DNA of 64,000 nucleotides from sequence record MZ443780.1; one strand, 5' to 3'. The notes under the pieces were generated by a model. It was not told the DNA's origin, did no database searches, and saw only the letters and a program-made list of their open reading frames with translations. Both the position numbers and the translations under genes were made by a program. This document shows positions 1-64,000 of this stretch, in pieces. Positions within the stretch are counted from its first letter, which is position 1, and every line of letters begins with the position of its first letter.

Positions 1-211
1 GAGTAGCAGAGGCAGCAACCGTTACGTTAGCCAGAAGACTAATCGGGTACACTGAACCTGAACTCGGTGCGATATCCTTTTCTGTGGTGGCATCAGCAAA
101 CGTACCGCCAACAACACGGAACGTTAGTGTGTCAGTATGACTAGCGATAGTGATATCGTTTTGCCACGACTGAGCACCAGTAGCTGATACAACAGGAATC
201 ATTTCAGCCAT
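1..211 (-). CDS. Partial CDS (runs off the left edge), probable virion structural protein
   Basis: ATG at 211 with GAGGTG RBS; frame open to the edge (MAEMIPVVSATGAQSWQNDITIASHTDTLTFRVVGG...); not in the ORF track; translated by hand. Confidence 0.7.
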   Translation of the reverse strand, partial: MAEMIPVVSATGAQSWQNDITIASHTDTLTFRVVGGTFADATTEKDIAPSSGSVYPISLLANVTVAASAT

Positions 212-235
212 TGTTCACCTCACGATGCGGAAACT

Positions 236-260
236 AAAAAGGGCGCCCGAAGGCACCCTG
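236..260 (-). terminator. Rho-independent terminator
   Basis: Minus strand GGGTGCC-TTCG-GGCGCCC followed by TTTTT, just after the stop of 267..1445. Confidence 0.85.
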
Positions 261-266
261 TGAGGA

Positions 267-1445
267 TTAGGCTCCGGCGCCTTCTGGGGCTTTATAGCCT
301 TTCAGGAAGAAGATACGCATACCGGTGTTGTTCGGACTGTTAGCAGTCAGAGCTTTATAGGTACGCTTCTTCGGCGTGCTGCCGTCATCTTCCATTTCGT
401 TGTACACCTGCACGTCAATTTCGGTGCCGTTAGAAATAACGTCAGCAGACGCATAACCAACGATATCCATTTCGTACGGGTAGCTGTAACGCTGAGTGTT
501 AAAGCCCGCAGGCAGACGGAAATCGAAGTGGTTATCTTCGGAGAACGGAACCATCTGATACGGGTTGATAACAGCAGAGCTATCAGCACTGTGTACGTGT
601 GCAGGTGCTGGGATAGTTGGTGCGTTCACGTCAGATTCACGCACGGTGAAGCGCATGATCTGGAATGAACCCGGGCTGTACGTTACTGGGCGCACTTCGA
701 TATCGTTGTTGATTGAACCGCCACCGTTCACGCTGAACATACAGAACAGCGGAGCTTTGCCGTCAACGACAACAGTACCATCGGAGTTGATAGCACGTTG
801 AACAACGAGCCACGCAGCACGGCAACCATCAGAGTCACGGCCTTCAACACCGATATGCAGAGCGAAGCCGTGGTCAGTGAAGGACAGGTGATACGTGAAC
901 GGAGTAGCTTCCGGGTCAGCCCAAATCAGACTGTCTGGGTTAGTCTGACCTGCGGTGGCGGTGGTGGCGTTCGTTGGGTAAGCCATAGTACCACCGTAAT
1001 AAACGGAGGTGTTTGGGCCCACGACACCACGATGATAGAAGCACACATCGTTATCGCCAGCAGCACCTTGGTTGCCAGTGAAACGCGCACCAATCTGACC
1101 AGCGTACTCAGGTACACCAGAAGCGTTGATAGCAGCAGAACCGGTCTTAGCAACAGTGCCTGTGTCAGAAATCTGCTCAGGTGCAGCACAGAACAGGTTA
1201 GTACGCTTCTCTGTACCCTTCATCGCTAAACGCCAGCGCTGTTTACCAACACCAGTACCAGCCAGTGGGTCGATAGTAGCTGTAGCTTCTACGACGAACG
1301 ACGCAAGGTCAGTCGTTGGCAGAGAGGACGCGATAGTTCCGTTGTAGCTCACCAGCTGGAAGCCGTTAGCGATCATGTCCTCAAGGATTGAACGCCACAT
1401 CTTCAAGTTGCTGGTGAAACCAGATTTAACAATCAGTTTGTTCAT
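267..1445 (-). CDS. Putative virion structural protein, paralog of 1465..2451
   Basis: 392 aa, G/T/A-rich. Shares blocks with its neighbour (TDHGxALHI, WxVVQR, PLFxxFS, INPxQ, NTQRY, GYxSADV, GMR). Confidence 0.6.
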   Translation of the reverse strand: MNKLIVKSGFTSNLKMWRSILEDMIANGFQLVSYNGTIASSLPTTDLASFVVEATATIDPLAGTGVGKQRWRLAMKGTEKRTNLFCAAPEQISDTGTVAKTGSAAINASGVPEYAGQIGARFTGNQGAAGDNDVCFYHRGVVGPNTSVYYGGTMAYPTNATTATAGQTNPDSLIWADPEATPFTYHLSFTDHGFALHIGVEGRDSDGCRAAWLVVQRAINSDGTVVVDGKAPLFCMFSVNGGGSINNDIEVRPVTYSPGSFQIMRFTVRESDVNAPTIPAPAHVHSADSSAVINPYQMVPFSEDNHFDFRLPAGFNTQRYSYPYEMDIVGYASADVISNGTEIDVQVYNEMEDDGSTPKKRTYKALTANSPNNTGMRIFFLKGYKAPEGAGA

Positions 1446-1464
1446 GAGTTGTTGTCCCCTTTAA

Positions 1465-2451
1465 TTAAGCCGCGTCGCCAGTGCCGATAGGAAGCATCAG
1501 ACGCATACCACGGTTGTCTTTACCGTTAGCGTTCATGCCAAGGTATTTGGTTTTGTTCGTCGCTTTCAGAGGGTTCAACTGAACTTCTGAGCCAGCAGAG
1601 AGAACGTCAGCAGAGGTGTAACCCAGCATGTCCAGTGTAGCGAAGTACACATAGCGCTGAGTGTTGATCATCTGCGGGAACAGAACGATAGCACGGTTGC
1701 CCTCTGCGATCATAACCTGCTGGAGCGGGTTAATGATAGGTGCAGTGTCCGGAGTAGGCTGCACAGCAGACTTAGGCTCGGTAGCAGCGAAGATACCCTC
1801 TTCGATTACAGTGTAGCGCAGAGCAGCTTCTGGCTTGAGCGTATCAGGGTCGCCAGCAAGGCCGCCACCGCAAGAGAAGATAGCAAACAGCGGGCTATGA
1901 TCGCCTGGGGTAGTATCGCCAGCTTGTACGCCACGCTGAACAACGAACCAGCTAAACGCTGTACCTTTGTTGTCGAAACCTTCTGCGTTGATATGCAGAG
2001 CGATGCCGTGGTCGGTGGTGATGAAGTCATACGTCAGCGGGTAAGCAGACATATCAGCAGCGGCGTCCATCTTCCAGTCATTGACCAGATCGATGAAGAA
2101 GCCAGTCAGCAGACCGCCTTTAGACATACGGCCAACTTCTTCCGTTGCAGAGCGTTTCGCTGCGGAGTAGTCAGTGCTGTTTACCTGATTGTCAGGCAGC
2201 ACGTTAACAGTCAGAGTTTTGTCTGCGTTGCTGGCGGACAAAATGATGCCCCACTTCTGGTTCTGATACAGAGGGTCAACAGAAGCAGAGGCCAGCAGAT
2301 AGAAGGACTTAGCAGTCGGTCCTACGGTGGTTCCTGCTGCGCCATCGACGGCAACAAGCGAGAAGCCTGCCGTAATCATTTTGCTAACGAGGTCGCGGGT
2401 CAGTGCTTCAAGACCAACGAGCTTGGTAGCGTTTACACGTTGAATAGCCAT
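1465..2451 (-). CDS. Putative virion structural protein, paralog of 267..1445
   Basis: 328 aa, colinear similarity to the adjacent gene along its whole length. Confidence 0.6.
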   Translation of the reverse strand: MAIQRVNATKLVGLEALTRDLVSKMITAGFSLVAVDGAAGTTVGPTAKSFYLLASASVDPLYQNQKWGIILSASNADKTLTVNVLPDNQVNSTDYSAAKRSATEEVGRMSKGGLLTGFFIDLVNDWKMDAAADMSAYPLTYDFITTDHGIALHINAEGFDNKGTAFSWFVVQRGVQAGDTTPGDHSPLFAIFSCGGGLAGDPDTLKPEAALRYTVIEEGIFAATEPKSAVQPTPDTAPIINPLQQVMIAEGNRAIVLFPQMINTQRYVYFATLDMLGYTSADVLSAGSEVQLNPLKATNKTKYLGMNANGKDNRGMRLMLPIGTGDAA

Positions 2452-2458
2452 ATGGTTA

Positions 2459-3244
2459 TCACTCCATTACCAGATAGGTTACAGTGAGTTTCGGTTTCGA
2501 CGGTGATGTACCGATATTCTTCATACGCCACGAAATAGTAGGCGTGTTGTCTCTGTTAGACAAGAAGCTGTATCGGCGCAGCTTACGGATGATTGGATTG
2601 CCTTCGCTATCCTCATCAGTGAACACACCATCATCTTCGAGAAAATTAGCAGTGGAACGGAATATATACGGGTTTCTGTCATCGCGCAGTGAACTTTGAT
2701 ACGCGGTCAATTCCACGTCAAAGGCATTGAGCGTAACTGAAAGCAGCATAACCGTTTTATTCATTGCCAGATCGAAGTCGAGTTGCTGGCCAGGGGTGAT
2801 GTAGTTCTGGGCTTCGTACTCAACTGTCTTACGAACACCAGCCTGTTCATTACCACTCATATCAACCCAGAACATCGTACCGTTAGGACCAGACATGAGG
2901 GTCATACCCGCATACTCCGGTTCAGGCACTTGCTTACTTGGGTCGAGGCCTACAATCGTCAGACCTGTCTCATCCACAGCAGTAACGAAAGGCGACTCGA
3001 ATTTATATTCCGAGCCACCGAGTTTCGCTTCTTTCCACGTTACGTTGTCTTTACTGAGCTGGTAGATCTTGTCAGTCTCAGTAACGTAACACAACATCCC
3101 AGGCTTTTTGTTGCCTACAGACATTGCATCACGATCAGCCATAGTAGCAAGACAACGCATACCCCCTCGAAGATACTTGTCTTCAAGGAGGTATGGAAGT
3201 GCTGCGGATGCTGGCAACAGGAACGAAGTCATGTTAACCGGCAT
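2459..3244 (-). CDS. Putative fibre-associated structural protein
   Basis: 261 aa. N-terminal GG..ATMADRDAM...KPGMLCYVTETDKIYQL resembles a motif common in phage fibre/structural proteins; lies in the fibre cluster. Confidence 0.45.
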   Translation of the reverse strand: MPVNMTSFLLPASAALPYLLEDKYLRGGMRCLATMADRDAMSVGNKKPGMLCYVTETDKIYQLSKDNVTWKEAKLGGSEYKFESPFVTAVDETGLTIVGLDPSKQVPEPEYAGMTLMSGPNGTMFWVDMSGNEQAGVRKTVEYEAQNYITPGQQLDFDLAMNKTVMLLSVTLNAFDVELTAYQSSLRDDRNPYIFRSTANFLEDDGVFTDEDSEGNPIIRKLRRYSFLSNRDNTPTISWRMKNIGTSPSKPKLTVTYLVME

Positions 3245-3254
3245 CTCTTTCTCC

Positions 3255-6200
3255 TTACGCGATACCTGAACCAGGGTTGCTAGAACCGTAGGTCAGTTTA
3301 AACGTATAAGCCAGACTATCAAACGGGAAGTCGTTACGATAGATAACGTAATCGACACCGTTGATCTGAACTTCGGCAGGACCAGCAAAGTTGAAGTCAT
3401 CGAACTCCAACGCACCATCCCATGAACCAGCAAAGCCCTGCACTGACTCAACAAAGTAACCATAGCCCAGAGACTTAGGCCACGCAACGTAGAAGAACAC
3501 GTTGTTCGTTGATGTACTGGTATTGCCCGGACAGTTCAGGAGCTGTTGGCCGCTCGTGGTCAATGCAGTTTGCAGACCCTGCACGAACGCTGCATCATAA
3601 CCGCTAACAGACTTGATCTTAGTGTGAGAGCCGAAGCGAGCACCCAAGTCAGAGGACTGTTGTGGTTTGAGCGTAACGTCTTTCGTCGCAGTGACAGTCT
3701 TACCATTCTTAACGAAGGTAACAGTGATAGTCACCACAGCGTCAGCAGTAACAGCGTCAGACTTCAACGAGCCACCAGTAACGCTCAGGCCGGTTGCTGT
3801 ACCAGACTTCACAGCCACTGCCCACGTTGTACCACTGTCAGCAGTCACGTCAGGCGTAGTGCCGTCGGACAGTGTAGCAGTCGCAGTGTATGCAGTTGTA
3901 ACGCCACCGATAACAGAAGCTGGACCAGTGATAGTCACAGAATCAGGCGTCGGAGGAGCTGGCGTGTTTGTCACAGTCAGCGTTGCAGTCTGAGACTGAC
4001 CGCCAAACGATGCAGTACCAGTGATGATTGCGGTCTGCGTAGTGCTCACAGTGTTACCCACAATCGTGTTGTTGCCTGGGTACGTAAACGCTGTAGTCGA
4101 ACCAGAGCTACGTGTGATAACAGGCGTCAGGTCTGTCGTCGTGTTGTCAGAGAACGTCAGGCGAAGAATGTACGTACCAGTCTCACCTTTGTTCACAGCA
4201 GTCGGACCAATCAGCTCACGTTTAGTGATGGTTGCAGCCTGATTGATAATCTGGATGACTTTCTCTGGTGCATACGTCTGACCATCAACAACCACAGCAG
4301 CCGCGCGAAGCGTAGCAGTCTGGTTCTGCGTGATGGAGTTCGGTGGAGAAGTCAGCTTCACGCGAGTTGAAGTTGAACCCACAGACAACGTAACGTAAGC
4401 AGCGCCCTGAGGCAGTGACCACGTAGGCAGAGAAGCGTATTCGTTCACAGCACCCGACAGGCGAGTAACGCGGACGAAGTAGTCGCCAGACACAGTACCC
4501 TCAGTGATGGATGAGTCGCCGATAATCTCGACAGTGCTCACATCATCAGTAGGACCAACAACGGTGAACTGCACGTTACCTGTCTTAGAGACAGAGTTAA
4601 CGGTAGCAGCAACGTTAAGCTGGAACGTCAGAGTACCGAAGAAACCGCTGAGTGCTTTCTTAGTGCGAATGCGCCAGCCGGTCGTGCCGCCAGCAACGAT
4701 CTCAAAGTATTCTTGAGCCGCAGTTGACAGCGTATAGGACAGTTCACTGCTTGTACCCTCACGAGTAGTAGAGTCAGAGAACGTCAGGATGCTATGCAGA
4801 TCGCGCGTCACACCGACAGCAGTACCAAAGTCGTACACAGGCGATGGCGCTTGTGGTTGAACGGACAGCAGACTGATAACGATGATGTTCTTAACCAGCA
4901 CGGACTTCTGAGCGCTACGCCCGTCGTAAGTCGCACGAATCAGAACGGTTGTGTCCTGAGTCACTTCACCAGCAGACAAGATACCGGTTTGTGCGATGCT
5001 TGCGATTGCGCTACCCTGAATCACAGACCACGTAGGCGCAGACACTTGACGCTCTGAACTATCAGAAAGAATTTCCCACGCAGTGAATTGTGCAGTGGTG
5101 TTTTCGTTCATCGAGTCTTGACCACGAACTTCCAGCGATACCACAGTCGGCGGGTTGCCAACAATAGACACAGCCTGAGTTGTAGTCTTCGTGATACCGT
5201 TCTCGGTATACGATGCGTAGATCGTCACGCTGGTGGTAGCGATAGGCACTGCACCAACAATCAGCTCTGAGTTGCTGAACGTCGCGTACTGAGAAGCCTG
5301 CTGCAAACGGAAGTCGTTCGGACTAATCGTTGCAGTGTGACCGTCAGAGTAAGTAGCCAGCACGGTATAAGGCGTGGTGGTATTCTCTTGTACGGACGTC
5401 GGGCCGATGATCTTAATGCTCGACAGGTCGACGACAGGTACAACGTTTACGATAGTGATATCGAGCGTTGCAGTCTTCGTGATACCGTTCTCCGTGTACG
5501 TTGCAGACAGCTTCACAGGAATGTCAGAAGACACTTTACCTGCGTTAACAGTCTTGTTCACGATGGTTACGATATCAACCCGGTCAGAGGTAAACGTTGC
5601 AGGGTCAACCAGCTTCGTTGTACCGTCAGAGTAAGTAGCAAGGAAGGTGTAGTTAGCACTTTCTTCACTGCGAATTGTGTTCGCACCCTGAATGGCCAGA
5701 GAGGACAGAGTAACAGCAACGTTCTCTTTGAGAATCGTCACGTTCTTGCTGCCGGTAACTGTCTGGTCTGCCGTGATGTACGTTGCAGTCAGAACGATCT
5801 GACGGTCCTGCGTTGTCTCTTTACGCGCAGTTACCACGTTGCCACTCACAGTGGTGTACGTTGTAGGCACAGCAACGAAAGAGTTCGGCGTGATCATTTC
5901 AGTGTCGCCGTTAGACCAAGTGATCTTGAACGTGTACGACTCGCTGGTCTGAGATGCGATGGTAGCAGAACCCAGCACTTCAAGCAGCGTGATCAACTGA
6001 GCCTTAACAGTGACGTTCTTCGTCGCAGTAAAGGTCAGGCCGTTGTAGACGTAGGTGGCAGTCAGTTTAACCACAGTGTCTGTAGCAACTTTCTTACCAG
6101 TACCTTGCAGACCCACGAGGTCAAGTGCGTTTGCGTTATCAACCACGAAGTTCGTAGGCATGATAGTCGCAACGTTACCAGACTTGTAACGCGCTGTCAC

Positions 6201-7265
6201 AGTGTAGGTTTCTTTCTGCTTGAAGAACAGCGAACCAGTACCAACGATAGCGATAGACACCAGCTCGTCGTCAGGAATGAATGCGTTCTTAATCAGCAGG
6301 TCGTATGTGGCAGTCACCCAGTTACCGTACACAGGGTCACGCTTACGTGCAGTCACACGCAGCACAACGTCAGCAGCGAGGTCAGGCGCAGACACAGTAC
6401 CGTCTTGCGTGATAGTCACACCGATAACGTTCTCTTCGATGGACCATTCAACACCACTCGGGTCGTGCTCAATGCTGTTTGACCATTCAGCGTCGATGTT
6501 CAGTTTGACGCTACTGTTGTCCGACATGTAGCTGGCATTGCCCGGAAGGCTGATGCGCAGATTCATCAGGTGAGGAGATTCCCACTCGACGTTATCAGCA
6601 GAAGGCTTAACCCACTTGCCGATATACTTGTTCGGATTAGCAGGGTCCTGATCAACGATTGCCAGAACATACCCAGGCTGAGGTTCGTTTGAGCTTGCGA
6701 CTTCAACGAATGCCAGAGTGTTCAGACGAATCATGGTACGCGCATAATCAGGGTGATCGTGATTAGTCGGATAACGTGCATCGCTCATACGTGGGTCAGA
6801 GCTTGACACAGCGATAGGTAGATCAGGGTTAGCAGGCTCTGTCTTCGTAACGATGCTACCCAGACGGCTGGTGGTCGCGTGTGCGATTTCCAGATCACCT
6901 ACATCAATACCCAGGTCAGCAGCGTTCTCTACAACGCGACGGAAGAACTGCTTCTGGCTAAACAACTGCGCGTAGTCAGTCACGGTTACCCATGAGCCAC
7001 GGTGGTTGCCGTCAGACACAGCAGAGGTACGACGCAGCACATACTGGTACTGAGGGCTACCAGTGTTAGCGTCAATCCAAATCAGGTTGTACGGCTTTTC
7101 AGAAAACGATGGCTCAGTCATCGACACAACAACCTGATGCACTTCCGTTTGATCGTTCGCGTTAGGACGGAACAAGAAAGTGATAGGGTTGCGTGGCGTC
7201 AGACCGCGAGTACGAGCCAGACCGATATACTGTTTAGCAAAGCCGTCGATCGTGGTTACGCTCAT
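3255..7265 (-). CDS. Large Ig-like repeat fibre/appendage protein
   Basis: 1336 aa, T/V/S-rich, about 10 repeats of roughly 90-100 aa (LxSIxIxGPxSVxExTTxxYTxxATYSDG...ATYxENGxTKT), an N-terminal fibre-type motif (SDPRMSDARYPTNHDH) and a distinct C-terminal domain. Confidence 0.75.
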   Translation of the reverse strand: MSVTTIDGFAKQYIGLARTRGLTPRNPITFLFRPNANDQTEVHQVVVSMTEPSFSEKPYNLIWIDANTGSPQYQYVLRRTSAVSDGNHRGSWVTVTDYAQLFSQKQFFRRVVENAADLGIDVGDLEIAHATTSRLGSIVTKTEPANPDLPIAVSSSDPRMSDARYPTNHDHPDYARTMIRLNTLAFVEVASSNEPQPGYVLAIVDQDPANPNKYIGKWVKPSADNVEWESPHLMNLRISLPGNASYMSDNSSVKLNIDAEWSNSIEHDPSGVEWSIEENVIGVTITQDGTVSAPDLAADVVLRVTARKRDPVYGNWVTATYDLLIKNAFIPDDELVSIAIVGTGSLFFKQKETYTVTARYKSGNVATIMPTNFVVDNANALDLVGLQGTGKKVATDTVVKLTATYVYNGLTFTATKNVTVKAQLITLLEVLGSATIASQTSESYTFKITWSNGDTEMITPNSFVAVPTTYTTVSGNVVTARKETTQDRQIVLTATYITADQTVTGSKNVTILKENVAVTLSSLAIQGANTIRSEESANYTFLATYSDGTTKLVDPATFTSDRVDIVTIVNKTVNAGKVSSDIPVKLSATYTENGITKTATLDITIVNVVPVVDLSSIKIIGPTSVQENTTTPYTVLATYSDGHTATISPNDFRLQQASQYATFSNSELIVGAVPIATTSVTIYASYTENGITKTTTQAVSIVGNPPTVVSLEVRGQDSMNENTTAQFTAWEILSDSSERQVSAPTWSVIQGSAIASIAQTGILSAGEVTQDTTVLIRATYDGRSAQKSVLVKNIIVISLLSVQPQAPSPVYDFGTAVGVTRDLHSILTFSDSTTREGTSSELSYTLSTAAQEYFEIVAGGTTGWRIRTKKALSGFFGTLTFQLNVAATVNSVSKTGNVQFTVVGPTDDVSTVEIIGDSSITEGTVSGDYFVRVTRLSGAVNEYASLPTWSLPQGAAYVTLSVGSTSTRVKLTSPPNSITQNQTATLRAAAVVVDGQTYAPEKVIQIINQAATITKRELIGPTAVNKGETGTYILRLTFSDNTTTDLTPVITRSSGSTTAFTYPGNNTIVGNTVSTTQTAIITGTASFGGQSQTATLTVTNTPAPPTPDSVTITGPASVIGGVTTAYTATATLSDGTTPDVTADSGTTWAVAVKSGTATGLSVTGGSLKSDAVTADAVVTITVTFVKNGKTVTATKDVTLKPQQSSDLGARFGSHTKIKSVSGYDAAFVQGLQTALTTSGQQLLNCPGNTSTSTNNVFFYVAWPKSLGYGYFVESVQGFAGSWDGALEFDDFNFAGPAEVQINGVDYVIYRNDFPFDSLAYTFKLTYGSSNPGSGIA

Positions 7266-7894
7266 TCATTATTCTCCAGAATGTCGGTCGCAATCAGATG
7301 GCCGTAAGACGCTTTCACTGACGTATCGGCAATGAAGGTAGAACCATTGTCGCCTACATCTGCGTCCATGTTCACTTTGTCCTGCACAGTCTTCACTTCC
7401 ACCAGAGGTTTCTCTGGGTGCATTTCATCGTGAGGCAGCGGGGTACGCTTGTCAGTGTTACGCGGGTCAGATACAGACACGAACGTAGGACGACCGACAG
7501 TAGCAGGTTCAGTAGTCAGGCGAGCGATGCCATACGTGTCCATAGACGCGTTAGGAATCTCGTCACCGCCACTGATATCAGATGGATCGTAATACTGAGG
7601 CGCCCAGAGTGAGTTGAAGTTCTTCACTTCTTCCCATGTATTCTGGAATCCACCAGCAGGTGTTTTAGACTTACGTGCAAGGAAACGGCGATAGTAAACG
7701 CTGTTCACTTCCATGCAAAGCCACACAACGTTCATCGGTAACACGACACCTTCTGGTTCAGCAGAGGCAACGATGAACGTACAACTGATGTTGAGTGTAG
7801 GGTTAATCTGACGAGTGATTTGGTCTTTCGACGTATCATCCATAAAACCCGTAACAGCCAACAGAGCAGCAGCGATATCATTCAGTGTAGTCAT
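7262..7894 (-). CDS. Putative fibre protein (shares the N-terminal module of 3255..7265)
   Basis: Start moved to the ATG at 7894 (MTTLND, GGAGCGG RBS). Contains ASMDTYGIARL..VSDPRNTDKRTPLPHDEMHP. Confidence 0.55.
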   Translation of the reverse strand: MTTLNDIAAALLAVTGFMDDTSKDQITRQINPTLNISCTFIVASAEPEGVVLPMNVVWLCMEVNSVYYRRFLARKSKTPAGGFQNTWEEVKNFNSLWAPQYYDPSDISGGDEIPNASMDTYGIARLTTEPATVGRPTFVSVSDPRNTDKRTPLPHDEMHPEKPLVEVKTVQDKVNMDADVGDNGSTFIADTSVKASYGHLIATDILENNE

Positions 7895-7904
7895 AACCGC
7901 TCCG

Positions 7905-8543
7905 TTAATCAGCAGGTTGGCCGAGTTCAGATTCACGCACCTTACGCCATTGAAGCGTATTGTCTTCAAGTACCATTACCTGATTCACAGCAGGAACCAG
8001 CTGGTCTTTGATTGGTACGTGTTCTTCACCGTAGCTACCGTTGATAGAAATCATAGTAGCAGGCTTCTCAGCGTGGGTGTGGTCTTTTGGATCACGGTTG
8101 TTTGTCAGCGTTTCATCGCCTTCCATCACAGCGCGAGATTCAGCTTCTGGATATGACAGATAGCCTACACCACGAGTGATTGCAGTTGCCAATGGAGGCA
8201 GCGCACGGTTGATGATCTGCAAATCGTTCGGGTCATACGTCTGTTCTTCCATAGCATCGTCATAGAAGTACAGCGCAGTCCAAACATCTTTGTACGGGTC
8301 AGCCAGGTCTTTCGTTGTGCGCTTGAACGCAGTGCGGAAAGTAGGCGACTCAGGGTTGTAATCAATCCAGATCGCATTGACCGGAAGGACTACATAACGC
8401 GGAGCTGCATACGAGCAGTAGAACAACAGACCCAACTGCGAACCATCTTTGGGTAGACGGAACGTGATTGGGTTTTTGTTCTGCTGGTGGATATTCGTAA
8501 TCAACTCAACGTTACTGATGAACTGTTCAAGTTTCAGTTCCAT
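7905..8543 (-). CDS. Putative fibre protein (same module family)
   Basis: 212 aa; ITFRLP, VLPVNAIWID, ATAITRGVGYL..DETLTNNRDPKDHTH. Confidence 0.55.
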   Translation of the reverse strand: MELKLEQFISNVELITNIHQQNKNPITFRLPKDGSQLGLLFYCSYAAPRYVVLPVNAIWIDYNPESPTFRTAFKRTTKDLADPYKDVWTALYFYDDAMEEQTYDPNDLQIINRALPPLATAITRGVGYLSYPEAESRAVMEGDETLTNNRDPKDHTHAEKPATMISINGSYGEEHVPIKDQLVPAVNQVMVLEDNTLQWRKVRESELGQPAD

Positions 8544-8577
8544 TGTGTTCTCCGTTTACCAGAAGCGGTGATTAAAA

Positions 8578-9273
8578 TTATACAGGGTCGCCTGACTTAG
8601 GACTGGTAGAGCCGTATTTAATACGGAATACATAGTCGAGACTATCGAACGGGAAGTCATTGCGATAGACAACATAATCAAAGCCACCGAGACTTACCTC
8701 CGCAGCGCCTTCAAAGTTGAAGTCGTTAAACTCCATAGCGCCGTCCCATGAGCCAGAGAACCCTTGAGCTGTCTCTTGGAAATATCCATAGAGTAAACGC
8801 TTAGGCCAGGCCACATAGAAGAAGCGATTGTTATCAGACGTTGATTCGTTTGGAGGACAAGTGATAAGCTGAGGACTCGACTCACCGAGAACGGTTGTCA
8901 GAGAACGGAAGAAGGTATCGTTGTAGTCCTGTAGCGATAGCACTTTATCGTGTACGCCAAATCGAGGACCGTATTCACCGCTGAATGGCACAGACACACG
9001 CACCTTGTTCGACGTGGCATTCAATGTCGTGCTGACGTTGTACGCCTTAGCAACGAGATCGTGTTCACCTGTATCGAAAGGCAGAGTGAAGTCGAAGTAT
9101 GCGCTGGTGCCAGTAGTCGGCATGTCAAGCGTCTTGAGTACCACACCCGCAGCGTTCTCAATCTGGAGTGTGCCACGCAAAGGCGGGTTATCCATAGCGA
9201 CCAAGAAGCGCAGTTGTTTGCTACGCAGCGAGAAGCAGTATTCCAAGTTACCTTGAATAGACAAAGTAAGCAT
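8578..9273 (-). CDS. Structural protein whose C-terminal domain duplicates that of 3255..7265
   Basis: Shared blocks FFYVAWPK, GFxGSWDGAxEFxDFNF, YRNDFPFDSL. Confidence 0.6.
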   Translation of the reverse strand: MLTLSIQGNLEYCFSLRSKQLRFLVAMDNPPLRGTLQIENAAGVVLKTLDMPTTGTSAYFDFTLPFDTGEHDLVAKAYNVSTTLNATSNKVRVSVPFSGEYGPRFGVHDKVLSLQDYNDTFFRSLTTVLGESSPQLITCPPNESTSDNNRFFYVAWPKRLLYGYFQETAQGFSGSWDGAMEFNDFNFEGAAEVSLGGFDYVVYRNDFPFDSLDYVFRIKYGSTSPKSGDPV

Positions 9274-9289
9274 AGAACCTCACAATACG

Positions 9290-9315
9290 AAAAGAGGAGG
9301 ACCGAAGCCCTCCTC
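9290..9315 (-). terminator. Rho-independent terminator after the sheath gene
   Basis: GAGGAGGGC-TTCG-GTCCTCCTC followed by TTTT. Confidence 0.85.
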
Positions 9316-9320
9316 ATTGA

Positions 9321-10997
9321 TTACTGACTCAGCGTTGTGGAGGTGCTGCCTGTCGGGTTGATGTTGAAGCGATAGATCAGACGCTTGGTTGTACGCGTCG
9401 GGTCCAGCACGATATCCAGAATCAGATCGCCGTTAGCGATAGTCTGGTTCGTGTTGTTTGTATCGTCACACACTACGACATAGCCCTGAGAGCCAGAGCT
9501 ACCACTGCGCAGACCGCGAGCCAGTTTGATTTCTTCGAGGAACTTCTCAACGATTCCTTTGAGGAAACCGCGAAGAATATCATCGTTCGGATCAAACAGG
9601 CCGACTTTGCACGTTCTCTGGCAGACTTCGAGGACGTAGCCTACCATACGCTGGATCTGAATCTGCTGGAATGCAGAGTTCATATTGTACTGAGTGCTCG
9701 CTTCCCACACAGCGTAACCGCCACCCATGATAGCAGGCAGTTTACGAATGTAGTTCACTTGCTCACGCGTCATCGCATCACGGTCATCCTGATCGTACTT
9801 CTGAGCGATCTCTAAGATGTTCAGTGGGCTTGACGCAGTAATACCAGCAGGTGCAAACCAGCTACCACGGTTGTTGTCCGTGTACGCAAACACAGCACAG
9901 ATCTGACCTACACACGCAGTCCACAGGTAGCGACCGGTATCTTCATCGAAGATTTTGATATCAGGCGTATACAGTGCCATGTTGCTATCGTTGACGTTCA
10001 GAGTCTGACGACGGTAGCGAATCGCTTTCGACACAGACTGCTCGGCAGATGGAACGCCGCAGATAACGAAGCAGTTGATGTGCGGTGCAGCAGCAGCTTT
10101 CATACCACGATGCACGATGTAATCCTGAGTAGGACTAATCAGCAACGTTACACGCACTTCTTCAGGGTCACCGAAGTATTCCTGATACGCAGCAGCGATC
10201 TGGTCGGAACCAACAACGTCACCATCAGAGCCACCTTTGAAGAAGATGAAGTCAGAGGTGAAGAAGTCAATGTCCGTAGTGAAGTACGGGTTGCGAATGA
10301 AACGGAAGTTGGAGCTTTCGTTTTCCATCGCGTGATCGATACGATACTGACGCTCGAACTCATCGGCGTAATCGAACAGGCTGCACTGGTAAGAGTTTAC
10401 CGGGTTGCTGCCAGCTTGATAGTTCTCGTATTCGTCGATATAGAACAGTTTCGTGTTATATGACTTACGGTCATCGAATGGGTCAAGGCCGCGTGGCGTA
10501 GCAGGACGAATCTGCAATGCCATTTGGTTGTTCCAGTCGCCTGGGTTTTCCAGAATAACGTAACCGAGGATGTTGTCGTTCAACGGGTCAGTAGGCAGGA
10601 AGCCCAGCTGATCAGGAGAATCAACACCAACAACGTCGCCGTTATCATCGGTGTAAGGGGTAATGCGCACTACTGGTTGTACAGCAGACGCGTCATCGAC
10701 AGTAACCACACCGACCGCGTATTTTGCGTTCTTAGTGATACGGACGTATTTGAGCTGATTGGTCTGTTCTGACACAGGCAGCGCAAGGTACAAGCCGAGG
10801 CCATACTTGGGATCTTTTGCTCCGAAGATGTTTTTCAAATCATCTTTATTACGCACATCAACACGCTGGTTAACAGGACCGCGACGCGCCTGACCAACAA
10901 TGCCTACTACTGCCGTAGATAAAGACGTTGCACCAACGGAGAGATCCCGTTTGCCAGTATAAACACCAGCAGAGGAATGCGTTGAGTTAACGGGCAT
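9321..10997 (-). CDS. Contractile tail sheath protein
   Basis: Start at ATG 10997 (MPVNSTHSSAGVY, AAGGAG RBS). Typical sheath motifs VGIVGQARRGPVNQ, WFAPAG, IQIQR, FDPNDD and LILDIVLDPTR. Confidence 0.9.
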   Translation of the reverse strand: MPVNSTHSSAGVYTGKRDLSVGATSLSTAVVGIVGQARRGPVNQRVDVRNKDDLKNIFGAKDPKYGLGLYLALPVSEQTNQLKYVRITKNAKYAVGVVTVDDASAVQPVVRITPYTDDNGDVVGVDSPDQLGFLPTDPLNDNILGYVILENPGDWNNQMALQIRPATPRGLDPFDDRKSYNTKLFYIDEYENYQAGSNPVNSYQCSLFDYADEFERQYRIDHAMENESSNFRFIRNPYFTTDIDFFTSDFIFFKGGSDGDVVGSDQIAAAYQEYFGDPEEVRVTLLISPTQDYIVHRGMKAAAAPHINCFVICGVPSAEQSVSKAIRYRRQTLNVNDSNMALYTPDIKIFDEDTGRYLWTACVGQICAVFAYTDNNRGSWFAPAGITASSPLNILEIAQKYDQDDRDAMTREQVNYIRKLPAIMGGGYAVWEASTQYNMNSAFQQIQIQRMVGYVLEVCQRTCKVGLFDPNDDILRGFLKGIVEKFLEEIKLARGLRSGSSGSQGYVVVCDDTNNTNQTIANGDLILDIVLDPTRTTKRLIYRFNINPTGSTSTTLSQ

Positions 10998-11051
10998 GAT
11001 TTGTCTCCTTATATGACTGTGTGAAATTATCGTATAAGCGACAAGAAATGC

Positions 11052-11078
11052 AAAAGGGGCAGCCGAAGCCACCCCTTT
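11052..11078 (-). terminator. Terminator of the repeated GGGTGGC-TTCG-GCTGCCC family
   Basis: Hairpin with a cUUCGg loop and a T tract. Confidence 0.85.
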
Positions 11079-11080
11079 GT

Positions 11081-12136
11081 TTAGCAATCACAACCCACTG
11101 AATCAAAATCAAGTTTCAGGCCAGGATAGAGTTCATTGAACTCCGACAGCGCAACGTTGAAACCAGCAGCGTTAACGTGACCGTCACCACCTTGTGCGCG
11201 AGCAATGGCGCGAGCACTACCTGCATCACCATCTGAGTAACCACGAGAGCGACAGCTAACGTAAACACGATCTGGGTCACGATGACCTTTACGCACTAAC
11301 AGCACTGTCTGGAAGTGATGGTAGTTTTCGTAGACGTATGTGCCTGTTTCAGACGCGATACCCTTGTCGCACGGAACAACAGCGTGTTTCACCGGAACCA
11401 GATGATTGGGTTCAGAGAAGTAGCTGTTATCTGCGATCATCTGGCGAATCTTTTCGTCACGGATTTCAATGTTCTTGAATCCCTGCTCGATGATTTCTTC
11501 AACATTACCAGTCAGGATGATCTTGTGCGCAGCGCGAACGGTAGGAGGCATTTCAGTGTAGATGTGACCACACTTCTCAACCTCTTTGAATACCGTGTCA
11601 ACGTAGCCTTCGTAGAATGCGAACGCACGTTTGTTTGTGCGAATCCACAGGTCACGGTCAGACACCAGCTGGGCGATGCGAATGATGTTGTCAGTGCAAG
11701 CGTACTGGTGTTGCTGGAAGTCAGACACATGCGCCATGTACGCAAGCAACGCACCACTGCCACCAGCGGCAAACGTTAACTGACTCGGGCTGACGTCAAG
11801 GGCAGCACACTCTTTCGCGTACAGAGCAGCATCGCGGCAGTCATGGTGGTCAAGCACCTTGAAGTTACCGTGATAGCGACTGGTGAACAGTGCCATTTGA
11901 CGCTCGGATAAAGAGAAGTCAACTACAACAACGCGTTTATACAGCGCATCTTTACCGCCTTCAAGTCCGGGAATGTCTTCGATTCGGACATAATCAGCGG
12001 TAACTATATCCCCTTGGTCTTGTGCGTAGACAGCAGGGAGGAAGTGGATCGTATCGTTGGGATACGCAAGTGCTGTAATGGCAGCGGCGAAACTACCATC
12101 AGCACATCCTTGATGATAAACAACAAGTGTAGTCAT
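11081..12136 (-). CDS. DHH/DHHA1-family phosphoesterase (nano-RNase-like)
   Basis: YHQGCADG, VVDFS, LDHHD, SGALLAY, SDRDLW, GGDGHVNAAG. Confidence 0.8.
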   Translation of the reverse strand: MTTLVVYHQGCADGSFAAAITALAYPNDTIHFLPAVYAQDQGDIVTADYVRIEDIPGLEGGKDALYKRVVVVDFSLSERQMALFTSRYHGNFKVLDHHDCRDAALYAKECAALDVSPSQLTFAAGGSGALLAYMAHVSDFQQHQYACTDNIIRIAQLVSDRDLWIRTNKRAFAFYEGYVDTVFKEVEKCGHIYTEMPPTVRAAHKIILTGNVEEIIEQGFKNIEIRDEKIRQMIADNSYFSEPNHLVPVKHAVVPCDKGIASETGTYVYENYHHFQTVLLVRKGHRDPDRVYVSCRSRGYSDGDAGSARAIARAQGGDGHVNAAGFNVALSEFNELYPGLKLDFDSVGCDC

Positions 12137-12138
12137 GA

Positions 12139-13008
12139 CTAAACCCAGTGGTTATTAGAATTGTTTCCAGATTGGGCACCACGCGCATGAGCGATCATTT
12201 GGCGTAGCCCCTCCAACGTCTGCTCCAGAGTCACTCGGTAGTTCTCGTCAGCAACGTTCTCACCATAGTGGAAAGCCATAGTGAATAGCTGCCACTCGTT
12301 TGATTGACGCAAGGCTTGCATCTTACGGTAGAGATTTTCGCGGCGCTCACGAGCACGTAACAGGCGCTGAATTAAATTAAGAGGTTCGTGAGATTTTGCA
12401 CACAATTCGATATGAATTAGGTCAAGACCTTCGTAGTCCAGACGAGCAACAGCCTGCTTTGCATTCAGGAACAACTCACGGCGGCGAAGCTGTTCATCGT
12501 CGGACAGATTGCGGCATTTATCAGGATGCGTCATACGCGCGATTGCTTTGTAGATCGCCTTGCATTTACGAATAAGTTCAGCGCGGGACCAGCGTTCGTG
12601 CTCTGCCTGTGTATCGGCATCAGCTTCGTTATCACGCGTTTCGTGGTCTGTGTCTTCCTGCTCGAAGTTATCGTCCAGCAGCTTCTGCAAATCTTCCGCA
12701 TTGGCCTTATCTTCAAGGTCATCGGACTCTGCCATGTTGATGAGCAGCGCTTGCAGTTCTGCGTTAGCTCGCTCAATCTCCATGATTAGAGGTTTGTTGT
12801 TTTTGTTCAGCTTGTCAACGATTTTGGTAACACGCTCGCAGTCAGCACTGTAGCGCAGTTCAAGCGCCGCTACTTCTTCCAGGATTTCTTCGAGTGTCTC
12901 ACCGCCCTCAGATTCAAGGGCTTCAAACTCGGCTTCTTCGTCAAATGCGACATCCGAGATGATCAGTGCGGTTTGTTGAGGGATAACCATCAACTGAGTA
13001 TTTGTCAT
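12139..13008 (-). CDS. J-domain (DnaJ-like) protein with an acidic coiled-coil N-terminus
   Basis: IYKAIARMTHPDK...RELFLNAKQA: HPD motif in a helical J-domain context. Confidence 0.7.
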   Translation of the reverse strand: MTNTQLMVIPQQTALIISDVAFDEEAEFEALESEGGETLEEILEEVAALELRYSADCERVTKIVDKLNKNNKPLIMEIERANAELQALLINMAESDDLEDKANAEDLQKLLDDNFEQEDTDHETRDNEADADTQAEHERWSRAELIRKCKAIYKAIARMTHPDKCRNLSDDEQLRRRELFLNAKQAVARLDYEGLDLIHIELCAKSHEPLNLIQRLLRARERRENLYRKMQALRQSNEWQLFTMAFHYGENVADENYRVTLEQTLEGLRQMIAHARGAQSGNNSNNHWV

Positions 13009-13199
13009 GGGCGAGTCAGCTCCGAAAGTGGTTTAGCTACCAGCTCTGCAATGCGCTGTGGGCACTGTGGGTTGCGCTTCAAGTTCTTGTGCAACCAATG
13101 CAAGTTGTTACCTGACGCAGACACCTCAGCGCGGAAGCTAGGCAGTTTAAGTGCGTCACGATGTTCGGCCAACAGTGCATTCAGTTCATTCAGTAACAT
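13005..13199 (-). CDS. Hypothetical protein
   Basis: 64 aa, ATGA overlap with the downstream gene. Confidence 0.6.
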   Translation of the reverse strand: MLLNELNALLAEHRDALKLPSFRAEVSASGNNLHWLHKNLKRNPQCPQRIAELVAKPLSELTRP

Positions 13200-13208
13200 T
13201 GTTTTTCC

Positions 13209-13829
13209 TTAAAGAGAAGAAGTCATGAGTTCGAGAACGTTTGAAACTACATGCGCAGGACCGATTGAAATTCCAGTGTGCGCCTGTAGATGAATACGTT
13301 TGGTGAAAAGCTCTAACGGGTCAGGACCGCCACCAGTAACTACGATGCGCGGTATCTTGGGAAACATCTCAAGGATATCACGCAGTCGTTCAATCTTATA
13401 GCTTGTGCTGTCCATCGTTACGTTGGTCAACACTAACAATGACGGTCGCTTGCTTTTGAGTTGTTCGTAGTCGAAGCGATCACCATACAGCGTTACCCAG
13501 CGAGGCTTGAGTGCAGTTGCCTCGCTATCCTCTACAGCAGCATTGAAGATATTCAGCGCTGCCATTTTCGCACGGTAGTCATTCGGGAAACTACTAATCA
13601 CCGTAATGCGTGGGTCCATTGCGAATGGGTTTGTAATCATCTTGGCTAAGTGTTGAAGTTGTTTTGTCTTCGAGAACACTCGGCCTTTAAAGTAAGGAGA
13701 CAGCGGCTTATAGTCCTGCGCTGCCTCTACTACGTCGAAGGTTTCACGTTTGCCAAACAGCAGCTGGGGGTCTACACCAAGCGTCTGCATTTGCTTTGCC
13801 GCAGCAGGTTCAAAATCGAATGTTAACAC
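13209..13829 (-). CDS. Hypothetical protein, possibly a degenerate P-loop/helicase-loader-like fold
   Basis: 206 aa with a GTG start; alpha/beta pattern (SLLVLTNV, PRIVV) but no intact Walker A. Confidence 0.35.
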   Translation of the reverse strand: MLTFDFEPAAAKQMQTLGVDPQLLFGKRETFDVVEAAQDYKPLSPYFKGRVFSKTKQLQHLAKMITNPFAMDPRITVISSFPNDYRAKMAALNIFNAAVEDSEATALKPRWVTLYGDRFDYEQLKSKRPSLLVLTNVTMDSTSYKIERLRDILEMFPKIPRIVVTGGGPDPLELFTKRIHLQAHTGISIGPAHVVSNVLELMTSSL

Positions 13830-13846
13830 AATACCCTCCGTTATTC

Positions 13847-14185
13847 TTATTGGGTATTTACAGAATCCAGAACTTCTTGTACTACCTTAAATTTGACTTC
13901 CATGCGCTTAAAATCAGGCAAAGAGCGATGCCCATATCCTGGGTACAGTTCAGCGAATTTCGAATCGACAGATTGTGGGACGATCTCAGCCTGAATAGAC
14001 TCAAACAAGACTACGTTCGGTAAATGGAGAACACCAGCAACGACAAAATCCTCAATCACAGGTTTAGCCTTAGAGTCGCGTTCGTAGCGCTTGCACATAT
14101 TGTTCATGTGCGCTTCGATAGCGTCAATAACTTTGCGGGCCAGAACATCCGGCAGATTAAGATCATAGACAGTCGAGTATTGCAT
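13847..14185 (-). CDS. Hypothetical protein
   Basis: 112 aa, GGAG RBS, packed in the operon. Confidence 0.6.
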   Translation of the reverse strand: MQYSTVYDLNLPDVLARKVIDAIEAHMNNMCKRYERDSKAKPVIEDFVVAGVLHLPNVVLFESIQAEIVPQSVDSKFAELYPGYGHRSLPDFKRMEVKFKVVQEVLDSVNTQ

Positions 14186-14201
14186 GGTGTTCTCCGGGTT
14201 A

Positions 14202-14570
14202 TTACATCAGTGGCATTTGCGGATCGACATACGTGTATTCAAACACGATGTTCCAACCGGATGCAGTTTGTTTGTTTTCGTGGAAGCGGAATCCATAGAA
14301 CATCAGAATACCGCGATGACCATCAAGCGTAGGCTCGTACTCAGTGTAAGCTGTTTCGAGTTTCATCTTGGCTGCGATGCTTTCTGACCAGGCATCGAAA
14401 TCGAACGGACCCTCAGGAACTTCCCAAGAGACTGTATGCTTAGGCCAGTGAGAGGCTTGCATGTCAGTGTCTTTAGAAATCCAGTCAAGGTGATTCAGGT
14501 CCATGTGATACGCGACAGCGCGAGGGATGCCGTGCTCGGTCATGTAACGCTGCAATTGATCAAGACGCAT
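14202..14570 (-). CDS. Hypothetical protein
   Basis: 122 aa, packed in the operon. Confidence 0.6.
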   Translation of the reverse strand: MRLDQLQRYMTEHGIPRAVAYHMDLNHLDWISKDTDMQASHWPKHTVSWEVPEGPFDFDAWSESIAAKMKLETAYTEYEPTLDGHRGILMFYGFRFHENKQTASGWNIVFEYTYVDPQMPLM

Positions 14571-14883
14571 TGCATGTTTCCTTAATGTTGCGTGGGAATG
14601 CAGTCACATTGATGAGCGTTGTGTCTGCTTGGTGTTCGTGCGGCACACTTTCATGCGACACAATCCAAACATTCGTTACTTCAAGTTTGTTGCGCAGTGC
14701 AAGCAACAGGTGAGAAGCAATCGAAATAGGATGGACGTAGTTGGACACAGTGATAGAGACAGCAACTGCCTCAGCTTCATGTGTCTTTTCTTTTCCATCC
14801 CACAGTTCAACGCTCATGGACTGACGGGCGGCCTCACTCTTTAGCGTGTCCATATCGAGAGTGTGGTGTAAACGCTCTTTCAT
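14560..14883 (-). CDS. Hypothetical protein
   Basis: Start probably MKERL at 14883 (GGAG RBS). Confidence 0.55.
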   Translation of the reverse strand: MKERLHHTLDMDTLKSEAARQSMSVELWDGKEKTHEAEAVAVSITVSNYVHPISIASHLLLALRNKLEVTNVWIVSHESVPHEHQADTTLINVTAFPRNIKETCNAS

Positions 14884-14923
14884 TTTAAACTCCGTATAGT
14901 CTGACAAAGAGACAGTCTATAAA

Positions 14924-15415
14924 TTAGAGAGCGAGACCCTTCAGGAGCAGACGGGCAGCAGCCGTGAACTGTTTCTTTTTCAGATCAGGCAACTTGTTGT
15001 AACGGTCGATGATATCAGCAAGACCGATATCGTTTTCATCATCGACCACGTTTTCTTCATCGTCCACATAGCGACCTTCTTGACCAGCAACACCAGTATC
15101 ACCCTTCTGCCAGTTAGCTTTAGTAACAGTCAACAGGAAGCTGCCACGGCATTCTTCTTTATGGCCGCCGATAGTGACAGGCAAACGAACCATAGTGTGA
15201 TTGAGGTCTGCAATGCGCTGCACAGCAAAGCCATCTGGATAAGAGGCAAACACAGTAGACAGATCGATATCTGCCTTATTGCCAGGCGCAGGTGACTTAA
15301 GGACGAAATTCACACGGAATGTTTCGCCGCCATTAACATCATACTGTCCGTCCATGAGGACTTTCTCATTAGCACGAAGCGTATTAACAATAACTGTCTG
15401 AACAGGATCGAACAT
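14924..15415 (-). CDS. Hypothetical protein
   Basis: 163 aa, packed in the operon. Confidence 0.6.
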   Translation of the reverse strand: MFDPVQTVIVNTLRANEKVLMDGQYDVNGGETFRVNFVLKSPAPGNKADIDLSTVFASYPDGFAVQRIADLNHTMVRLPVTIGGHKEECRGSFLLTVTKANWQKGDTGVAGQEGRYVDDEENVVDDENDIGLADIIDRYNKLPDLKKKQFTAAARLLLKGLAL

Positions 15416-15417
15416 GA

Positions 15418-15900
15418 TTACTTCCTCAGGTAGTCTGCCAGCATAGCAATGTGATTGCTAATCATTTTCTTCTGGTCAGGGGTGAGTTGACTGTACGGCG
15501 GCAGGTCAGGATAGACGCCCTGCATAGCCAGATAGGTTGTCTGTATGTCTGCCTCTGGGCGCTTGCCGACACAGAACACACAGTCTTTGAATATATACGA
15601 AGGCGGGCAACCGAATGGCGCTTCGATAACTTCAACCCTATCGCAAGACACGAGCATCAAGCAGTTACCGAAAGTTTTGATCACGTCTTTCAGCCCAACA
15701 ACTTTCAGCTTCTCGTAAGTAGCATCAATCAAGCTGGTGGCTGCACCCTCGATAGAAACGTTAACTGTCAAGTCAAGTGTTGCTGTAGCAGCACCAAGAA
15801 CAGATTGGTTAACGAGGGTAATGCCCTCCTCCGTGAGGGCACGACGCAGTATAGCTTCGAAGCCACTCTGCGGTTTAGGTTTTACTTCATGAAGATTCAT
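15418..15900 (-). CDS. Hypothetical protein
   Basis: 160 aa, start overlaps the helicase stop codon. Confidence 0.6.
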   Translation of the reverse strand: MNLHEVKPKPQSGFEAILRRALTEEGITLVNQSVLGAATATLDLTVNVSIEGAATSLIDATYEKLKVVGLKDVIKTFGNCLMLVSCDRVEVIEAPFGCPPSYIFKDCVFCVGKRPEADIQTTYLAMQGVYPDLPPYSQLTPDQKKMISNHIAMLADYLRK

Positions 15901-17501
15901 CAGAATCGCCTCATGCCTAAGTTAGAAGGCTGGCCTTTGACTTTCGCTTCTGGTTCGAAGTAGTCAGGCAGCTCACTATCAAGCGCCTCACTTCTCGACA
16001 CAACTCCCATCCAGTCACGCAGTTTCTTCGGTGTACGCTTCGCTTTCGCATACCCGAACTTCCAGCACATCTTGAGAACGGAACGAGCACACTGCATCGA
16101 GCGATCCATCTTCGGATCAATGAACATACGAATAACAGGTGTGCGCTTGTTTTCCATCGGCGTCAGAATACGACACGATTCCTGTTTCCAGTTCGGCTCG
16201 TTGTTCATCGGCATGATGTAGTACAGCGTGTCCCACTTAGGAACGTTCAGGCCGCGCTGCATCAGCTTGCGCATACCAACAACGCAGCGTATCTTACCTG
16301 CTCGCGCTGCATCAATGATAGGCTTACGCTTCTTCGCTTCTTTCGCACCGCCAAGGAACACAGCAGCAACTTCATCCATGTAATGCTCATTGATACGCTG
16401 CACAAGACGTCTGGCCTGATCAGTGAACATGATTGGGATTGCGATACTTCGACCAGCATCGAGGTCTTTGATAATCCATTCAAAGATCTTATCGTTACGG
16501 TCTGGATGGTTCGCAAGGAACTTACAGAATCGCACCCAACCACTTTTGTTGTTATAGTTCGCTTTCGACTGCACTCGGTTCGAAGTCTTATGCAACGTTA
16601 CTTTCGGCACAAGCTCCTCAACGAACGCTTCGGCAATCACAGGCCCGAAGATAGATTCAATCAGGTAGTGACGACCGTCTTTACGCTTCGGTGTTGCAGT
16701 CAGACCAAAACGATACTTCATTTTGAGCGATGCCAGTACGCGGCTATAACAGCTTGCGTTACCAGCATGACACTCATCGACGAACAGCGTACCGTAGTTC
16801 TCGTTCAGCAACTTGAGTCGCTTCTTCGAGTTCTTACTGTCAGAGATCAGAGACTGATAGGTCACGAGGATAATCTGGAAGTTTTTATAATCGTCCAGAG
16901 TCTTCGGGAACCCGTACAGCTTCTTACCGTGCTTCTCTTCCAGCTCAGGCAAGTTCGTCATCGCTTCGATAGTCTCTAAGAAACCATCAAGGAAGTCTTT
17001 CTGGTCTGCCATAATGACAGTGCGGAAACCAGAGTGACATGCACCAGCAGTACCGATAACAGTCTTACCAGAACGAGGCGGTGCTTTGAATACACCACAC
17101 AGTTCGCCGAACATCTTCTCGAACGGTTCTTCCTGATACTCACGCAGCTTACCAGTGAACTTCACTTTATAATCATACGGCACACGGCTCGTACCGTTGA
17201 CGAACTTCACTTCTTTCAGGCTTAGCCCTGCTGTCTTTTCGAAGCGGTGCATCTCACCATACGGGATTGACACATAACGCTTACCCTTAATCTCAGAGTA
17301 TTTGGCCAGCACGGTTATATCAAGCAGACCGCCCTTAGAACATTGACGACATTCTTCGGACGGTCGTATAGAACGATACTCACAGTTCTTGCACACGGCA
17401 TTTTCGAACTCATAGTGAGTCATCTTCTTGATGATGTTGTCAGCGTCTACAACCTTAACTGGAATGTGCAGACGGCTATCGACCAATACTTTGGCAGTCA
17501 C
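15900..17501 (-). CDS. Superfamily 2 DNA helicase (UvsW/SSL2-like)
   Basis: LREYQ (Q motif), APPRSGKT, VDECH, GLTATPKRKDG, QRGLNVP; N-terminal CxxC...CxxC. Confidence 0.88.
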   Translation of the reverse strand: MTAKVLVDSRLHIPVKVVDADNIIKKMTHYEFENAVCKNCEYRSIRPSEECRQCSKGGLLDITVLAKYSEIKGKRYVSIPYGEMHRFEKTAGLSLKEVKFVNGTSRVPYDYKVKFTGKLREYQEEPFEKMFGELCGVFKAPPRSGKTVIGTAGACHSGFRTVIMADQKDFLDGFLETIEAMTNLPELEEKHGKKLYGFPKTLDDYKNFQIILVTYQSLISDSKNSKKRLKLLNENYGTLFVDECHAGNASCYSRVLASLKMKYRFGLTATPKRKDGRHYLIESIFGPVIAEAFVEELVPKVTLHKTSNRVQSKANYNNKSGWVRFCKFLANHPDRNDKIFEWIIKDLDAGRSIAIPIMFTDQARRLVQRINEHYMDEVAAVFLGGAKEAKKRKPIIDAARAGKIRCVVGMRKLMQRGLNVPKWDTLYYIMPMNNEPNWKQESCRILTPMENKRTPVIRMFIDPKMDRSMQCARSVLKMCWKFGYAKAKRTPKKLRDWMGVVSRSEALDSELPDYFEPEAKVKGQPSNLGMRRF

Positions 17502-17503
17502 AT

Positions 17504-18049
17504 CTATTTCCTTGAGTTCGGGAGACCGTATTCACGCTGATTGATAAGGCTCATCGTATCGACGAGTGCGCGGTAAGCAAACCCACACTTGTCAATGTCC
17601 TTGATATACAGGTCAAGCTCTTCCTTGAGCATCCCCAGCTGATCAGCGTAACGATAATACTCGGCCATAATGTTTCTGACACAGCGCTCACGTTCTTTCG
17701 CAGCGCCGACGGCTTTCAGATCTTTCGCATACGTGACCGAGGCGTAGTCCTGAAATCTCTCCAGCATATCATTTAACAGTTTTGAGGCTGTATGGATGTG
17801 CGTCAGGATCTCAGTCATACGGCTTCGGTACGATTGATCTTGAATTATCGACTCTGCAACCTTGTTCAGAGAGTTAGGGTCAGAGACATTGAGCGTTCTG
17901 ACCTTACGCATCTTGAACAGCTTACGCGCTTCATCCTGCAACTCTGCCAAAGGCTGCTGGAAGATATCGTTGGTCTTATAGATATCGCGTAGCTTTTTGT
18001 AGCGCTTGTCGTTCTTGACCTTTAATCGGATTCGCTTTAGGTCGTCCAT
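17504..18049 (-). CDS. Hypothetical helical protein (possibly recombination-mediator-like)
   Basis: 181 aa, predicted all-helical; adjacent to the SF2 helicase. Function inferred from context only. Confidence 0.35.
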   Translation of the reverse strand: MDDLKRIRLKVKNDKRYKKLRDIYKTNDIFQQPLAELQDEARKLFKMRKVRTLNVSDPNSLNKVAESIIQDQSYRSRMTEILTHIHTASKLLNDMLERFQDYASVTYAKDLKAVGAAKERERCVRNIMAEYYRYADQLGMLKEELDLYIKDIDKCGFAYRALVDTMSLINQREYGLPNSRK

Positions 18050-18483
18050 TAATCACCTTTATCAGTTACAAGCAGAGGGCTATCTGGCGTCTTGTTTGGC
18101 ATTGCAAAGAAACTGCCGTGGTTGTCTTGATAGATCAACAGACCGCCAGAAGGACCTTCAATAGGGCAGGTGAAGTTGAATAACTTTTCGAGTGGCGGCA
18201 TATAGCCTACAGACACATCGTTAAACGTACACCACTTCGCGGAGATTTCAAGCAACGAACCAACGACTGTATCGGCAAGACGCAGATACGATTGCTTGAA
18301 GTGATAGCCGTGTTCGATTGGTGCGACGCTATCAATCTCAAGCGAGTCACCATACACAGCTTTATAAATCAGACAGAAACGACGACGCCCACGCGGGGCA
18401 TTAGGTATTTCATACAGTACATCATGTATGAGTGATGAAACGTCCCCAACGAGGACGTTTTTCTTTACTACCAGATCAATCAT
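18049..18483 (-). CDS. Hypothetical protein
   Basis: 144 aa, overlapping start and stop codons on both sides. Confidence 0.6.
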   Translation of the reverse strand: MIDLVVKKNVLVGDVSSLIHDVLYEIPNAPRGRRRFCLIYKAVYGDSLEIDSVAPIEHGYHFKQSYLRLADTVVGSLLEISAKWCTFNDVSVGYMPPLEKLFNFTCPIEGPSGGLLIYQDNHGSFFAMPNKTPDSPLLVTDKGD

Positions 18484-19658
18484 GCTGGCAGGTAACCGAA
18501 GTACAACAGCGTGTAGCCTTCGAACTTGTAGTTCAGACTAAACGCGTTCAGGCTATTGATGCTGCTACCGTGGAAGCCCATGTTGTGACGTTCTTCACGA
18601 CCGATGTTACGCAGCAACTCACGGAAGATACGCATGTCGAGAGAAGTAGTGAACTCTTTCTCAATCGGCTTCGCAAGTTTCAAGCTGTCCTGAACAGAAC
18701 CGCTATCGTTGCCAAACTTGAGTCGGAACTCCTGCTTCTTGATATGCAGCTTCGCGTTCGTGTTACCCTTCTTCTCGATCAGTGTCGAGATGTTAGCGAA
18801 CGGTGCAGACAGGTCGCCCTTAACAACACAACCCAACAGCGGCTTACCGAGTTGAGCAATCATGTTGTCCATGTAGCGATAGTCTTCATCGCTTGCCTGA
18901 ATAGGCGGCAGCGTCAGAACGAACGATTCAGCTTCGGCAGCGAATGAACTGCTATCAACGTGGAACGTTACCTTCTCTTCACCGCAGAAGCGATACACGA
19001 GGTCGAACATCTCGCCGGTCATACTGAAACGGAACGGCTGCACTTTCTTTTTCAAGTCAGCACGATAACGAGAAGACGTCCAGTGGCCAGGGCTAACGAG
19101 GCTCAGGCTTGAACCATCGCAGATAACACGACACATCACGGTCTGACCTGTGATTGTATCTTTCAGACGCGTCATCTTAACGCCCTGAGTCATCGCGTCG
19201 ATTACTTCGCGTGTCATCTCATGACCGCCGCTCAAGTGGTGACGCAGACCCTGCTCAACCATTGGGATTTGCTCGGCAGATACAGGACGCAGTTTAACTT
19301 CGGACTTGTACTTGCCTTTCTGCTCGCTGATATGCAGCATCTTACCGTCGAACTCAACGTTCAGCTCTTTACGCTTGCTGATCAGGCCGCCGAGTTGAAT
19401 TGGGTCGATGTTCATGATCGTATCTTCATCGGCAACTGCACCGGGAACGAGATACGCAACGAACGTATCAGGTGTACGACCGAGAATGAACACGTCACCC
19501 TTATAGGTGACTAACAGGTGGATGTGCGTCAGCTTGTCGTCCGACTCGGAGAAACGAGTTACGCTATCCACGCGTTTGAGAATGTCCGACAGGAAAGTAC
19601 CGTTCAACGTGATGTTGCATTTCTTAGCGGGGTTCTTCGGTAATCGACAAGTCTTCAT
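18480..19658 (-). CDS. Probable DNA sliding clamp (Pol III beta-like)
   Basis: 392 aa, about the size of DnaN, with a repeating beta/alpha pattern; directly downstream of the polymerase, and a DnaX-type loader is present in the window. Confidence 0.55.
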   Translation of the reverse strand: MKTCRLPKNPAKKCNITLNGTFLSDILKRVDSVTRFSESDDKLTHIHLLVTYKGDVFILGRTPDTFVAYLVPGAVADEDTIMNIDPIQLGGLISKRKELNVEFDGKMLHISEQKGKYKSEVKLRPVSAEQIPMVEQGLRHHLSGGHEMTREVIDAMTQGVKMTRLKDTITGQTVMCRVICDGSSLSLVSPGHWTSSRYRADLKKKVQPFRFSMTGEMFDLVYRFCGEEKVTFHVDSSSFAAEAESFVLTLPPIQASDEDYRYMDNMIAQLGKPLLGCVVKGDLSAPFANISTLIEKKGNTNAKLHIKKQEFRLKFGNDSGSVQDSLKLAKPIEKEFTTSLDMRIFRELLRNIGREERHNMGFHGSSINSLNAFSLNYKFEGYTLLYFGYLPA

Positions 19659-19917
19659 CTCTATCCTCTAAAACAAATTGTAGTGTGCCCTGTATATTTA
19701 CAGCATTCAGGCGCTTACCTGTCTGTGCAATCAGGCCATTCAACACGCCGATAAGATCAGCGCTGTAGCAGTTCTCAGCAATCTTGTGGACGTACATATC
19801 GTCAGGCACATCGCCTGGGTTAAGCTGCCAAGCAGTACGCAAGGCAGCTCCCATGAAGGCCGGACGCTCCACCAGATGCTTGTTCAAAAACGAACATACA
19901 TCTTCGGCAGTTATCAT
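19624..19917 (-). CDS. Hypothetical protein
   Basis: 97 aa, ATGA overlap with the polymerase stop. Confidence 0.5.
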   Translation of the reverse strand: MITAEDVCSFLNKHLVERPAFMGAALRTAWQLNPGDVPDDMYVHKIAENCYSADLIGVLNGLIAQTGKRLNAVNIQGTLQFVLEDRDEDLSITEEPR

Positions 19918-21215
19918 TTCTTCGTAATCCCCTTGAGCGCCAGTTTGAGCATCGACTTGCTGATTTTGATTTTCTTCTGAGGCGCAGCGCCACCAGCAGC
20001 GGCAGCCGCTTTCTTCGCTTTCTCCTCAGCTTCATACTTCTCGAACGTTTTAGTGTTCTCAGGAAGTTCAGCAAGCCACTCTTTGATGTTCTTCTTGTCT
20101 TTGTTGGTGAGAGGATTGACTTTGTCCATAGAACGAATTTTGATATCGTTCGCCCAAAGCTGTTTCTTCATCCACTCAGACATAAGATGGTACTGGTCTT
20201 CCATGATAGAGTCCAGCGTCTTATCGACGTCGAGGTCTGTCTCACCGAGTTCATCACGTTTAATCTCAAGGCCATCTTTGATGATCTTCTTGAGCTGCAC
20301 GTAAGAGAAGTTCCAGCTCTGCACATCTTTCTCGGACGCACCGATTTCAAAGTCGATTTCAGGCACGGACGTGAACTCAAACCCTGCATGACGTTTCTGT
20401 ACGACTTCGACCACTGCGCTGGTCATCGCACGTTCGATCATATCGAGCGCAAGGAAGATCCATTTGTAATCGCAGTCAACGGTCAAGGAGTCGTGTACCG
20501 ATACGTTCATGTCGAAGTCTGGGTACTCGCCATTTGCTTTGAAGTATTCGTACTTCATGCGGTCAAGAATACGAATCGCACTCATCATCAGGTCAGAACC
20601 AAAACCCTGAACTGGACTGTTTACCGCGCGACGATCACACGCAGCATGAACCATGTTGGCTTCTTTGTGTGACTCAGGCAGCATCAAGCCCCAGAGATGA
20701 CGACGACGACCAACAGGCGATTCAACAAAGAAGTTCTCATGTGCAAACTTCTTAATCTTGTCGAACCACTTCAAGCCAACAGGGAATCGCGTAAGGAACT
20801 TGCCTTTGATTTCTGCAATCTCAGACACTTCACGACCTGTAGACTTCGCAAGACCTTTATCACCCTGCTGATAAATCAAGCCGAAGATAACTGTCTTAAC
20901 CGCGTTACGTACGGACTTGGTTACGTCCATTACGTTTGGAATGCCGAAGAAGTATGCGGCGTTGATTTTGTGAACGTCACCCTCTGCTTCGACGCGGTGT
21001 TCGATCCACGGGTCAGGCACTGTACGATAGCGATGACGCAACGCACGACCCTGTTCGAATACGTCTGCAACACCCTGGTCACCAGAGATGATTGACCAAC
21101 CACGAACTTCGTGCGCTGAGTAGTCGACCTTGATAAGCAGGCGATTCTTACGCGCAATCAGAATACGTTTGATCAGTTTACCCATCTCACTACGCGACGG
21201 TACCTGCTGGAGATT
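19914..21215 (-). CDS. Family A DNA polymerase, exon 2 (polymerase domain)
   Basis: Frame extends upstream of the listed ATG to NLQQVPSRSE; motif A DYSAHEVR, motif B RNAVKTVIFGLIYQ, RRAVNSPVQG, motif C SVHDS. Confidence 0.92.
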   Translation of the reverse strand, partial: NLQQVPSRSEMGKLIKRILIARKNRLLIKVDYSAHEVRGWSIISGDQGVADVFEQGRALRHRYRTVPDPWIEHRVEAEGDVHKINAAYFFGIPNVMDVTKSVRNAVKTVIFGLIYQQGDKGLAKSTGREVSEIAEIKGKFLTRFPVGLKWFDKIKKFAHENFFVESPVGRRRHLWGLMLPESHKEANMVHAACDRRAVNSPVQGFGSDLMMSAIRILDRMKYEYFKANGEYPDFDMNVSVHDSLTVDCDYKWIFLALDMIERAMTSAVVEVVQKRHAGFEFTSVPEIDFEIGASEKDVQSWNFSYVQLKKIIKDGLEIKRDELGETDLDVDKTLDSIMEDQYHLMSEWMKKQLWANDIKIRSMDKVNPLTNKDKKNIKEWLAELPENTKTFEKYEAEEKAKKAAAAAGGAAPQKKIKISKSMLKLALKGITKK

Positions 21216-22435
21216 TTTGTGGTCTTAAAACGTGTTCGCAACACACGCCCTGATGATGCGAGTACCAACATTCCTCGTCTTACACACCACCACACCGTTT
21301 ACCGATGTGGAAGAGACTATATCAAGTCCGCTATTCAGTAATAGAAAACAAATGCTCACCTGAACCAATCATGCGTATTGTAGTTTTACCTTTCTTGATT
21401 TTCTTAATCTTCTGTTTCGGAAAATCATTTCTCGGTTTATCATCAATACCCAGCAGGTCACACACGTTGTTGTAATGAATCGCTGCGGCTTCTTCTGTAT
21501 CAAAGCGTCTACGACCATAAACAATTTTGTTGTGTCGCACTAAGCCTACCCACTTCTGACGACCTTTCTCAAAGAGAACACCAAAGTATTTCGATGCACC
21601 TTTTCGTTGTCCGCCAATCTTCTTGCCTGATGTAGGTTTATTATATACGTTCAAACCCATCTCTCTGGCGTGGAGAATATTACGTGAGTTACTGCACCAC
21701 TCTAGGTTATCAACACAGTTGTTTGTTTTGATACCATCAAGATGGTTTACCATCGGCTTTGTTTCAGGATGTTTGTTTTTCTTCCAAACAGTAGCAACTA
21801 CGCGATGCGCAAGAGGTCCGCGAATCCATAAAGATAAATAACCTTTTGGATGTTTACGTCCGATCGTCAGGCGCACTTCACCTTCGTCACTAACAATCAA
21901 GAACACACCTGTCTTATGGACAAAGATGTTCTCTCTATAGGACTTCCAACATTTAAAGTTGGTTAGTGAATACGCAGTGCTTACGTTTGGATGATCGTGA
22001 AGGAATTTAGGCGCCCATGCTTCGATATAGTGTTTCAGATATTTCGGCAAAGGATGCTGCTCTGCAACGAGCGCAATAGCACGGCCTTTCTTCACGGTCG
22101 TTTTTACTTTTTTCATATTTGCCTCATGGAACCTTTTGTCGATGATACATTTTAATTATCGTCAACAAGTCCCAAATGAGGTATTTCTGAAAATATTCTG
22201 AATAGACTTATTCTCTCGTCTGACGCGCTTGCATATCAGACTCAAACGAGAACTTAGGACGCTACCATTTCGCGTGACCATTTGCTTGTCACTCTACTCC
22301 CTCGCGGGATAGTCGTTAGGCTTTTAGTCGTTTCCGACATTTAGCACGGTAGGTTCTCCTTACACATTCGCTGCGTAAGGCTCTTCCCCGTTTAGGTAGC
22401 TTTCGACATGCAGTTTCCTACATGAAGCCCAATCT
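21216..22435 (-). mobile_element. Group I intron (td/SPO1-like IA2 type), 1220 nt, homing endonuclease ORF in the P8 loop
   Basis: P CTAAACGGGGAA (22384-95), Q CCGTGCTAAAT (22339-49), R CCTAACGACTAT (22309-20), S TTGATATAGTCT (about 21313-24); P3 GCTACC/GGTAGC; IGS AGATTGGG pairs with the ligated exons CCT|AATCT; splicing restores GRTSASDP|NLQQVP. Confidence 0.92.
21331..22116 (-). CDS. Intron-encoded HNH homing endonuclease with a C-terminal AP2-like domain
   Basis: [24 protein letters not shown] (HNH) and [26 protein letters not shown] (AP2-like). Confidence 0.85.
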
Positions 22436-24307
22436 AGGATCACTAGCGCTTGTACGACCCGTTACAACGCCGAGATAACCGTACGTTGGTCGAATAGATC
22501 TGTCGTGTTTGAAGTCTTCTGACTCGCCCCAGAGTTTAAGCAGACTGTTAACGTAGGCGTTCTTGAGCTTGTACGCTTTTCCGAGCTTCGAGTAGAGAGC
22601 AACAAGCGGTATATCTGCATACGCCGCTTGGAAGTCTTTGTCGAGCTTGCCCGTCTTCTTACCGTTCTCACGTAACTGCTCCCCTTCTTTCAGAGGCTTG
22701 AGTTTCATTACATCGAAGAACAGGATTTGTTTATGCTCCGACTTCGACATATCGAACTTGGTGACCTCGACTTTGCCCATAAGACCCATCTTAGGAACAT
22801 TGTCGTCTTTGCAGATCATCTTGTTCGCAGCCTTAACTTCAGGGCTGTTCATGAACTCACGCTCTACGTTTCGAATCTCCTCGTTGATTGGGGAGTTCGG
22901 AAGGTTGAGCTTAAACAGGTAGTCGATATCAGCGCCAGCACCTGTTGTCTCAAGTATCGAGAACGCATGAATCTGGTCTGAGATTTGTTCACTGACCATA
23001 GACTCATACTTACCGTACTTGATATCGTTCGCTCGAAGCATCTGCTTCTCTGCAATGCGGAACGGCACAATAACGTCGAGTCCAGCATACTCTTGCACGT
23101 TTTCATCAAGGTCAACGTCTGCAATCGTCGCTCGCATCTCTTTACCGAACGATACTTCGTGATACACGGTACAACCGAACTGCATCGTCAGGTTCGCCAA
23201 GTTGTAGTAACCGTTACCGGTGACGTTCAACAACGACTTGGCGTTTTCATCAAAGGCAAACTCACCCGCCTGAATATCCCAAACGTTTGCTGCGTAACTA
23301 CGAATGCCGAAGTTAGAGCGCATTACGTTCAGGTCGAACTTCGCGTTGGTATAGATTTGATACTTGTTCGTGTTCTCCTCAAAGAAGTCACGGAACAGTT
23401 CTTTCACCTTACGCAGTTCTTTCGGACTGAATGGGCTGTCTCTGTGATAGACAGGTATGACATACGCTTTCTTACCGTTGTCCGATAACTGCACCGTCAG
23501 AATCTTGTTCTTGATACGGTTCAGGTTCTCGGTTTCGGTATCGACTGCAACCTTCTTGGAACGCTTCATACGCTTCAAGATTTTCTCAAGCTGCTTGACC
23601 TTCGTTACATACACGAGGTCCCAGTTACGCTTCTTACCGCACGTAACTTCGTCGATCTTATAGCGCATTCCCTTGTTCAGCCACGGCAACATCCAACGTG
23701 CCATGTAACCCAGAGTGTACGATGAACCTGCAATGTGCATCGGGTTCAACACTGTGTGGTAGCTGACGTTCGGTAGATGAATGAAGCTGTGCTTCTTCCC
23801 ATCGAACTTTAACTTCGTTGGGATTTCAACACCGTACCAGTGCTCGTAGTGCTCTTTCGAGAACTGGATCTTCTCGTTGTTCAACGCTTTGAACGGCGCT
23901 TTACCAAACGTCAGGACGTAATCAGGTTTATAGTCTACGATGATTTCTCGCAGACGATTGGCGAACGCGGCATCAGCATCTTCCTTGAACTGCTCACCCT
24001 TGTCATACGTCTTGAACATGTTATACGAGATAACAAGGAAGCTCCAGTCATCGAGAGTAGTCTTTGTCGGGAAGACGTCCTCAAGATACTGCATCTGGTT
24101 CAAGAACAACTCACCTTCTGTCGAGGTAAAGATTCTACCACTACGCAGGTCTTCTGTCGGCATATGATCAAGGACGAGTAGCGCTTTACCGCCTTTAGCG
24201 CTTTTGCTTACGCTTTTTAATAATCGAACACCGTCATAGGTCTGCATGTCTGCAAACTGCTCTGGCGGGTCGAAGTCGAGTGAAATAAACTTGGGTTTGT
24301 TCACCAT
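22436..24307 (-). CDS. Family A DNA polymerase, exon 1 (UDG-like domain, 3'-5' exonuclease, start of the polymerase domain)
   Basis: VAVDTET (ExoI), NAKFDL (ExoII), YAGLD (ExoIII); ends at VVTGRTSASDP. Predicted spliced product is 624+433 = 1057 aa. Confidence 0.9.
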
Positions 24308-24342
24308 CTAGTCCTATCAGTGCGTCACATATTGATGGCTGT

Positions 24343-24351
24343 TATTTACAG
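24343..24351 (-). promoter_or_regulatory. Motif A, CTGTAAATA (copy upstream of the DNA polymerase; others at 13855, 19695, 33536, 40881, 43421, 52563, 55652; variants at 55996 and 62456)
   Basis: Recurs mostly 22-39 nt upstream of start codons, often just after a terminator. Confidence 0.7.
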
Positions 24352-24363
24352 ATTCCGAAAAGC

Positions 24364-24390
24364 AAAAAGGGCAGCCGAAGCCACCCTTTT
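24364..24390 (-). terminator. Terminator of the repeated family
   Basis: AAAGGGTGGC-TTCG-GCTGCCCTTTTT. Confidence 0.85.
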
Positions 24391-24399
24391 GGATTAAAT

Positions 24400-25422
24400 T
24401 TACAGAGCTTTAACGGCGTCGTAGAACGCTGCGTAAGCATCGCTGTAGAGTGTAAAGTTGCCCAGCTGTTTGAATGCAGATTTAGGCAGATCGCTTGGAG
24501 CACCAGCAGTCGGATTGTACTTCGCAACAGTGAATGCACCCCGGCCACGAGCTTGCTTAATCTCACCAATCATGCCACCGGACGGACCAAGAACAATACC
24601 AATCTTCTTGGTTTCGCTCATGACGAAGATACAATCTTCTTCCCCGCCCATATTGGCAACAGAAGCAGTTACGCTCTTATTAGGCGCAGGCAGCTTCATC
24701 AGCTTGAATAGAGCCTTGACGTTTTCGCCTTCCCCACCACGCATGAGGGCGTTGTAGAGATTGTCATAGGACTCAGAGCGAGCCTGATTACGCGCAACAG
24801 TCTTAGCGCCAGGAGTGCCGCCAGTCTGTTTCTGATTCGGACTTTGCGTCCACGTCAGACCTTCATCCAGGCAGTTCTGGCCGGTCATCGCTTCCTGAAT
24901 GATCACACGCTTGTCTTTGCCTGTCTCAACATTCTTATCAGCTTCGGCCTTAGTTTTGTACGGGCCTTTGATGATAGTGTCGTTGGCGTGACGAGTGTGA
25001 TCGACAACGTACCACTTGTTGCGTTCGATCTTACCGTTCGCATCTACCGTTTTAGCACGTACCGGACGTGACGTTTTAGCAGGAGCGTCTTGTCGAATAG
25101 CTACAGGCTTGATCTTGATTGCACGAAGACCGTTGATTGTAGCCACCAGCGTTTTGGCTTTGTACAGGTTCTTCATCGCAGTGACAAGATTCTTGCCAGC
25201 AGCTTTCTTGGCCAGTGCGGTAGTAGCATCGGCATCGTTCAGCAGGTCGAGAACAGCGGCCAGCTTTGCAGTGTCCAGCTCTTTGATCTTAACCAGCTCA
25301 TCGATCTTCTTAACGATAAGTTTTGCGTTCTTACCGAAGAGAATCTCGGCATTAGCCAGTTGCTTTTTGTTAGCAGCGGAGATTGATACCACCGTGCCTG
25401 AATCAAGGGTAATGTCGAACAT
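24400..25422 (-). CDS. Lys/Ala-rich hypothetical protein, possible internal virion protein
   Basis: 340 aa, basic; VVSISAA near the N-terminus. Confidence 0.5.
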   Translation of the reverse strand: MFDITLDSGTVVSISAANKKQLANAEILFGKNAKLIVKKIDELVKIKELDTAKLAAVLDLLNDADATTALAKKAAGKNLVTAMKNLYKAKTLVATINGLRAIKIKPVAIRQDAPAKTSRPVRAKTVDANGKIERNKWYVVDHTRHANDTIIKGPYKTKAEADKNVETGKDKRVIIQEAMTGQNCLDEGLTWTQSPNQKQTGGTPGAKTVARNQARSESYDNLYNALMRGGEGENVKALFKLMKLPAPNKSVTASVANMGGEEDCIFVMSETKKIGIVLGPSGGMIGEIKQARGRGAFTVAKYNPTAGAPSDLPKSAFKQLGNFTLYSDAYAAFYDAVKAL

Positions 25423-25431
25423 TGTCGTTCC

Positions 25432-25977
25432 TTATCGTTTCTTGGTCCAGTTGTTCTGCGGCTTAGGCTGCTCGACAGTCTCAGGCGAAGTGTTCTCCTC
25501 AGAGATTTCTTCTTCCTCGTCTTCGTCTTCAACCTCATCAGCCGCAGGCTCAGGAGCCTGATTGGTATTGAGTACGGACGCTGCGATAGGTGCTTGTGCT
25601 ACAGTGTTTACAGTAGCGACAGGTTCAGCAGCAGCCGCTTCACGCGCTTTGGCGACTTCACCAACAGCGTGTTCGTGCACCTTATCAGTAGTAAGCAGAG
25701 CGCCTTTCTCTTTTAAAATAGCATCTGCTTTCTCTTGATCCCACTGGTCCCACAGGATATCAAGACCCTTGAATGCGTAGTTCATGCCTTTCGGCAGCTT
25801 GCCACGGCCATTGAAAGGCAGACCGTTTGAAGGAGTAGCTGGCTCGAACTCGTCCATCATCTCCCACTTACGTTTTGCTTCAATGCACTTCGGTCCCCAC
25901 ACACCATCACACTGACCGTCGTACAGACCGAGCAGAGTCATGATGACTTGGAGCTTCTGATAGAATTTGTTCAGCAT
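25432..25977 (-). CDS. Protein with an N-terminal peptidoglycan-binding-like domain and an acidic tail
   Basis: KLQVIMTLLGLYDGQCDGVWGPKC fits the PG_binding_1 pattern; C-terminal DEVEDEDEEEE. Confidence 0.6.
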   Translation of the reverse strand: MLNKFYQKLQVIMTLLGLYDGQCDGVWGPKCIEAKRKWEMMDEFEPATPSNGLPFNGRGKLPKGMNYAFKGLDILWDQWDQEKADAILKEKGALLTTDKVHEHAVGEVAKAREAAAAEPVATVNTVAQAPIAASVLNTNQAPEPAADEVEDEDEEEEISEENTSPETVEQPKPQNNWTKKR

Positions 25978-25993
25978 AGCGAGTCCTCTTACG

Positions 25994-26021
25994 AAAGGAG
26001 GGGCCGAAGCCCCTTACCTTT
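25994..26021 (-). terminator. Terminator after the SNF2 gene
   Basis: AAGG-TA-AGGGGC-TTCG-GCCCCT-CCTTT. Confidence 0.75.
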
Positions 26022-29000
26022 TAGACTGATTTGTTTTTCGACATGGTGAGTTTCAGCTTGTCGAGCGCAGTGGTCACACGTTTGATGTTCGTGATTGTGT
26101 AGCCAGCTTTCACGATCTTGTTGATGCGTGATTTCGCAGTAGCGACATTCTTCACGAACCCAATCCACATACCCGGCGCCTGGTCGAACGTACCGAACTT
26201 ACGAGTGTTCGGAATCTTCGTGCCAACAAAGCGTTTCATTTTCGGGTTGGTCTTGAGGTCAAACATGATACGCAGTCGATCTTCCATAACCATTGGGTAT
26301 GCCTTGATGTGGTTCTTATCAGAGGCAGACTTATGCTTAACGAGGAAGAACTTCGGCAACTGCTCTTGACCCTTCGTGGCCAGCTTAACGTTGAAGCCCA
26401 TGCGCGGCGTTGACTCGTCGAAGAAGTCCAGAACAAACTCCAGACGCTTCTCGGACATACGGTCGAACGACAGCTTTTTCTTGACCTCGATGAAGTCAAG
26501 CAGTGCTTCGAAGTCAGCGTAGTAGGCGCAGTCGTAATAGACGTAATCGCCGAACTCCACGAAGTCGAACTCTTTGAGCGCCTTAGCATCAGGGTCAGTT
26601 GCATCAGCGTACAGAGCAACGAATCCGTTGTACACTGTAGGCGTCAGCTCCAGAGCCATGTCACTACCAGTCGCCTCTGCCACGGCTTTCGCTCCAGGCT
26701 TCATGCGAGTAGTTGTGTTTGCCAGAGGAGGCAGGTCAGCGGCCTTACGACGGCGAACTTTCTTGGCAGCTTCTTCAACACCTTCGTTGATTGGCTTACC
26801 TTCTTCCTTGTTCTGCTTACGCTGGGCAACACGCGCAGCTTTACGCGCTTGCGCTTCGACCTTCTTCTCAGTCTCTTTGGTATCTGCTGTCTGCGTTTCG
26901 TCGAGAACGGTGTCTTCAACTTCAACACGGTTCGCTTCGGCATTAGCACGTTTGCGGTCTTTCTCATTCGCCCACGGCTTACGCTGTTCGAAGAAACGTT
27001 TCAGGTCAGCTTTATCCACCTTCGTTGCGATGTGAACTTTCGTCGCAGGAATAGAGACAGTCTCACCAGTTCCGGCCAGACGTACACGCACAGTGCTGAT
27101 TGGACTATCTGCACGGAGCTTACCGTCAACCATACGAGCAGTGACAGACACGATCAGACCGTTACCGTATTCAGTAACTACTGGCGCACGATTCAGAGAG
27201 TCTTTCAGATTCTCACCGCTTGCGAAGTTGCGGTTACGTGCCCAATCCAGAATACGCTCCAGACCCCAGCCATGACGATCAGGAATCTTCTGGTTCGCTA
27301 CAAACGGAGTCTGCTCCATCACGCGGAAGTCATTCAGAGCAGGCGTAGACGGCAGCGCTTGCATTGCTGCAACCGTTGTGCGACGCATCTCTTGGAACTC
27401 CTGCGATTCGATTTCGTTCAGATCACGTTTCGCCAAGAAGTACGGCTCGAAGTCTTTCATCGTGTTGTTATCAAGCAGGAGCGATGGGCTCATCTTGATA
27501 GGGTCCAGCTTATACTGGTCGAGTGCTTCGTAACGCTTGTTGCCCTTCTCATCGAAGCGCGTCTTCTCAAGCGTCTTCCACATCAGACGAGCGACCTTAC
27601 CAACTTCCAAGGTCTTGTTCGTCATTACCCAGTCGATGAAGACAACTTCACGAGCCATGTCGCCTGGCTTACCGTTCTCGTCCAGCTTCGCAGCAGCAAC
27701 GTCAGGACGGAAGATACGCGCAGTAGACTGATCGTATGTGCCCGGTGACCACGGAGTATCACAGCGGATGATACGGCTACCCATCTGCATGTTGTGGCCT
27801 TCGGAGATCGCTTGTTCGTTCGCAATCAGAATCTGAACGTTCGGGTCAGTTTTGAATGCGTCGAGGTTAGCGTCTTTGTTCTGGCCGAGCTTACCGACTT
27901 CACCATGATACACTACAGCGACTTTCTTATAGTTCGCTGGCAGCGCATTGTAGATCGCGTTTGCAGCACGGACGTAGCGCGTGAACACAATCAGTTTGCC
28001 CTGCACTTCCGGCTTCCAGTAGTCTGGATCATCCGGCGGCGGAGTCATTGAAGGCGGCAGGTCTTGACGCTGGAACTCTTCGGACTGCTTACGTGCCAGA
28101 TACTTCTGTCCGTTGTAGACAGCGATATCCAATTCACGAGGTTGCACACCCGGTTTCCATTCGAAGATCTGTTGCTCTTTAACCATAATGTCACGTTCAG
28201 GCTGCACTTCGAAGTGCTTCTTGATACGGTCGATAATGGTCAGCACTTTGGCCGAAACGAAGTTGTTAACGCCAGCAGCTTCAAACGTCAGACGAGCAAC
28301 GTCATCACCCATTGGGTCAGTCAGCATCATCTCCATACGCTGGAAGTACATGTTCAGGTCTGCGTTGCCTGCAAGCAGTGCGCCTAAATCATCGCCTTCT
28401 TCGATATCATCTTCGTCGATATCGGTCGCGTTCTCGTTGTCACCGCCACCAGTTTCATCGTCCTCGTCATCAGATGACTTAGACTTCTTGGCGTTTCGTG
28501 CGGCTTCGTCGAGTTTCTCCAGCACTTCTGCGTACATTGCGTTGTACACTTCTTGGTGCAGAGCAGAGTTCGGAACTGACGGGTCATCGATCTCAACCTG
28601 AATGAAGGTATCAATCGGGTTCGGCAGCATGAACGCCCAGTGCTTACGCTTGAACGAGATGAACGCTGTATGGTTTGCCATACGTGAGTGCGCACGACGA
28701 ATCATTTCGATATCGTCTTTCGCGCCGTCATATGCAACATCCAGTGAGTCACCGAACATCGCAGGCGTCATCAGTGCAGCCTGACCAACGATATCACGCA
28801 CACGGTCAGTTACCAGCGTACCAGTAGCGATACGAGCATAGCGAACAGACGGAGCAGTGAAGACCGCTTTGGTGTTGAAGTGAACCTGAGAGCCAGCCTG
28901 ACCGCCAGAGAAGTTCTTCACTTTGTGAGACTCATCGAGCAGCACGTAGCTGAAACGGAAGCGGTTAACGAACTCTACAGCACCACGCACACGAACACGC

Positions 29001-31867
29001 ACACCGCCGATATCAACGTTGAACGTACCAGTTTGCAGGAAGCTCAGACCAACGATATAGATCGTGTTACGAGGAGCCTGAGAGATCACATCGTACATGC
29101 GCTCCTCGCCCCAGGTGTTCACAGTGTCAGCAGTGATTGGCACTGCGTTCCAACCGTCAACAATCTTATGCAGGTCGTCACACCAGTTTGCTACGAGATT
29201 TGACGGACAGATGATCAGAGGACGAATAGTCTCTTCACCCAAGTCGTCAAGCTCTTTGATGAGAGCAGCGATATCGGACAGACCGATAATCGTCTTACCA
29301 CCACCGGGCGCGATAAAGATTGTGGCAAAGCGTGGACGACGACGGAGCGTCTTGTGCGCTTCAACCTGATGCGGCAGTAACGCTGCACCGTCTTTCAGGC
29401 CAGGGATACGGATATCGTCAATCGTGATACCGCTATCTGGTTTCAGTCGCTCAATCTCATTCTCGGCCGATTCGAAAATCTCAAGAGACTTAGGAATCAC
29501 ATCGCTGTACATCGTAGCGAACGGCAGGATGATTTGTTGCAGACGTCCAGACCCAGGCGCTTGGTCGCTGTCAATCAGAGAGCTAAACAGCTTCTTACGA
29601 TCAGCAGTCACCAGAGAGTTTGCCATTTCACGATAGAGCGCACCACCGAAGTAGTTGTTCAGTCGTGCCATGTCAGACAGCTTGGACTTCTCACCCATCA
29701 CGAAGTAGTGCGTGTGGTTAGGCAGAGACTCGGTCGCAGCAGTGATGCTACCCATCTCATTCAGAGAAGTCATGATCAGGTTCGAACCACGCAGACCAGC
29801 AGCGTCATTCAGCACACGAAGCATGATGCGCAGCATAGTCAGAGCAGGGCGCTCGTTCGACATATCAGGCACAGAGAAGTCGTTGCCGATCAGGTTCTCA
29901 TACAGACCATTGTCCATAGAGCTTTCAGACAGGGAAGCATTCTCTGCATCCATGCCGACAGCTTTACGTGCGTTCTCTACCAGAGTTTTCAGATCAGGAA
30001 CTTGTTTGCTCTTGAGCATAAACTCGTAGGTCTGACACGTCTGGGCGATGATGTTAACCAGCTCAGGCAGATTAGAGCCTTCTGGGGAGTTGAACTTGAT
30101 TGTGGATTCGCTCACACTCTCAACCAACTTGCCACTGCCGGACTCTACCTTAGCAGCTTCGACCATCGTATCGAACGAGGTACGATACAGCGCCATACCG
30201 CCAGATGCCTGATTGTGATAGATGTTGCCAATCACGTTCGACACAGAACGGAAGTTAGGTGCTTCACCCGGCTCTGCGAAGTCGTAACCCAGAGCATCTG
30301 CTACGTCCAGCGAAGTCGGTGCTTTCATACCAACAGTACGCGTTTCGTTAACAGACAGGCCACCGCCGTTTGACGTGTTAACCACCAGCGCAAAGTCAGG
30401 GTCGATGCCGATACACACGTCACTGAAACGCGTCAGTGATTTAGCTTTCGCCTGCACTTCGCGGTCGTAATCGAGATTGCCGTTCTGGATAGCGAACATG
30501 TTGGTACGCAGCGTATCGTGCTCGGTAGACAGCGGGATGCCTTTTTCGAACAGGTCTTCAAGCACACCGTTCAGGCTAGTCTCGTATGTCTTAACCATGT
30601 CAACGTCGATATCTTCACGACGAGGCAGCACAGCCATAGTGCCGTTCGGCATGATGGTCATACCGTGCTCATCGGCCACAACATCGTTCACCACGTAGTT
30701 GAATTTCTCACGCAGCTTTTTCAGCTCAGGCAGAGAAGTGGCAGACGTGACGTAGCGCGGGATACGAGCAGCACGAGTGATACCGGTACGAGTAGAGTTA
30801 GCAACACGGAAGTAATAGCTCGCCCAACCCTGGAACCAACGATACAGACACATGGTCTGAGTCGCAGCGCCCTGAGAGATGTACTCAACCATTTCTTTCT
30901 CGAAGTTAACGATCAGACCACCTTCGACGCGGACGTCAGTGGCAAGCGCTACTTCATTGAAATCAACAGGAGTGTCGTGGCTGATCTTCATCGCTTGAAT
31001 CTTGCGGTCGATCATCGCTTTGCCCGGAATCGAGCGAATGCCGATGGTCATGAAGTCGCCCAGACCGTCTACTACCTGCTTGTCGAGATTGCGGAACAGG
31101 TCGATATCCAGATTGTGCATCGACGGGTGGATAGAGCGCAGTGCTGCGTTGTACACAGTCCAGTCTTTATCGAGTGGGATGCGAACCATCTTGGTATCGA
31201 ACACGTTGCTGTTATTGCGCTCAACGCCGAAGATATCTTTGTACATGGTCTTCGCCATGCGAATCGCGGCTTGTGCAATATCAGCGCTGTACGTTTGCAG
31301 GTTAGCGCGTTCGAACGTACCATCGTTGTCAACACGAGGACGGTCGCTACCCTGATTGTTCAGGATGTTGAAGTTACCGTTTGAAGCCAGCGGGCTAGTC
31401 GGGCACGGAGTACCAGACATGATGATATCTTTACCGCCAGGGAAACGTGTGGAGTTTTCGACGATAGCGCCAGAAGATGCAGACAGATGCTCAGCCAGCG
31501 AGGACTTAATCTCACGCGTTAGCTTGCTATCGTTCAACATCACATTGATCTTCAACGTCGCGGCTTCGATGTTGTTCTTGATACGCTTGGTGAAGTCGTC
31601 AGGAGAGACTTCCAGCATGTCTTCGAACTCAGCACCGTTAGTCACGATGTAGTTGATCAGGTCGAATGCGGCATAGATTCGAGCGACGGTAGATGCGGTG
31701 AACACTGCAAGGGTTTCGTAGTTGCGACGAGACTTCCCTGTAGCGTACATCTTCGACATTTTACCATCGAACTCGGGGGGCAACGGACGGATAGCAAGCG
31801 CCTGACTAAAGCTGTCGGCAATTTGCTGCGTCGCGGTGGCTGACGTACTGATCACTTGATTCATCAT
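26021..31867 (-). CDS. Giant SNF2-family helicase/ATPase
   Basis: 1948 aa; LLPHQ, APGGGKT, LDESH, IATGTL, and helicase-C motifs SEGHNMQ and PWSPGTYDQSTARIFR; about 820 aa of unassigned N-terminal sequence. Confidence 0.85.
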   Translation of the reverse strand: MMNQVISTSATATQQIADSFSQALAIRPLPPEFDGKMSKMYATGKSRRNYETLAVFTASTVARIYAAFDLINYIVTNGAEFEDMLEVSPDDFTKRIKNNIEAATLKINVMLNDSKLTREIKSSLAEHLSASSGAIVENSTRFPGGKDIIMSGTPCPTSPLASNGNFNILNNQGSDRPRVDNDGTFERANLQTYSADIAQAAIRMAKTMYKDIFGVERNNSNVFDTKMVRIPLDKDWTVYNAALRSIHPSMHNLDIDLFRNLDKQVVDGLGDFMTIGIRSIPGKAMIDRKIQAMKISHDTPVDFNEVALATDVRVEGGLIVNFEKEMVEYISQGAATQTMCLYRWFQGWASYYFRVANSTRTGITRAARIPRYVTSATSLPELKKLREKFNYVVNDVVADEHGMTIMPNGTMAVLPRREDIDVDMVKTYETSLNGVLEDLFEKGIPLSTEHDTLRTNMFAIQNGNLDYDREVQAKAKSLTRFSDVCIGIDPDFALVVNTSNGGGLSVNETRTVGMKAPTSLDVADALGYDFAEPGEAPNFRSVSNVIGNIYHNQASGGMALYRTSFDTMVEAAKVESGSGKLVESVSESTIKFNSPEGSNLPELVNIIAQTCQTYEFMLKSKQVPDLKTLVENARKAVGMDAENASLSESSMDNGLYENLIGNDFSVPDMSNERPALTMLRIMLRVLNDAAGLRGSNLIMTSLNEMGSITAATESLPNHTHYFVMGEKSKLSDMARLNNYFGGALYREMANSLVTADRKKLFSSLIDSDQAPGSGRLQQIILPFATMYSDVIPKSLEIFESAENEIERLKPDSGITIDDIRIPGLKDGAALLPHQVEAHKTLRRRPRFATIFIAPGGGKTIIGLSDIAALIKELDDLGEETIRPLIICPSNLVANWCDDLHKIVDGWNAVPITADTVNTWGEERMYDVISQAPRNTIYIVGLSFLQTGTFNVDIGGVRVRVRGAVEFVNRFRFSYVLLDESHKVKNFSGGQAGSQVHFNTKAVFTAPSVRYARIATGTLVTDRVRDIVGQAALMTPAMFGDSLDVAYDGAKDDIEMIRRAHSRMANHTAFISFKRKHWAFMLPNPIDTFIQVEIDDPSVPNSALHQEVYNAMYAEVLEKLDEAARNAKKSKSSDDEDDETGGGDNENATDIDEDDIEEGDDLGALLAGNADLNMYFQRMEMMLTDPMGDDVARLTFEAAGVNNFVSAKVLTIIDRIKKHFEVQPERDIMVKEQQIFEWKPGVQPRELDIAVYNGQKYLARKQSEEFQRQDLPPSMTPPPDDPDYWKPEVQGKLIVFTRYVRAANAIYNALPANYKKVAVVYHGEVGKLGQNKDANLDAFKTDPNVQILIANEQAISEGHNMQMGSRIIRCDTPWSPGTYDQSTARIFRPDVAAAKLDENGKPGDMAREVVFIDWVMTNKTLEVGKVARLMWKTLEKTRFDEKGNKRYEALDQYKLDPIKMSPSLLLDNNTMKDFEPYFLAKRDLNEIESQEFQEMRRTTVAAMQALPSTPALNDFRVMEQTPFVANQKIPDRHGWGLERILDWARNRNFASGENLKDSLNRAPVVTEYGNGLIVSVTARMVDGKLRADSPISTVRVRLAGTGETVSIPATKVHIATKVDKADLKRFFEQRKPWANEKDRKRANAEANRVEVEDTVLDETQTADTKETEKKVEAQARKAARVAQRKQNKEEGKPINEGVEEAAKKVRRRKAADLPPLANTTTRMKPGAKAVAEATGSDMALELTPTVYNGFVALYADATDPDAKALKEFDFVEFGDYVYYDCAYYADFEALLDFIEVKKKLSFDRMSEKRLEFVLDFFDESTPRMGFNVKLATKGQEQLPKFFLVKHKSASDKNHIKAYPMVMEDRLRIMFDLKTNPKMKRFVGTKIPNTRKFGTFDQAPGMWIGFVKNVATAKSRINKIVKAGYTITNIKRVTTALDKLKLTMSKNKSV

Positions 31868-32358
31868 TCACCCGATTTAATGTAGTTGTCAATCACGGAC
31901 TGCCACACCGTTGGAACTGGTAGGCGACGGTCCGCAGCGATATCTGAAAGCACGACAGCCAGCGCATAAGCGCGAAGCGGAGCGAGACCCTCAAACTTAT
32001 CACGCGTAAACACAGACATGAGTTGGTCATTAGTCAGTGTCTGGTATTGCGCACGATACTCTGAAAGGTACTGGCCATACTTGCCGTCGTCAACTGGCGT
32101 AGTGTCCGGAATGCTCTGGACATACAGCAGCGCTTTCCCAAGTGCATCCATAATCAGAAGCAAATCTGCTTGATCATACGGAGTGATATCAGGCACGTTG
32201 GAGCGACCCATCAATTCGAGAACTGATTGAGGCAACTGGATAGGCTCTCGTTCAGCCGAGAGGGACTTCATTACACCACCAGCAGCTCCTGCGTATGACT
32301 TATCGCTACACGCAAGTTCCGACAGTAGAGTATGAAGACGCGTGTTTACGTCATTCAC
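31864..32358 (-). CDS. Hypothetical protein
   Basis: 164 aa, stop overlaps the SNF2 start. Confidence 0.6.
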   Translation of the reverse strand: MNDVNTRLHTLLSELACSDKSYAGAAGGVMKSLSAEREPIQLPQSVLELMGRSNVPDITPYDQADLLLIMDALGKALLYVQSIPDTTPVDDGKYGQYLSEYRAQYQTLTNDQLMSVFTRDKFEGLAPLRAYALAVVLSDIAADRRLPVPTVWQSVIDNYIKSGE

Positions 32359-32368
32359 GGTTCTTCTC

Positions 32369-33151
32369 CTAAATAAAAATGCTCTTGACCAGAGTGTTCA
32401 GTTTCTTTTCCACCGCATGACGTTTATACGTGGTCAGGAAACAACACAGCCTGCGTGATTGAATGTGCAGTGCAATCGCATTGCCCCGAACGCGCATACA
32501 GTCAACACCAAGATCAATACTCCACGGATGCCACGCACGAGGCGCAAGCATACCCTGCTGAATTGTCGGATAAGTGTCCGGCACAACAGGTAGAGGAGAC
32601 TTTTCCAATTTCTTGGTCAAATTATCAGTTTTGAACAACGCTTTAGGCTGTTTGTTCGAAAACCAGTAAGGAACCTGCTTATGCAGTATCTCGCCAACTT
32701 TCGGTATACCACCGCGAGTTGTTTGAGGCACATACACGAGGTAGATATCGATCGTGGTATTGAGACAGTTAGCGACACGGTTGTAGTCGCTGTTTGTGCG
32801 CGACTGCACATCAGCCAGACGGAACTTATTGCTGAACTCAATACGTTGCAGCCACTGCTTGAGGTCATTTTGTTGAATCTTCAACAATGCTTTCGCCTGA
32901 TCGATAGAGTGCAACGTAACAGGCGGAATATGACGCAGCAGGAACTTAGTGCTTGTGCGAGACAGCGACGAGATGAACCCTTCGACTACTCGCTCCATGC
33001 CTAGAGGCTGAGGCAGTGAGTGAAACAGATCAACCGCAGTCTGCGTCGAAATGAATGCACCCCATGCTTCGATATACTCTGGGTCAACGCAATCAGGGAA
33101 GTTGCGAAGGTCCAGCCCTACATCTGAGCCATAACGTTTCAAACGACTCAC
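32369..33151 (-). CDS. Hypothetical protein
   Basis: 260 aa, GTG start overlapping the upstream TGA. Confidence 0.6.
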   Translation of the reverse strand: MSRLKRYGSDVGLDLRNFPDCVDPEYIEAWGAFISTQTAVDLFHSLPQPLGMERVVEGFISSLSRTSTKFLLRHIPPVTLHSIDQAKALLKIQQNDLKQWLQRIEFSNKFRLADVQSRTNSDYNRVANCLNTTIDIYLVYVPQTTRGGIPKVGEILHKQVPYWFSNKQPKALFKTDNLTKKLEKSPLPVVPDTYPTIQQGMLAPRAWHPWSIDLGVDCMRVRGNAIALHIQSRRLCCFLTTYKRHAVEKKLNTLVKSIFI

Positions 33152-33513
33152 CGTTTACCTCCATGAAGCAATCGAGAGCCACGACGGTTGTTACTGCCTA
33201 TCTGGTTGTTGTCGCATGAATAACACAACAGTTCAAGATTGTGCTTCATGTTCGAACCGCCTTTGGCGTGTCCAACTTTGTGGTTGAGAATAAGCTGGGC
33301 AGTAGGTACGCCACAGCGTTCGCAGAATTGACCACGCTCGTCGATGATACTCATCTTGAGTCGAGTCCAGTCTGCTCTGTCCATACGAACGTGAGTACCT
33401 GCGCGAGCACGTTCAAAGCCTGTAACACCAGCAAGACGTTGTGACGTGGACATGCTTCTGCCACGACCACCCATAGTTCTCGCTGCAATACCACCCTTAG
33501 GTCTGTATGCCAT
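33148..33513 (-). CDS. Small HNH endonuclease-family protein
   Basis: CERCG..LNHKV..KGGSNMKHNLELLCYSC. Confidence 0.8.
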   Translation of the reverse strand: MAYRPKGGIAARTMGGRGRSMSTSQRLAGVTGFERARAGTHVRMDRADWTRLKMSIIDERGQFCERCGVPTAQLILNHKVGHAKGGSNMKHNLELLCYSCDNNQIGSNNRRGSRLLHGGKR

Positions 33514-33546
33514 GTCAATCTCCTAAATACAATGTTATTTACAGAC

Positions 33547-34368
33547 TTAGGCGCTCGCACTGAATATCTGAACCGTCTTTGACAGACTGGCTTGATAGGA
33601 TTGCTCTATGTCTTTCGCCGCGTTACGAACGATCTGGGTCACCTGATTCTGAGCACCAGCAATCATCTCAATAGGCAGATTCTTCTTGTTCCATGCGTTG
33701 AGCTTGTGGAACACGTCTACGAGGATTGTACCGGCAGACTCTGCGAATGGTGCAAGCACTTCGACGTTGAGTATCTCACCCAGCTGGCCAACGTCACGCA
33801 GCGCACGAAGGTCAGCAATGATCTCACGCATCTGGTTATACAGTTGCATGAGCGCGTAAATATCACGGCTCTGTTTGCCCGCTTTGTATTGCTTCTCGCA
33901 GATACGTGCCATATCCTGACACTGAGTAAACATGGTCATGTACTCTTGAATCTGCGCGTTCTCTTGTTTGATAACGTCAGGGATTTCGTCCATCGCTTCG
34001 ATGAACTGACCTTCGAGAACGGCAACATCGGTGCTCAAACTCTTTTTGTCTTTCTTCTTTTTCTTCTTGAGAGTATCAACCGCATTCTCTTTTTTCTTTT
34101 TCTTCTTCACCTTTTCAGGCTTAGGTTCGTTAAGAGACTGCATTGCCTTTTGTGACGCTGCGATATCCGAATAGAACGACTCGGGATCAATGTGTTTCGG
34201 CAGCTCGTCGTTAACAGAGTCAGACTTCTTTTTCTTTTTGACCTTAACGCCTTTGCTAACTGTTTTAGCTTTCTTGACGGTGGTCTTAGCTTTAACTTTT
34301 GCTTTGCTCTTTTTCTTTGCAGGAGCTTGTGCAAAAGAGCCAATGTCATCCAAGCTTATGGCCGCCAT
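33547..34368 (-). CDS. Hypothetical protein with a very Lys-rich N-terminus and a helical C-terminus
   Basis: 273 aa; runs such as KVKKKKKS and KKKKKKDKK. Confidence 0.6.
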   Translation of the reverse strand: MAAISLDDIGSFAQAPAKKKSKAKVKAKTTVKKAKTVSKGVKVKKKKKSDSVNDELPKHIDPESFYSDIAASQKAMQSLNEPKPEKVKKKKKKENAVDTLKKKKKKDKKSLSTDVAVLEGQFIEAMDEIPDVIKQENAQIQEYMTMFTQCQDMARICEKQYKAGKQSRDIYALMQLYNQMREIIADLRALRDVGQLGEILNVEVLAPFAESAGTILVDVFHKLNAWNKKNLPIEMIAGAQNQVTQIVRNAAKDIEQSYQASLSKTVQIFSASA

Positions 34369-34390
34369 ATGAAAATCCTCAGTAGAAACG

Positions 34391-34418
34391 AAAAAGGGAA
34401 CCCCGCGAGGCTCCCTTT
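34391..34418 (-). terminator. Rho-independent terminator
   Basis: AAAGGGAGCCTC-GCGG-GGTTCCCTTTTT. Confidence 0.75.
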
Positions 34419-34427
34419 AGGGTTTGT

Positions 34428-35234
34428 TTAGAAGCTATGACCTTTGATGATCGTTGCCAGCTTGTCGTAGTATTCAGGGCTGTAGCGGAATACTTGTTTG
34501 TAGTAGTCCAGCAGCTTAGGAACGTCTACTCCAGCGGCAGCAGATACTGAATCAACCTGAGGGAAGTGCTTGTCGTCCAGCTCATCGCCAGACAGCACAG
34601 CTACCATGCTCATGGAGCTGATTTGCTCTTCCTGACCCTGCTCGTCAACAACGAGGAAGGTGTTGTCGTCAGTCACGGCAGCAGCAACGAAACCAACTTT
34701 CAGTTCACCGCTGTTTGACACGAAGCTAATCATGTCGCCACCAGCAGCGCCCGCCAGTACGGCATTGTGACGTGCGATAGTCGCAGCCAGTTCAGGCATA
34801 GAAGTCTGAATGTTTGTAGCAGACGCGCCGGACACGGAACGAATCATGTTGATCAGTTCAGAGTTATCGTTCGCATCGCTTTCGCGTACCAGAACATCTT
34901 CACCGCTTTCGCTGCGGCGAATAGCCCACATGCGCTCTGACTTGTCCATGTACATGTTCTTGGACAGCGCCTGGAACTCGTCACCCATCTGCGACACAGG
35001 AACGATATCCTGCATACGGTGCATGACAGTACGGATGAAGCTGGTGGTTTTACCCGCGTCCAGAACAGTAGCAGCGCCAGCAACAGGAACGTATTCACGA
35101 TTGCAGGAAGCGCTCACAACAGCACCGAAGTTGTCGGCAATGTTCTCGCCGTGAGCGTGTGTAACTTGCACGATGGCCACGCTCTGGTTGTCGTTGAGCT
35201 GGTCAATCTGTTTGATGAAAGCCTTCATTGTCAT
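34428..35234 (-). CDS. Hypothetical protein, probably virion-associated
   Basis: 268 aa, preceded by a CTAATTT motif. Confidence 0.5.
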   Translation of the reverse strand: MTMKAFIKQIDQLNDNQSVAIVQVTHAHGENIADNFGAVVSASCNREYVPVAGAATVLDAGKTTSFIRTVMHRMQDIVPVSQMGDEFQALSKNMYMDKSERMWAIRRSESGEDVLVRESDANDNSELINMIRSVSGASATNIQTSMPELAATIARHNAVLAGAAGGDMISFVSNSGELKVGFVAAAVTDDNTFLVVDEQGQEEQISSMSMVAVLSGDELDDKHFPQVDSVSAAAGVDVPKLLDYYKQVFRYSPEYYDKLATIIKGHSF

Positions 35235-35275
35235 CTCCTGAATGTTTCGACAATATGAAATTAGTAAACTTAGGG

Positions 35276-36439
35276 TTAGCCAGTCACGCGATAACGCGCA
35301 TTGACCCAGATACTACGGTTACCAACAGTAGCCCATTTGGTTGTTGGGCTATTTGTGATGCCGAGCTTGCCAAGTGCGCGAGCACCGTCAATCGCACCAG
35401 CACCCTGAGAACCATCACCGTCGTTGATTCCGGCTTTAGACAGTTTGTTCTTCAAGTTCGTAACAGGACCTTGAATCTGTGTTTCGAGTCGACCTAAAGC
35501 AGACTCAATAGCAGGCGTACGGTCCATGTTTAAGTTGACGACTTGACCTGTGAAGTCAAACGCCATTTGCCCTTCTGCTTGAAGTTGTGCAGACAGCGCA
35601 TAATAGCAGCTACAGGTAATCCAGCCGTCTAAGATTGTGCCCTGCATGTTCGTACCGTTAAAGCCGGTGACACGCGGACCAATCATATTGAACAGCGCAA
35701 GGCCACGATACAGATAACCAACAAGGTCAGCCTGAGTGTATTCAAGCTCAGGGATAACGTTGTATGCTCTCGCTTTGTTGATGTGGTCTTCAACCATCGA
35801 CGCTGCAATGAGAACTTGCGGCGTGATTGCCCACAACTTAAACGTGAACATCTTGGTTGTCTTACGTGTCGCCGAAGTGTAATGCACGATCAAGCTAATC
35901 GGCTCAAGGCGACGAGTAGCAACCCATACAGGAACTTGGAACACGCAGGTCTTTGCGCGGTTCACAATCATCTTCACACCAGCATCGCCGGAGTCGATAT
36001 CAGATGCAACGATTTGGTTGTTGAGTGCGAGTTGGAATTTCAGCTTATCGCCACGCGTGTCGAAGTGAAACGGCAACGTTATCTCAAACGTTTCGTTATC
36101 CCCAAACAGCGTAACGATATCAGTCACACGGTTTTCAGTCAGTGGCTCAACGATGAGTTCCTGACGCGACTGCATGACACCTTCTTCCGACTCGTACCGC
36201 CATGTGACTACAAGACGTTTATCGTCCACCAGCCCCATGTTAGGAACAGCAACGTCAGCAGTCCACGAGCCGGGAATCTCACCCGGCGTAGCGACCACTT
36301 GAGCCAGCACTGATTTATCATCAGGGTCAATGAGGCTTACGACAGGCCCCATATCATCTGACTGCGGATAGACTGGCTGGTCGAGGTCATTAAAGAATGT
36401 TTCCTCAATGACCAACACATTACCTTCTGTTGTGCGCAT
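35276..36439 (-). CDS. Putative neck/head-tail adaptor-like structural protein
   Basis: Likely start MRTTEG at 36439; C-terminal YTQADLVGYL..FN....WITCSCYYAL..FDFTG..LNMDRT recalls neck/adaptor proteins. Weak call. Confidence 0.4.
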   Translation of the reverse strand: MRTTEGNVLVIEETFFNDLDQPVYPQSDDMGPVVSLIDPDDKSVLAQVVATPGEIPGSWTADVAVPNMGLVDDKRLVVTWRYESEEGVMQSRQELIVEPLTENRVTDIVTLFGDNETFEITLPFHFDTRGDKLKFQLALNNQIVASDIDSGDAGVKMIVNRAKTCVFQVPVWVATRRLEPISLIVHYTSATRKTTKMFTFKLWAITPQVLIAASMVEDHINKARAYNVIPELEYTQADLVGYLYRGLALFNMIGPRVTGFNGTNMQGTILDGWITCSCYYALSAQLQAEGQMAFDFTGQVVNLNMDRTPAIESALGRLETQIQGPVTNLKNKLSKAGINDGDGSQGAGAIDGARALGKLGITNSPTTKWATVGNRSIWVNARYRVTG

Positions 36440-36440
36440 A

Positions 36441-37547
36441 TCAGTCCGCCTTAGTGAGTCCCAGATACTCAATCAGATTGCGTAGCTGGTCGTTATACCC
36501 ACCTTCGATTAGCGCTCGTGCCATTGCAACGTGGTTCGAGTTCGCAGTGCGCACTACCTTGGCCTGATACTCAGGAACGTTCTGCATGTTCTGACTCAGG
36601 TTGTAGAAGTAACTGCGCACGAAGTTGGTTCGCTCCACGTTACTCGCTTCCATATCGCTTGTGTCCTGTGTAGGAGTCAGCAGCAGATAGAGAGCAGCAA
36701 GCAGTTCAGGACTTTGGTCAACGACAGGCGAGGCAAGCGAAGCAGCAATCTTCGTCATGCCTTTCGCAATGAAGTCAACCACAGTCTTCTCAATGTACGC
36801 TGTCCCCGCCTTGCCGACGTTCGGCAGATACAGATTAGGCAGGATATAGATACAGAAGTACAGAGGGAAATCTTTACGCATCACATCGGTGATGAGCATC
36901 TCGGAGTAATCTTTCCAGATGTTCAGGTTGAAGTGCCACTCATCGTAAGGCACAGTGCGCATCAGGTTAGATACCGTCAGGTCGCGCACCAGATTCGCCT
37001 GCGATGCAAGATCGCGAGCGCTCTGAGAAGGGCCGAGAGTAGAACTCGACACCAGTTGAACGTAGTTGCGAGTGACAGCACCCACAGTGTTATACACAAC
37101 GTTCAACATCTCTACCCCGTTACCGTTAAGTCCGAAGATAACAGAACGAGGCAGGCCGATTGTGATGTACTCGTTATTATTGTCAACGCCCCACAAGCGC
37201 CAGTAACGCCCGCGACCAAGCTGAGTCATAGGCTGCGGGAGAATACGATTAGCGCGAGGTTTCAGGCAGAACGTGAAGCAGATACCGCTATCAATCATGA
37301 TCACTGAATCATCAGGACGATTCGAGTAACCCATCGACATATCGTTATCCGTCGAGTACACGTTCACCAGAGTGAAGTTCAGAGACTTGGTGAAAGGCAT
37401 CTGAGCTTCAATCAAATAGGCGAGGACTTGACGAACGATAGTATCAAGCACATACGGACTAGCAGAACGCATTTGTTGCGGACGGTATTGCCCGCTGAAT
37501 GTGTTCTCTTTGAATGTGCGATCTACCTTGAAGTGCGTCAACGCCAT
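36441..37547 (-). CDS. Hypothetical protein
   Basis: 368 aa in the same operon. Confidence 0.6.
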   Translation of the reverse strand: MALTHFKVDRTFKENTFSGQYRPQQMRSASPYVLDTIVRQVLAYLIEAQMPFTKSLNFTLVNVYSTDNDMSMGYSNRPDDSVIMIDSGICFTFCLKPRANRILPQPMTQLGRGRYWRLWGVDNNNEYITIGLPRSVIFGLNGNGVEMLNVVYNTVGAVTRNYVQLVSSSTLGPSQSARDLASQANLVRDLTVSNLMRTVPYDEWHFNLNIWKDYSEMLITDVMRKDFPLYFCIYILPNLYLPNVGKAGTAYIEKTVVDFIAKGMTKIAASLASPVVDQSPELLAALYLLLTPTQDTSDMEASNVERTNFVRSYFYNLSQNMQNVPEYQAKVVRTANSNHVAMARALIEGGYNDQLRNLIEYLGLTKAD

Positions 37548-38836
37548 TACTTAACCGATTGCTTGAGCAGTCGTTTCTGCGCAGGGCTGAGACCCATGAC
37601 TTCGGCAATGTCGTCGATTTTCTTCAACGTCAGTACGCCTTTCGCAGTGCCGCCGCTACCGGTCAGGGAGACCTTAACGAACTCACGTCCGCTACGACCA
37701 TTGACCATCTGGTGAACGATGCTGTTCTTACCGCCGCGGCCAGCACGAAGCGCAGTCGATGCCATGCCCAGGATTTCGGTAACAGCTTCTTTCTTCTCGG
37801 TAGGGCTGAGGCCCGGAGCAAGACGAACATACAGGCTGTCATTCTGGACACGCACGTTGTCGAAGATTTCTTTCTTACGACCGCGAATGGTGTGCTGTGC
37901 ATTACCCAGCTGAGTGGTGTCACGCAGGTTCTGAGTAGAGCGGTTGATTGGCTTACGCTCACTGTAGTTCAGGAAGCCGTCGAGAGCCATCAGGTGGTTG
38001 ATGGTACGCTTCATCTCAGGAGCAGTTTTAATCTGACGACCCATAGGGAAGCTGCCCGGAACTTTCTCGTCAACGAGTGACGTCAGGAAGTTCTCACTGA
38101 TACCGCTTGCCACTGCGATAGTGGTAGACAGCACCAGAGCATAGTTCGGGTAGTGCAGACCATCAGAGTTTACGAAGTTGTCGATAAACACATAGGTCTG
38201 GAAGCAGATAGGGTCGGTGCCTGACGCGATGAATGTACGAGTACGAATCTTCGAATAGTCTTCTTTATTCAGAATCTTCGACAGGTAGTTAGCGATAGTC
38301 GCAGCCAGCTTGGTATGTTCTTTCGGAGCGCCGTTCTTAACGTCGATGCTCATCAGTTTAACCAATTTGGTCTGCTGGTCTTTCGCTTGCGTGATGACGT
38401 TCAGCAGGGACTTTGCAGCAGTGCTCTGATCTTTAAATGCGCTGAAAGTCTTGCTGCTAAGAATCTGATAGGCGACAGACAGTTCACCAATTGCTTGTGA
38501 CAGTTGGCTAACCTGCTGGTTATACTGCGCCTTGTTCTTAACGTCAGTGATATCAATCTTCGACAGGTCGATTACCTGATTCAGGTCGATAGCTTTTGCC
38601 TGTTTGCCTTTGATTGAACCTTCAATATCAGACAGTTCAATCGCTTTGGCACTCATCGACAGGAGTTTTTTCGGGATGACGACAGACGTGGCTTGTGCGA
38701 TAACTTTATCGAGTACGTTGCGGAACTCTTTCGCTGTACGCGCACCGCGTAGGGCAGTCATGTTCCCAGAGCTATAGTCAACAGATGCGCTGATACTGCT
38801 AACTTCATTGTTTTTGGCAGTCTTAGCCATGATCAT
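37547..38836 (-). CDS. Hypothetical protein, probably virion-associated
   Basis: 429 aa, preceded by CGCTAATTTT; ISASV and LSMSA near the N-terminus. Confidence 0.55.
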   Translation of the reverse strand: MIMAKTAKNNEVSSISASVDYSSGNMTALRGARTAKEFRNVLDKVIAQATSVVIPKKLLSMSAKAIELSDIEGSIKGKQAKAIDLNQVIDLSKIDITDVKNKAQYNQQVSQLSQAIGELSVAYQILSSKTFSAFKDQSTAAKSLLNVITQAKDQQTKLVKLMSIDVKNGAPKEHTKLAATIANYLSKILNKEDYSKIRTRTFIASGTDPICFQTYVFIDNFVNSDGLHYPNYALVLSTTIAVASGISENFLTSLVDEKVPGSFPMGRQIKTAPEMKRTINHLMALDGFLNYSERKPINRSTQNLRDTTQLGNAQHTIRGRKKEIFDNVRVQNDSLYVRLAPGLSPTEKKEAVTEILGMASTALRAGRGGKNSIVHQMVNGRSGREFVKVSLTGSGGTAKGVLTLKKIDDIAEVMGLSPAQKRLLKQSVK

Positions 38837-38942
38837 CCTCTACTGGGTCTAGTAATCATATCGAATAAAAATTAGCGACTAAGGGCTGATTTGTCCGATA
38901 TAGTGTTCGCATAGACTTTACAAATTTCAGGCGCATGAATGC

Positions 38943-38972
38943 AAAAAGGGGCAGCCGAAGCCACCCCTTTTT
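38943..38972 (-). terminator. Terminator of the repeated family
   Basis: AAAAAGGGGTGGC-TTCG-GCTGCCCCTTTTT, with T tracts on both strands. Confidence 0.85.
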
Positions 38973-39004
38973 GTTTCGTAGTAGTGTCGAATCGACCAGG
39001 CCGA

Positions 39005-39655
39005 TTAAACTTCTACTTTACCTTTTTTCTTGGTCTTCGCAGCTTTACGCGCGCCGGCTTTCTGAGCAGCAGTGCCTTTATGAGTTACGGCTTTTTGCGT
39101 AGTCTCTTTGCCTTTTTTCAGGCGTGGCATTGGTTTCAGTTTTGGCTTCTTCAGGGTAACAGCTTTAGGCTGTACTTTTGGAGTTACCAGTTTGCCGTTC
39201 TTGATCGCAGGCTTACGAGCTTTACGCGCGGCCAGACGAGCTTTCTGTTTCGCGATCAGGTTGCTGTAACCAGCTTTCTGTTTCGCGGCCAGGTTGGAAC
39301 GAGCGATTGCCTGACGTTTCAGCAGCAGCTTGCGGATCTGAGCCTGGGATTTCTGAGTGGTTTTCAGACCGGCCTGGTATTTAGCCAGACGCTCTTTCAG
39401 GCGCTGTTCGATGCTTTTGCCTTTCGCTTTCTTAGCCTGCTTACGCAGGTGAGTAGCACGTTCGTTGTCGAACTTTTTCTCAGAAGCGGTACGCGCTGGC
39501 TTTTTAGCTTTAGCGGCCTTAGGTGCTTTGGTCGCTTTAGGCGCCTTAGCAGCTTTCGGTGCTTTTGCTTTTTTAGCTTTAGGCGCTTTCGCAGCCGCAG
39601 GCTTTTTGGTCATCTTTGGATCTTTGGTGCTTTTCAGTTTGCGTTTTACGGCCAT
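39005..39655 (-). CDS. Histone H1-like Lys/Ala/Pro-rich basic protein
   Basis: 216 aa; AKAPKAKKAKAPKAAKAPKATKAPKAAKAKKP repeats and very few acidic residues. Confidence 0.75.
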   Translation of the reverse strand: MAVKRKLKSTKDPKMTKKPAAAKAPKAKKAKAPKAAKAPKATKAPKAAKAKKPARTASEKKFDNERATHLRKQAKKAKGKSIEQRLKERLAKYQAGLKTTQKSQAQIRKLLLKRQAIARSNLAAKQKAGYSNLIAKQKARLAARKARKPAIKNGKLVTPKVQPKAVTLKKPKLKPMPRLKKGKETTQKAVTHKGTAAQKAGARKAAKTKKKGKVEV

Positions 39656-39774
39656 GATTATATCCTCAAGTTACAATTGAACTTTCGTCCTGTAGGACAT
39701 TAAGTTTTTGAAATCAGCATGTAAAAATTAGTATAATCCCTGAGACTTTTATCAGGAAATTTCCTAAATCTTTT

Positions 39775-40854
39775 TTACATAGCAGTATACCCTATTTCAG
39801 ATAACACCGCGTCAAGTTCCTTGCGAGCGCGAACCCGCAAGGACTTTTTAATTCCCGAAGCCTTTAGGTAATCCTTAAGGCCATCGCGTGGGTCAATATC
39901 CGCGAGCGTTAACTCACTAACATCAACTGTATCTATATTATCGAGATCGACGCGTTTATTCGTGGAATTTAATTGGGAAATATTAGGGACACGAGTACGA
40001 ATATCTGCTGGGATTGACACGGTATCTTTGACGATAACACGGTATCGAATCGCAGGGTTTACCACAAGGCGAGACCAGTCTTTCTGATTTTCAATTGCAA
40101 CGGTTTCTAATCTAAACCCAGGCTTGCTGTCAACGAACTTCCGTTGAACCACCAGCTCACCTTTCTTGTAGAAGGCGCGAATGTGGATGAACCCTTTAGG
40201 CAGCGCTTCACCAAACGTTTTCTGGTAAGGTGAACCACAATACTCAAAGCGCTTCTTCTCAAGTACCTGAGCAAGGTGGATGTGACCACTAATCGTATAG
40301 TCACGCGGGTCTACCTTGATATCCTGTTTCGCTTTAAGCGGACGACCGTTATCACCAAGCGCACCGATAGCTTCAACGTGACAGAAGTTCAGGCAAGGCT
40401 TCTTGTGCTTGATACTCTCACGCGCAGGGTGCGGCAGGAAGTTTACGATAACACCATCGATCTCTACCTGCTCGGGTCTGAGGTAGATGTGTAACGACTT
40501 GAGGAAGTCCCACTCACAGAACGTCTTAATCAAGTCCATGCTGGTGGACGTCATATCCGCCCAGTCGTGGTTGCCACCACAGTACCAAGTGTCGATAACA
40601 CCTTCGTACTTGAGGAAGAACTGCATCAGCTTGCGCTTCGTGTCATCTTCCATGCGGAACTTATCAGTAATGTCGCCCGGAACAAAGATGTGACGAATAC
40701 CGTGCTCTAACGCGTACTGATAGATACGGTTGAGCGTTTCGAGTTGGCGGTCAATGTGATCAGTAGGGAAGTGATTCGACAACCCTTCGAGATGCCAATC
40801 GGACGTTACCAGTGCTTCCAACATCTCTGCTACTTTCTTCTTCTTTTTCATCAC
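39775..40854 (-). CDS. SbcD/Mre11-like metallophosphoesterase nuclease
   Basis: SDWHL, PGDITD, GGNHD, SGHIH, YCGSPYQ. Confidence 0.85.
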   Translation of the reverse strand: MMKKKKKVAEMLEALVTSDWHLEGLSNHFPTDHIDRQLETLNRIYQYALEHGIRHIFVPGDITDKFRMEDDTKRKLMQFFLKYEGVIDTWYCGGNHDWADMTSTSMDLIKTFCEWDFLKSLHIYLRPEQVEIDGVIVNFLPHPARESIKHKKPCLNFCHVEAIGALGDNGRPLKAKQDIKVDPRDYTISGHIHLAQVLEKKRFEYCGSPYQKTFGEALPKGFIHIRAFYKKGELVVQRKFVDSKPGFRLETVAIENQKDWSRLVVNPAIRYRVIVKDTVSIPADIRTRVPNISQLNSTNKRVDLDNIDTVDVSELTLADIDPRDGLKDYLKASGIKKSLRVRARKELDAVLSEIGYTAM

Positions 40855-40928
40855 TACAATCCACAGGTTTCTTTGTAGGCTATTTACAGATCATAGGTGA
40901 CTGTAAGGTAGGTTTGTGATCAGAAATG

Positions 40929-40955
40929 AAAAGAGGCAGCCGAAGCCACCTCTTT
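40929..40955 (-). terminator. Terminator of the repeated family
   Basis: AAAGAGGTGGC-TTCG-GCTGCCTCTTTT. Confidence 0.85.
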
Positions 40956-40958
40956 GAT

Positions 40959-42845
40959 TTACTTCATTGCCGCAAGACGTTTACGGCGCGCTTTGGCTTC
41001 TTCGCGCATGTAGACGACTTCTTCCTTTGCTTGGGCAAGAGCAAGTTCAAGCGCACGATCACAAATGGCCTCAATGACCTGCTCAGGCGTTTCAGTGGTC
41101 TGCACGATCAGGTTGCCGCTACGTGAAAGCATCTCAGCATTAGGATAGAGTTCCTCTCTAGCCTGTCCGATACACAGTTCGTCGTCAATATCAATACGGT
41201 AGATCAGTGTGTGAATCTCCGTCTTCTTGAACTTGTGTTCCTTACGCTCAAGCATAGCACGTAACTTAGAACGGAAATCTCGGCGTGGGTCAATCGCCAC
41301 ATACTTCCAACCGTCGAATACTTTCTTCGCACACTCGTAGTAACGATCGTCCACACTGTTCTTGTTGCGCTCAAGACTCACAAGAGTCGCAGCAGGACAG
41401 AACGGTGACATGTTGGCGAGTGAACCTATAGCAGGTGCAAGCACATACTCAGCGCGGTAACTATCGCCAAGTTCGTATTCTTCATCAACATACTTGGTCT
41501 GCACGTCACCTGTATTGATACGAGATGCGTTGTACCAGAATGCGCTCTCAGGGTTGTTGGTGTATTTGACGAACGACCAAATCTGAGACAGAGCAGCAGG
41601 GTACGACCAATTGTGAAGACTGTCTTCTCGGTTGCTGTAGAAGTCTACGTCACCCAGATTCGCATCAAGGAAGTTCTGACGTCTATCACGCGGTAACTTG
41701 TCGATGAAGATAGCCATAGCTCTAGGTCTACTGGACATCTTCTCCCACAGCATGAGCGTAGTTGGATCGTCAACACCAAGAGTACCGAAGACGATATCAA
41801 TGAAGTCACCGAACTCTCGATAGTGTTTGTTGACTAACAGCTCGGTAGCGCTGCGCACATAGAACTTAGGCTGACCCCACTTCTCACGCGCAAGCGCGAC
41901 TGCAACGCTCGGATAGCGTTCGATATAACTCAGGGCAACGTCTTCCGCTTCTTTGTTCTTCGTAGCAGTCAGGCGTTTGATAAACGCGTTAACATCACCA
42001 TGCAGCATCGGGCTTTCGAGGTCATAGTCGAACTCTTCCCAGCGACGATCAGGATAGAGCTTGCTACTCAGTTCGTACATGCCCTTGCGTTCGGTAGTTG
42101 CAATGAACGGATTGATGTGTTCGTCCAACCACTCTTGCAGCACATGGACAAAAGGCATCTTAGAGTCAGGATAGGCGAACTCCACCAGATACAGAGCATT
42201 CACTTTCTCAGACCCGACAAACTTATCAGCAGCTTTCACCTTTGTGCGTTCGAAGTAAGGCTTGGCAAGACAGCGACCGATAGGCTTGTTAATGTTCTTG
42301 TCAGCAGGGTCAATCAGGTACGCAATCAGAGTACCACCAGCAATATCCTGTTTGACATACTTCTTGTTCGAACCTGTCTTCACGTTCATGCAGCTAACCC
42401 ATCCACGGTCTGTGGACATGCCCGCAATATCATACGGGTGCATCGAGATGCAGATGAGTTGGCGGTTGCGCGTAGCATTCACAATAGACTTGCGATTCGG
42501 ATCAGAGTCGAACATCTTTTTCAGTTCGGCATTCTTCGAAAGCACACGGCCGATTTTAACGATACGACCATGAGAGTCTTTCGCAGTACCTGTCAGGTAA
42601 TCGACAAGCACCATATCTTTTTCCATCAAAGCGTCTACGATCTGAATTGGAGGCTTGACGTTCTGCGCAACGTTTTTGATCACGTTGTCGCTCTTTGCGT
42701 CGATGTAGATACGCATGGCCTTGTGGCCTTTCTTGCCGCTAATCTTTTCGAAAAGACTAAGCAACGTGGGATTTGGTTTCCATCCCTTTCTATACTTACG
42801 ATAGATAGAAGGAGGTAACGCAGAGAGACTTACTTGAATTTCCAT
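40959..42845 (-). CDS. Hypothetical protein with the MEIQVSLS leader
   Basis: 628 aa, preceded by CGCTAATTTT. Confidence 0.65.
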   Translation of the reverse strand: MEIQVSLSALPPSIYRKYRKGWKPNPTLLSLFEKISGKKGHKAMRIYIDAKSDNVIKNVAQNVKPPIQIVDALMEKDMVLVDYLTGTAKDSHGRIVKIGRVLSKNAELKKMFDSDPNRKSIVNATRNRQLICISMHPYDIAGMSTDRGWVSCMNVKTGSNKKYVKQDIAGGTLIAYLIDPADKNINKPIGRCLAKPYFERTKVKAADKFVGSEKVNALYLVEFAYPDSKMPFVHVLQEWLDEHINPFIATTERKGMYELSSKLYPDRRWEEFDYDLESPMLHGDVNAFIKRLTATKNKEAEDVALSYIERYPSVAVALAREKWGQPKFYVRSATELLVNKHYREFGDFIDIVFGTLGVDDPTTLMLWEKMSSRPRAMAIFIDKLPRDRRQNFLDANLGDVDFYSNREDSLHNWSYPAALSQIWSFVKYTNNPESAFWYNASRINTGDVQTKYVDEEYELGDSYRAEYVLAPAIGSLANMSPFCPAATLVSLERNKNSVDDRYYECAKKVFDGWKYVAIDPRRDFRSKLRAMLERKEHKFKKTEIHTLIYRIDIDDELCIGQAREELYPNAEMLSRSGNLIVQTTETPEQVIEAICDRALELALAQAKEEVVYMREEAKARRKRLAAMK

Positions 42846-42904
42846 TAGCGTTTCTCAGTGTTCGAATGGTGCAAAAAATTAGCGTAGAAATGACAAACGC
42901 CCCG

Positions 42905-43414
42905 TTAGGAGCGTCTATTGAATTTGAGCCAGTCATTCCACCAGTAGGCAACAGGCTTGTTTTGTTTGAGTGCGTAGTCGATGCAGTTCTGCGTACCAGA
43001 AGGAGCACCGCAGCACAGGGAGATCAATCTGTCTGTCTCATCGACCATGTAGTGATTTCGTTTGTTCAGAGCAAATCCTGCTTGACCATCCATGTGCTCC
43101 CAATCTTCTTTCGAAGTGACTATGCGCACCTCATGACTTTTGTTGAGCAGACCATCAAGTTCAAACACGCTACTGATTGTCCATCTGGAATTGAACCCAG
43201 GATAAGGCAGACATGAAACAACTTTGTGGCCTAGGTCGATTGCAGCAGTCGCTACTGCCATATCGAAACCTAGAGCACACCCCACATAGATGATAGCATC
43301 GTCCTCTATCGCAAGGACTTTTCTACGAGCGAACGTATAGAGGCGGCGTTTCGCCTCAGGGCTAAAGCCTCCAAGATACTGAGGACGATGGCCAGTGAAG
43401 GATATCTTTTCCAT
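42905..43414 (-). CDS. YpsA-like SLOG-family protein
   Basis: SFTGHRPQ, GCALGFD, RNHYMVD, SGTQNCIDYA. Confidence 0.8.
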   Translation of the reverse strand: MEKISFTGHRPQYLGGFSPEAKRRLYTFARRKVLAIEDDAIIYVGCALGFDMAVATAAIDLGHKVVSCLPYPGFNSRWTISSVFELDGLLNKSHEVRIVTSKEDWEHMDGQAGFALNKRNHYMVDETDRLISLCCGAPSGTQNCIDYALKQNKPVAYWWNDWLKFNRRS

Positions 43415-43454
43415 GTAGGGTATTTACAGAAGCACTTCCCTGTGCGTGGTCTGC

Positions 43455-43820
43455 TTAGACGACTACTTCAAGCTGGTGGTCACCTGAGTTCCACACCATC
43501 TCACGAATGTTGCGTGGCATGATGATGCAGCCGCTTGATGCAGTGCCTGGCGCTTTAATGCTGTCACCATGCATCTGGAATGCAGAGCGACCGAACATCA
43601 CGTTGTCAGCAGCAGGAGTCAAGTCCATTGCGTATGGTCCTGTCTTTGCGCTGGTGCGTGGTGCGTTCAACGTATAGTGACCGACAGGCAGTGGTCCCAT
43701 GCCAACAACTGCTTGCGACTCGTGCTTGTTCTTGTGCTGGCCTTTACCTGCATAGCCGGTAGCGACAACTTTACCTGCTGCGTTATACAGGCGGCCTGTA
43801 GTTTGCTCATATTTCCACAT
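43455..43820 (-). CDS. Tlde1/DUF2778-like L,D-transpeptidase-fold protein
   Basis: Start MWKYEQ at 43820 (GGAG RBS); GYAGKG, GPLPVGHY, RSAFQMHGD, ASSGCII. Confidence 0.75.
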   Translation of the reverse strand: MWKYEQTTGRLYNAAGKVVATGYAGKGQHKNKHESQAVVGMGPLPVGHYTLNAPRTSAKTGPYAMDLTPAADNVMFGRSAFQMHGDSIKAPGTASSGCIIMPRNIREMVWNSGDHQLEVVV

Positions 43821-43845
43821 AGGTACTCCAATATGTGTATAATGG

Positions 43846-43877
43846 AAAAAGGGCCTACACCTTTCGATGCAAGCCCC
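43846..43877 (-). terminator. Rho-independent terminator
   Basis: GGGCTTGCATC-GAAA-GGTGTAGGCCC followed by TTTTT. Confidence 0.8.
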
Positions 43878-44021
43878 AGTATTAGACGATGATCGTCTTA
43901 ACAACGTTACGGTTCTTCTTTGGGTCGAACCACACTTCTTCAATAATCTTGCCCATGCCAAAGTTTATCATCTGCACAGTGCGTCGGCTGACGAGTTGCA
44001 GACGTTTAGACTGGAACATGA

Positions 44022-44531
44022 TTACTCCTTAATCATTTTGACACGCGTGTGGTCGAAGATGCCAAACGTTGGTACGTCATGGTGTTCGCCCTCGTTGCCC
44101 TTGATCGAGTCATATCCCGCAAGGCGCAGAATCTTACTGATCTCAGTGTATTCATCCCACCACATATACACGCGCTTGTGCATACCTTCTGGGATTACTT
44201 TTGCCAACGTGTCTAATCGTTTGACAAGGGTCATCGCCTCATCTTTGCCCACCAGCTTTAACTGAAAGGCTTCCATGATGAGTTGCTTCACTCGTCTATG
44301 AATCTCAGCGAACTTTACTTCCGTCCACAGAGAACGGAATTTCAGGCTGGCGTACCTGCCTGGGTCCGCATGAAATCGGTAGAGTCTCCCACCTTCTGCA
44401 TACTTCTCAGCATACGCACGATCTGGTGTTACCCAAGTCATGTGCTGCTTCTTCGCATGATCGTCAGACCAATCTTCGGCCAGACCGCGATAGTAGATGG
44501 TGGGAGAACTCAGACTGACAAAGATCTGCAA
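44022..44531 (-). CDS. Putative ADP-ribosyltransferase-fold protein with the MQIFVSLS leader
   Basis: IYYRG, WVTPDRAYAEKYA, LAGYDSI, GIFDHTRVK resemble the pattern of ART-like polyvalent-protein domains. Confidence 0.45.
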   Translation of the reverse strand: MQIFVSLSSPTIYYRGLAEDWSDDHAKKQHMTWVTPDRAYAEKYAEGGRLYRFHADPGRYASLKFRSLWTEVKFAEIHRRVKQLIMEAFQLKLVGKDEAMTLVKRLDTLAKVIPEGMHKRVYMWWDEYTEISKILRLAGYDSIKGNEGEHHDVPTFGIFDHTRVKMIKE

Positions 44532-45611
44532 CTACTTGCCGCCTTTCATCCATGAGTTCTGGGCGGCCATACGATCGACCTTCTTGAACTTCTGGAGACG
44601 TTTGATAGATGCTTCCAAACCTTTACGCGCAGACTGCAAGCTGGAGCCAGGTACTGAACCGCCACCATTGCCTCCGAAGTTAGCGAAGCTATCCCACTTG
44701 CCTGTTTTAGGGTTCTTGCTCATACGATAGCTTGCAGTACCGAGTTTGTACTCGATGCTGTTACCTTTGACGCGGAACTTGCCTTTGTCAACACCGCCTT
44801 TCTCAATAAGGCTCTTAACGATGTTGGAGATATCTTTCGAAGCTGGGGCATGATCGTGAGCGTCAATAGACACTTTAGTGCCCGGCACACGACTGGTGGT
44901 ATAGCTGTCCAGAGGAACCTTGCCCGCCATAGGCCTTTCTTTATCTGAATTGCCTTTCAGCATATCATCCAGACTTTTGGCGCCAGCTTTCTTTGTAGGC
45001 GTCTTCGTAGCTTTGGTATCTGCTGCGCGCTTCTTGGTAGTAGTGGCAGCCTTGCCTGTCTTTTTATCGCCTTTAGCACCAATCTCACTGAACTTGTCTT
45101 CGCGCATAAACTTAGGCTTGAACATACCGCGCTTACCAGTGACACCAAACTCAGTCAGCTTGATCGCACGAACAGCCTTCAATGCTTTGGCAAGACCCGG
45201 GCCTGACAGTACAAGGTCAGAGGCAGACAGTGGCAGATTCAAGCCGCCCAGATGATGTTTCTTAGCGTGGGCATTTGCTTCTTTGATAAGAGCTTTCGCC
45301 TGCTTAATGTCAGCAGAAGATTTTGCTTTTTCTGTTTTGTAGGTTTCACGCAGAGCAGTCTTACGTGGGCCTTTAGGTGTTTGGCCAGCTTTGGTGAAAG
45401 CAGTAGCTGCTTTAATGCGAGCAGACATACCGCTAATAGCGGCAGTCTTGGCTTTCTTCAAAAGACCAACAACAGCTTGCAGTTCAGGCTTTGACTCGGT
45501 CGCTACAACCAAAGTAGAAGCACCGCCGACTTTGGCCATTTTGTATACAGATTTCTTTGCCGCAGACTCAGACAGTAGATTGTCTGCGATATTGATTTTA
45601 ATTAGTGCCAT
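44532..45611 (-). CDS. Lys/Ala-rich basic protein, possible internal virion protein
   Basis: Start MALIKINIADNLLSESAAKK at 45611 (GAGG RBS). Confidence 0.6.
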   Translation of the reverse strand: MALIKINIADNLLSESAAKKSVYKMAKVGGASTLVVATESKPELQAVVGLLKKAKTAAISGMSARIKAATAFTKAGQTPKGPRKTALRETYKTEKAKSSADIKQAKALIKEANAHAKKHHLGGLNLPLSASDLVLSGPGLAKALKAVRAIKLTEFGVTGKRGMFKPKFMREDKFSEIGAKGDKKTGKAATTTKKRAADTKATKTPTKKAGAKSLDDMLKGNSDKERPMAGKVPLDSYTTSRVPGTKVSIDAHDHAPASKDISNIVKSLIEKGGVDKGKFRVKGNSIEYKLGTASYRMSKNPKTGKWDSFANFGGNGGGSVPGSSLQSARKGLEASIKRLQKFKKVDRMAAQNSWMKGGK

Positions 45612-45622
45612 TTTTGAGTTCC

Positions 45623-46228
45623 TCAAATCAAGGCATGACCAGGGAGGTCGAAGTTTTTACCGGCGGCATAATCACCCAATGCCTGATACAGCGAGTTACG
45701 CAGCATCTGACCGATGATATCTGAGTTGTGCGCTGACGGGTCCTTGAAAGCAACCTCGATCGCATCAGTGCGTGGGTTGACTACGGCGTAACGCAGAGGA
45801 CAAATCGTCTGCACTTTACACCAAGTGTCCACACGATCTTGCAGTTCAGGTGTCATCTGAATTTTGAAGTCAGACAACTGAAACACAAGACTCTGAATAG
45901 GTGGAGGCGCGGATAAGGAGATGAACTTCCCGTTAGCGTTCAGTCTCTCCATAGCCATAGCCGCGTCGTAGATCGACTGATAGCCTTCACTGACAGTAGT
46001 GAGGCCACTCAGTTTAAAGCTATGCGTTGTCAATCCTTTGCGAATCAACTTGGCGATTTTGAGTTCGTAATCACCAGAATCATCCCGCATGAAAGTGACG
46101 AACGCGTAGAAGGCGAAACCATCATCTTCACGTAAAAGTCTGTGATCTAATACGCGAAAGCCCACGACACTTTGCAGTGCCTGGGCTGTGATTTGCGTCG
46201 CCTTAGAAAGGGAAACGTAAATTTCCAT
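45623..46228 (-). CDS. Hypothetical protein with the MEIYVSLS leader (second ISLSA internally)
   Basis: 201 aa. Confidence 0.65.
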   Translation of the reverse strand: MEIYVSLSKATQITAQALQSVVGFRVLDHRLLREDDGFAFYAFVTFMRDDSGDYELKIAKLIRKGLTTHSFKLSGLTTVSEGYQSIYDAAMAMERLNANGKFISLSAPPPIQSLVFQLSDFKIQMTPELQDRVDTWCKVQTICPLRYAVVNPRTDAIEVAFKDPSAHNSDIIGQMLRNSLYQALGDYAAGKNFDLPGHALI

Positions 46229-46563
46229 TAACGCAGACGAGCGAGAGCCTTTTTAGCTTCTGCCAGAGAAGGCTGAATATCACCTTCATCGTCGAACTCA
46301 CCTTCGTAGCGCAGGTCGATACCGGTGACGTTGAAGCCTTCGTCTTCGTCTTTGGTGATGATGCCGAAGCGAGCAGTGTCACCGTTAACGCCGATAAAGC
46401 GCATGTCGAGAATGTCGTTCGGACCACTCAGGTCAGACGGCATACCGTCGTCGATGATTGCGAACAGTGCTTTCTTGTCCAGACCCTTAAAGAAAGCAGC
46501 CAGTGCAGGTGCAGCAGATTGGGACTTAACAGCATCGTTCAGTTTCAGTTTGATCAGAGACAT
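46228..46563 (-). CDS. Hypothetical protein
   Basis: 111 aa; MSLIKLKLNDAVKSQSAA resembles the N-terminus of 44532..45611. Confidence 0.6.
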   Translation of the reverse strand: MSLIKLKLNDAVKSQSAAPALAAFFKGLDKKALFAIIDDGMPSDLSGPNDILDMRFIGVNGDTARFGIITKDEDEGFNVTGIDLRYEGEFDDEGDIQPSLAEAKKALARLR

Positions 46564-46565
46564 GG

Positions 46566-47138
46566 TCAGTTTACTCCAACTTGTTTAGTGATTGTGATAA
46601 CACGCTGGTACCAACCATAAATGTTATCTTCCTGAGTTTCGTCTGCCTTAGCGATGTTCTTCAACTTCGCAATACGGCAGCCGTTATAGGCATAAGCCAG
46701 AACTTTGATATCACGCACTTTGCAGTACGCAGCAAGAGCAGCGAGCGTCTTCGGACCGACGTTTGCAGCAGGTGCAAAGTCAGGGTAGAGCCTACCGCGA
46801 CCGTTGAGAATATTCAACTGGTCTTGCAATTCAGCGATTGCTGCTGGTGGCCCTGAGTTAACGGCGTAGTCAAACACCCACAGAGCCAGCTCCTGAGAAA
46901 ACTTGGCGATCTCATCGCACTTGCAGAAGTCCCAGAAGTTCTTGCTGTAGATAGCGTAAGCGATCTCATACGGCAAGTTTTGCATATCGCCAGTGTAACC
47001 GTAAGCGCGAGCATTCTTTTGAGTAACGCCCCAACGAGTCGGACCACCACGGTCTGCTGATCGATTCGTATAGGTAGAGCCGCCCTCACGGTCAATCACT
47101 TCGGCAATAGCGTTCTTACGAAACGTTAATGCGTCCAT
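46566..47138 (-). CDS. Glycoside hydrolase family 108 lysozyme with a C-terminal PG-binding domain (endolysin-like)
   Basis: REGG..Y....DRGGPTRWGVT, FDYAVNSG, LQDQLN, NIYGWYQR. Confidence 0.88.
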   Translation of the reverse strand: MDALTFRKNAIAEVIDREGGSTYTNRSADRGGPTRWGVTQKNARAYGYTGDMQNLPYEIAYAIYSKNFWDFCKCDEIAKFSQELALWVFDYAVNSGPPAAIAELQDQLNILNGRGRLYPDFAPAANVGPKTLAALAAYCKVRDIKVLAYAYNGCRIAKLKNIAKADETQEDNIYGWYQRVITITKQVGVN

Positions 47139-47164
47139 AATAGATTCCTCTTTTAGACGAACTA

Positions 47165-47174
47165 AAATTAGCGT
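47165..47174 (-). promoter_or_regulatory. Motif B, (C/A)TAATTT, often CGCTAATTTT (others near 8575, 11024, 14921, 35258, 38869, 39725, 42876, 48089, 54271, 56392)
   Basis: Recurs mostly 24-40 nt upstream of sheath, fibre, lysin and tag-bearing genes. Confidence 0.65.
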
Positions 47175-48049
47175 TAAACGGTTAACTTTTTATACTTAAA
47201 GCTGATCTTAGGTTGAGTCCCCGGATCAGCAGAGACAGGAACAAAATCATCACTAGACAGACTGATAAATGCCTTTAGTGCAGCGTGATAGCAAAATGCC
47301 TTGTCGAGAATAACTGATTCGTCTGCGAGATCTGCCTGACGTTGATACATGCGAGCATCAGTAGTCGATGCAGCGGAGAGCGCAGGCGTACCGTAACCGC
47401 TGTTAGCCACAACACCAGCACTGACAGCAGCTTGCAGCAGTTTAAACTCGGTAGATATTGAGGCACTTGTAGGTATCGCTATGGTTTTATCACAGGCCGA
47501 AACGTTCGTGGTAATCGAAGCAGTGTATGTAAACTGATTACCCTGATCGTGAACATAACGAAAACCTATATTGACTGTACCAGACTGACCGTAAGGACAG
47601 TTAGTACCTGCAAGCTGCACAGGAGGAAGGACAACTGTTGGGTCAGTCAAGTCTGCCATGCTCTTAACGCCGTACGTCAGAAACAGGGTTGTGTTGATAC
47701 CGACACCCATACCATAACTTTGTTCTTCGGCGAATGTAGTTAGGCCAGAGATAGTCCCAGCACCTGAGTATGACACGATATCAGTCGTTGCTTCGATGAG
47801 AGCAGATCTAAGTCGTGTGTACTTTAGAGGGCAGAAGTAATAGCGCCCAGCTTTGCGCCCACGAACAGTATTACAAAAGCCATTAAAGCCTAAAACGCTA
47901 CGAGCACGTTTCGCCAAGAGATTGGCATCTGTAAGGTTGGTTGCAGATACGGTTGGTTCTTCTCGACTGTCAAACAAGAATACATTTGGATGGGCATCAG
48001 TGGGTCCTGATAGTCCAGAAAAAGATGATATGTACTGCATGGTTTCCAC
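47174..48049 (-). CDS. Hypothetical protein
   Basis: 291 aa, S/T/G-rich, preceded by ATAATTT; may start at the ATG at 48040. Confidence 0.55.
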   Translation of the reverse strand: METMQYISSFSGLSGPTDAHPNVFLFDSREEPTVSATNLTDANLLAKRARSVLGFNGFCNTVRGRKAGRYYFCPLKYTRLRSALIEATTDIVSYSGAGTISGLTTFAEEQSYGMGVGINTTLFLTYGVKSMADLTDPTVVLPPVQLAGTNCPYGQSGTVNIGFRYVHDQGNQFTYTASITTNVSACDKTIAIPTSASISTEFKLLQAAVSAGVVANSGYGTPALSAASTTDARMYQRQADLADESVILDKAFCYHAALKAFISLSSDDFVPVSADPGTQPKISFKYKKLTV

Positions 48050-48108
48050 CTCAGAATATTGAGTAAAGGTGCTACGTACTTGACATAAAAATTATCTGTA
48101 GGAACGAC

Positions 48109-48128
48109 AAAAGGGGCCGAAGCCCCTT
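48109..48128 (-). terminator. Rho-independent terminator
   Basis: AAGGGGC-TTCG-GCCCCTTTT. Confidence 0.8.
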
Positions 48129-48474
48129 AGAATGTCCAACGTGTCAACCAAACGATCACTACAGGCCAGATGCCTATATGAGCCAAATAAGCAAAGCGCA
48201 TCAGCTTACCTTTGATGTACTTACCGATAACGATCTCATTCAATGCTCCGTACACGCCAGCAAAAGCAGAGAACAACAGAACGAGAAATGTAATCTGGTC
48301 TGTACTCATTTCAAAGATGCGATAGCCTGCTACGACGAATACCACACAGGAGAAACCGAGAGTCCCGTAGATAGACGATGAGGAAGCGTTCGGCTTGAAC
48401 ACGATATCGTACAGGCCAAAGCTCAACAGAATCGACAGCAGCATTAACGCTTGGTAATCGGATGACATGCGCAC
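48127..48474 (-). CDS. Small multi-pass membrane protein
   Basis: 115 aa with about four hydrophobic segments. Confidence 0.65.
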   Translation of the reverse strand: MRMSSDYQALMLLSILLSFGLYDIVFKPNASSSSIYGTLGFSCVVFVVAGYRIFEMSTDQITFLVLLFSAFAGVYGALNEIVIGKYIKGKLMRFAYLAHIGIWPVVIVWLTRWTF

Positions 48475-48761
48475 TCCACATCTTCTACACTGATAGGTTT
48501 CTTGCGGCGCATATCGAGTGCGAGTTGTGCATTACGTCCGACACGCGCCATAGACTCAAGGTCTTCGTCAGAGTAACCGCTCATGCTTTCTGTGACGATA
48601 GCCATCTTTGTCATCTGGCTAGGAGTCAGATCGTACTGGTCGATGCCGTCAACAAGACCAACACCGAACCCTGCAATCTTGTTCCAGACGTCAGGCACGT
48701 TGTCATCGACTTTAACCATCAACGTTCCGTGACGCGCTACATCGTGAATATTACGAGTCAT
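48444..48761 (-). CDS. Hypothetical protein
   Basis: Likely start MTRNIHD at 48761 (GGGAG RBS). Confidence 0.5.
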   Translation of the reverse strand: MTRNIHDVARHGTLMVKVDDNVPDVWNKIAGFGVGLVDGIDQYDLTPSQMTKMAIVTESMSGYSDEDLESMARVGRNAQLALDMRRKKPISVEDVECACHPITKR

Positions 48762-48762
48762 A

Positions 48763-49482
48763 CTAAACTCCCTGATTGGCGAGATAAGTATCGGTGATGT
48801 TCGAGGTCTTCTCAACGTTACCGCGAATATAACCAATTTCGAATACCTGAACGTTGTGTTTGACAACAGCTTCACCCACTGTCTCACACGTACCGTTATT
48901 CAGATCAATAAACGCCTGACACAAACGGTCTGCGACAGGCTTGGCTAAGATCTTCATCAGCGTATGCTTCTGCACTGCGGACAGTTTGATTGGCAGTGCG
49001 TCAATCTCACGCTCGATGTTCTTCTTACCGCCATCATAAATCCAACGACAGATGGTTGCAGTCAAAGGCTTCTGGTGAGTCTTCGACGGCAACGTATAGA
49101 TGTAGGTCATCAGTCGATAGAACAGGCTGCCGTCAATCGCACGACGTTTGAGATCGTCCAGATACTTGCCAACAGGTTGCAGCTTGGCTTTCTGTGGAAC
49201 CATCTCGTCGAGTTTGAGATCAACGTCGAGGCCGTAGCGCTTCAACGTTTCACTGTGACCAAACACGTAGACAATATGATCAGGCATGTCACGAATCGCA
49301 ACAGCGTTACGCGAATACTCACGCGAGCCAACAACGAAAATGTACTTACGATATTTCTTCGAAGGATCAAGCGTACCACCAGCAGGAACAAACGTCACGC
49401 GGTCAGCATGTCCTTTCTTTTTAAGCCAGCCCATGACTTGCTCTGGGCTTTGGCGTGTTACAGCGATTACAGGCATTGTCAC
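48763..49482 (-). CDS. Hypothetical protein
   Basis: 239 aa, co-transcribed with the SbcC-like gene. Confidence 0.6.
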   Translation of the reverse strand: MTMPVIAVTRQSPEQVMGWLKKKGHADRVTFVPAGGTLDPSKKYRKYIFVVGSREYSRNAVAIRDMPDHIVYVFGHSETLKRYGLDVDLKLDEMVPQKAKLQPVGKYLDDLKRRAIDGSLFYRLMTYIYTLPSKTHQKPLTATICRWIYDGGKKNIEREIDALPIKLSAVQKHTLMKILAKPVADRLCQAFIDLNNGTCETVGEAVVKHNVQVFEIGYIRGNVEKTSNITDTYLANQGV

Positions 49483-49802
49483 TCCACCGTATCGAGAAGT
49501 TGTGATGTGAACTCACGCAGGCGCGCTTCGAGAAACTTACCAGTCTCTGGATGACAGATGAGCTGGTCGTTTTTCAGATAGACACGATTCGACGGTCTAA
49601 GCACTTTGCGCTTTTTAGGATTCATGCGCAGCGCTTGATGTACCGGTGTTGCGTAGAAGTCTTCTTCAACTTCATCCATGCAGTTCACATTGAACACCAC
49701 TTCGTACTTCGCAAACAAATGCAGGTTACGCGTGATAGTGCCCATGTCTATTGGTACGCTGTGCTTCTCATGATCGCGATTAAGCTGTCCGAAGATCATC
49801 AC
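49479..49802 (-). CDS. Hypothetical protein
   Basis: 107 aa, overlapping start and stop codons. Confidence 0.55.
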   Translation of the reverse strand: MMIFGQLNRDHEKHSVPIDMGTITRNLHLFAKYEVVFNVNCMDEVEEDFYATPVHQALRMNPKKRKVLRPSNRVYLKNDQLICHPETGKFLEARLREFTSQLLDTVE

Positions 49803-52129
49803 ATCACCTTACGTGTTAAGACGGACGTGCCGTTCTTCTTGGTCACTGTCCATTGATTATCTGAGAAGTGCTCGACACCGTTAGGCGTTATCCAGTACAC
49901 GTTCGGGATAATCTGCTTGAGTATCGGCAGGAAGTTATTGACGATGTGCTCACTTACTGCTGGGCTGCAACTGTTATCAGGTTCGTCCAGAACGATGAAG
50001 TTAGTACGACGACCCGCTGGAATGAACGGCATAATCGCAACAGCAAACAACAGGCGGAAGCAGTTAGTCTCTGCGCCACTCATGATTGCAATGTCTGTGG
50101 TCTTCTTAGAAGTCACACGCGTAACAGTCGCACCAACACCCTGCTTGGTAGTAAACAGTTGGAAGCGCATAGGCTCAGGGAACACAAGGCCGCTGTACTC
50201 ATTCAGCTTCGCTTCAATCTGCTGCAATCGACCTTCAACTGCTTTCAGCTTGAGTGCGTTGTTGCTGTATGCTTTGTACAGGACTTCGAATACCTTACGC
50301 TTATCAATCATCGGCTGGAGCTTGGCCAACTTGGTACGCAGTTCACGCAGCGTTTCCTCGTAGTGCTCATGCTCCTGAATACGCATCTGAATGCCCTGAG
50401 CTTTGCGATCTTTCTTCTCGATATCCGTGATGAGTTTGTTGAGTTCCTTCTCAATCTTTTTGTATCGACCATCGAGAACGTAGAACGGGTCTTCAGGTTC
50501 GCCTACAGCTTTCAGTGCAGAAGTCAGGTCTTTCAGAATCTCAAGATCCTTGATACGGTTCTTGATCGTCTTACGCGCTTTCTTCGGCTGCTTAACCGCT
50601 TTAGGTTTCTTGAGAGCGTCACGCTTCGCCACCAGCTTCTCGTACTTCTTCGCGGCCTCGAATTGTTCTTCCATCGTATCGAGTTTCTTCCCGATAGACT
50701 TCAACTGCTTCTCAAGTTCTTTGCGGTCATGCTTAGGCTTCTTCACCTTGTTGTCTTTCAACGCGGTGAGTTCTGCATTCAGCTTGTGGTAGTCAATCGC
50801 TTCGATACACTCATCAATGATTGCCTGAGCTTTCGTTGCAGCGCGTGACATAGCTTTCAGGTCAACGTCTTGTCCGCAGGTAGGGCAAGAGTTACCGTCA
50901 TGGTCGTGCTCCTCAAACGCACGATACGCCTGAACTATCGCTTTGGATTCTGCTCGGGCATCTTGTGCCTCTTCCTGAGTTCGTTTAGGAGCTTTGAGCT
51001 TAGACAGCTTTTTACTGAGCTTGTCAACTGCTTCTCGCCAGTCGTCGTATTCTTCTTGTTGCTCATCAACTTTCTCCAACAGCTCCTGCAGGCTTTCTTC
51101 TTCCTTGACCAAAGCGCTGTGCTTCTTACGCAGCTTTTTGTTGTCGAGGTCAGCAACATCGCCGAGAGCTTTGATTTTCTTTTTGACCGATGCGAGTTCT
51201 GCTTCGTATTCTTCGAGGTCAGACACGTACTCATCGTAACGGTCAAACTCCACCAGCATACCACGAAGGTTATTCAGTTCACCTTTCGGATCGTCAGACT
51301 CAATGCCGAGCGTATCGAGCTGGTGCTTGAGCTTTTCGTACTTACGCGCAGACGAACGAGCAGAGCCGAGATCAATCAACTCTTCACCTAAACGGTTACG
51401 GCGTTTCTTCAATTTGTCCGACTGTTCGATGATAGCGGCAAGCGTATTCTTTTCCTGCGCGTGAATGTCCAGCGCGTTCTGTTTACGCTGCGTCACGTCG
51501 AGCATATCAGCCAGGCCTTTAGATTCTGTCTCTGCTTCTTTCGCAAGGTCCAGTTTCTTTTTCAGCGCTATACGGATGTTATCGAACACATCAAGGCCGA
51601 ATAGGTTTGTCAGATACTTGAGTCGATCAGCAGGTGACGAACGCTGGAACGGATGTTCAATCTGCGACTGAATGTAGCAGTAGCTATAGAACTCCTCACG
51701 CGTTAATGGCCAGTGCTTAGTCACCCAAGAACGTGCAACGTCCTGACGATCTACTTTCTGGTCTTCACCGTTGTAGTAAACTTTGTACTTGGTCTTCGTC
51801 TGCACGATGCGAACGATGCCACCAAGAGGTGAGTGCCACGACAGGTCAATCGAGCTATCCTTGCCGAGCATGTTACCCTTGTCTTTCTTTTTCAGGGCAA
51901 GCGGGTCTGCTTCATACAGCAATGTTGGGATAGCACCGAACAGGAGGCTTTTGCCTACACCGTTCGTGTTGTCTTTGACGTTTGGACTATCGAGGTTCTT
52001 ACCACAAATAGTTGCGAAGCCTTCACTGTCCAGTGTGTCGATATCAAGCTCTTTGTACACGCCAACATCGCGGAGATGAATCTCTTTCAGGCCGATGCCG
52101 TGGTTATGTTTCTGCTTCGCTTTGCCCAT
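49799..52129 (-). CDS. SbcC/Rad50-like SMC ATPase
   Basis: NGVGKS (Walker A), YIQSQ (Q-loop), coiled coils around a CPTCG zinc hook, MSGAE (signature), VLDEP (Walker B). Confidence 0.9.
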   Translation of the reverse strand: MGKAKQKHNHGIGLKEIHLRDVGVYKELDIDTLDSEGFATICGKNLDSPNVKDNTNGVGKSLLFGAIPTLLYEADPLALKKKDKGNMLGKDSSIDLSWHSPLGGIVRIVQTKTKYKVYYNGEDQKVDRQDVARSWVTKHWPLTREEFYSYCYIQSQIEHPFQRSSPADRLKYLTNLFGLDVFDNIRIALKKKLDLAKEAETESKGLADMLDVTQRKQNALDIHAQEKNTLAAIIEQSDKLKKRRNRLGEELIDLGSARSSARKYEKLKHQLDTLGIESDDPKGELNNLRGMLVEFDRYDEYVSDLEEYEAELASVKKKIKALGDVADLDNKKLRKKHSALVKEEESLQELLEKVDEQQEEYDDWREAVDKLSKKLSKLKAPKRTQEEAQDARAESKAIVQAYRAFEEHDHDGNSCPTCGQDVDLKAMSRAATKAQAIIDECIEAIDYHKLNAELTALKDNKVKKPKHDRKELEKQLKSIGKKLDTMEEQFEAAKKYEKLVAKRDALKKPKAVKQPKKARKTIKNRIKDLEILKDLTSALKAVGEPEDPFYVLDGRYKKIEKELNKLITDIEKKDRKAQGIQMRIQEHEHYEETLRELRTKLAKLQPMIDKRKVFEVLYKAYSNNALKLKAVEGRLQQIEAKLNEYSGLVFPEPMRFQLFTTKQGVGATVTRVTSKKTTDIAIMSGAETNCFRLLFAVAIMPFIPAGRRTNFIVLDEPDNSCSPAVSEHIVNNFLPILKQIIPNVYWITPNGVEHFSDNQWTVTKKNGTSVLTRKVM

Positions 52130-52317
52130 TAGATGTACTCGCAGGTCTGTTCTTGAATCAGGCCTTTACCGTGAGTCTGTTCGAACACTTCGATCTCATC
52201 ATCGGTATAAGGCTCACCTGCTTCTGCGATAACGTCATACGAAATTGATTCGTCACGCGTATCTGACACAACAGGTTTGATGAGTCGCCACAGAGGTAAT
52301 GCAGTTTTAGTAGTCAT
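52129..52317 (-). CDS. Hypothetical protein
   Basis: 62 aa, overlapping start and stop codons. Confidence 0.55.
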   Translation of the reverse strand: MTTKTALPLWRLIKPVVSDTRDESISYDVIAEAGEPYTDDEIEVFEQTHGKGLIQEQTCEYI

Positions 52318-52526
52318 TAGTGAAATACCTTCTGGCGTTCAACCCAAAGATCAGTAGCACGATACACCTTACGCAGTTCTTCCAGCTTTGCTTCTGGAAC
52401 AGGTGTTGGTGAAGAGAAGATGCACTGCGGTGTCTTCTCCTCTTTGCCTGTTACTGGATTGATATCGGTATCGTGACGCATTACGTTCCAGCACCCGTTA
52501 GTGCGGATATTGATAGTCTGTTCCAC
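52317..52526 (-). CDS. Hypothetical protein
   Basis: 69 aa, first gene after a CTGTAAATA motif. Confidence 0.55.
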   Translation of the reverse strand: MEQTINIRTNGCWNVMRHDTDINPVTGKEEKTPQCIFSSPTPVPEAKLEELRKVYRATDLWVERQKVFH

Positions 52527-52589
52527 TGCAATGTACCTATATTTGGTCTAAATGATATATGCTATTTACAGTTTTAAGGTGTATAGACG

Positions 52590-52620
52590 AAAAGAAGGGC
52601 CACCCTTAGGCAGCCCCTTC
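52590..52620 (-). terminator. Rho-independent terminator spanning a stop codon
   Basis: GAAGGGGCTGCC-TAAG-GGTGGCCCTTC followed by TTTT. Confidence 0.7.
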
Positions 52621-53124
52621 GTACACTTTGCGTTTGCCACCGTCCATGTAGTGGTCTGCATAGAACGGACCGCTAACACCTTTGAGGCCTAGTTTATTTT
52701 TAAGGGTATTCTTACGCGCGAACACATACTTCAAATGCTCGTTGCGTTTTCTTCTGCGCTCTGGCGACCAACCCTTCATCTCGTTTTCAATCTTACGCAC
52801 TGAGGCATCGAGAGAAACGAGGTTCTGATAATCGTTGGTTGCTTTGCTGCACGATGAGAATACCTTACGCACACCGTTGTCGAGATAGTGGTCTTCGTAG
52901 AAAGGACCGCTAACATCGTCTAAGCCTATTCGACGTCTAAGCTGACGGTGCAGACGCTTCGGCCACACCAGCTCGTCATCAATCAGGTGGATTACTGCGG
53001 GCATTGCTTCGCGCTGATCGTTAAGCAAAGAATTGATCTTCGCGTCGATGCGACACAACTCTTTGTAGTCGTCATGAGGCGAAGGACATTGCGCTTTGGA
53101 TAAATCGACAGTGAGTTCCATCAA
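52606..53124 (-). CDS. Hypothetical protein with an internal two-copy repeat
   Basis: GLDDVSGPFYEDHYLDNGVRKVF and GLKGVSGPFYADHYMDGGKRKVY. Confidence 0.65.
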   Translation of the reverse strand: MMELTVDLSKAQCPSPHDDYKELCRIDAKINSLLNDQREAMPAVIHLIDDELVWPKRLHRQLRRRIGLDDVSGPFYEDHYLDNGVRKVFSSCSKATNDYQNLVSLDASVRKIENEMKGWSPERRRKRNEHLKYVFARKNTLKNKLGLKGVSGPFYADHYMDGGKRKVYEGAA

Positions 53125-53567
53125 TACCTCCGAGGCTTTTTAGGCTTCTTGATAGCTGACTTAGGTCGCTTGATACGTTGCAGTGCCTTACGCGCTTCGA
53201 CAATCTGCTTGGCGACAGTAGCACGACGCTCTTTGATTTGCGCAGTGTCCTGTTCAGTACCTTTCAGTTTATCAAGACGGTTCCACTCTTTGACCAAGCG
53301 ATCAACTACAGCAGCACGGGAAACGCGTTGCTGATTGACACGCACAATGTCCTGCTGGGTCTTAACTGAGTTGCGCGTAGCATTGACTTCATCACGCGCT
53401 GACGTTACGCCTTTGGTATCGCCCTCAGATTGCTTGTCGTTAAGTTTCTTACGAGCAACAGCAGCACGGCGTTGTGCTCCCTTGAGATCGTCTTTCGAGT
53501 TCTCTAAGGAAACTTTTGTGTCTTCAAGTGGGCTGGTGCGCACACTCAAACTAACTTGAATTTCCAT
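53121..53567 (-). CDS. Basic coiled-coil protein with the MEIQVSLS leader
   Basis: True start at ATG 53567 (GGAG RBS); the ORF-track extension reads through a terminator. Confidence 0.65.
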   Translation of the reverse strand: MEIQVSLSVRTSPLEDTKVSLENSKDDLKGAQRRAAVARKKLNDKQSEGDTKGVTSARDEVNATRNSVKTQQDIVRVNQQRVSRAAVVDRLVKEWNRLDKLKGTEQDTAQIKERRATVAKQIVEARKALQRIKRPKSAIKKPKKPRRY

Positions 53568-53583
53568 GACGGCTCCAGAAATG

Positions 53584-53610
53584 AAAAAGGGCAGCCGAAG
53601 CCACCCTTTT
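53584..53610 (-). terminator. Terminator of the repeated family
   Basis: AAAAGGGTGGC-TTCG-GCTGCCCTTTTT. Confidence 0.8.
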
Positions 53611-53697
53611 GTAGATGGCGCGCTATGCACCCGACTGTTAAGTCTACTACGATTATTTTACCTCGCAGTAGTGGGCGAGGAGATTAGGATCACCTCC

Positions 53698-54234
53698 TCA
53701 TGCTGATTGAAGATCGAGAAGTTCCTCGTCTTCGATATCAGCGGCAGACCACGAACGAAGCACGGAAGCATTGCCGCGATTGCCTGTCAACATCATTTTG
53801 ATTGACGGCTTAGCATCGCGCTCTGCATAGTGATCGATAAGAGCTTTCTCTGTACCGAACCACAGAATGGAGTGACCACCTTTAGGGCAGATTAAGAACT
53901 GCGCCGGACGCTGAGGTACGTTCAACGTCATGTAGAAATCGCCGGCACCTGTAGGGCCCATCATAGGCATAGGCTTCATGACAGCCATGAAGTCGTTAGC
54001 ATCTTTCAGACGCTTATCGCCGAGCAACCACAGTGCGCCTTCTTCACCTTCACGCACGGCAGACAATGTGCCTTTGCGAGTAGTGATAGATCCGAATGTG
54101 TCTTGATCGAAGCGGGCCAGACCAAAGATAAGTGATGCAAGTTTCTTCAGGTCAGGGGTCGTGCATGGGCTGTCAATTTTCGCCATGCCCTCAGACCCAA
54201 GTGTAATCTTCGAGAGTGAAACAAAGATTTCCAT
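53698..54234 (-). CDS. Hypothetical protein with the MEIFVSLS leader
   Basis: 178 aa, preceded by CGCTAATTTT. Confidence 0.65.
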   Translation of the reverse strand: MEIFVSLSKITLGSEGMAKIDSPCTTPDLKKLASLIFGLARFDQDTFGSITTRKGTLSAVREGEEGALWLLGDKRLKDANDFMAVMKPMPMMGPTGAGDFYMTLNVPQRPAQFLICPKGGHSILWFGTEKALIDHYAERDAKPSIKMMLTGNRGNASVLRSWSAADIEDEELLDLQSA

Positions 54235-54301
54235 TGTTTGTCTTCCAGCGCTATTGTGAATTGTAGTCTAAAATTAGCGTCCCATCAGACATTTCTGAAA
54301 T

Positions 54302-54333
54302 AAAAATGGGCAGCTAAATAGCCACCCATTTTT
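54302..54333 (-). terminator. Terminator (variant of the repeated family)
   Basis: AAAAATGGGTGGCT-ATTT-AGCTGCCCATTTTT. Confidence 0.8.
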
Positions 54334-54340
54334 CACTTAT

Positions 54341-55615
54341 TTACTTTTTCTTCTTTTTCTTTTTAGGCTTTTCGTCTTCATCGTCGTTGCCTAAATCAAC
54401 CACCAGCTTGCCACTATAGATATCAGACATGGTTCTGGTGATGCAGGTTTCGAGCATGATATCTGCCGGTACGGAAGTTGAGTTGAATGCAACCTCTGCG
54501 TCTGCTAATGCTGATTGCAAATACACCAGACTGACCAGATTGACTTTGATGTTGTCTTTCTTGGTCATATTCATGAACATCTTGAGGCCAGCAGACTGCC
54601 ACTTGTTCGTCTCGGCGTAATGCCCCAGCACACCGTGAATAATCCAACGAGCTTTCGCTACGATGCCGCGCGGGTTGTTTGCTTCACGCAGGAACTGAAT
54701 CACACCAATCAGGTCCATCGAGAGATAAGCACCAATCGTCTGAACCGCTTTCGCTTCCATGTCGATTTCTGGATCAGCAGCAGCGAGTTCGGCAACGAGG
54801 TTCTTATCGAAGTCTTCGCCACCTTTAACAGACGAGTAGATGTTTTGCAGCATGGTGATTGCACCACGCATCTGACCACCAGCATACTCTGCAACCTGAT
54901 GCAGTGCCGCTTCTGCTTTATCACGAGCCTTGTCTTTCTTCGGCAGGATATCCAGCTTGCCGCTAATCTCTACCAGACGTTTGTGAATCACGTCAGTAGG
55001 AATAGGTCTGATTGGCAATTGGGTCATGCGACTGATCATGGTGTTCTTCATCTTCTCAGGGTTCGTCGTTACGAAGATGAAGACAACGTGCGCTGGTGGC
55101 TGTTCGGTAATCTTGAGTAGCTTAGATTCAGCAGCACTGGACATGAGGTGCGATTCATCGAAGATGAAGATGCGGCGTTTGAACATCGGGCTTAACGGTG
55201 CACTGTCCACGATCTTCTGTGAGCCGTCAACTTTACCTGCATCGCCACCCATGTCAAACTCTTGCACGTCCATGTGTGAACCCAAGTCCATCAGTTCACA
55301 CGAACGACATTTACCACACGCGTTGAACGTGTCGCAGTTGATGTACTTCGCCACCAGACGTGCGAACGTTGTTTTACCGCTGCCGAGGTGGCCGGTGATA
55401 ATCATCGTTGACGGAATCGTCTTCGACTTCTGCCAGCCTTTCATGATCTTGACGATGTGGTCTTGGCCAACATAGTCTTCGATACGCTTCGGTCGGAACT
55501 GGTCTGCGAAGTTAACTGTGGTTAGCTCTACAGACTCGGAAGAACCGCTTTTCTTCTTCGACGGTTTCCCATCGTCAAAGCTACGCTTCTTCTTTTTCTT
55601 TTCTTCTTTAGCCAT
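54341..55615 (-). CDS. dnaX: Clamp loader subunit, DNA Pol III gamma/tau-like
   Basis: FRPKRIEDYVGQ, GHLGSGKTTFAR, CGKCRSC zinc module, IFIFDESH, ISRM (SRC-like). Confidence 0.88.
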   Translation of the reverse strand: MAKEEKKKKKRSFDDGKPSKKKSGSSESVELTTVNFADQFRPKRIEDYVGQDHIVKIMKGWQKSKTIPSTMIITGHLGSGKTTFARLVAKYINCDTFNACGKCRSCELMDLGSHMDVQEFDMGGDAGKVDGSQKIVDSAPLSPMFKRRIFIFDESHLMSSAAESKLLKITEQPPAHVVFIFVTTNPEKMKNTMISRMTQLPIRPIPTDVIHKRLVEISGKLDILPKKDKARDKAEAALHQVAEYAGGQMRGAITMLQNIYSSVKGGEDFDKNLVAELAAADPEIDMEAKAVQTIGAYLSMDLIGVIQFLREANNPRGIVAKARWIIHGVLGHYAETNKWQSAGLKMFMNMTKKDNIKVNLVSLVYLQSALADAEVAFNSTSVPADIMLETCITRTMSDIYSGKLVVDLGNDDEDEKPKKKKKKK

Positions 55616-55669
55616 TGTACTTTGCCCTTTAGTCTAATGCGTTACATCAGGTATTTACAGTATTTAGAC

Positions 55670-55705
55670 AAAAAGAAAGGACCACATCCAAAATGGAGGG
55701 TCCTT
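55670..55705 (-). terminator. Rho-independent terminator
   Basis: AAGGACC...GGTCCTT stem followed by TCTTTTT. Confidence 0.65.
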
Positions 55706-55758
55706 ATGGTGTTACAATAAGTTTGGGATGGTAACGCATCGGCAGTGGGCGCTGTCGA

Positions 55759-55956
55759 TTAGGCAAAGCACATTTCCCAGCGCGGTACAACGCGGAAGAA
55801 GTGCTTAAAGTTGGACGGTGGATTCTTCTTGATTGACTCAAGTTTCTGTTCCACTACGTCATAATCTTTTATGCCACTCTCAACGGTGTGAGTGGTGAAC
55901 GTACCGTCAGCCTGAATCAAATCGGCGACAACACGGTAGCTTGGTCTACGAAGCAT
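55759..55956 (-). CDS. Hypothetical protein
   Basis: 65 aa, GGAG RBS, CTGTAAACA upstream. Confidence 0.6.
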   Translation of the reverse strand: MLRRPSYRVVADLIQADGTFTTHTVESGIKDYDVVEQKLESIKKNPPSNFKHFFRVVPRWEMCFA

Positions 55957-56044
55957 CTATTCTCCTGTGCTAAAATTTCTCGTTCTTCTGAATTATGTTT
56001 ACAGTTTACCGCGAGTAGTCACATAAGAATAAAGTCAGACAAAT

Positions 56045-56390
56045 CTTAAAACTCCAATAGGCTCTCAGTAGAAAACTTATTGGAGTCCACCCTGACAAGA
56101 TGACGGTCCTGTCAAGGTTTTCTCCCCGTGCTATTCAATGCACCAGCACGGTAGCGCTCGCGGTCTTACGCCCTTTGTGGCAGCGAACATTTCGGCAGGT
56201 AGCGTGGTTCGCAGCCCTAGGCAGCCGCTTTCGGCCATTAGCGATAACGCGGTGTTACGCTACTTGGCCTAGGGTGACTCTGGGCCGAGTCTGTACAAAA
56301 AAGAGTTCGGCCTATCCCCAAATTCGGCAAAAGAAATAAGCCGAACTAAACAGTCAGCGCAAACTCCGTATGCACTGTTTTGTACTGTCA
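56045..56390 (-). ncRNA. Candidate structured non-coding RNA (family unknown)
   Basis: No credible ORF; about 7 adjacent stems; G-U wobbles favour the minus strand; CTAATTT motif at 56392-98. Confidence 0.5.
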
Positions 56391-56425
56391 TAAATTAGAA
56401 ACATCCTGTAATATTCAGACAATTC

Positions 56426-57013
56426 TTAGTTCAACATTGGCGTTAGATTTTCTAAGAAGTGTTTGCGATCAAACGACGAAATTCGGTGAGGATGATCGAC
56501 GTGCATGTTCCAGCCTTTGTTAAACAGCAGGATATTGCGCGGCAACGATACGACCGTACCAACACGGGTGAACGAATCACGCACGGCAGTTACCGGATTG
56601 TCATCGACGAGAATCCAAGTACCTTCACCGTAAAGCTCGTTCAGGAAATCAATCTTGTTCGGGTGCTCACGGCTATCGAGGCAGTGAATGTGATCGAACA
56701 ATGAGAGATGCTTGGACAGAGACTTGCGTGTGTAGCGTTCACCTTTTTCGTGATAGCCACGATGCGTACAAATGCCAGCACTGAATCCATCACGCACCAG
56801 CATCGCTACTGTCTGGATGAAGTAGTCACGCATGTTGGCTTTGAGCATGAAGCTACCATCAGCCAGCATATCGACAAATGGTTGCTTGCCGTTCTCTGGA
56901 GTGATGTACGTGTCGGTGCCTGGGTAGATTCCGAAGTTCATCAGATAACACAACATGAAATTGTGGGTATCGAATGCTGTGTCATCCATGTCAAAGAAAA
57001 TGTGTTTGATCAT
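56426..57013 (-). CDS. HAD-superfamily hydrolase (5'(3')-nucleotidase-like)
   Basis: HIFFDMDDT (motif I), ICTHR, LVDDN (motif IV). Confidence 0.75.
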   Translation of the reverse strand: MIKHIFFDMDDTAFDTHNFMLCYLMNFGIYPGTDTYITPENGKQPFVDMLADGSFMLKANMRDYFIQTVAMLVRDGFSAGICTHRGYHEKGERYTRKSLSKHLSLFDHIHCLDSREHPNKIDFLNELYGEGTWILVDDNPVTAVRDSFTRVGTVVSLPRNILLFNKGWNMHVDHPHRISSFDRKHFLENLTPMLN

Positions 57014-57345
57014 TAATGCCTCGTGCTATTGCACACAAAAGGAATGTTGTTGATATGTCCGAGATTCAGATCGCGGTTGCAGTATTGCAGGCGCATCTCG
57101 TCTGCGTTGGCGACAGCCATAATCTCATCGAAGGGATCGATGCGGAACACAGGCCACTCAAGCAGCTCGGTGTTGCTATCATCCGTTTCATCAATGAAGT
57201 AGGCACCAAGCATCCACTTAGTGCCTACGCTGTCTTGTACGAGGTGACCGATGATGCACTCTCCGTCCTGAACCACAAGATGAAGAGGATGATCTAAGCA
57301 AAGTTCTTCCTCGTCAAAATCAAAATGGAAATCATCATCGTTCAT
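57013..57345 (-). CDS. Hypothetical acidic protein
   Basis: 110 aa, overlapping start and stop codons. Confidence 0.6.
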   Translation of the reverse strand: MNDDDFHFDFDEEELCLDHPLHLVVQDGECIIGHLVQDSVGTKWMLGAYFIDETDDSNTELLEWPVFRIDPFDEIMAVANADEMRLQYCNRDLNLGHINNIPFVCNSTRH

Positions 57346-57347
57346 AA

Positions 57348-57920
57348 CTATGCCCTCAGATCAACCAAAATAGATGCAGCCAAATCTCGGAGCATATCAC
57401 GACCAAGAGAAGTATACATCGTTTGTGCTACGACTATGCGCTCTAAGAACAGGCGAGAACTGATAACGTCCTGACCTGTCTTCTGGCGAACGAACTCGAT
57501 GATTGAAGATGGCGGTTGAATGAGGAACGTGAGTATCTCGGCATCGTGCAGTACATTACCCATCTCAGTAACAGGTTGCATCTCTGTTTCCTGATCAAGG
57601 ATGTATGCGATGACTCGGTCCTCATTACCTATATTGCGGTGTAACTTAAAGAACTTTCTAACAGCACTCACGGTGTGCATAAAATCGTATTCCGGAGAAG
57701 TCGGCATACGAAGAAAGAGGGAAGCGAGCAACAGATTTATTTCTAACTGTGGGCCTTGCTCAATGTTCAACATGGCGTGAGAGGTAAGCACGACATGCAG
57801 CGAGAAGTCACGAGTGTAGAGCGGGTGAGAGGTCGCTGTCTGATCAAAGTAGTCAAGGGCGCGATACAACCCTTGACGCTTCAACAGGTGCTCTGCTTTG
57901 ATACGATTGAGGCGGTGCAT
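57348..57920 (-). CDS. Hypothetical protein, possibly a degenerate HD-domain fold
   Basis: 190 aa, helical; LLLASLF and VLHDAEIL, but no canonical metal-binding HD. Confidence 0.35.
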   Translation of the reverse strand: MHRLNRIKAEHLLKRQGLYRALDYFDQTATSHPLYTRDFSLHVVLTSHAMLNIEQGPQLEINLLLASLFLRMPTSPEYDFMHTVSAVRKFFKLHRNIGNEDRVIAYILDQETEMQPVTEMGNVLHDAEILTFLIQPPSSIIEFVRQKTGQDVISSRLFLERIVVAQTMYTSLGRDMLRDLAASILVDLRA

Positions 57921-58894
57921 TACTCTGCGCCACGAATCTCTTTCAGGCTGTTCTTGATCGCCTTACGCAATGTCTTGCCTGTGTCAATGCCGTCGATGTG
58001 ACGAGCGAACACATTGGCAAACAGCGTAGTAGGGTTTTTCATGATCGCTTTATCGAGGTCAGGACGACCCTCAGCAATCTGCATTTCCCCAGGCCATAGT
58101 TCAGCAACAGCAGCACTATCGTTCGCAGCAATCAGCTCCAGCTCTCGGACCGAGATACTGTTTTGGCGAGCGATGTTGCGGAAGATAACATCGACGAATG
58201 GCAGCAGGTCTTCGGACACAACGTTCTTCACGTCTTTCGCGTCACCAGCTCGTTGGAAATCTTCGAGCAGACCTTCAAGATGCGTTTGCGTGATCTTCTG
58301 GACGTTACGCAGTTTCTTAAACAGCATCATCCATCTGACCTTGCGCTTCGAACTCAGGAGATGAGTCCAGACGCTTTCACCGAGTGCGATCATCAGTCGG
58401 TTGTAAACGTCAACGCTAACGCAGTCGCGATCAACAAAGACCGTGATCTCGTCTTGCCATTCGTCTTTCTTAAACTTGCTGCGGAACGCGTGTGTCTTCG
58501 AACCTGACTGCTGGACAAAGTTGATACGCGCACAACGACGCAGCGCCTCTTGCAGGTGATACTTAGCAACGATCTTCGGAAGTTTCTTTAGACCGATGCG
58601 ACAGGCTTTAGCCACTTCTGCTTCACGCCCATAGAGCGAGAGTCGAGGCAGTCCACCGATAACAGGCATTGATGCGTACGGTCTGACTGTCACACCGCAC
58701 ACTGACATTCCCGGCTCAGGGTCTGACCCAAGAATTGCGAGCACGTCACCAGCTTTCGGACTGAACTTAATTGTCTCAGGGTCTGACGAACCGAGAGTGT
58801 TAGCGAGAATGCCAACAGTGTTTCCGGTTGCCAGAACGAGATGGTTTTTATTTCCCTGCCTTACGACAAGGTAATCATTTTCACTGTGTTTCAT
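57920..58894 (-). CDS. Hypothetical protein
   Basis: 324 aa in the operon. Confidence 0.65.
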   Translation of the reverse strand: MKHSENDYLVVRQGNKNHLVLATGNTVGILANTLGSSDPETIKFSPKAGDVLAILGSDPEPGMSVCGVTVRPYASMPVIGGLPRLSLYGREAEVAKACRIGLKKLPKIVAKYHLQEALRRCARINFVQQSGSKTHAFRSKFKKDEWQDEITVFVDRDCVSVDVYNRLMIALGESVWTHLLSSKRKVRWMMLFKKLRNVQKITQTHLEGLLEDFQRAGDAKDVKNVVSEDLLPFVDVIFRNIARQNSISVRELELIAANDSAAVAELWPGEMQIAEGRPDLDKAIMKNPTTLFANVFARHIDGIDTGKTLRKAIKNSLKEIRGAE

Positions 58895-58900
58895 AACGGC

Positions 58901-59419
58901 CTATTCTGCAATTGGTTCAGAGTAATGAACATGAACTTCCGCAGTACGTTCACGACGAATGCGACCGAAGGTTTGCGCAGTAGTAGCTGGTGCCCAAGTC
59001 ATGGACGCCTCTACTGACACAAGCACCTGCTCATCCCACATGTCACCGTCTTCGAGATAGTCGGCAATCATGTTCAACGCAACAGGACGGTCGAGACCCA
59101 GATGCGCAAGATCAGCAATAACGAGTCTCGGTTTGGTGCCGTCTTTCATCTCGTCGAGTTCGTATTGCAACTCGGACAGGGTACTGACTTGTCGAGCATC
59201 TGCGCCCGTCATGCCTTTGTACTCATCTTGTCCGAAATAAGCAATATCAAAGTCAGGAATGTCGGTATGCGACAAAAAGAAATGAGGTGCGTCCACCAGA
59301 ATAGAAGGTGAGGCGCACATCTGGAGCAAACCCATATACGGATGTTTAGTCTCATGGGCAGCTACCGAACAAGACGTCCCAGCAAGAGATTGACAAATGC
59401 TGTGTGCGAGATTATTCAT
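58901..59419 (-). CDS. Hypothetical protein
   Basis: 172 aa, GAGG RBS. Confidence 0.6.
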   Translation of the reverse strand: MNNLAHSICQSLAGTSCSVAAHETKHPYMGLLQMCASPSILVDAPHFFLSHTDIPDFDIAYFGQDEYKGMTGADARQVSTLSELQYELDEMKDGTKPRLVIADLAHLGLDRPVALNMIADYLEDGDMWDEQVLVSVEASMTWAPATTAQTFGRIRRERTAEVHVHYSEPIAE

Positions 59420-59457
59420 AGTAACCTCAATTCTCAGGAGTAGGTTATCGCAGCGAG

Positions 59458-60117
59458 CTACGAGGAGAAGTGTATGAACATTTGAACAGGTCGCGCATAC
59501 GGATTATGGACAGTGCGAAGCAACTGTTCGAAATGTACATCACGGCCACGCAGGTAATTGCAGTTATCGAAAATGATCAAACTGTACGGCTGGAGGTTCC
59601 TCACAACGTATCGCTTGTCCGTGGCAAGCTGAGGCTTTACCTCAAAGCTCTCTTTGATCTGATGGCACATGCGACCATAACCAGAGCTATCGCTGTAGAC
59701 GAACGCATCGCACTTAGTGGGGCGAACATCAAACAGGTCAGGCTCTCTCGTACCGATATACAGGCATCTGGCTTCTGGGTTCTTTTCCATGAAGTCCATG
59801 AGCAGCCACTGCGCAAAAACAGTAGCGCCGCTGCGTTGAGGCAGATGGAAACCAACAGTGTTGTAATCACGGAGGATTTCGTATGACACTTCTACCTTTG
59901 AAGCAGCCTCAGCGATTTGCTCTGCTGTCGGTATGACACGGCGTCGGGCGTACTCTTCGGCTGAGATTTTACCAAACGCGTAGTCGTCATCAACTTCGGA
60001 ATTAAGTTTGTAGTTAGCGCTGGCGAGAGCAGAATGCTGGACGGAATCGAATGCGCGTTTACGCACGGACTCGACTAACGTGAGCATTGCTTGCTGTTCG
60101 GCATTAAGTTCAAACAT
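59458..60117 (-). CDS. Hypothetical protein with a degenerate P-loop-like motif
   Basis: FHLPQRSGAT (Walker-A-like, K replaced by A) and LIIFDN (Walker-B-like). Confidence 0.35.
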   Translation of the reverse strand: MFELNAEQQAMLTLVESVRKRAFDSVQHSALASANYKLNSEVDDDYAFGKISAEEYARRRVIPTAEQIAEAASKVEVSYEILRDYNTVGFHLPQRSGATVFAQWLLMDFMEKNPEARCLYIGTREPDLFDVRPTKCDAFVYSDSSGYGRMCHQIKESFEVKPQLATDKRYVVRNLQPYSLIIFDNCNYLRGRDVHFEQLLRTVHNPYARPVQMFIHFSS

Positions 60118-60126
60118 AATGGTTCC

Positions 60127-60339
60127 TTATTTATCAGGGGTTGGTGGAGACGGTCTTTTCACCATGCTCGTTTTATCGACATAGTGAAAACCAAAGGCAT
60201 TCGCCTTGTACTGCTGACGCGCTTTGTTATCGCGGTGCTTTTTCAAATTAGCCTCACGATCCATATCGTCAAAGATACCCGTTCGACGATGGTACTTAAA
60301 ATCAGGGTGTACTGAGATATGTTTGACGATAGCGGTCAT
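60127..60339 (-). CDS. Hypothetical basic protein
   Basis: 70 aa, GAGG RBS. Confidence 0.55.
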   Translation of the reverse strand: MTAIVKHISVHPDFKYHRRTGIFDDMDREANLKKHRDNKARQQYKANAFGFHYVDKTSMVKRPSPPTPDK

Positions 60340-60350
60340 AGGTTATTCCT

Positions 60351-60848
60351 CTATACGGGTTTGAGTTTCAGATGCGCCCACGGAAAATCTGCTTTCTCCA
60401 GCAACTCGTTTGCAGTTCCCATCTCGGCGAATTTGTCAAACACATGACCGTACATCGCAGCGAACTCGGCATTCTCCAAGTCTGCTTGCCAATCATCATT
60501 ATCGGTCACATGCTTCTGCCAGATCTCATCGTGCAACTTAGAGAAGGCTTCGACACGCTTAGGGTAAAGCAGCGAAAACAGGTCACGGGCGAAACAGATT
60601 TTATACTTGTCCTCAGAAGCAAGTTTCTGCAAAGAGGTCAATGGGTATTTACAGTCAAAAGCAGACAGCACCTCGCTATACTGACGAAACAGACGCTTAT
60701 TCTTTACAGCAATCAATTCCATCGGGCAGTCTTTGATTAGACGCATCACCAACTTCTTGGAGCGCAGTTCAGGCCATTCAGATGGAGGCAACACAGCGCT
60801 TTGGGACAACTTAAACTCAAGTCGAAACAGAACTTCAATAGGGCTCAT
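60351..60848 (-). CDS. Hypothetical protein
   Basis: 165 aa, ATGA overlap with the upstream gene. Confidence 0.6.
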   Translation of the reverse strand: MSPIEVLFRLEFKLSQSAVLPPSEWPELRSKKLVMRLIKDCPMELIAVKNKRLFRQYSEVLSAFDCKYPLTSLQKLASEDKYKICFARDLFSLLYPKRVEAFSKLHDEIWQKHVTDNDDWQADLENAEFAAMYGHVFDKFAEMGTANELLEKADFPWAHLKLKPV

Positions 60849-62422
60849 TCTGCGTCCTCTAAATATGTGATATGGTCAGAGAATGGTTTTTGAATAAACA
60901 GTGCTTCGTCATAATGAATCTCACCATTGACCGTATCAATCAACGCACCATCGTGCTCCAGCGAGTAAATACATTTGACCTGCGTGTCGTCCACAAGAAG
61001 TTTCATCAGCCTGTACGATTCAATGCCTGAGAAAATATGATTGAGGATTTTTCGTTTCCTGCGTTCATTGATTTTCAATTTCTTGAGATCATATTTAACA
61101 CCAGACTGACAAGCAAGGGTTCGCTCTCCGAATTTCGTTTCACGTATGCGCTCGATATAAATATCAGTTAACGCAGACAGCGCGACAGACAACGGGATTG
61201 AATCGTTATTCCACTTTCGGATAAAATCGAAAGTCTGCTTTGTCTCCATAAGCCTACGCAATTGAGCAAACACTCTACCGCGCATTGAATAAGACAACTG
61301 ACCCATTGAGAAGATCGTCGCATAGAAACAAATCTTCGTTTCTGCTTTCGGTAGATTGTTGCGATGAGCAATATCGTCAACGGAAGTCACGCCTTCAAGG
61401 AACGAACATGCGATGCCATTAACTCGAAGCTCCTCAAGTAAAATGTTGAGCTGGCTGCTGGACATATCCCAGTTGGTTCCTATAGCACTGCACATCTGTT
61501 TGAGTTCCGATGGGAACGATTGGAAGCCACCACCCTTCTCAAACAAACGACCTCCAATCTTTGCTAGCCGATACACAGGCATATAGCGAATAATCAGCGG
61601 AGACTCCTGAACTATCTGCACAGGCCCGCTAAGTATTGACTGGAGAGATGCAAGGACATGATGATACTGCCCTTGTGCCCGCTGCGACTTCATGTATGAC
61701 CGTTGTTCGAGATAAGTTAGAATGGGATCAATTCGAATCTCATTCGGAGCCAACTTAGCAAGAACGGCCGTGTATAACTTTTTAGCCTCTCTGTCCCTGT
61801 TTGAGCATAACGCTTTGAGATCATGTCGTGGCCACTTGAATGGTTTTTTCACAGCAACATCTAACATGTCTTTTATCGTTTGCCCGTGCTGCTCGTTTAC
61901 CAAGCGCAAAGGACTATACAGACGAGTAACCTTCAAAAGGTCATCGCCCGTCTTAGGCTTCTCAGGGTACATGCACTCTAACACTTCGGCCCTTATGCGG
62001 AAGCGACGACACACTCCAGGTTTGCCCTTCTTGAAGATATGTCGTTTATGTTCGAAGACGTTATCGAGTAACCATTCTAGTGCTCGACTAAAATGTTTCT
62101 CTGTCTTAGCAAACTTAGGCGCTACTGGGCCCCAACACTGCGAATTTACTCCGAATACCATCGGCAGAACTTTTCGCCCGAACTTAGAGGGGAACGGTGT
62201 CCAAACCTCTCCGAACTTAGCGTTTCTCTGCTGGCTCTTAACAGGCGTATACAGCGATAGCTGCAACACATGCCAAAAGAACAGATTAATCTGTTTTCGG
62301 TATTCAGCTTCATGTTTCTTCGGCCCATCGTACGGACAGGCGAATACTATGTTATTCTGAACCCACTTGATAGGAAACATCTCCTGGTACGTGGGATTCT
62401 TCACCAAATACGGAGAAGCCAT
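60845..62422 (-). CDS. Protein with family-A-polymerase-like palm motifs (TV-Pol-like?)
   Basis: GGRLF..GGGFQ, NWDMSSSQL (motif-A-like), ETKICFYATIF (motif-B-like), LEHDGAL (motif-C-like). Confidence 0.45.
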   Translation of the reverse strand: MASPYLVKNPTYQEMFPIKWVQNNIVFACPYDGPKKHEAEYRKQINLFFWHVLQLSLYTPVKSQQRNAKFGEVWTPFPSKFGRKVLPMVFGVNSQCWGPVAPKFAKTEKHFSRALEWLLDNVFEHKRHIFKKGKPGVCRRFRIRAEVLECMYPEKPKTGDDLLKVTRLYSPLRLVNEQHGQTIKDMLDVAVKKPFKWPRHDLKALCSNRDREAKKLYTAVLAKLAPNEIRIDPILTYLEQRSYMKSQRAQGQYHHVLASLQSILSGPVQIVQESPLIIRYMPVYRLAKIGGRLFEKGGGFQSFPSELKQMCSAIGTNWDMSSSQLNILLEELRVNGIACSFLEGVTSVDDIAHRNNLPKAETKICFYATIFSMGQLSYSMRGRVFAQLRRLMETKQTFDFIRKWNNDSIPLSVALSALTDIYIERIRETKFGERTLACQSGVKYDLKKLKINERRKRKILNHIFSGIESYRLMKLLVDDTQVKCIYSLEHDGALIDTVNGEIHYDEALFIQKPFSDHITYLEDAE

Positions 62423-62590
62423 TGCATACTCCAGAAAAAGTGCTTCTTGCTCTTATTTTTACAGTTTTTGGTGCTTTTCGATCTTTTTCTTGTTTTAGGT
62501 ACAAAACAGAGTCACATCTTAACCCTCACTTCAACACCCCTACCTAAACCTCATGCGGACAAGCGAACCTCAGCCGCCCGCCAGCCGACA

Positions 62591-62701
62591 AGCTAATCAA
62601 CTAGCTTCGCTAGGACAGCTAACAAGCTAGGGCTAAATAGCTGGCTAGATAGGCTTATATTCATCATAGATGCTAGGGCTTTAATGGGTATCTAAGTGCT
62701 A
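62591..62701. repeat. Cluster of GCTA/TAGC short repeats in a non-coding region
   Basis: 8 GCTA and 2 TAGC in about 110 bp, counted by eye. Confidence 0.6.
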
Positions 62702-62916
62702 AAAATGAGCCAAGCGCGGATAGTCGTATGACGCTCGCTACGCATGTGAAATCAGCCGTAGACAGCTTAAAAGCGAAAAATCACCTAACTGATTTCGGTC
62801 AAAAATACCATGTAACTTTTTTCGAAAATCGCACTCGAAACTGTACGAATCGTGAGATTTTTCTGAAAATAGAGGAAAAACCCGAATAAAATCAAGGACT
62901 TTTCCCCCTTTTTCAG

Positions 62917-63576
62917 TTACTTTTTCTGCGAAACACGCTTCCCGAGCTTGACGCCGATTTGAGTCATGATGCGTTTGACAGTCTCCCCGTCGTGTTCAGC
63001 CATTGCACTCGCTAAACGTTCGCCCTGTTCACGCGATAGCTCTGGCATAATCATTTTCAGCATCTGTGAGCGCATCTTAGCTGATTTAGAGCGTCCTTTC
63101 GAGACAGACACGCCTTCATTCACCTTGAGCGCATTGCTAATCGCTTTCTGCACACGACGATCACCGAAGATATCGCCGAATACGTCACCGAACAGGTCTT
63201 TGAACGATAGACCACCGCTCATAATGTCGTTTTTCGTGAAACGCACAGGCTGTCCGAGAGCGTTTGTCTTCGTGCAGTGCGTGGATTCAACTTCGTTCGT
63301 TGTGCGTCCACCAGCACGGAAGTTCTCGTCAGGACGTGACGCTTTGCCCTCTGCGCCTGGCTTCGTGTTGCCATTACGCAGATCTGCATCACCTTCAACA
63401 GCTTTATCCGGGTCGAACATGTCGTCCGCTTTTGCGCTTTGATTCGCATCAAACGGAATCTTACCTGTCAGCTTGTTTGGATCTGGCCAACTGTCCGGGA
63501 TATCAGACGCAGGTTGTGGTTTGTTCGTCATATCACCGTTAGCTTCGCTGCTCAAGCTGATCTTAATACGTGCCAT
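62917..63576 (-). CDS. Hypothetical protein with a MARIKISLSS leader and a low-complexity N-terminal half
   Basis: 219 aa. Confidence 0.65.
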   Translation of the reverse strand: MARIKISLSSEANGDMTNKPQPASDIPDSWPDPNKLTGKIPFDANQSAKADDMFDPDKAVEGDADLRNGNTKPGAEGKASRPDENFRAGGRTTNEVESTHCTKTNALGQPVRFTKNDIMSGGLSFKDLFGDVFGDIFGDRRVQKAISNALKVNEGVSVSKGRSKSAKMRSQMLKMIMPELSREQGERLASAMAEHDGETVKRIMTQIGVKLGKRVSQKK

Positions 63577-63587
63577 TGTCTTTTCTC

Positions 63588-64000
63588 CTATCGGATCTTA
63601 AAGCCATTGAAAATGTTGTACGCAACTTCTTTGCGCTGTACGGGACGCGTGGTACACACCCATTCCCATTGTTCGTTTCGTGCTGTGCGCTTCTTAGGCG
63701 CTTCCATAACTTTCAGCACATAGTTTTTGAACGGCAGAACGAGAATGTCTTCTGGTTCTAACGGACCTGATCGAGCGGGCAGCACGACCGTGATGTTACC
63801 AACAGTCAGCTCCTGATCGTAGTTCAACACGTTCGCTTCTTCGCTGATGTTGCCCTTAACAGGAGGCACACCCAAATCGAAGACGAGCGTACAATGCGTG
63901 AATGCCTCAACGCCTTTCACGCGCAGCGTAACGTGTTTGCCGCGCCACGGTTCAAGGTTCGCTGCTGTTAGTTCGACTTCAACGCCGTTCAGCACAAGCA
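63588..64000 (-). CDS. Hypothetical protein, probably 5'-truncated by the window edge; possibly structural
   Basis: Frame is open to the right edge; beta-rich sequence. Confidence 0.5.
   Translation of the reverse strand, partial: LVLNGVEVELTAANLEPWRGKHVTLRVKGVEAFTHCTLVFDLGVPPVKGNISEEANVLNYDQELTVGNITVVLPARSGPLEPEDILVLPFKNYVLKVMEAPKKRTARNEQWEWVCTTRPVQRKEVAYNIFNGFKIR

Follow-up and report, generated by a model that had tools for sequence, protein, structure and literature searches.

A mobile group IA2 intron with a terminal adenosine within the DNA polymerase gene carried by Erwinia jumbo phage pEa_SNUABM_40

Group IA2 introns at site 674 of the polymerase gene are known from SPO1, SP82, Bastille and Pf-WMP3, where they encode the HNH nicking endonucleases I-HmuI, I-HmuII, I-BasI and I-PfoP3I, respectively (PMC3428280, PMC11878797). 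The subgroup is defined by two extra helices, P7.1 and P7.2, which lie between P7 and the 3' strand of P3 and are joined by G-U-A (PMC3428280). The Pf-WMP3 intron has a 3'-terminal guanosine, as is typical of most group I introns (PMC3428280), and this base, the ωG, is said to be conserved in all group I introns and to matter for catalysis (PMC8146996). Both the prediction of splice sites and the annotation of introns rely on it. The only natural precedent for a terminal A found in the literature is the mitochondrial ND5-717 intron of hexacorals (sea anemones and corals), whose P8 contains a large insertion and for which RNA-seq shows the mRNA to be correctly ligated (PMC8146996). Engineered variants of the Tetrahymena ribozyme splice with adenosine, according to work cited in PMC2588497.

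The window analysed here is a stretch of 64,000 nucleotides of record MZ443780.1, the genome of the Erwinia jumbo phage pEa_SNUABM_40 (100% by megablast). In 42 other Alexandravirus/Dickeya phage records megablast matches both flanks of the locus only, over 681 nt as compared with 1901 nt in the window. The insertion is therefore 1220 nt long and occupies 21216..22435 on the minus strand, as are all features given below; it is carried by one of the 43 phage records of the INPHARED collection. It interrupts the gene of a family-A DNA polymerase. Exon 1 (22436..24307, 624 codons) encodes the 3'-5' exonuclease domain (Pfam PF01612, E=9.8e-17) together with the N-terminal portion of the polymerase domain, its last codons specifying TSASDP, and exon 2 (19914..21215, 433 codons) gives a polymerase match (Pfam PF00476, E=1e-40); both are further identified by their identity to the intronless protein of phage pEa_SNUABM_3. 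The last codons of exon 1, ...AGT GAT CCT, reach to 22436 and the first of exon 2, AAT CTC CAG, begin at 21215, and once joined the exons give a stop-free product of 1057 aa, identical without gaps at 1054 of 1054 positions to the uninterrupted pEa_SNUABM_3 polymerase. As the joined product is identical to this intronless protein, the splice junction is fixed, and both the limits of the insertion and the GAT CCT / AAT CTC CAG junction proposed in the preliminary description are exact. Because intron and exon 2 both begin with A, the boundary can slide by 1 nt, the final intron base being A in either register, and every in-frame 3' site with a final G deletes or adds residues in the conserved TSASDPNLQQVP stretch. 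Exact excision would run from CCU|A... to ...AAA|AAUCU, leaving the ligated junction ...GAUCCU + AAUCUCCAG. In GenBank the locus is annotated as three separate 'hypothetical protein' CDSs, that is, the split polymerase and the endonuclease.

The first residue of exon 2 aligns with residue 580 of Taq polymerase, which puts the insertion between Taq 579 and 580 and, with an offset between Taq and E. coli numbering that we take to be 95, at E. coli 674. The site is numbered after residue 674 of E. coli Pol I (PMC3428280). The window intron shares with those of SPO1, SP82, Bastille and Pf-WMP3 the host gene, site 674 and the IA2 subgroup (P7.1/P7.2 with GUA), and also the HNH in a peripheral loop, a P10 of 4-5 bp and the U.G pair at the 5' splice site. 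Nucleotide similarity to these four introns is not detectable beyond core motifs, and the HNH protein matches the I-HmuI structure 1U3E weakly (E=0.27). The ORF of Pf-WMP3 starts in P6a, whereas that of the window lies in P8, and the terminal base, compared for Pf-WMP3 alone among the four, is G there and A here. The window intron also differs from the other four in its host, a jumbo phage that infects a Gram-negative plant pathogen. The likeness to ND5-717, namely the terminal A and the P8 insertion, is functional and taken from the description in the paper (PMC8146996). That intron is organellar, obligatory and strictly vertical, contains ordinary mitochondrial genes in place of a homing endonuclease, and is presumably of unrelated sequence; the window intron, unlike it, is optional and mobile, with G-ending sisters available for direct comparison.

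Assignment to group I rests on an ORF-less homologue, L007, and on covariation, because Rfam scans of the window itself, whether at the gathering threshold, permissive on the region or permissive on the whole window, did not call the intron. The 786-nt ORF and its leader split P8, which explains why no Rfam match is obtained in the window and why automated RNA-family scans miss the intron. Some miRNA-like matches of the permissive scan were discarded as spurious, since they sit on the hairpin upstream of the HNH ORF. L007 matches RF00028 over model positions 1-253 at 30.6 bits (E=7.3e-6), below the Rfam gathering threshold of 50 bits. RNAalifold applied to the relatives recovers P2, P4, P5, P7, P7.1, P7.2, P8, P9 and P9.2, with compensatory change in 31 of 55 pairs, and the window sequence aligns column for column with the family consensus and contains the core helices of group I in their canonical order. 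The feature at 21216..22435 is thus supported by its absence from the 42 related records, the RF00028 match of L007 and the family consensus folds.

The intron is laid out as P1 to P9.2, including P7.1 and P7.2, and its P8 loop holds an ORF for a predicted HNH homing endonuclease. In P1 (22428..22438), CCU of the exon (22436-22438) pairs with GGG of the intron (22428-22430), forming the U.G pair at the 5' splice site, and both triplets are invariant across all relatives. The internal guide AGAUUGGG (22428-22435) is common to all close relatives and also contributes AGAUU (22431-22435) to P10, read from sequence, where it pairs with AAUCU, the first five bases of exon 2 (21211-21215). The P2 hairpin CAUGUAG/GAAA/CUGCAUG (22407..22424) has 7 pairs in the RNAalifold structure, of which 5 vary in a compensatory manner among family members. 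The 5' strand of P3, GCUACC (22395-22400), covaries with its 3' strand, GGUAGC (22261-22266), in the combinations GCUACC/GGUAGC, AUUACC/GGUAAU and GUUACC/GGUAAC. P4 and P5 (22346-22391) were drawn from RNAalifold pairs, and the P6 hairpin GUCG GAAA CGAC (22327..22338) has the compensatory variants GAGC/GCUC, GUGA/UCAC and CAAAC/GUUUG in the close family. The 5' strand of P7, GACUAU (22309..22314), holds the G of the G-C pair that binds guanosine; it is invariant in every relative and equals the Rfam consensus GACUA/UAGUC. Its 3' strand AUAGUC (21315-21320), J8/7 and the 3' strand of P8, GGAC (21326-21329), were placed at 21315..21329 by family alignment and fold. The guide, the P1 and P10 pairings and the canonical G-C site noted in the preliminary description are thus all present.

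Between P7 and the 3' strand of P3 lie P7.1 (CCC GCGA GGG), the A-GUA-G linker and P7.2 (GUGAC...GUCAC), at 22274..22308, which are the hallmark of IA2. P7.1 varies as CCC/GGG or CGC/GCG, and P7.2 as GUGAC/GUCAC, GUGAU/AUCAC or GUGGC/GCCAC. As P7.1 and P7.2 are present with the GUA linker, we assign the intron to subgroup IA2. The 3' strand of P3 is followed by the 5' strand of P8, GUCC (22257-22260), both placed at 22257..22266 by family alignment and fold, and then by a P8-extension hairpin (22122..22181, ViennaRNA fold) in which CCUCAU (22176-22181) pairs with AUGAGG (22122-22127), the strand that holds the Shine-Dalgarno sequence of the HNH ORF. Downstream of P7, the fold gives the P9 hairpin CCACAUCG / GUAAA / CGGUGUGG (21290..21310), which covaries across the family. 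P9.1, formed by UGGUG (21285-21289) and CAUCA (21251-21255), lies together with P9.1a (CGAG/CUCG) and P9.2 in 21231..21289 and changes in a compensatory manner from UGGUG/CAUCA in the window to CGAUG/CAUCG or CGAUA/UGUCG in relatives. The P9.2 hairpin with loop GUUGCGA (21231-21247), recovered by RNAalifold, also has compensatory variants. Among the compensatory changes in these helices is C-G to U-A in L194. The 3' tail UUUUAAGACCACAAA (21216..21230), defined by sequence, fold and relatives, carries the ω base, A, at 21216. Its ACCAC (21219-21223) is able to base-pair, in place of P9.1, with GUGGU (21286-21290). The helix described earlier as P9.1-like (UGGU/ACCA plus UAAGAC/GUUUUA) does occur in the minimum-free-energy fold of the window intron, and it stands as no more than a thermodynamic prediction in the A-ending clade: its UGGU/ACCA pairing is impossible in the nearest G-ending relatives, the rival P9.1 covaries, and the pairing of tail and UGGU shows no true covariation, the variation being confined to A or G opposite U.

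The window intron has A in place of the ωG that is a hallmark of group I. The preliminary description, which had the intron ending in A, was right on this point, given that the junction is fixed by the intronless protein and that the same base closes seven independent sequences. The six others are environmental sequences from IMG/VR and Logan/ENA that share the 3' domain: two IMG/VR jumbo-phage contigs and the Logan/ENA contigs L188/L189, L193, L190 and L194. Exons, ORFs and tails have diverged among the A-ending copies. After UUAAG the tails take four forms, ACCACAAA, ACCACAAAA, ACCGAAAA and ACCGCCAAA, with AAUCUCCA next in each; they differ by 1 nt in length, all end in A before AAUCUC, and the bases between the length polymorphism and the AAU codon are all A. 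This variation of 1 nt implies that the tail is not translated. The spread of the base over seven distinct sequences, one from an isolate and the others from several metagenomes, argues that the terminal A is real and is held by a diverse, old lineage. Since this lineage is also under purifying selection, the terminal A cannot, on these comparisons, be strongly deleterious.

The same site also holds relatives that end in G, nine close and three distant. The close ones are L195, L196, L197, L198, L200, L191, L192, the ORF-less L007 and L013/L016 (one contig), and the distant ones are polymerase introns of Schitoviridae (Pseudomonas phages CRC2/CL and IMG/VR L010 and L014). The close sisters have the same guide wherever their 5' end is on the locus, as it is in all but L198, and their 5' cores are near-identical to those of A-ending introns, L191 resembling the window and L192 resembling L194, with the same P7. 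A homologous HNH ORF lies in P8 in L191, L192, L195-L198 and L200, as in the window, while L007 has none and L013 has an insertion upstream of P7. The G-ending sisters differ in having tails without the ACC that is able to pair with UGGU, and CGAUG/CGGUG as the 5' strand of P9.1 instead of UGGUG. The G-ending tail of L195, UUAAGAACAAAAG, is equal in length to that of the window and differs at three positions, ω among them; as this is the nearest G-ending tail, one G-to-A substitution in an L195-like tail is the most probable source of the terminal A. A further locus, L199, is a possible second A-ending case and may represent a second, independent loss of G; a search for a full-length copy of it found none. 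As to other searches, when phage genomes were searched by BLAST with the 3' ribozyme piece, the source genome alone was matched. A 15-nt guide pattern hit 42 loci in the viral collection and at least 120 in the genome collection, of which those outside five family loci (L007, L008, L012, L013 and L016) were chance matches after filtering. The metagenome scan returned contigs already found in IMG/VR and chance matches, with no further family member.

Selection acts on both parts of the element, as the pattern of substitutions indicates. Against the copy of IMG/VR 3300011226, the ORF has a dS of 0.67-1.39 and a dN/dS of 0.03-0.11, and over 320 nt of ribozyme core there are 4 differences. Compensatory changes occur within the A-ending clade in P5, P6, P7.2 and P9.2, and the polymerase exons are intact, with a dN/dS of 0.06-0.10. 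Ribozyme and ORF are, by these measures, under purifying selection. The 5' and 3' halves of the ribozyme have recombined between lineages, so part of its conservation could reflect transfer and not long vertical persistence.

This conservation, and the fact that the isolate has been propagated as a phage, lead us to infer that the intron is removed by splicing. The model that we regard as probable is that of a mobile site-674 IA2 intron with an HNH ORF, excised to its terminal A, in which P10 leads the second step, ligation is slower and the A derives from G. Step 1 would be the ordinary one, with free guanosine attacking at the P1 U.G pair. For step 2, positioning of the 3' splice site would fall mainly to the perfect 5-bp P10 (AGAUU/AAUCU), possibly aided by a pairing, specific to the clade, between the tail (ACCR) and UGGU, and the terminal A would fit the guanosine pocket poorly or be tolerated there. 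Exon ligation would probably be slower than in the G-ending sisters, yet sufficient for a viable phage. An altered guanosine pocket as the reason for the A was considered and rejected, P7 being the same in A- and G-ending introns, and a scan of the 5' piece from P1 to P8 found no position that separates the two sets. In the Tetrahymena variants adenine takes the role of guanine in the nucleoside site, as proposed here, while the pocket of the window intron is unchanged. Been and Perrotta reportedly found in 1991 that adenosine-dependent self-splicing in Tetrahymena needed a changed G-C pair of P7; it is not known from the wild-type pocket. An unaided second step with A would thus be unexpected, as adenosine splicing in Tetrahymena is known from binding-site mutants. 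A stronger form of the model, put forward tentatively and as a possibility that we do not favor, holds that the second step is largely independent of guanosine recognition, the pocket still accepting free G in step 1 while the 5-bp P10 and the clade tail helix dock the 3' site, which would leave ω free to change. If so, and if L199 is a second loss, ωG would be evolvable in phage introns and not fixed.

It could also be argued that the terminal-A junction is the one used and that ligation needs a helper, be it a protein of the phage or of the host or a coupling to translation, which holds the 3' splice site, on the view that the unchanged G-C pocket would by itself bind A too weakly. We consider this rather unlikely, although it is the most serious of the alternatives. 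P7 and the whole 5' core are alike in A- and G-ending relatives, so there is no visible RNA compensation. Protein-assisted splicing is common in organelles. The only natural precedent is indeed organellar (PMC8146996). Against a helper, the intron comes with no linked candidate factor, and the A-ending 3' domain spans polymerase genes at a dS of 0.6-0.8 and ORFs down to 70% identity, a divergence that would require any helper to be widely available. To our knowledge, HNH endonucleases are not known to act as maturases.

Splicing by way of the terminal A, with or without such help, would not occur if the A-ending intron were splicing-dead and the phage relied on a split polymerase, made of a 629-aa and a 423-aa fragment (the latter from ATG 21185), or on another polymerase. 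The three separate CDSs listed in GenBank and the in-frame ATG 10 codons inside exon 2 would agree with this, but it is improbable: the fragments forfeit NLQQVPSRSE of the most conserved stretch, and the 10 codons from the 3' splice site to that first ATG differ only synonymously among A-ending genomes. The ribozyme is, in addition, far more conserved than the ORF and accumulates compensatory changes, unlike a dead ribozyme, and the product of the joined exons matches the uninterrupted protein at 100% identity.

Use of a canonical G elsewhere, at the G of UUAAG, or with the 5' site shifted by one base (adding three residues), or through ribosomal slippage on the A run, is more improbable still. 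There is a G 8 nt upstream of the inferred 3' site, and slippage is in principle conceivable on a stretch of five or six A; each option nevertheless entails a frameshift, insertion or deletion in the invariant TSASDPNLQQVP stretch, the segment from that G to AAU varies among relatives in sequence and length (8 or 9 nt) in a way incompatible with translation, and a shifted 5' site forfeits the U.G pair kept in all relatives. The 3' sites UUAAG| and CCAG| and the one-base-shifted 5' site were rejected on these grounds, since each of them changes the frame or the conserved peptide and tail length is variable. A sequencing or assembly error at 21216 in one genome, raised earlier as a possibility and in keeping with the presence of the intron in only 1 of 43 INPHARED records, has practically no probability left and is refuted by the six further independent terminal-A sequences with their diverged flanks and four tail variants.

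An A-ending lineage that has persisted through substantial divergence in a core replication gene, with an unchanged pocket and G-ending sisters of near-identical core, provides a natural contrast on 3' splice-site choice and on the contribution of the terminal base. In phage biology, one may ask whether the supply of polymerase is gated by an atypical splicing step. Introns like that of pEa_SNUABM_40 go unannotated, as the three hypothetical proteins in GenBank illustrate.

The ORF in the P8 loop (21331..22116) encodes a predicted 261-aa HNH homing endonuclease (PHROG 59 'HNH endonuclease', E=1e-24); its match to Pfam HNH_3 (E=0.0015) is below the Pfam cut-off. It has 24 homologues and a dN/dS of 0-0.11 against relatives. 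Around the insertion, the comparison with pEa_SNUABM_3 shows 13 substitutions between -16 and +9, all of them synonymous, and 9 across the other 2975 nt compared. This clustering marks a co-conversion tract, whose outer bounds (21207..22451) reach 16 nt into the end of exon 1 and 9 nt into the start of exon 2. Together with the HNH ORF and the presence or absence of the intron among related phages, the tract identifies the intron as a mobile, homing element. Between genomes with exons at 88-90% identity, the intron reaches 98.6%.

The segment 20900-22800 of the window is a 100% match to MZ443780.1, the 267-kb genome of Erwinia phage pEa_SNUABM_40 from the genus Alexandravirus. In 42 further records of Alexandravirus and Dickeya phages only its two flanks are matched, spaced 681 nt apart versus 1901 nt in the window. 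The insertion thus measures 1220 nt, 21216-22435 (-), and the flank spacing in these intronless records shows the intron bounds of the preliminary description to be exact. On the same strand, an exon 1 ORF with a family-A 3'-5' exonuclease domain (Pfam PF01612, E=9.8e-17) extends up to 22436, and an exon 2 ORF with the polymerase domain (Pfam PF00476, E=1e-40) starts from 21215. Joined unaltered, the exons form an open frame of 1057 codons, whose product is identical to the uninterrupted polymerase of the related phage pEa_SNUABM_3 at 1054/1054 aligned residues, with no gaps. GenBank presents 19914-24307 (-) as three separate 'hypothetical proteins' (locus tags pEaSNUABM40_00176 to 00178) and leaves the intron unannotated; these CDSs are polymerase exon 1 reading on into the intron, an HNH ORF, and exon 2 truncated at its 5' end.

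Rfam scans of the window gave no group I intron match, because a 786-nt ORF and its leader split P8. More than 20 related introns were found by searching with the endonuclease protein and with a core pattern of 15-19 nt, the relatives examined being those other than homologues P0001, P0011, P0013 and P0016-P0020. The ORF is absent from one of them (L007, on a 214-kb IMG/VR contig), which has the guide sequence and insertion site of the window and matches Rfam RF00028 over model positions 1-253 with 30.6 bits (E=7.3e-6), under the curated 50 bits and far from chance. From eight relatives, RNAalifold recovered P7, P7.1, P7.2, P8, P9 and P9.2 independently (21 of 35 pairs compensatory), as well as P2, P4 and P5 (10 of 20), and P3 covaries as GCUACC/GGUAGC, AUUACC/GGUAAU and GUUACC/GGUAAC. 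Subgroup IA2 is defined by P7.1 and P7.2 with a G-U-A joint (PMC3428280). The class is settled by the relatives, through the L007 match and the covarying helices, and on this comparative basis the window intron is assigned to group IA2 although Rfam misses it. Residue 1 of exon 2 aligns with residue 580 of Taq polymerase, so that, by the Taq to E. coli numbering step, the insertion falls after E. coli residue 674. The introns of SPO1, SP82, Bastille and Pf-WMP3, inserted after E. coli residue 674 (PMC3428280), have this site in common with it.

The window and six further sequences form a clade ending in A, with a 5' core near-identical to that of sisters ending in G at the same site. In the alignment of the relatives, the two groups are not told apart by any position from P1 to the P8 5' strand, and J8/7 and the P7 3' strand are identical between them. 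P7 of the window matches the consensus GACUA/UAGUC and keeps the G-C pair, in agreement with the canonical guanosine site described beforehand; thus, no re-specified pocket accompanies the A. The clade-specific differences lie in P9, P9.1, P9.2 and the tail. P9.1 reads UGGUG/CAUCA in place of CGAUG/CAUCG, and this compensated change is evidence for the helix; the tail ACC of the clade is complementary to its new UGGU. The tail helix proposed earlier (UGGU/ACCA and UAAGAC/GUUUUA) does appear in the minimum-free-energy fold of the A-ending clade, but it is impossible in the G-ending sisters and competes with P9.1; the folding suggests a possible clade-specific docking helix, not an established element. 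In the proposed mechanism, free guanosine would attack at the U.G pair of P1 (CCU/GGG) and a perfect 5-bp P10 (AGAUU/AAUCU) would set the 3' site, both guide pairings being present in the sequence as first described. Internal U-A, C-G and U-A pairs would fix the P10 register despite the site lying within an A run. The same P10 is found in G-ending sisters as well, and is therefore older than the terminal A. The A would then stand in for G, binding less tightly, ligation being expected to be slower yet adequate; the main rival, unlikely though of appreciable weight, is that splicing needs a helper protein.

Judged from divergence, the terminal-A intron has persisted under selection. Between the window and IMG/VR 3300011226 the HNH ORF has dS of 0.67-1.39 and dN/dS of 0.03-0.11, and the ribozyme core has 4 differences in ~320 nt. 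Another A-ending intron, L012, is 98.6% identical to that of the window, with 16/16 ORF differences synonymous, against 88-90% identity in the exons, which indicates recent horizontal spread. Among A-ending genomes the polymerase exons are intact (dN/dS 0.06-0.10), the 10 codons from the 3' splice site to the first ATG differ synonymously only, and compensatory changes occur in P5, P6, P7.2 and P9.2. In the alignment, the 5' half of L194, which ends in A, falls with that of the G-ending L192, and the 5' half of the window intron with that of the G-ending L191, while the 3' halves sort by terminal base. These halves, with the ORF in P8 between them, have recombined among intron lineages, and transfer may therefore account for part of the conservation. 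A ribozyme that had stopped working would not give the selection pattern and compensatory changes seen here, and a dead intron leaving a split polymerase is very improbable.

At the junction, AGT GAT CCT closes exon 1 and AAT CTC CAG opens exon 2. The boundary slides by 1 base, because intron and exon 2 both start with A, and the final intron base is A in either register. No 3' site after a G in the window leaves the conserved TSASDPNLQQVP stretch intact, and a cryptic G site combined with recoding is scarcely credible. From -16 to +9 around the junction there are 13 substitutions relative to pEa_SNUABM_3, 13/13 synonymous, versus only 9 in the remaining 2975 nt compared, a cluster that marks co-conversion of the flanking exon sequence during homing. 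The CCU and AAUCU with which the guide pairs also come from this tract, since at those positions the allele without the intron reads CCG and AACUU.

Sequence comparison shows that the terminal A is genuine, present in several introns and of long standing. The same 3' domain with this base is found in seven distinct sequences: the window (phage isolate), L012 (IMG/VR contig 3300031370_000001), L008/L015 (IMG/VR contig 3300011226_000001), L188/L189, L193 and L190 (Logan assemblies) and L194 (ENA assembly). The A end proposed in the preliminary description is thereby borne out, and the sequencing error at 21216 that it had allowed for has almost no probability left. Past a conserved UUAAG, the tails read ACCACAAA, ACCACAAAA, ACCGAAAA or ACCGCCAAA, then always AAUCUCCA; their 1-nt length difference implies that the tail is untranslated, and as only A stands between its variable part and the AAU codon, the terminal base is A in all seven. 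The comparison with homologous introns suggested earlier also gave nine close relatives that occupy this site and end in G, with the same guide where the 5' end is on the locus and the ORF, where present, in P8. A terminal G is likewise seen in three Schitoviridae polymerase introns that share the site. The G-ending L195 has a tail, UUAAGAACAAAAG, of the window's length with three differences, one at the terminal base; a G-to-A substitution in an L195-like ancestor is the simplest origin. A more distant relative, L199 (Logan SRR25399828 contig, locus 950-1100), has a different tail, ...GAGCGAGA before AAUCUACAG; if its 5' site is the usual CCU| (its 5' exon lies beyond the contig end), it also ends in A and is possibly a second, independent loss of terminal G. 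The hexacoral mitochondrial ND5-717 intron, in which A was described as replacing a universally conserved G and for which correct junction reads were reported (PMC8146996), is the only natural precedent found. In the literature searched, which left out subscription journals, neither an A-ending group I intron in a phage nor any link of Alexandravirus to introns was found.

The 786-nt ORF in P8 encodes an HNH endonuclease (PHROG 59, E=1e-24) that weakly matches the I-HmuI structure. A predicted hairpin at 22122-22181 (-), pairing CCUCAU with AUGAGG, would sequester its Shine-Dalgarno, resembling the translational control of T4 intron endonucleases; it also caused spurious miRNA-family matches in a permissive Rfam scan. 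Schitoviridae polymerase introns with a related core at the same site (L003/L006 of Pseudomonas phages CRC2 and CL, L010 and L014) carry a related HNH/AP2-like ORF in P6, not P8, so that the endonuclease gene has changed loops independently of the ribozyme. L013 9790-10360 (IMG/VR 3300033997_000243), near-identical to the ORF-less L007 ribozyme, has a ~550-nt insertion after P5 that contains a separate ORF and repeats the GAUAUAGUC motif, possibly through nesting of elements or rearrangement. Related IA2 introns lie in another gene of N4-like coliphages (L005 1100-3180, Gamaleyavirus NAN33P5; L004 3000-3880, Escherichia phage U1G), unannotated there; in Klebsiella phage Pylas the gene adjoining a related intron core is labelled ATPase/NTPase. 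U1G has one intron; in NAN33P5, where P7 strands occur as two sets ~1.2 kb apart, one gene probably holds two introns.

Follow-up and report, generated by a model that had tools for sequence, protein, structure and literature searches.

A short terminal peptide suffices to address diverse cargo into a shell in several systems, including the Dar proteins of phage P1, encapsulin cargo loading and the encapsulation peptides of microcompartments. The Dar system of P1 relies on longer regions together with helper proteins, most encapsulin peptides sit at the C-terminus, and those of microcompartments are amphipathic helices; to our knowledge, none has sequence in common with the tag described below. 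The capsid-targeting sequence (CTS) of T4 internal proteins was reportedly the subject of work by Mullaney and Black in 1996. It is carried by IPI, IPII, IPIII and Alt (reviewed in PMC3012670, PMC5694885), the last being a late-made ADP-ribosyltransferase that is packaged in the head (PMC5512222). In giant phages of the phiKZ/SPN3US type, N-terminal regions of head-internal proteins are likewise thought to steer incorporation, and SPN3US gp53 and gp54 have identical N-termini (PMC5694885). Finally, entry into the host together with phage DNA has been predicted for the domains of polyvalent proteins (Iyer et al. 2017, PMC5512222).

The window considered here is the whole 64,000-nt stretch analysed from the Erwinia jumbo phage pEa_SNUABM_40 (Alexandravirus; genome 267 kb; record MZ443780.1). 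A first-pass annotation had drawn attention to six similar N-termini in it, and all six are present at their minus-strand starts in the window sequence. The observation is confirmed as real and is wider than first described: the pattern M-[EQM]-[IM]-x-V-S-L-S begins eight proteins genome-wide. Five of these are encoded in the window, as are three others (g197, g209 and g224) with degenerate or variant versions.

40959-42845, minus strand: g192 (pEaSNUABM40_00192), 628 aa, MEIQVSLSA; tag MEIQVSLS coded by 42822-42845
42876-42883, minus strand: GCTAATTT, candidate late-type promoter motif, 30 nt 5' of the g192 start
44022-44531, minus strand: g196, 169 aa, MQIFVSLSS; tag MQIFVSLS coded by 44508-44531
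44532-45611, minus strand: g197, 359 aa, lysine-rich; degenerate tag MALIKINIAD
45623-46228, minus strand: g198, 201 aa, MEIYVSLSK; tag MEIYVSLS coded by 46205-46228
46566-47138, minus strand: endolysin gene g200 (name from RefSeq annotation of relatives)
47165-47172, minus strand: GCTAATTT motif, 26 nt 5' of g200, heading an operon with g199, g198, g197 and g196
52606-53121, minus strand: g209, 171 aa; degenerate tag MELTVDLSK
53121-53567, minus strand: g210, 148 aa, MEIQVSLSV; tag MEIQVSLS coded by 53544-53567
53584-53609, minus strand: terminator-like hairpin and T run between g211 and g210, then TTCTGGAG (Shine-Dalgarno); read from sequence
53698-54234, minus strand: g211, 178 aa, MEIFVSLSK; tag MEIFVSLS coded by 54211-54234
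54271-54278, minus strand: GCTAATTT, candidate late-type promoter motif, 36 nt 5' of the g211 start
62917-63576, minus strand: g224, 219 aa; variant tag MARIKISLSS, one residue longer

Translated in all six frames, the window contains [EQ]I.VSLS at five places, all immediately 3' of the start codon of a long ORF. A position matrix was applied to the 8,320 candidate start codons of the 267-kb genome. The eight strict starts score 19.5-25.2, the next one 11.3 (g209, MELTVDLSK, window 53121) and the remainder below 9, a bimodal distribution which shows that the tag is not due to chance. The three strict cases outside the window are as follows.

Record position 91784, minus strand: MMIKVSLSA; NUDIX hydrolase (g123)
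Record position 196089, plus strand: MEIYVSLSQ
Record position 200369, plus strand: MEMLVSLSH

At the loci examined, the tag is found on about 17 unrelated families and is retained in orthologues as low as 30-40 % identity. The degenerate and variant cases have counterparts in relatives: the g197 homologue of Y3 starts with the strict tag MKIFISLS, g209 orthologues start MEITVDLS and MEIVISFS, and the fHe-Yen9-02 gene at the position corresponding to g224 starts MKISISLN. In Yoloswag and fHe-Yen9-02, the g197 homologue is fused behind that of g198. The tagged family with the widest conservation is that of g211.

What follows the tag differs from protein to protein. In g192, a widespread uncharacterised domain of about 260 aa ('ISRHPYDIAGMSTDRGWxSCM') precedes a helical C-terminal half, and a search of the PDB with this protein gave no match. 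g196, which has a TTG start one codon past the upstream stop, is predicted to be a stand-alone divergent ART-PolyVal-type ADP-ribosyltransferase-like domain: its profile matches giant polyvalent proteins in regions that Pfam names ART-PolyVal, which bears out the initial 'ART-like' label. The g198 start overlaps the g199 stop. In g210, a basic and probably coiled-coil protein, the tag is followed by a conserved SPLED.

The claim that similarity stops right after the tag holds, nothing being common past residue 9. One could regard the tagged proteins as diverged paralogues and the tag as the last remnant of their common ancestry; they do share nothing but the first 8-9 residues, and duplication is common within single families such as that of g192. 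However, an all-against-all BLASTP of the tagged proteins minus their first nine residues gave no pair with E < 0.09, Pfam and PHROG place them in separate families, lengths range from 77 to 919 aa and the NUDIX orthologue of PaBG is devoid of the tag. Full-length paralogy is largely refuted by the BLASTP comparison and by the differing Pfam folds (NUDIX, ART-PolyVal, GNAT, SprT-like, Acb1), and shared descent of this kind is scarcely credible. For the g192 family alone, whose N-terminus itself grades into the tag (MKLVDLSEALKPS vs MEIQVSLSALPPS), part of the similarity could be ancestral.

Conservation was also said to lie at the peptide level, with differing codons. Among 57 distinct tag-coding starts, Ser6 is encoded by AGY in 33 and TCN in 23, Ser8 by AGY in 27 and TCN in 30, and all six Leu codons are in use at position 7, in agreement with that statement. 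Since a switch between AGY and TCN requires at least two base changes, selection acts on the peptide rather than on a nucleic acid element, whether one in the 5' coding region that governs translation initiation or mRNA stability, or a patch of homology that serves cassette recombination. The first three codons are indeed biased (mostly ATG GAA ATY) and several tagged genes have a weak Shine-Dalgarno. In T-even phages, moreover, the tag-coding sequence also flanks hypervariable internal-protein loci. Yet the valine/isoleucine positions use seven codons, the common DNA is too short and too degenerate for a recombination patch, and the Lu11 and T4-type versions (see below) put wholly different DNA in the same place, making a nucleic acid signal very improbable. 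The peptide consensus, M-[EQK]-[IL]-x-[VI]-S-[LI]-S, has the pattern of a putative amphipathic β-strand with small polar residues.

The tag is a modular N-terminal add-on outside the cargo folds. The PaBG orthologue of the NUDIX protein g123 begins at the aligned MRTRKSSG, so that g123 is longer by 14 N-terminal residues (MMIKVSLSAKLPSE); the Pfam NUDIX match of g123 starts at residue 21. The g196 profile matches 102 homologues, which include domains within polyvalent proteins of 2-5 kaa, and most of these matches start at profile positions 8-14, past the tag. Residues 1-7 of the 628-aa g192 are predicted to be unstructured, as they form the sole run of at least three residues with pLDDT below 50 in an AlphaFold2 model of mean pLDDT 93.8.

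Across the clade, the cargo comprises ART-PolyVal (2.3e-27), SprT-like (3e-10), GNAT and NUDIX domains and, in a 172-kb relative, a tagged protein that matches Acb1 (1.6e-14). To judge by these matches, the cargo belongs to classes of protein whose injection along with phage DNA is predicted or known. The repertoire (ART-PolyVal, metallopeptidase, NUDIX, GNAT-type) overlaps with that of polyvalent proteins (PMC5512222).

The strongest evidence for packaging is comparative, and suggests that members of the g192 and g196 families carry MEIxVSLS in one lineage and a T4-type tag in another. Seven genes of a contig that also encodes Gp23, Portal_T4 and gp19 start with MK[TS]FKQFIxE or a close variant, including one g196-family member and one ART-PolyVal protein. 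On a second contig with T4-type genes, six proteins start MITFK[DE]FL, as in MITFKDFLEE: five paralogues of the g192 family and an unrelated one. Both contigs are metagenomic and their tags are judged from resemblance to T4 ipI-III, which start MKTYQEFIAE (ipII and ipIII) and MKTFKEFTST (ipI) in the sequence record. Lu11 has a third tag, MKIQLAVA: a cluster of at least ten genes there begins with MKIQLA[VLI]A, and of these three belong to the g192 family and one is weakly ART-PolyVal-like. Because relatives of the cargo bear a tag like the one proven to load the T4 head, the Erwinia phage tag, present on about ten unrelated proteins, is probably an address label of a new type, for packing into the head and injection with the DNA.

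The parallels with the CTS extend further. Both are peptides of about ten residues at the extreme N-terminus of otherwise unrelated, fast-evolving accessory proteins, an ADP-ribosyltransferase is among the cargo in both, the tagged genes appear to be late in both, and they lie near endolysin and NUDIX genes (ipII-ipIII-e-nudE in T4, endolysin then g199-g196 in the Erwinia phage). Unlike the T4 sequence, MKT[FY]xEF[IT]xE, the unrelated MEIxVSLS lacks a terminal [LI]xE protease site, and its lineage is that of 'Lupandier'-type jumbo phages (PMC7412058). The propeptides of phiKZ/SPN3US-like phages differ in that they mostly exceed 100 residues, have AxE-type cleavage sites and do not consist of a single short motif shared by many families.

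Two tagged genes had been noted to follow directly a 'motif B', most likely GCTAATTT, which does lie 30-36 nt 5' of the starts at 42845 and 54234. The genome has 15 copies of it, of which 11 are gene-oriented and 26-45 nt upstream of a start codon. Among the genes behind it are those of the portal operon, the tail sheath gene, the genes of the baseplate-wedge and g124-g123 (NUDIX) operons, the endolysin gene, g192 and g211; g198 and g196 belong to the endolysin operon that it heads. The g211 orthologues of AD1, Y3, JA29 and fHe-Yen9-02 keep the motif as [GT]CTAATTT, the Yoloswag g192 orthologue has ACTAATTT at the equivalent site and g225, 5' of g224, has ACTAATTT 22 nt before its start. A related motif of Lu11, TGTAAATA, is annotated in its record as a putative middle/late promoter, with an unannotated copy 70 nt upstream of the Lu11 NUDIX gene. 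Since tagged genes sit in operons headed by a motif that also precedes structural genes, their host-modifying enzymes would be made late, judging solely from this promoter-like motif. Against the packaging reading, no recognisable GCTAATTT was found at the plus-strand strict-tag genes (record 196089 and 200369), and a hairpin parts g211 from g210. The arrangement of hairpin, T run and TTCTGGAG is kept in relatives and also precedes the tagged g245, outside the window.

Late-made proteins of a myovirus might also be loaded into the tail or baseplate, as are the payloads of contractile injection systems by their N-terminal signals. The tagged NUDIX gene lies within a baseplate and tail-fibre region, a T4-like g196 homologue adjoins a gp5-type baseplate hub gene, and the operon of g196 and g198 also encodes a protein with a Tlde1 domain, which is a type VI effector fold. 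Yet the Tlde1 protein is itself untagged, some ten proteins, the longest of 628 aa, would be a large load for a tube lumen normally holding the tape measure, and the T4 sequence on homologous cargo, the best-understood parallel, targets the prohead core (PMC5694885). Loading of the tail is thus decidedly unlikely.

The tag is carried by Alexandravirus, Sasquatchvirus (Y3), Yoloswagvirus, Salmondvirus, Yersinia phage fHe-Yen9-02 and uncultured relatives; none was found in PaBG. In two IMG/VR scans, all genuine N-terminal tags were on contigs of about 210-268 kb, apart from that on one 39-kb fragment (a g192-family gene), so that the tag is specific to one clade of jumbo myoviruses. This bears on a fate within the cell that does not involve packaging, the tag acting as an N-terminal degron, binding a chaperone or hub by β-strand addition, or recruiting proteins to assembly or replication sites. 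A short exposed peptide at a fixed distance from Met1 with no evident cleavage site would suit such a role, and several tagged genes lie amid replication/recombination genes (clamp loader, SbcCD). But absence of the tag from unrelated phages in these scans makes reading by host proteases or chaperones unlikely and fits a phage-encoded receptor better, late-made host-directed enzymes would find few targets, and the T4 head-targeting sequence on homologous cargo in T4-like phages would be left unexplained. We therefore consider a purely intracellular role unlikely.

Modularity, late-type operons, the kinds of cargo and the T4-type and Lu11 tags on homologues are four independent, indirect lines that point the same way and partly support the packaging interpretation first put forward, and we give a probability of roughly two-thirds to the tag being, in function, this lineage's own counterpart of the T4 CTS. 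Tag removal as in T4, which had been envisaged, is not supported. The phage does encode a head maturation protease (g146; PHROG 3e-126), whose PaBG and Y3 orthologues bear the annotation 'putative prohead core protein protease'. However, neither a conserved [LI]xE nor any other conserved site was found after the tag among the tagged proteins compared, and the first candidate in g196, LAE at residues 17-19, is past the YRG motif and within the domain. Removal by the prohead protease is doubtful because no conserved [LI]xE site follows, and the tag may stay on the protein.

In the packaging scheme, the tagged proteins would be made late, from the promoter type shared with structural genes, and their free N-terminal peptide would be recognised by a phage-encoded prohead component (scaffold/core or inner shell). 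Enclosed in the head, they would be ejected alongside the DNA when the next cell is infected, such that the NUDIX hydrolase, ART-PolyVal-type ADP-ribosyltransferases, GNAT acetyltransferase, SprT-like peptidase and Acb1-type phosphodiesterase, plus several unknowns, could act ahead of any phage gene expression. Unlike in polyvalent proteins, the domains are separate small proteins, each with its short tag, and not parts of one giant polypeptide. Short-tagged separate domains would thus be a different solution to the same delivery problem.

A short peptide of the form MEIxVSLS opens a series of proteins of Erwinia phage pEa_SNUABM_40, and the best-supported explanation, to which we give a probability of about 0.68 from sequence comparison, is that it would act as a label for loading these proteins into the head. 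All six N-termini listed by the first-pass annotation can be read at the minus-strand starts it gave, and the whole-genome scan that it had proposed yields eight strict and three degenerate cases (g197, g209 and g224) in one genome. The window corresponds, at 100 % identity, to positions 124001-188000 of the phage genome (MZ443780.1, 267,121 bp; genus Alexandravirus).

Tagged starts in the window and elsewhere in the record
Window 42845, minus: g192, MEIQVSLSA, 628 aa
Window 44531 (TTG), minus: g196, MQIFVSLSS, 169 aa
Window 46228, minus: g198, MEIYVSLSK, 201 aa
Window 53567, minus: g210, MEIQVSLSV, 148 aa
Window 54234, minus: g211, MEIFVSLSK, 178 aa
Window 63576, minus: g224, MARIKISLSS, 219 aa
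Record 91784, minus: g123, NUDIX hydrolase, strict tag outside the window, MMIKVSLSA, 152 aa
Record 196089, plus: strict tag outside the window, MEIYVSLSQ, 167 aa
Record 200369, plus: strict tag outside the window, MEMLVSLSH, 109 aa

Translated in six frames, the window contains the pattern [EQ]I.VSLS exactly five times, always immediately after the initiation codon of a long ORF. A position matrix made from the tags and applied to all 8,320 candidate start codons of the genome gives eight starts scoring 19.5-25.2; the next, at 11.3, is that of g209 (MELTVDLSK, window 53121), the gene directly behind g210, and the remainder score below 9. The tags follow the consensus M-[EQK]-[IL]-x-[VI]-S-[LI]-S, in which positions 3, 5 and 7 are hydrophobic and positions 6 and 8 small and polar, an amphipathic beta-strand pattern. 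Nearly all genes of the record are named 'hypothetical protein', and the tag can be used to fix start-site annotation, as for the TTG start of g196 or for gp191 of Dickeya phage AD1. The annotated start of the latter (19082-19681 of AD1 sequence L007) is internal; the ORF tagged MEIYVSLSK begins at 19681 and overlaps the gp192 stop.

Such conservation might reside in the nucleic acid, as an mRNA-level signal. However, among 57 distinct tag-coding starts Ser6 is encoded by AGY in 33 and by TCN in 23, Ser8 by AGY in 27 and by TCN in 30, and all six codons are in use for Leu7. The earlier statement that the codons differ therefore holds, and this diversity argues for selection on the peptide; it contradicts an mRNA-level signal and rules out a conserved DNA element. 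Tagged proteins might also be paralogues, which the data likewise contradict: once the first nine residues are removed, the best pair in an all-against-all BLASTP comparison has E = 0.097. The proteins, which are spread over different Pfam and PHROG families, are thus otherwise dissimilar, as the first-pass annotation had it, with nothing in common beyond residue 9.

The tag is an old, clade-specific one and is retained by orthologues down to 30-40 % identity in AD1, Y3, Yoloswag, JA29 and Yersinia phage fHe-Yen9-02, each of which also has tagged proteins that are absent from pEa_SNUABM_40. Tagged ORFs of the examined loci cluster into 19 groups; about 17 of these are genuine, with lengths from 77 to 919 aa. 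IMG/VR was scanned twice with narrow back-translated patterns, which may miss other codon combinations outside the clade, and 71 and 34 stretches matched. Genuine tags, i.e., those opening a long ORF, come from contigs about 210-268 kb in size, apart from one 39-kb fragment with a g192-family gene; the other matches are internal or within short ORFs.

pEa_SNUABM_40 belongs to a jumbo myovirus group centred on Pseudomonas phages PaBG and Lu11, Dickeya phages AD1 and JA11-33, and Erwinia phages Y3, Yoloswag and Alexandra (PMC7412058). Its type member, PaBG, encodes a sigma-70-type factor, which implies dependence on the host RNA polymerase core, and the group is not phiKZ-like (PMC7412058). A Chimallivirus nuclear-import signal was ruled out, since the phage falls into this PaBG/Lu11 'Lupandier' group. 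Scanning the whole PaBG genome revealed no tag, the only recurrent N-terminus being that of tail-fibre paralogues. As a proxy proteome PaBG, which has annotated structural proteins but no tag, is uninformative except for a comparison of NUDIX proteins.

Domains recognised in tagged proteins include NUDIX (g123, Pfam), ART-PolyVal in a JA29 protein (E = 2.3e-27), a GNAT acetyltransferase in fHe-Yen9-02 and, in an uncultured relative, a SprT-like metallopeptidase. A relative further removed is represented by a 172-kb contig, which encodes an Acb1 anti-CBASS phosphodiesterase (1.6e-14) starting with MKIFVSLSS as well as proteins beginning MKLMVSLSG and MKLIVSLSAL. The protein at record 200369 shows a faint Csm6-HEPN match.

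g196 has no direct Pfam match at E <= 0.1, and hhalign against a JA29 ART-PolyVal protein returns a probability of 1.5 %. Its profile matches two giant polyvalent proteins, at residues 1781-1950 of P0142 (E ~1e-24) and 1122-1284 of P0155 (E ~1e-20), where Pfam places ART-PolyVal (PF18760) at 1777-1959 and 1117-1287, respectively. This overlap supports the earlier designation 'ART-like', and g196 would be a stand-alone version of the polyvalent-protein domain. It has YRG in place of the ART-PolyVal motif YHG[ST]; E147 is invariant in the alignment, unlike the second Glu of a putative ExE motif. An AlphaFold2 model of g196 was poor (pLDDT 56, shallow alignment of 10 sequences) and was set aside. 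Domains of the ART-PolyVal type are predicted to be injected with the DNA (Iyer et al., PMC5512222).

The N-terminal domain of g192 (window 40959-42845; 'ISRHPYDIAGMSTDRGWxSCM') is widespread in large phages and uncharacterised. It looks like an enzyme, with 11 invariant residues in the domain alignment A2 (S134, Y138, D139, S144, T145, W149, S151, C152, Y176, D182 and R191). A Foldseek search with the g192 model found no PDB match at E <= 0.001, only uncharacterised viral proteins, and sequence searches of the PDB with g192, g211 and the g196 profile found nothing. Agrobacterium phage Atu_ph07 has the domain in eight places and a T4-like contig has it in tandem arrays; DUF4116 repeats often come after it.

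A few other genes deserve mention. The endolysin operon encodes, between tagged genes, an untagged protein (window 43455-43820, minus) with a Tlde1 domain (PF10908, 3e-15), a type VI effector fold of the L,D-transpeptidase-like kind. Homologues of g198 and g197 (cf. window 44532-46228) form a single fusion of about 550 aa in fHe-Yen9-02 (sequence L008, 26767-28440) and Yoloswag (sequence L009, 26487-28124), which retains an internal tag-like stretch at the junction (MKITLSLCS / MSLIRLTIPG), while the Y3 homologue of g197 is a separate protein with the strict tag MKIFISLS. Two putatively late genes near the head module, g145 (record 110912-112054) and g152 (record 118167-120014), encode KMPT-N domains (PF20294); the start of g152, MILSVSAS, is a weak look-alike and was not counted as a tag.

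Three independent results support the tag being an add-on that lies outside the folds. Firstly, g123 aligns with PaBG gp30 from g123 residue 13, the PaBG start MRTRKSSG lying opposite KKPRKQSG; g123 therefore has 14 extra residues, MMIKVSLSAKLPSE, and its Pfam NUDIX match starts at residue 21. Secondly, the g196 profile, searched against 1.84 billion representative proteins, finds 102 relatives, most matches beginning at profile positions 8-14, past the tag; 11 of the relatives are domains within proteins of 2,000-5,000 residues. Thirdly, in the AlphaFold2 model of g192 (111 homologues; mean pLDDT 93.8, pTM 0.86) residues 1-7 are the sole run of at least three residues with pLDDT below 50, and the first helix begins at residue 12.

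The expression context also bears on the function of these proteins. The promoter-like motif GCTAATTT, probably the 'motif B' of the first-pass annotation, has 15 copies in the genome, 11 of them 26-45 nt upstream of a start codon and in the orientation of the gene.

The 11 sites of GCTAATTT upstream of a start codon
Window 42876-42883, minus: upstream of a start codon
Window 47165-47172, minus: upstream of a start codon
Window 54271-54278, minus: upstream of a start codon
Record 5325, plus: further site
Record 66669, minus: further site
Record 86736, minus: further site
Record 92321, minus: further site
Record 105321, minus: further site
Record 120055, minus: further site
Record 162876, minus: further site
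Record 208548, plus: further site

The motif looks like the -10 element of phage late promoters. Genes behind it include, by PHROG, the portal operon, the tail sheath gene and the baseplate-wedge operon, as well as the endolysin gene. One-mismatch variants ([GAT][CA]TAATTT) stand before further structural genes; one-mismatch variants are found upstream of an apparent second sheath gene, the g225-g224 operon and an operon ending in the major capsid gene. As reported earlier for two tagged genes, GCTAATTT directly precedes g192 and g211; it also precedes g124, the stop of which overlaps the start of the tagged NUDIX gene. Between the endolysin gene and the downstream g198 and g196, no intervening promoter or terminator was seen. 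The g211 orthologues of AD1, Y3, JA29 and fHe-Yen9-02 are likewise preceded by the motif, conserved within otherwise diverged intergenic DNA. Lu11 has a similar element, TGTAAATA, which its record labels 'putative middle/late promoter'; a copy that bears no annotation is located 70 nt before the NUDIX gene of this phage. These arrangements suggest that the tagged genes may be expressed late, alongside virion genes and from a common motif. In that case an ADP-ribosyltransferase-like protein and a NUDIX protein would be made together with virion parts, which would make sense chiefly for proteins taken along into the next cell, like T4 Alt (PMC5512222). A different layout is seen before g210 (hairpin at 53584-53609) and g245 (record 200310-200368): a terminator-like hairpin, a T run, TTCTGGAG and 6-9 nt precede the ATG, and for g210 the order of hairpin, T run and TTCTGGAG is conserved in AD1, Y3 and fHe-Yen9-02.

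The g192 and g196 families are also found outside the clade, where their members start differently. A T4-like metagenomic contig (L126) with Gp23, Portal_T4, gp19 and gp15 matches has seven genes in its structural module that begin with MK[TS]FKQFIxE or a close variant, among them a g196-family member (MKTFKQFITEK-IFYRG) and an ART-PolyVal protein (MISFKQFINES). A second contig (L121, 166 kb), which encodes a T4-type RNA ligase and other T4-like genes, has a tandem of five g192-family paralogues; these, and one further protein unrelated to them, start with MITFK[DE]FL. On a third (L125), a g192-family gene starting with MNFKQFLLTEK is located between the terminase and sheath genes. The T4 internal proteins (NC_000866) begin with MKTYQEFIAE (ipII and ipIII) and MKTFKEFTST (ipI), and the contig tags, ending in I/L-x-E, are by sequence plainly of this type; T4-type tags on homologous cargo were found only in T4-like contigs. 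The capsid-targeting sequence (CTS) of T4 is experimentally established: it attaches Alt and the internal proteins to the scaffolding core, gp21 removes it, and foreign proteins can be loaded by means of it (PMC5694885).

In Lu11 (sequence L123, 4833-17692; genes 0200-0213), at least ten clustered genes start with MKIQLA[VLI]A. This second lineage-specific tag again occurs on unrelated proteins, three of which belong to the g192 family (627-899 aa) and one of which is weakly ART-PolyVal-like. Proteins of the g192 type ('SRHPYD') and stand-alone ART-PolyVal enzymes thus begin with MKTFKQFIxE in T4-like phages, MKIQLAVA in Lu11 and MEIxVSLS in the Alexandravirus-Yoloswagvirus-Salmondvirus clade. 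Homologous cargo bears the tag of the phage lineage in which it resides, and unrelated proteins of that lineage have this tag in common; most simply, then, all three tags would serve one purpose. This comparative argument from tag swapping is considered the strongest evidence for head loading. Two less well supported rivals would have the tag load cargo into the tail or baseplate, or set another common intracellular fate, e.g., as a degron or docking site. In the literature, no virion proteome was found for AD1, Y3, Yoloswag, Alexandravirus or fHe-Yen9-02, the names in the Y3 and AD1 records being homology-based.

In T4 itself the gene order is ipII-ipIII-e(endolysin)-nudE(NUDIX) and ipI-57B (NC_000866 62000-78000). 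The product of 57B, named 'RNA ligase' in the record and which we take to be Acb1, starts with MMEFKDFSTG, resembling ipI; a tagged Acb1 is present in a relative of the window phage.

Like the T4-type CTS, the tag is a short extreme-N-terminal peptide common to unrelated phage proteins (about 17 families in the clade). However, MEIxVSLS does not resemble the T4 sequence MKT[FY]xEF[IT]xE of ipI-III, and the tag, in a different phage lineage, is possibly uncleaved. No conserved Glu-containing or [LI]xE prohead-protease site was found after the tag across families, candidate sites being family-specific: SPLE in g210, PSE in g123 and GSE in g211. A cut after PSE in g123 would yield a protein starting where the PaBG orthologue starts, and the first Glu motif of g196 lies within the domain. 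The major capsid protein g142 (record 106874-107971) has GAPIED at residues 16-21 (GSPLED in PaBG), and the PHROG capsid profile begins only at its residue 27. Together with SPLED at residues 12-16 of g210, this may represent a common maturation-protease site, in one family only; families other than g210 and g123 have nothing comparable. The head maturation protease would be g146 (PHROG, 3e-126; no Pfam match), whose PaBG and Y3 orthologues bear the name putative prohead core protein protease. Cleavage of the tag is thus doubtful on sequence grounds. Polyvalent proteins combine 2 to 15 disparate effector domains per polypeptide (Iyer et al. 2017). In contrast, tagged proteins with a recognised domain carry one each, the only exception being the g198-g197 fusion, which unites two modules.

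A more tentative proposal, which we hold at somewhat less than even odds, is that head-loading tags form a general system co-evolving with the phage lineage, in which those of Lu11 and of the Alexandravirus clade would be uncleaved beta-strands docking to a lineage-specific prohead receptor. If so, scanning a genome for recurrent N-termini would list the pre-packaged counter-defence arsenal of a phage, which in one relative would include the anti-CBASS enzyme Acb1 as a ready-made protein. Head loading by itself would allow jumbo-phage proteins injected with the DNA to be listed from sequence, including anti-defence and host-modifying enzymes active before transcription begins. A packaged Acb1, NUDIX protein or ADP-ribosyltransferase would alter our picture of when CBASS, NAD-based and other defences come into play. 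Erwinia and Dickeya jumbo phages are already under development against fire blight and soft rot, and the eight-residue tag would offer a simple handle to load chosen proteins into them. The T4 strategy, in which diverse defence proteins have only a targeting sequence in common, would then be no peculiarity of the T-even phages: it would have arisen anew, or been re-tuned, in distant myovirus lineages that use unrelated tags, making tag-receptor co-evolution tractable.

Follow-up and report, generated by a model that had tools for sequence, protein, structure and literature searches.

Erwinia phage pEa_SNUABM_3 (Alexandravirus, 266 kb) has a 469-nt gap that separates a HAD-phosphatase-like gene from a 65-aa ORF, with the clamp loader behind the ORF. 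Comparison with related phages shows that the minus strand of this gap encodes a non-coding RNA of about 340 nt, highly structured and hitherto undescribed, the transcript itself being predicted. The stretch analysed, hereafter the window, comprises 64,000 nucleotides of sequence record MZ443780.1, and positions are counted from its first letter. That the element is a functional structured RNA of the minus strand we hold to be close to certain; from the sequence we infer where it starts, where it ends and its expression itself. Lytic jumbo phages are noted for unusual protein machinery, and to our knowledge few functional RNAs besides tRNAs have been described in them. The comparative support for the RNA family described here is very strong, its pseudoknotted core is defined and it has no likeness to known RNA families; it is also tractable, its fold and invariant elements being mapped and the hosts Erwinia amylovora and Dickeya solani being culturable. 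In the literature on these phages the element goes unmentioned, though a catalogue of >10,000 viral structured-RNA candidates lay outside that coverage and may number a fragment of it.

On what does the claim of structure rest? The complementary words from which the first-pass annotation had composed a hairpin array are all present at 56045-56398, and the array is real: the minus strand folds at -144.3 kcal/mol (z -5.81, 0 of 100 dinucleotide shuffles being as good), and the plus strand at z -4.28 against such shuffles. The comparative structure has 13 helices, an H-type pseudoknot included. With 94 pairs specified by hand, 94.7% of cells are paired as against 30-42% when the partners are slid, and changes on both sides are seen in 29 pairs as against 3-9, with 0 of 500 shuffles as good. 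Covariation in relatives, which had been proposed as the check on the original suggestion, is thus strongly positive. For the 3' core on the all-clade alignment the corresponding figures are 92.6% paired, and 19 of 33 pairs covarying as against 4-9 slid. Among paired cells read on the minus strand there are 190 G-U and 4 A-C, and because of this only the minus strand can fold, which bears out its earlier nomination as the RNA strand. An all-against-all column scan for further long-range helices or loop-loop contacts gave only GC-rich look-alikes, none convincing. While the stems covary freely, invariance of sequence is seen in a few loops, in one bulge and in one helix. Both covariance models align to the RNA end to end, and identity to Y3 and SNUABM25 is 63-65% over the RNA but 37-41% in the spacer just downstream.

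The element is not coding. Its substitutions lack codon periodicity (variable columns by phase 23/20/15), the relatives differ by indels of 2, 5 and 10 nt, the frame-shifting ones being tolerated, and the longest stop-free stretch varies among them from 56 to 97 aa; on these grounds a protein-coding gene was rejected. Calling the region ORF-free, as had been done, is nevertheless not literally correct: a 79-aa ATG ORF (plus strand, 56100-56339) and several shorter ones can be drawn over it (30-79 aa). These are annotated in none of 46 records, 44 of which have no gene call here, and the small ORFs called atop the RNA in the other two, neither of them conserved, are annotations now corrected.

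The element recurs in about 30 distinct relatives, which fall into six clades of Erwinia/Dickeya jumbo phages; its position never changes, and each genome has one copy, just behind the same HAD-phosphatase-like gene. The distribution is accordingly narrow, a single lineage. Run on the other three clades, a covariance model from three of them matched the syntenic gap over its full length each time (E 2e-14 to 3e-5), JA29 included, whose locus had been fetched by protein similarity only. There is no paralogue in the window by nhmmer or by either covariance model. A scan of 185,579 bacterial and archaeal genomes with a three-anchor motif gave 28 matches and no true copy, the matches being due to chance because the terminal hairpin is in none of them. 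The same scan of metagenomes gave 44 matches, of which 4 are true and at least 3 of these are on contigs of jumbo-phage type. Plasmids yielded no copy by blastn. A looser and too permissive scan of IMG/VR returned at least 120 stretches, with one further relative, a Y3-type copy, among the matches listed.

That the RNA stands outside known families had been proposed from the absence of the hallmarks of tRNA, tmRNA, SRP RNA or a hammerhead, and the searches agree. Rfam 15 families (tRNA-like, tmRNA, RNase P, SRP, 6S, group I/II introns, riboswitches, self-cleaving ribozymes, GOLLD/ROOL, pRNA and others) gave 0 matches at gathering thresholds in the whole window; relaxation to E up to 10 over 55900-56500 gave two matches at chance level, which scored 13.7 and 11.4 bits where the thresholds are 50 and 40. 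ARAGORN found 0 tRNA or tmRNA genes in the window. A group I intron was considered and rejected, as the upstream gene has its own stop codon, the downstream neighbour changes with the clade and there is no Rfam intron match; in PaBG, moreover, the two flanking genes are adjacent yet separate. Type III antitoxin or pseudo-antitoxin RNA and CRISPR-like or anti-CRISPR repeat RNA were likewise rejected, tandem direct repeats being absent.

Features of the RNA and its flanks, with window coordinates (all on the minus strand)
Feature	Position	Strand	Observation
Whole predicted RNA, ~338 nt	56048..56385	-	from just past the promoter-like box to the U-run behind the last hairpin
Conserved box GAAUUGUCUGA	56415..56425	-	directly past the stop codon of the upstream gene; 10/11 columns invariant, 21 rows
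Promoter-like box CTAATTT (motif B)	56392..56398	-	invariant in 21/21 rows, flanks variable
5' module: possible closing helix P0, hairpin H1, hairpin H2 and U-run	56292..56385	-	model R2 matches
P0, possible closing helix	56378-56385 with 56293-56300	-	invariant
H1, 7-bp stem, 9-nt loop UACGGAGUU	56355..56377	-	both-side changes in 3/7 pairs; 100% of cells pair
H2, long hairpin, 13-14 bp, variable tip, then 6-12 U	56297..56347	-	both-side changes in 6/13 pairs
H3, 5-bp hairpin GACUC/GAGUC, loop with GGCC	56276..56291	-	96% of cells pair
Arm: helix b:c (GGCCA/UGGCC) around hairpin H5, loop ACCGC	56233..56269	-	84-90% of cells pair
Long arm Pc/Pd/H7	56160..56228	-	both-side changes in 5/7 pairs of H7 and 3/4 of Pd
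H-type pseudoknot	56126..56157	-	stem A crosses stem B; covariation and shuffle tests
Stem A	56153-56157 with 56140-56144	-	both-side changes in 3/5 pairs, all-clade alignment
Stem B	56145-56151 with 56126-56132	-	both-side changes in 6/7 pairs, all-clade alignment
GGAG, Shine-Dalgarno-like word	56122..56125	-	directly 3' of the pseudoknot; GGGG-A invariant in 25/25 rows
Hx, 9-bp hairpin, loop GACCGUCAUC	56090..56117	-	both-side changes in 7/9 pairs across clades
Ht, terminal hairpin, then UUUU in pEa_SNUABM_3	56048..56088	-	99.6% of cells pair
Motif A promoter-like word CTGTAAACATA	55994..56004	-	before the 65-aa ORF; outside the RNA, marks the 3' limit of the element

The modular history is clear: a 3' core of about 130 nt is universal among the six clades, and a 5' module is present in five and missing from Salmondvirus. 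Model R2, built from the Alexandra-, Y3- and SNUABM25-type copies of the 5' module, matches Rivsvirus at E 3e-6, Yoloswag at 3e-5 and a metagenome contig of Rivs-like type at 7e-6; Salmondvirus, PaBG and Lu11 gave it no match, and the window has no second copy. In the loop of H1, a hairpin that the first-pass annotation missed, GGAGU does not vary in the 21 aligned rows, nor does the A that stands two bases ahead of it; the base directly ahead of GGAG is C, U or A in those rows and G in Yoloswag. Rivs and Yoloswag build the stem from wholly different letters and keep the loop. H2 replaces two stems drawn earlier, GGCCGA/UCGGCC and AGUUCGGC/GCCGAAUU, which have no covariation at all: it is one long covarying hairpin in which the AGUUCGGC arm is paired with GCCGAACU. 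Its U-run is seen in 21 of 21 rows with a length that differs between close relatives, and is of 5 U in Rivs and Yoloswag. From these features H2 looks like an intrinsic (Rho-independent) terminator, which a simple terminator scanner missed because the loop exceeds 8 nt. Another pairing of the H2 5' arm, with a nearer partner, was discarded, being confined to Alexandra types and lacking covariation.

Between the 5' module and the pseudoknot the fold is less evenly secured. H3 is weakly supported because its pairs never vary. The b:c/H5 arm is the part of the structure with least certainty, as its GGCC words permit other pairings, and its failures to pair are mostly those of five SNUABM25-type rows misaligned by MAFFT; H5 itself, proposed earlier as a UAGCG-UAAC hairpin, pairs in Alexandra-type rows but with just one compensatory pair. 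The three-way junction in which it had been placed does not survive comparison, since the closing stem CCCUAGGC/GCCUAGGG is peculiar to pEa_SNUABM_3 and only 53% of its cells pair in relatives. In the long arm, Pc is rebuilt from other letters in SNUABM25, Rivs/Yoloswag and JA types, the H7 loop includes GCUACCUG, and of the asymmetric internal loop GUAAGAC (56163-56169) the letters UAAGAC are invariant in 25 of 25 rows. Four of the stems picked out earlier are kept by compensatory changes, namely GCGAAC/GUUCGC (H7), CCGUGCU/AGCACGG (pseudoknot stem B), the CCUUGACA stem (Hx) and ACUCCAAUA/UAUUGGAGU (Ht).

What had escaped attention in the core was the crossing of stem B by stem A. The order S1-5', S2-5', S1-3', S2-3', the short connecting loops and the covariation are those of an H-type pseudoknot, and all six clades form it from differing letters (in a shuffle test per clade, 0-22 of 1000 were as good); its loops are not conserved in sequence. 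Behind GGAG there is no conserved start codon; a covarying stem comes next, and no conserved ORF. The Hx loop is invariant in Alexandra, Y3 and SNUABM25 types and is CCGACAG in JA types, and Rivs/Yoloswag have ACCGUCAU in another hairpin. In Ht none of the 7 pairs of the lower stem, ACUCCAA/UUGGAGU, varies in any clade, and the upper pairs covary. The TTTT reported behind this last stem is there as UUUU, with UUU in most relatives and no U-run in Rivs/Yoloswag; in Alexandra types the last hairpin with its UUU(U) would at best be a weak terminator. The other gaps of pEa_SNUABM_3 have the same hairpin and T-run signals behind genes, ordinary terminators there being single short hairpins.

The HAD-phosphatase-like gene upstream is the sole constant neighbour of the RNA in all six clades, the element beginning 0-30 nt past its stop codon. 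The product resembles HAD phosphatases and matches part of a ‘polynucleotide kinase’ PHROG, a likeness that offers no functional link to the RNA. The gene on the 3' side varies with the clade: the 65-aa ORF, without relatives in Pfam, PHROG or PDB; a transmembrane/coiled-coil protein in Rivs/Yoloswag; or the clamp loader in Salmondvirus, where no ORF intervenes. Synteny ties no candidate protein partner to the RNA, and neither an RNA-binding fold nor an RNA-binding family can be recognised in the adjoining small ORFs. The CTAATTT box that had been noticed upstream of the hairpins recurs in the copies of Rivsvirus, Yoloswagvirus and Salmondvirus. Salmondvirus has, one after another, the CTAATTT box, the RNA, some 60 nt, a strong hairpin with T9, a motif-A box and the clamp loader; the first terminator thus comes only past the core, and this order, with a strong terminator and the next promoter behind the RNA, indicates a separate RNA gene. 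In Rivsvirus and Yoloswagvirus the next ORF is at most about 90 nt behind the RNA, with neither terminator nor promoter box between, and there the RNA could be a long 5' UTR.

What might such an RNA do? Our best guess, for which we claim somewhat less than even confidence, is a stand-alone, trans-acting RNA that binds protein. Host RNA polymerase, guided by a phage sigma factor, would start about 7-10 nt past the CTAATTT box. The 5' module (H1 with its GGAG-containing loop, then H2 and the U-run) would serve as a promoter-proximal terminator, yielding a short RNA of some 90 nt where transcription stops at it and the full-length RNA upon read-through, with H1 the likely site at which a factor sets the choice. 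A terminator-like hairpin lies between promoter box and core in five of the six clades, from which it would follow that the core depends on read-through. The core (long arm with its GUAAGAC bulge, pseudoknot, GGAG, Hx loop and ACUCCAA/UUGGAGU helix) may fold as a compact domain whose few invariant elements form a docking surface for protein; such a domain would therefore act in trans, as the scaffold or decoy of a protein, whether of phage or host, and neither as an antisense RNA nor as the leader of one gene. Two points favour protein binding over antisense pairing: covarying stems that carry invariant loops, bulge and helix, and the lack of complementary sites near starts in the window. For five of six conserved single-stranded words, no site with at most one mismatch in the 64 kb lies within 45 nt of a start codon; a 1-mismatch match to the 9-nt bulge word, about 46 nt from a start, is the only near-miss in the window. 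A more tentative thought, to which we give clearly less credence, is that this jumbo-phage lineage has a ribonucleoprotein of its own, with the present RNA as its RNA subunit. The invariant bulge, GGAG, loop and helix would then recruit a phage or host protein, for instance a component of transcription, translation or replication, and so redirect the infected cell, with the built-in promoter-proximal terminator timing the RNA's own synthesis; if true, this would be a new class of mid-sized phage ncRNA.

The stand-alone, trans-acting RNA has to be set against several other explanations, of which a cis-acting leader or attenuator, though unlikely, is the most substantial. Here the structure would be the 5' UTR of the transcript of a downstream replication gene, with H1/H2 and the core gating transcription or translation after the manner of promoter-proximal antitermination sites or the autoregulatory mRNA pseudoknots of phage replication genes. 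Promoter box, conserved-loop hairpin and terminator-like hairpin with U-run are indeed the anatomy of an attenuator, the locus heads a block of replication genes, Alexandra types have only a weak terminator at their last hairpin, and the close-lying next ORF of Rivs/Yoloswag fits as well. However, the large conserved domain comes past the terminator and not before it, as it would in a leader of riboswitch type; the downstream gene differs between clades; Alexandra types have a motif-A box of their own 5' of the 65-aa ORF; the GGAG has no conserved start codon behind it; and in Salmondvirus the strong terminator and fresh motif-A box split the RNA from the clamp loader. It was on the inconstant downstream gene, the position of the terminator-like hairpin 5' of the large domain and the intervening Salmondvirus signals that assignment to riboswitches or cis-regulatory leaders was rejected. 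Could the structure belong instead to the operon behind which it lies? As a 3' UTR it would shield the HAD-phosphatase-like mRNA from 3' exonucleases or be a processing site, and H1/H2 might also give rise to a small 3'-UTR-derived RNA that has a promoter to itself. The constancy of the upstream gene and its closeness speak for this, as does H2 being the first terminator-like signal behind it or, in Salmondvirus, the first terminator standing only behind the core. We nonetheless think it improbable, given that a 340-nt multi-helix fold with pseudoknot and invariant loops far exceeds the needs of a stabiliser, that ordinary terminators in this phage are single short hairpins, and that the conserved CTAATTT box favours a start of its own.

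A ribozyme of a new class, its core self-cleaving to define transcript ends, or an RNA that binds a small molecule is less probable again. Self-cleaving ribozymes are common between phage genes, and a compact pseudoknotted core with few invariant nucleotides is what might be expected of either, but no ribozyme or riboswitch model matches even at E up to 10, a ligand sensor would have no constant gene to regulate, and the variability of the pseudoknot loops speaks against their forming a binding pocket or an active site. That the inverted repeats function as DNA (replication origin, packaging signal or palindromes bound by protein in double- or single-stranded DNA), which the first-pass annotation had kept as its alternative, is very improbable. 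The adjoining replication genes, the invariant inverted repeat of the last hairpin's lower stem and the flanking UGUCUGA word would suit it; yet the excess of G-U over A-C cells leaves one strand only that can fold, covariation in upper stems and pseudoknot is meaningless in duplex DNA, there is no GC-skew turn at 56 kb, and neither iterons nor tandem repeats are present (Tandem Repeats Finder, 55900-56500, minimum score 30, 0 rows). To hairpins that arose by chance in a spacer with no function, or to a small protein gene missed in annotation, such as the 79-aa plus-strand ORF, we give next to no weight: ORFs can be drawn in the region, but the shuffle z of -5.8, covariation far above the controls and retention of the element where the adjoining spacer decays to about 40% identity oppose the former, and the lack of periodicity, the varying stop-free lengths, the frame-breaking indels and the gene calls, absent from nearly all records and not conserved where they exist, oppose the latter.

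Comparison with known systems yields partial likenesses. GOLLD and ROOL (PMC12286853) are also large, ‘ornate’ phage-associated ncRNAs whose function is unknown, multi-helix and with a pseudoknot, found through conservation and covariation rather than function and without a linked protein partner. They are, however, of roughly 580-800 nt as against about 340 nt, share no sequence or model similarity with the present RNA, and, unlike them, it is not beside tRNA genes and is limited to one lineage of Erwinia/Dickeya jumbo phages. For lambda nut/boxB with its downstream terminators and for HK022 put RNA, the likeness is confined to the 5' module, where a short hairpin with a conserved loop stands between promoter and terminator-like hairpin with U-run; no antiterminator protein has been identified here, loop and spacing are its own, and Salmondvirus keeps the core without the module. 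The leader pseudoknot of T4 gene 32 (mentioned in PMC10690425), autoregulatory on its mRNA, is likewise H-type and in a transcript of the replication region of a large lytic phage. But it is small and stands at the very 5' end of a leader that belongs to a single, constant gene, whereas the pseudoknot here is within a 130-nt core with two hairpins behind it and no constant gene downstream, one clade even having a terminator that cuts the RNA off from the gene that follows. Phi29 pRNA is another stable, structured phage-encoded RNA that works with proteins, differing in that there is no Rfam similarity and that the present locus is among replication, not packaging, genes; the packaging motors of myovirus-type jumbo phages are not known to contain RNA. 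Enterobacterial 3'-UTR-derived sRNAs of the DapZ/MicL type have their own promoter and share the terminator of the mRNA. H1/H2 resemble them in the promoter-like box at or just past the end of the coding sequence, the exposed conserved loop, the operon's first terminator and the predicted length of about 90 nt; they differ in that the exposed word is GGAG-like and not complementary to ribosome binding sites, that no target was found in the window and that a larger domain lies beyond the terminator.

The interpretation first given held good as to a structured minus-strand ncRNA of about 340 nt behind a conserved promoter-like box, but not as to its being a late transcript or having packaging or antitoxin roles. 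For ‘late’ there is no basis: genes behind the other motif-B boxes are without known function, and the motif-A boxes nearby stand in front of replication genes. A role as packaging RNA, antitoxin or decoy is unsupported, with no tandem repeats and neither a toxin gene nor packaging genes near the locus. Elsewhere in the window CTAATTT lies 30-45 nt 5' of start codons, in the gaps 38837-38938, 39704-39774 and 54235-54340, and motif-A-like words are 5' of the genes for DNA polymerase, SbcD, clamp loader and sliding clamp. UGUCUGA, a word of the conserved box directly past the upstream gene, occurs again past the last hairpin (~56034-56040) and in the gap 54235-54340.

The window matches Erwinia phage pEa_SNUABM_3 (MZ443770, genus Alexandravirus, 266 kb) at 100% identity, and the element lies in a gap bordered throughout by minus-strand genes, in which no feature is annotated, either in the window's record or in the relatives matched by blastn. 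For the 195-aa upstream gene no Pfam family was found, though its counterpart in one relative is annotated as a phosphatase; the 65-aa ORF downstream has no relatives in Pfam, PHROGs or PDB. The complementary words quoted in the first-pass annotation are all present and CTAATTT lies where it was placed, but 'ORF-free' was too strict a description, as the region allows a 79-aa ORF on the plus strand and shorter ones besides. Folded as RNA the minus strand reaches -144.3 kcal/mol (z -5.81) and the plus strand -124.1 kcal/mol (z -4.28), with no shuffle as good in either case.

Features of the window, and of two related loci where named
Feature	Coordinates	Strand	Remarks
Polymerase gene, two pieces	19914-24307	-
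Polymerase piece	19914-21185	-	PHROG 17 positions 993-1338
HNH endonuclease ORF	21331-22116	-	between polymerase pieces, plus ~145 nt more
ORF-free stretch	22117-22417		301 nt, between polymerase pieces; folds well, z -4.15
Polymerase piece	22418-24307	-	PHROG 17 positions 469-980
Motif-A gaps	24308-24399, 40855-40958, 52527-52605, 55616-55758, 62423-62727	-
Motif-B gaps	38837-38938, 39704-39774, 54235-54340	-
Clamp loader gene	54341-55615	-	next after 65-aa ORF
65-aa ORF	55759-55956	-	downstream of gap
Gap with element	55957-56425		469 nt
Motif-A word	55994-56004		ahead of 65-aa ORF in Alexandra types
T-run 3' of H2	56297-56302		alignment columns 134-139
CTAATTT	56392-56398
195-aa gene	56426-57013	-	upstream; partial match to PHROG 415 'polynucleotide kinase'
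Third long gap	62423-62727		305 nt, short direct repeats
13-14-nt word containing ACAAGC	62555, 62582, 62616		in third long gap
Gene after third long gap	60845-62422
Yoloswag gp204	L035 (Yoloswagvirus locus) 1803-1967		54 aa
pEaSNUABM5_00214	L022 (Rivsvirus locus) 2630-2755	opposite	41 aa
Yoloswag 'gap' ahead of clamp loader	L035 2504-2982		479 nt

A blastn search found one copy per genome in 46 phage records, 44 of Erwinia and 2 of Dickeya phages, with identities of 70-100%, and the gaps of 20 of those relatives were aligned with that of the window. RNAalifold on these 21 rows gave compensatory changes in 24 pairs. A consensus of 94 pairs in 13 helices was then specified by hand and counted: standard pairs occupy 94.7% of cells, versus 30-42% with the 3' partners slid by 1-3 columns, and none of 500 shuffles reaches the observed values. 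Covariation in relatives, the check that the first-pass annotation had proposed, is strongly positive, with both-side changes at 29 pairs versus 3-9 after sliding. Read 5' to 3', P0, an invariant and possible closing helix, is followed by H1, by the hairpin H2 with its run of 6-12 U, by H3, invariant like P0, by b:c and H5, which together form one arm, and by the long Pc/Pd/H7 arm bearing the bulge GUAAGAC; 3' of that arm come an H-type pseudoknot, formed by the crossing stems A and B, then GGAG, Hx and lastly Ht, the terminal hairpin. Chief among the additions to the earlier structural picture is the pseudoknot. Of the stems proposed there, covariation confirms Ht, Hx, stem B and H7, while H5 pairs in Alexandra-type rows and covaries little; the junction-closing stem is private to the window phage, relatives pairing in 53% of its cells, and two further stems never covary, H2 taking their place. 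Close relatives differ in the length of the T-run 3' of H2 (6 to 12 T), and H5 of pEp_SNUABM_52 carries a 10-nt tandem duplication (alignment columns 186-195) that is absent from its sister Y3.

How far does the family extend? Synteny and profile search located copies in Rivsvirus pEa_SNUABM_5 (nhmmer E 3e-14) and Yoloswagvirus (E 1e-9), and a reduced copy is discernible in Salmondvirus JA29; in PaBG and Lu11, which are more distant still, the syntenic place holds no gap. A covariance model of the 3' core, trained solely on Alexandra-, Y3- and SNUABM25-type cores, matched the other clades over its full length, in each case at the syntenic site: Rivsvirus (E 2e-14), Yoloswag (E 3e-12), the Salmondvirus types JA11 (E 5e-7) and JA29 (E 1e-6), and a JA-like metagenome contig (E 3e-5); it found nothing in PaBG or Lu11. 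As the JA29 locus was retrieved through clamp-loader similarity, its match is independent of the three-anchor DNA pattern with which IMG/VR was scanned, a scan that recovered all clades and two metagenomic relatives. That pattern had 4 true among 44 matches in metagenomes and 0 true among 28 in 185,579 bacterial and archaeal genomes; blastn of plasmids gave no copy. The element thus appears to be restricted to a single lineage of Erwinia/Dickeya jumbo phages, within which six genus-level clades carry it: Alexandravirus, Sasquatchvirus (Y3), the unclassified SNUABM_25 group, Rivsvirus, Yoloswagvirus and Salmondvirus. Copies are larger in Rivs and Yoloswag (~420-430 nt) and smaller in JA types (~210 nt). 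Identity of the RNA to Y3 and SNUABM25 is 63-65%, versus 37-41% for the 27-nt spacer directly downstream.

The core, of ~130 nt, is universal across clades with covarying stems: in the all-clade alignment 92.6% of cells are paired and 19 of 33 pairs covary, versus 4-9 when slid. A few elements in it are invariant: the bulge word UAAGAC, GGGGA 3' of the pseudoknot and, at the base of Ht, seven pairs (ACUCCAA/UUGGAGU). Anchored by the first two of these words, the pseudoknot has the same topology in every clade with different letters, and its segment (39-45 nt) is equalled by 0-22 of 1000 shuffles, depending on clade. Three clades share an identical Hx loop, and JA types have a related one; a similar loop sits in another hairpin in Rivs and Yoloswag. 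A model of the 5' module (H1 and H2) matches Rivsvirus (3e-6), a Rivs-like contig (7e-6) and Yoloswag (3e-5), and nothing in JA types. The H1 stem covaries freely and its loop, UACGGAGUU in the window, is conserved, the base preceding GGAG being variable and GGAGU invariant in the 21 rows. H2 is replaced entirely in sequence between clades, yet a long hairpin and U-run are always retained, the signature of an intrinsic terminator.

Two words recur in minus-strand gaps of the window, 25-45 nt ahead of start codons. Motif A (CTGTAAATA-like), usually found directly 3' of a hairpin and its T-run, precedes the DNA polymerase, SbcD, sliding clamp and clamp loader genes; motif B (CTAATTTT-like) precedes three genes of unknown function and the head of the element. 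As loose patterns neither is over-represented across the window, and their promoter-like status derives from position and conservation (CTAATTT is invariant in 21/21 rows), not abundance. They are probably two phage promoter classes, and as the PaBG paper reports phage sigma-factor genes in this phage group (PMC7412058), phage-specific promoter words read by host polymerase are plausible. Most telling is the Salmondvirus layout, where the box is followed by the RNA and then, after ~60 nt, by a strong T9-tailed hairpin, motif A and the clamp loader; this would make a self-contained transcription unit. In Rivs and Yoloswag no signals are visible between the RNA and the next ORF. We infer the starts, ends and timing of the predicted transcript from sequence, and nothing in the analysis supports its earlier designation as 'late'.

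Is it RNA at all that is selected? Paired columns hold 190 G-U cells versus 4 A-C cells, so the minus strand alone can form the structure, which likewise speaks against any role as a cruciform or as duplex DNA and leaves a DNA element scarcely credible. Chance, or a small protein, deserves practically no weight: stop-free stretches can be drawn, but their length in relatives ranges between 56 and 97 aa, the three phases hold 23, 20 and 15 variable columns, and the element tolerates indels of 2, 5 and 10 nt. We are highly confident of a functional structured RNA of the minus strand; the family is real and strongly supported, with a well-defined fold and a distribution of one phage lineage. Small hypothetical ORFs are annotated inside the conserved RNA in two records (Yoloswag gp204, pEaSNUABM5_00214); not conserved across other clades, they are probably spurious gene calls.

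What the RNA does is judged more tentatively. A candidate role, which we lean towards without great confidence, is as a stand-alone, trans-acting RNA working through protein binding: it has its own promoter-like box and, in one clade, its own terminator; the downstream gene changes from clade to clade; stems are free while a few loops, one bulge and one helix are fixed; and no antisense targets are in sight near start codons in the window. The 5' module could then be a promoter-proximal terminator, termination there giving a short RNA and read-through the full-length one, with H1 a natural site for a factor setting the balance. That module may be likened to a promoter-proximal antitermination or attenuation site, and a cis-acting leader or attenuator of the replication genes is accordingly worth naming, if unlikely given the changing downstream gene. 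The module might alternatively resemble a 3'-UTR-derived small RNA; the idea that the element serves the upstream operon as 3' UTR or stabiliser, perhaps with H1/H2 released as a small RNA, is less likely again, the box at the head of the element favouring separate transcription. A new ribozyme or sensor seems improbable; membership tests gave no Rfam family, a match that the first-pass annotation held would end the novelty, and no tRNA, tmRNA, intron, repeat RNA or riboswitch.

The family is apparently new to description: no publication on the element was found, though a large catalogue of viral structured-RNA candidates (none >151 nt) may include a fragment. Nearest in kind are GOLLD and ROOL, ornate phage-associated RNAs of unknown function, to which this smaller RNA is unrelated; its pseudoknot resembles that of the T4 gene 32 leader in topology only.

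Other features of these genomes merit mention. The Yoloswag 'gap' ahead of the clamp loader contains an unannotated ORF, which by eye looks like a homologue of the window's 65-aa ORF, then a terminator and a motif-A-like word. The layout of the interrupted DNA polymerase gene points to one of two arrangements, a group I intron that encodes a homing endonuclease, or a split polymerase and a free-standing HNH gene; Rfam gave no match on the ORF-free stretch between the pieces. The third long gap, besides its ACAAGC words, has GCTAGGGCT twice and terminates in a motif-A-like word ahead of the next gene.
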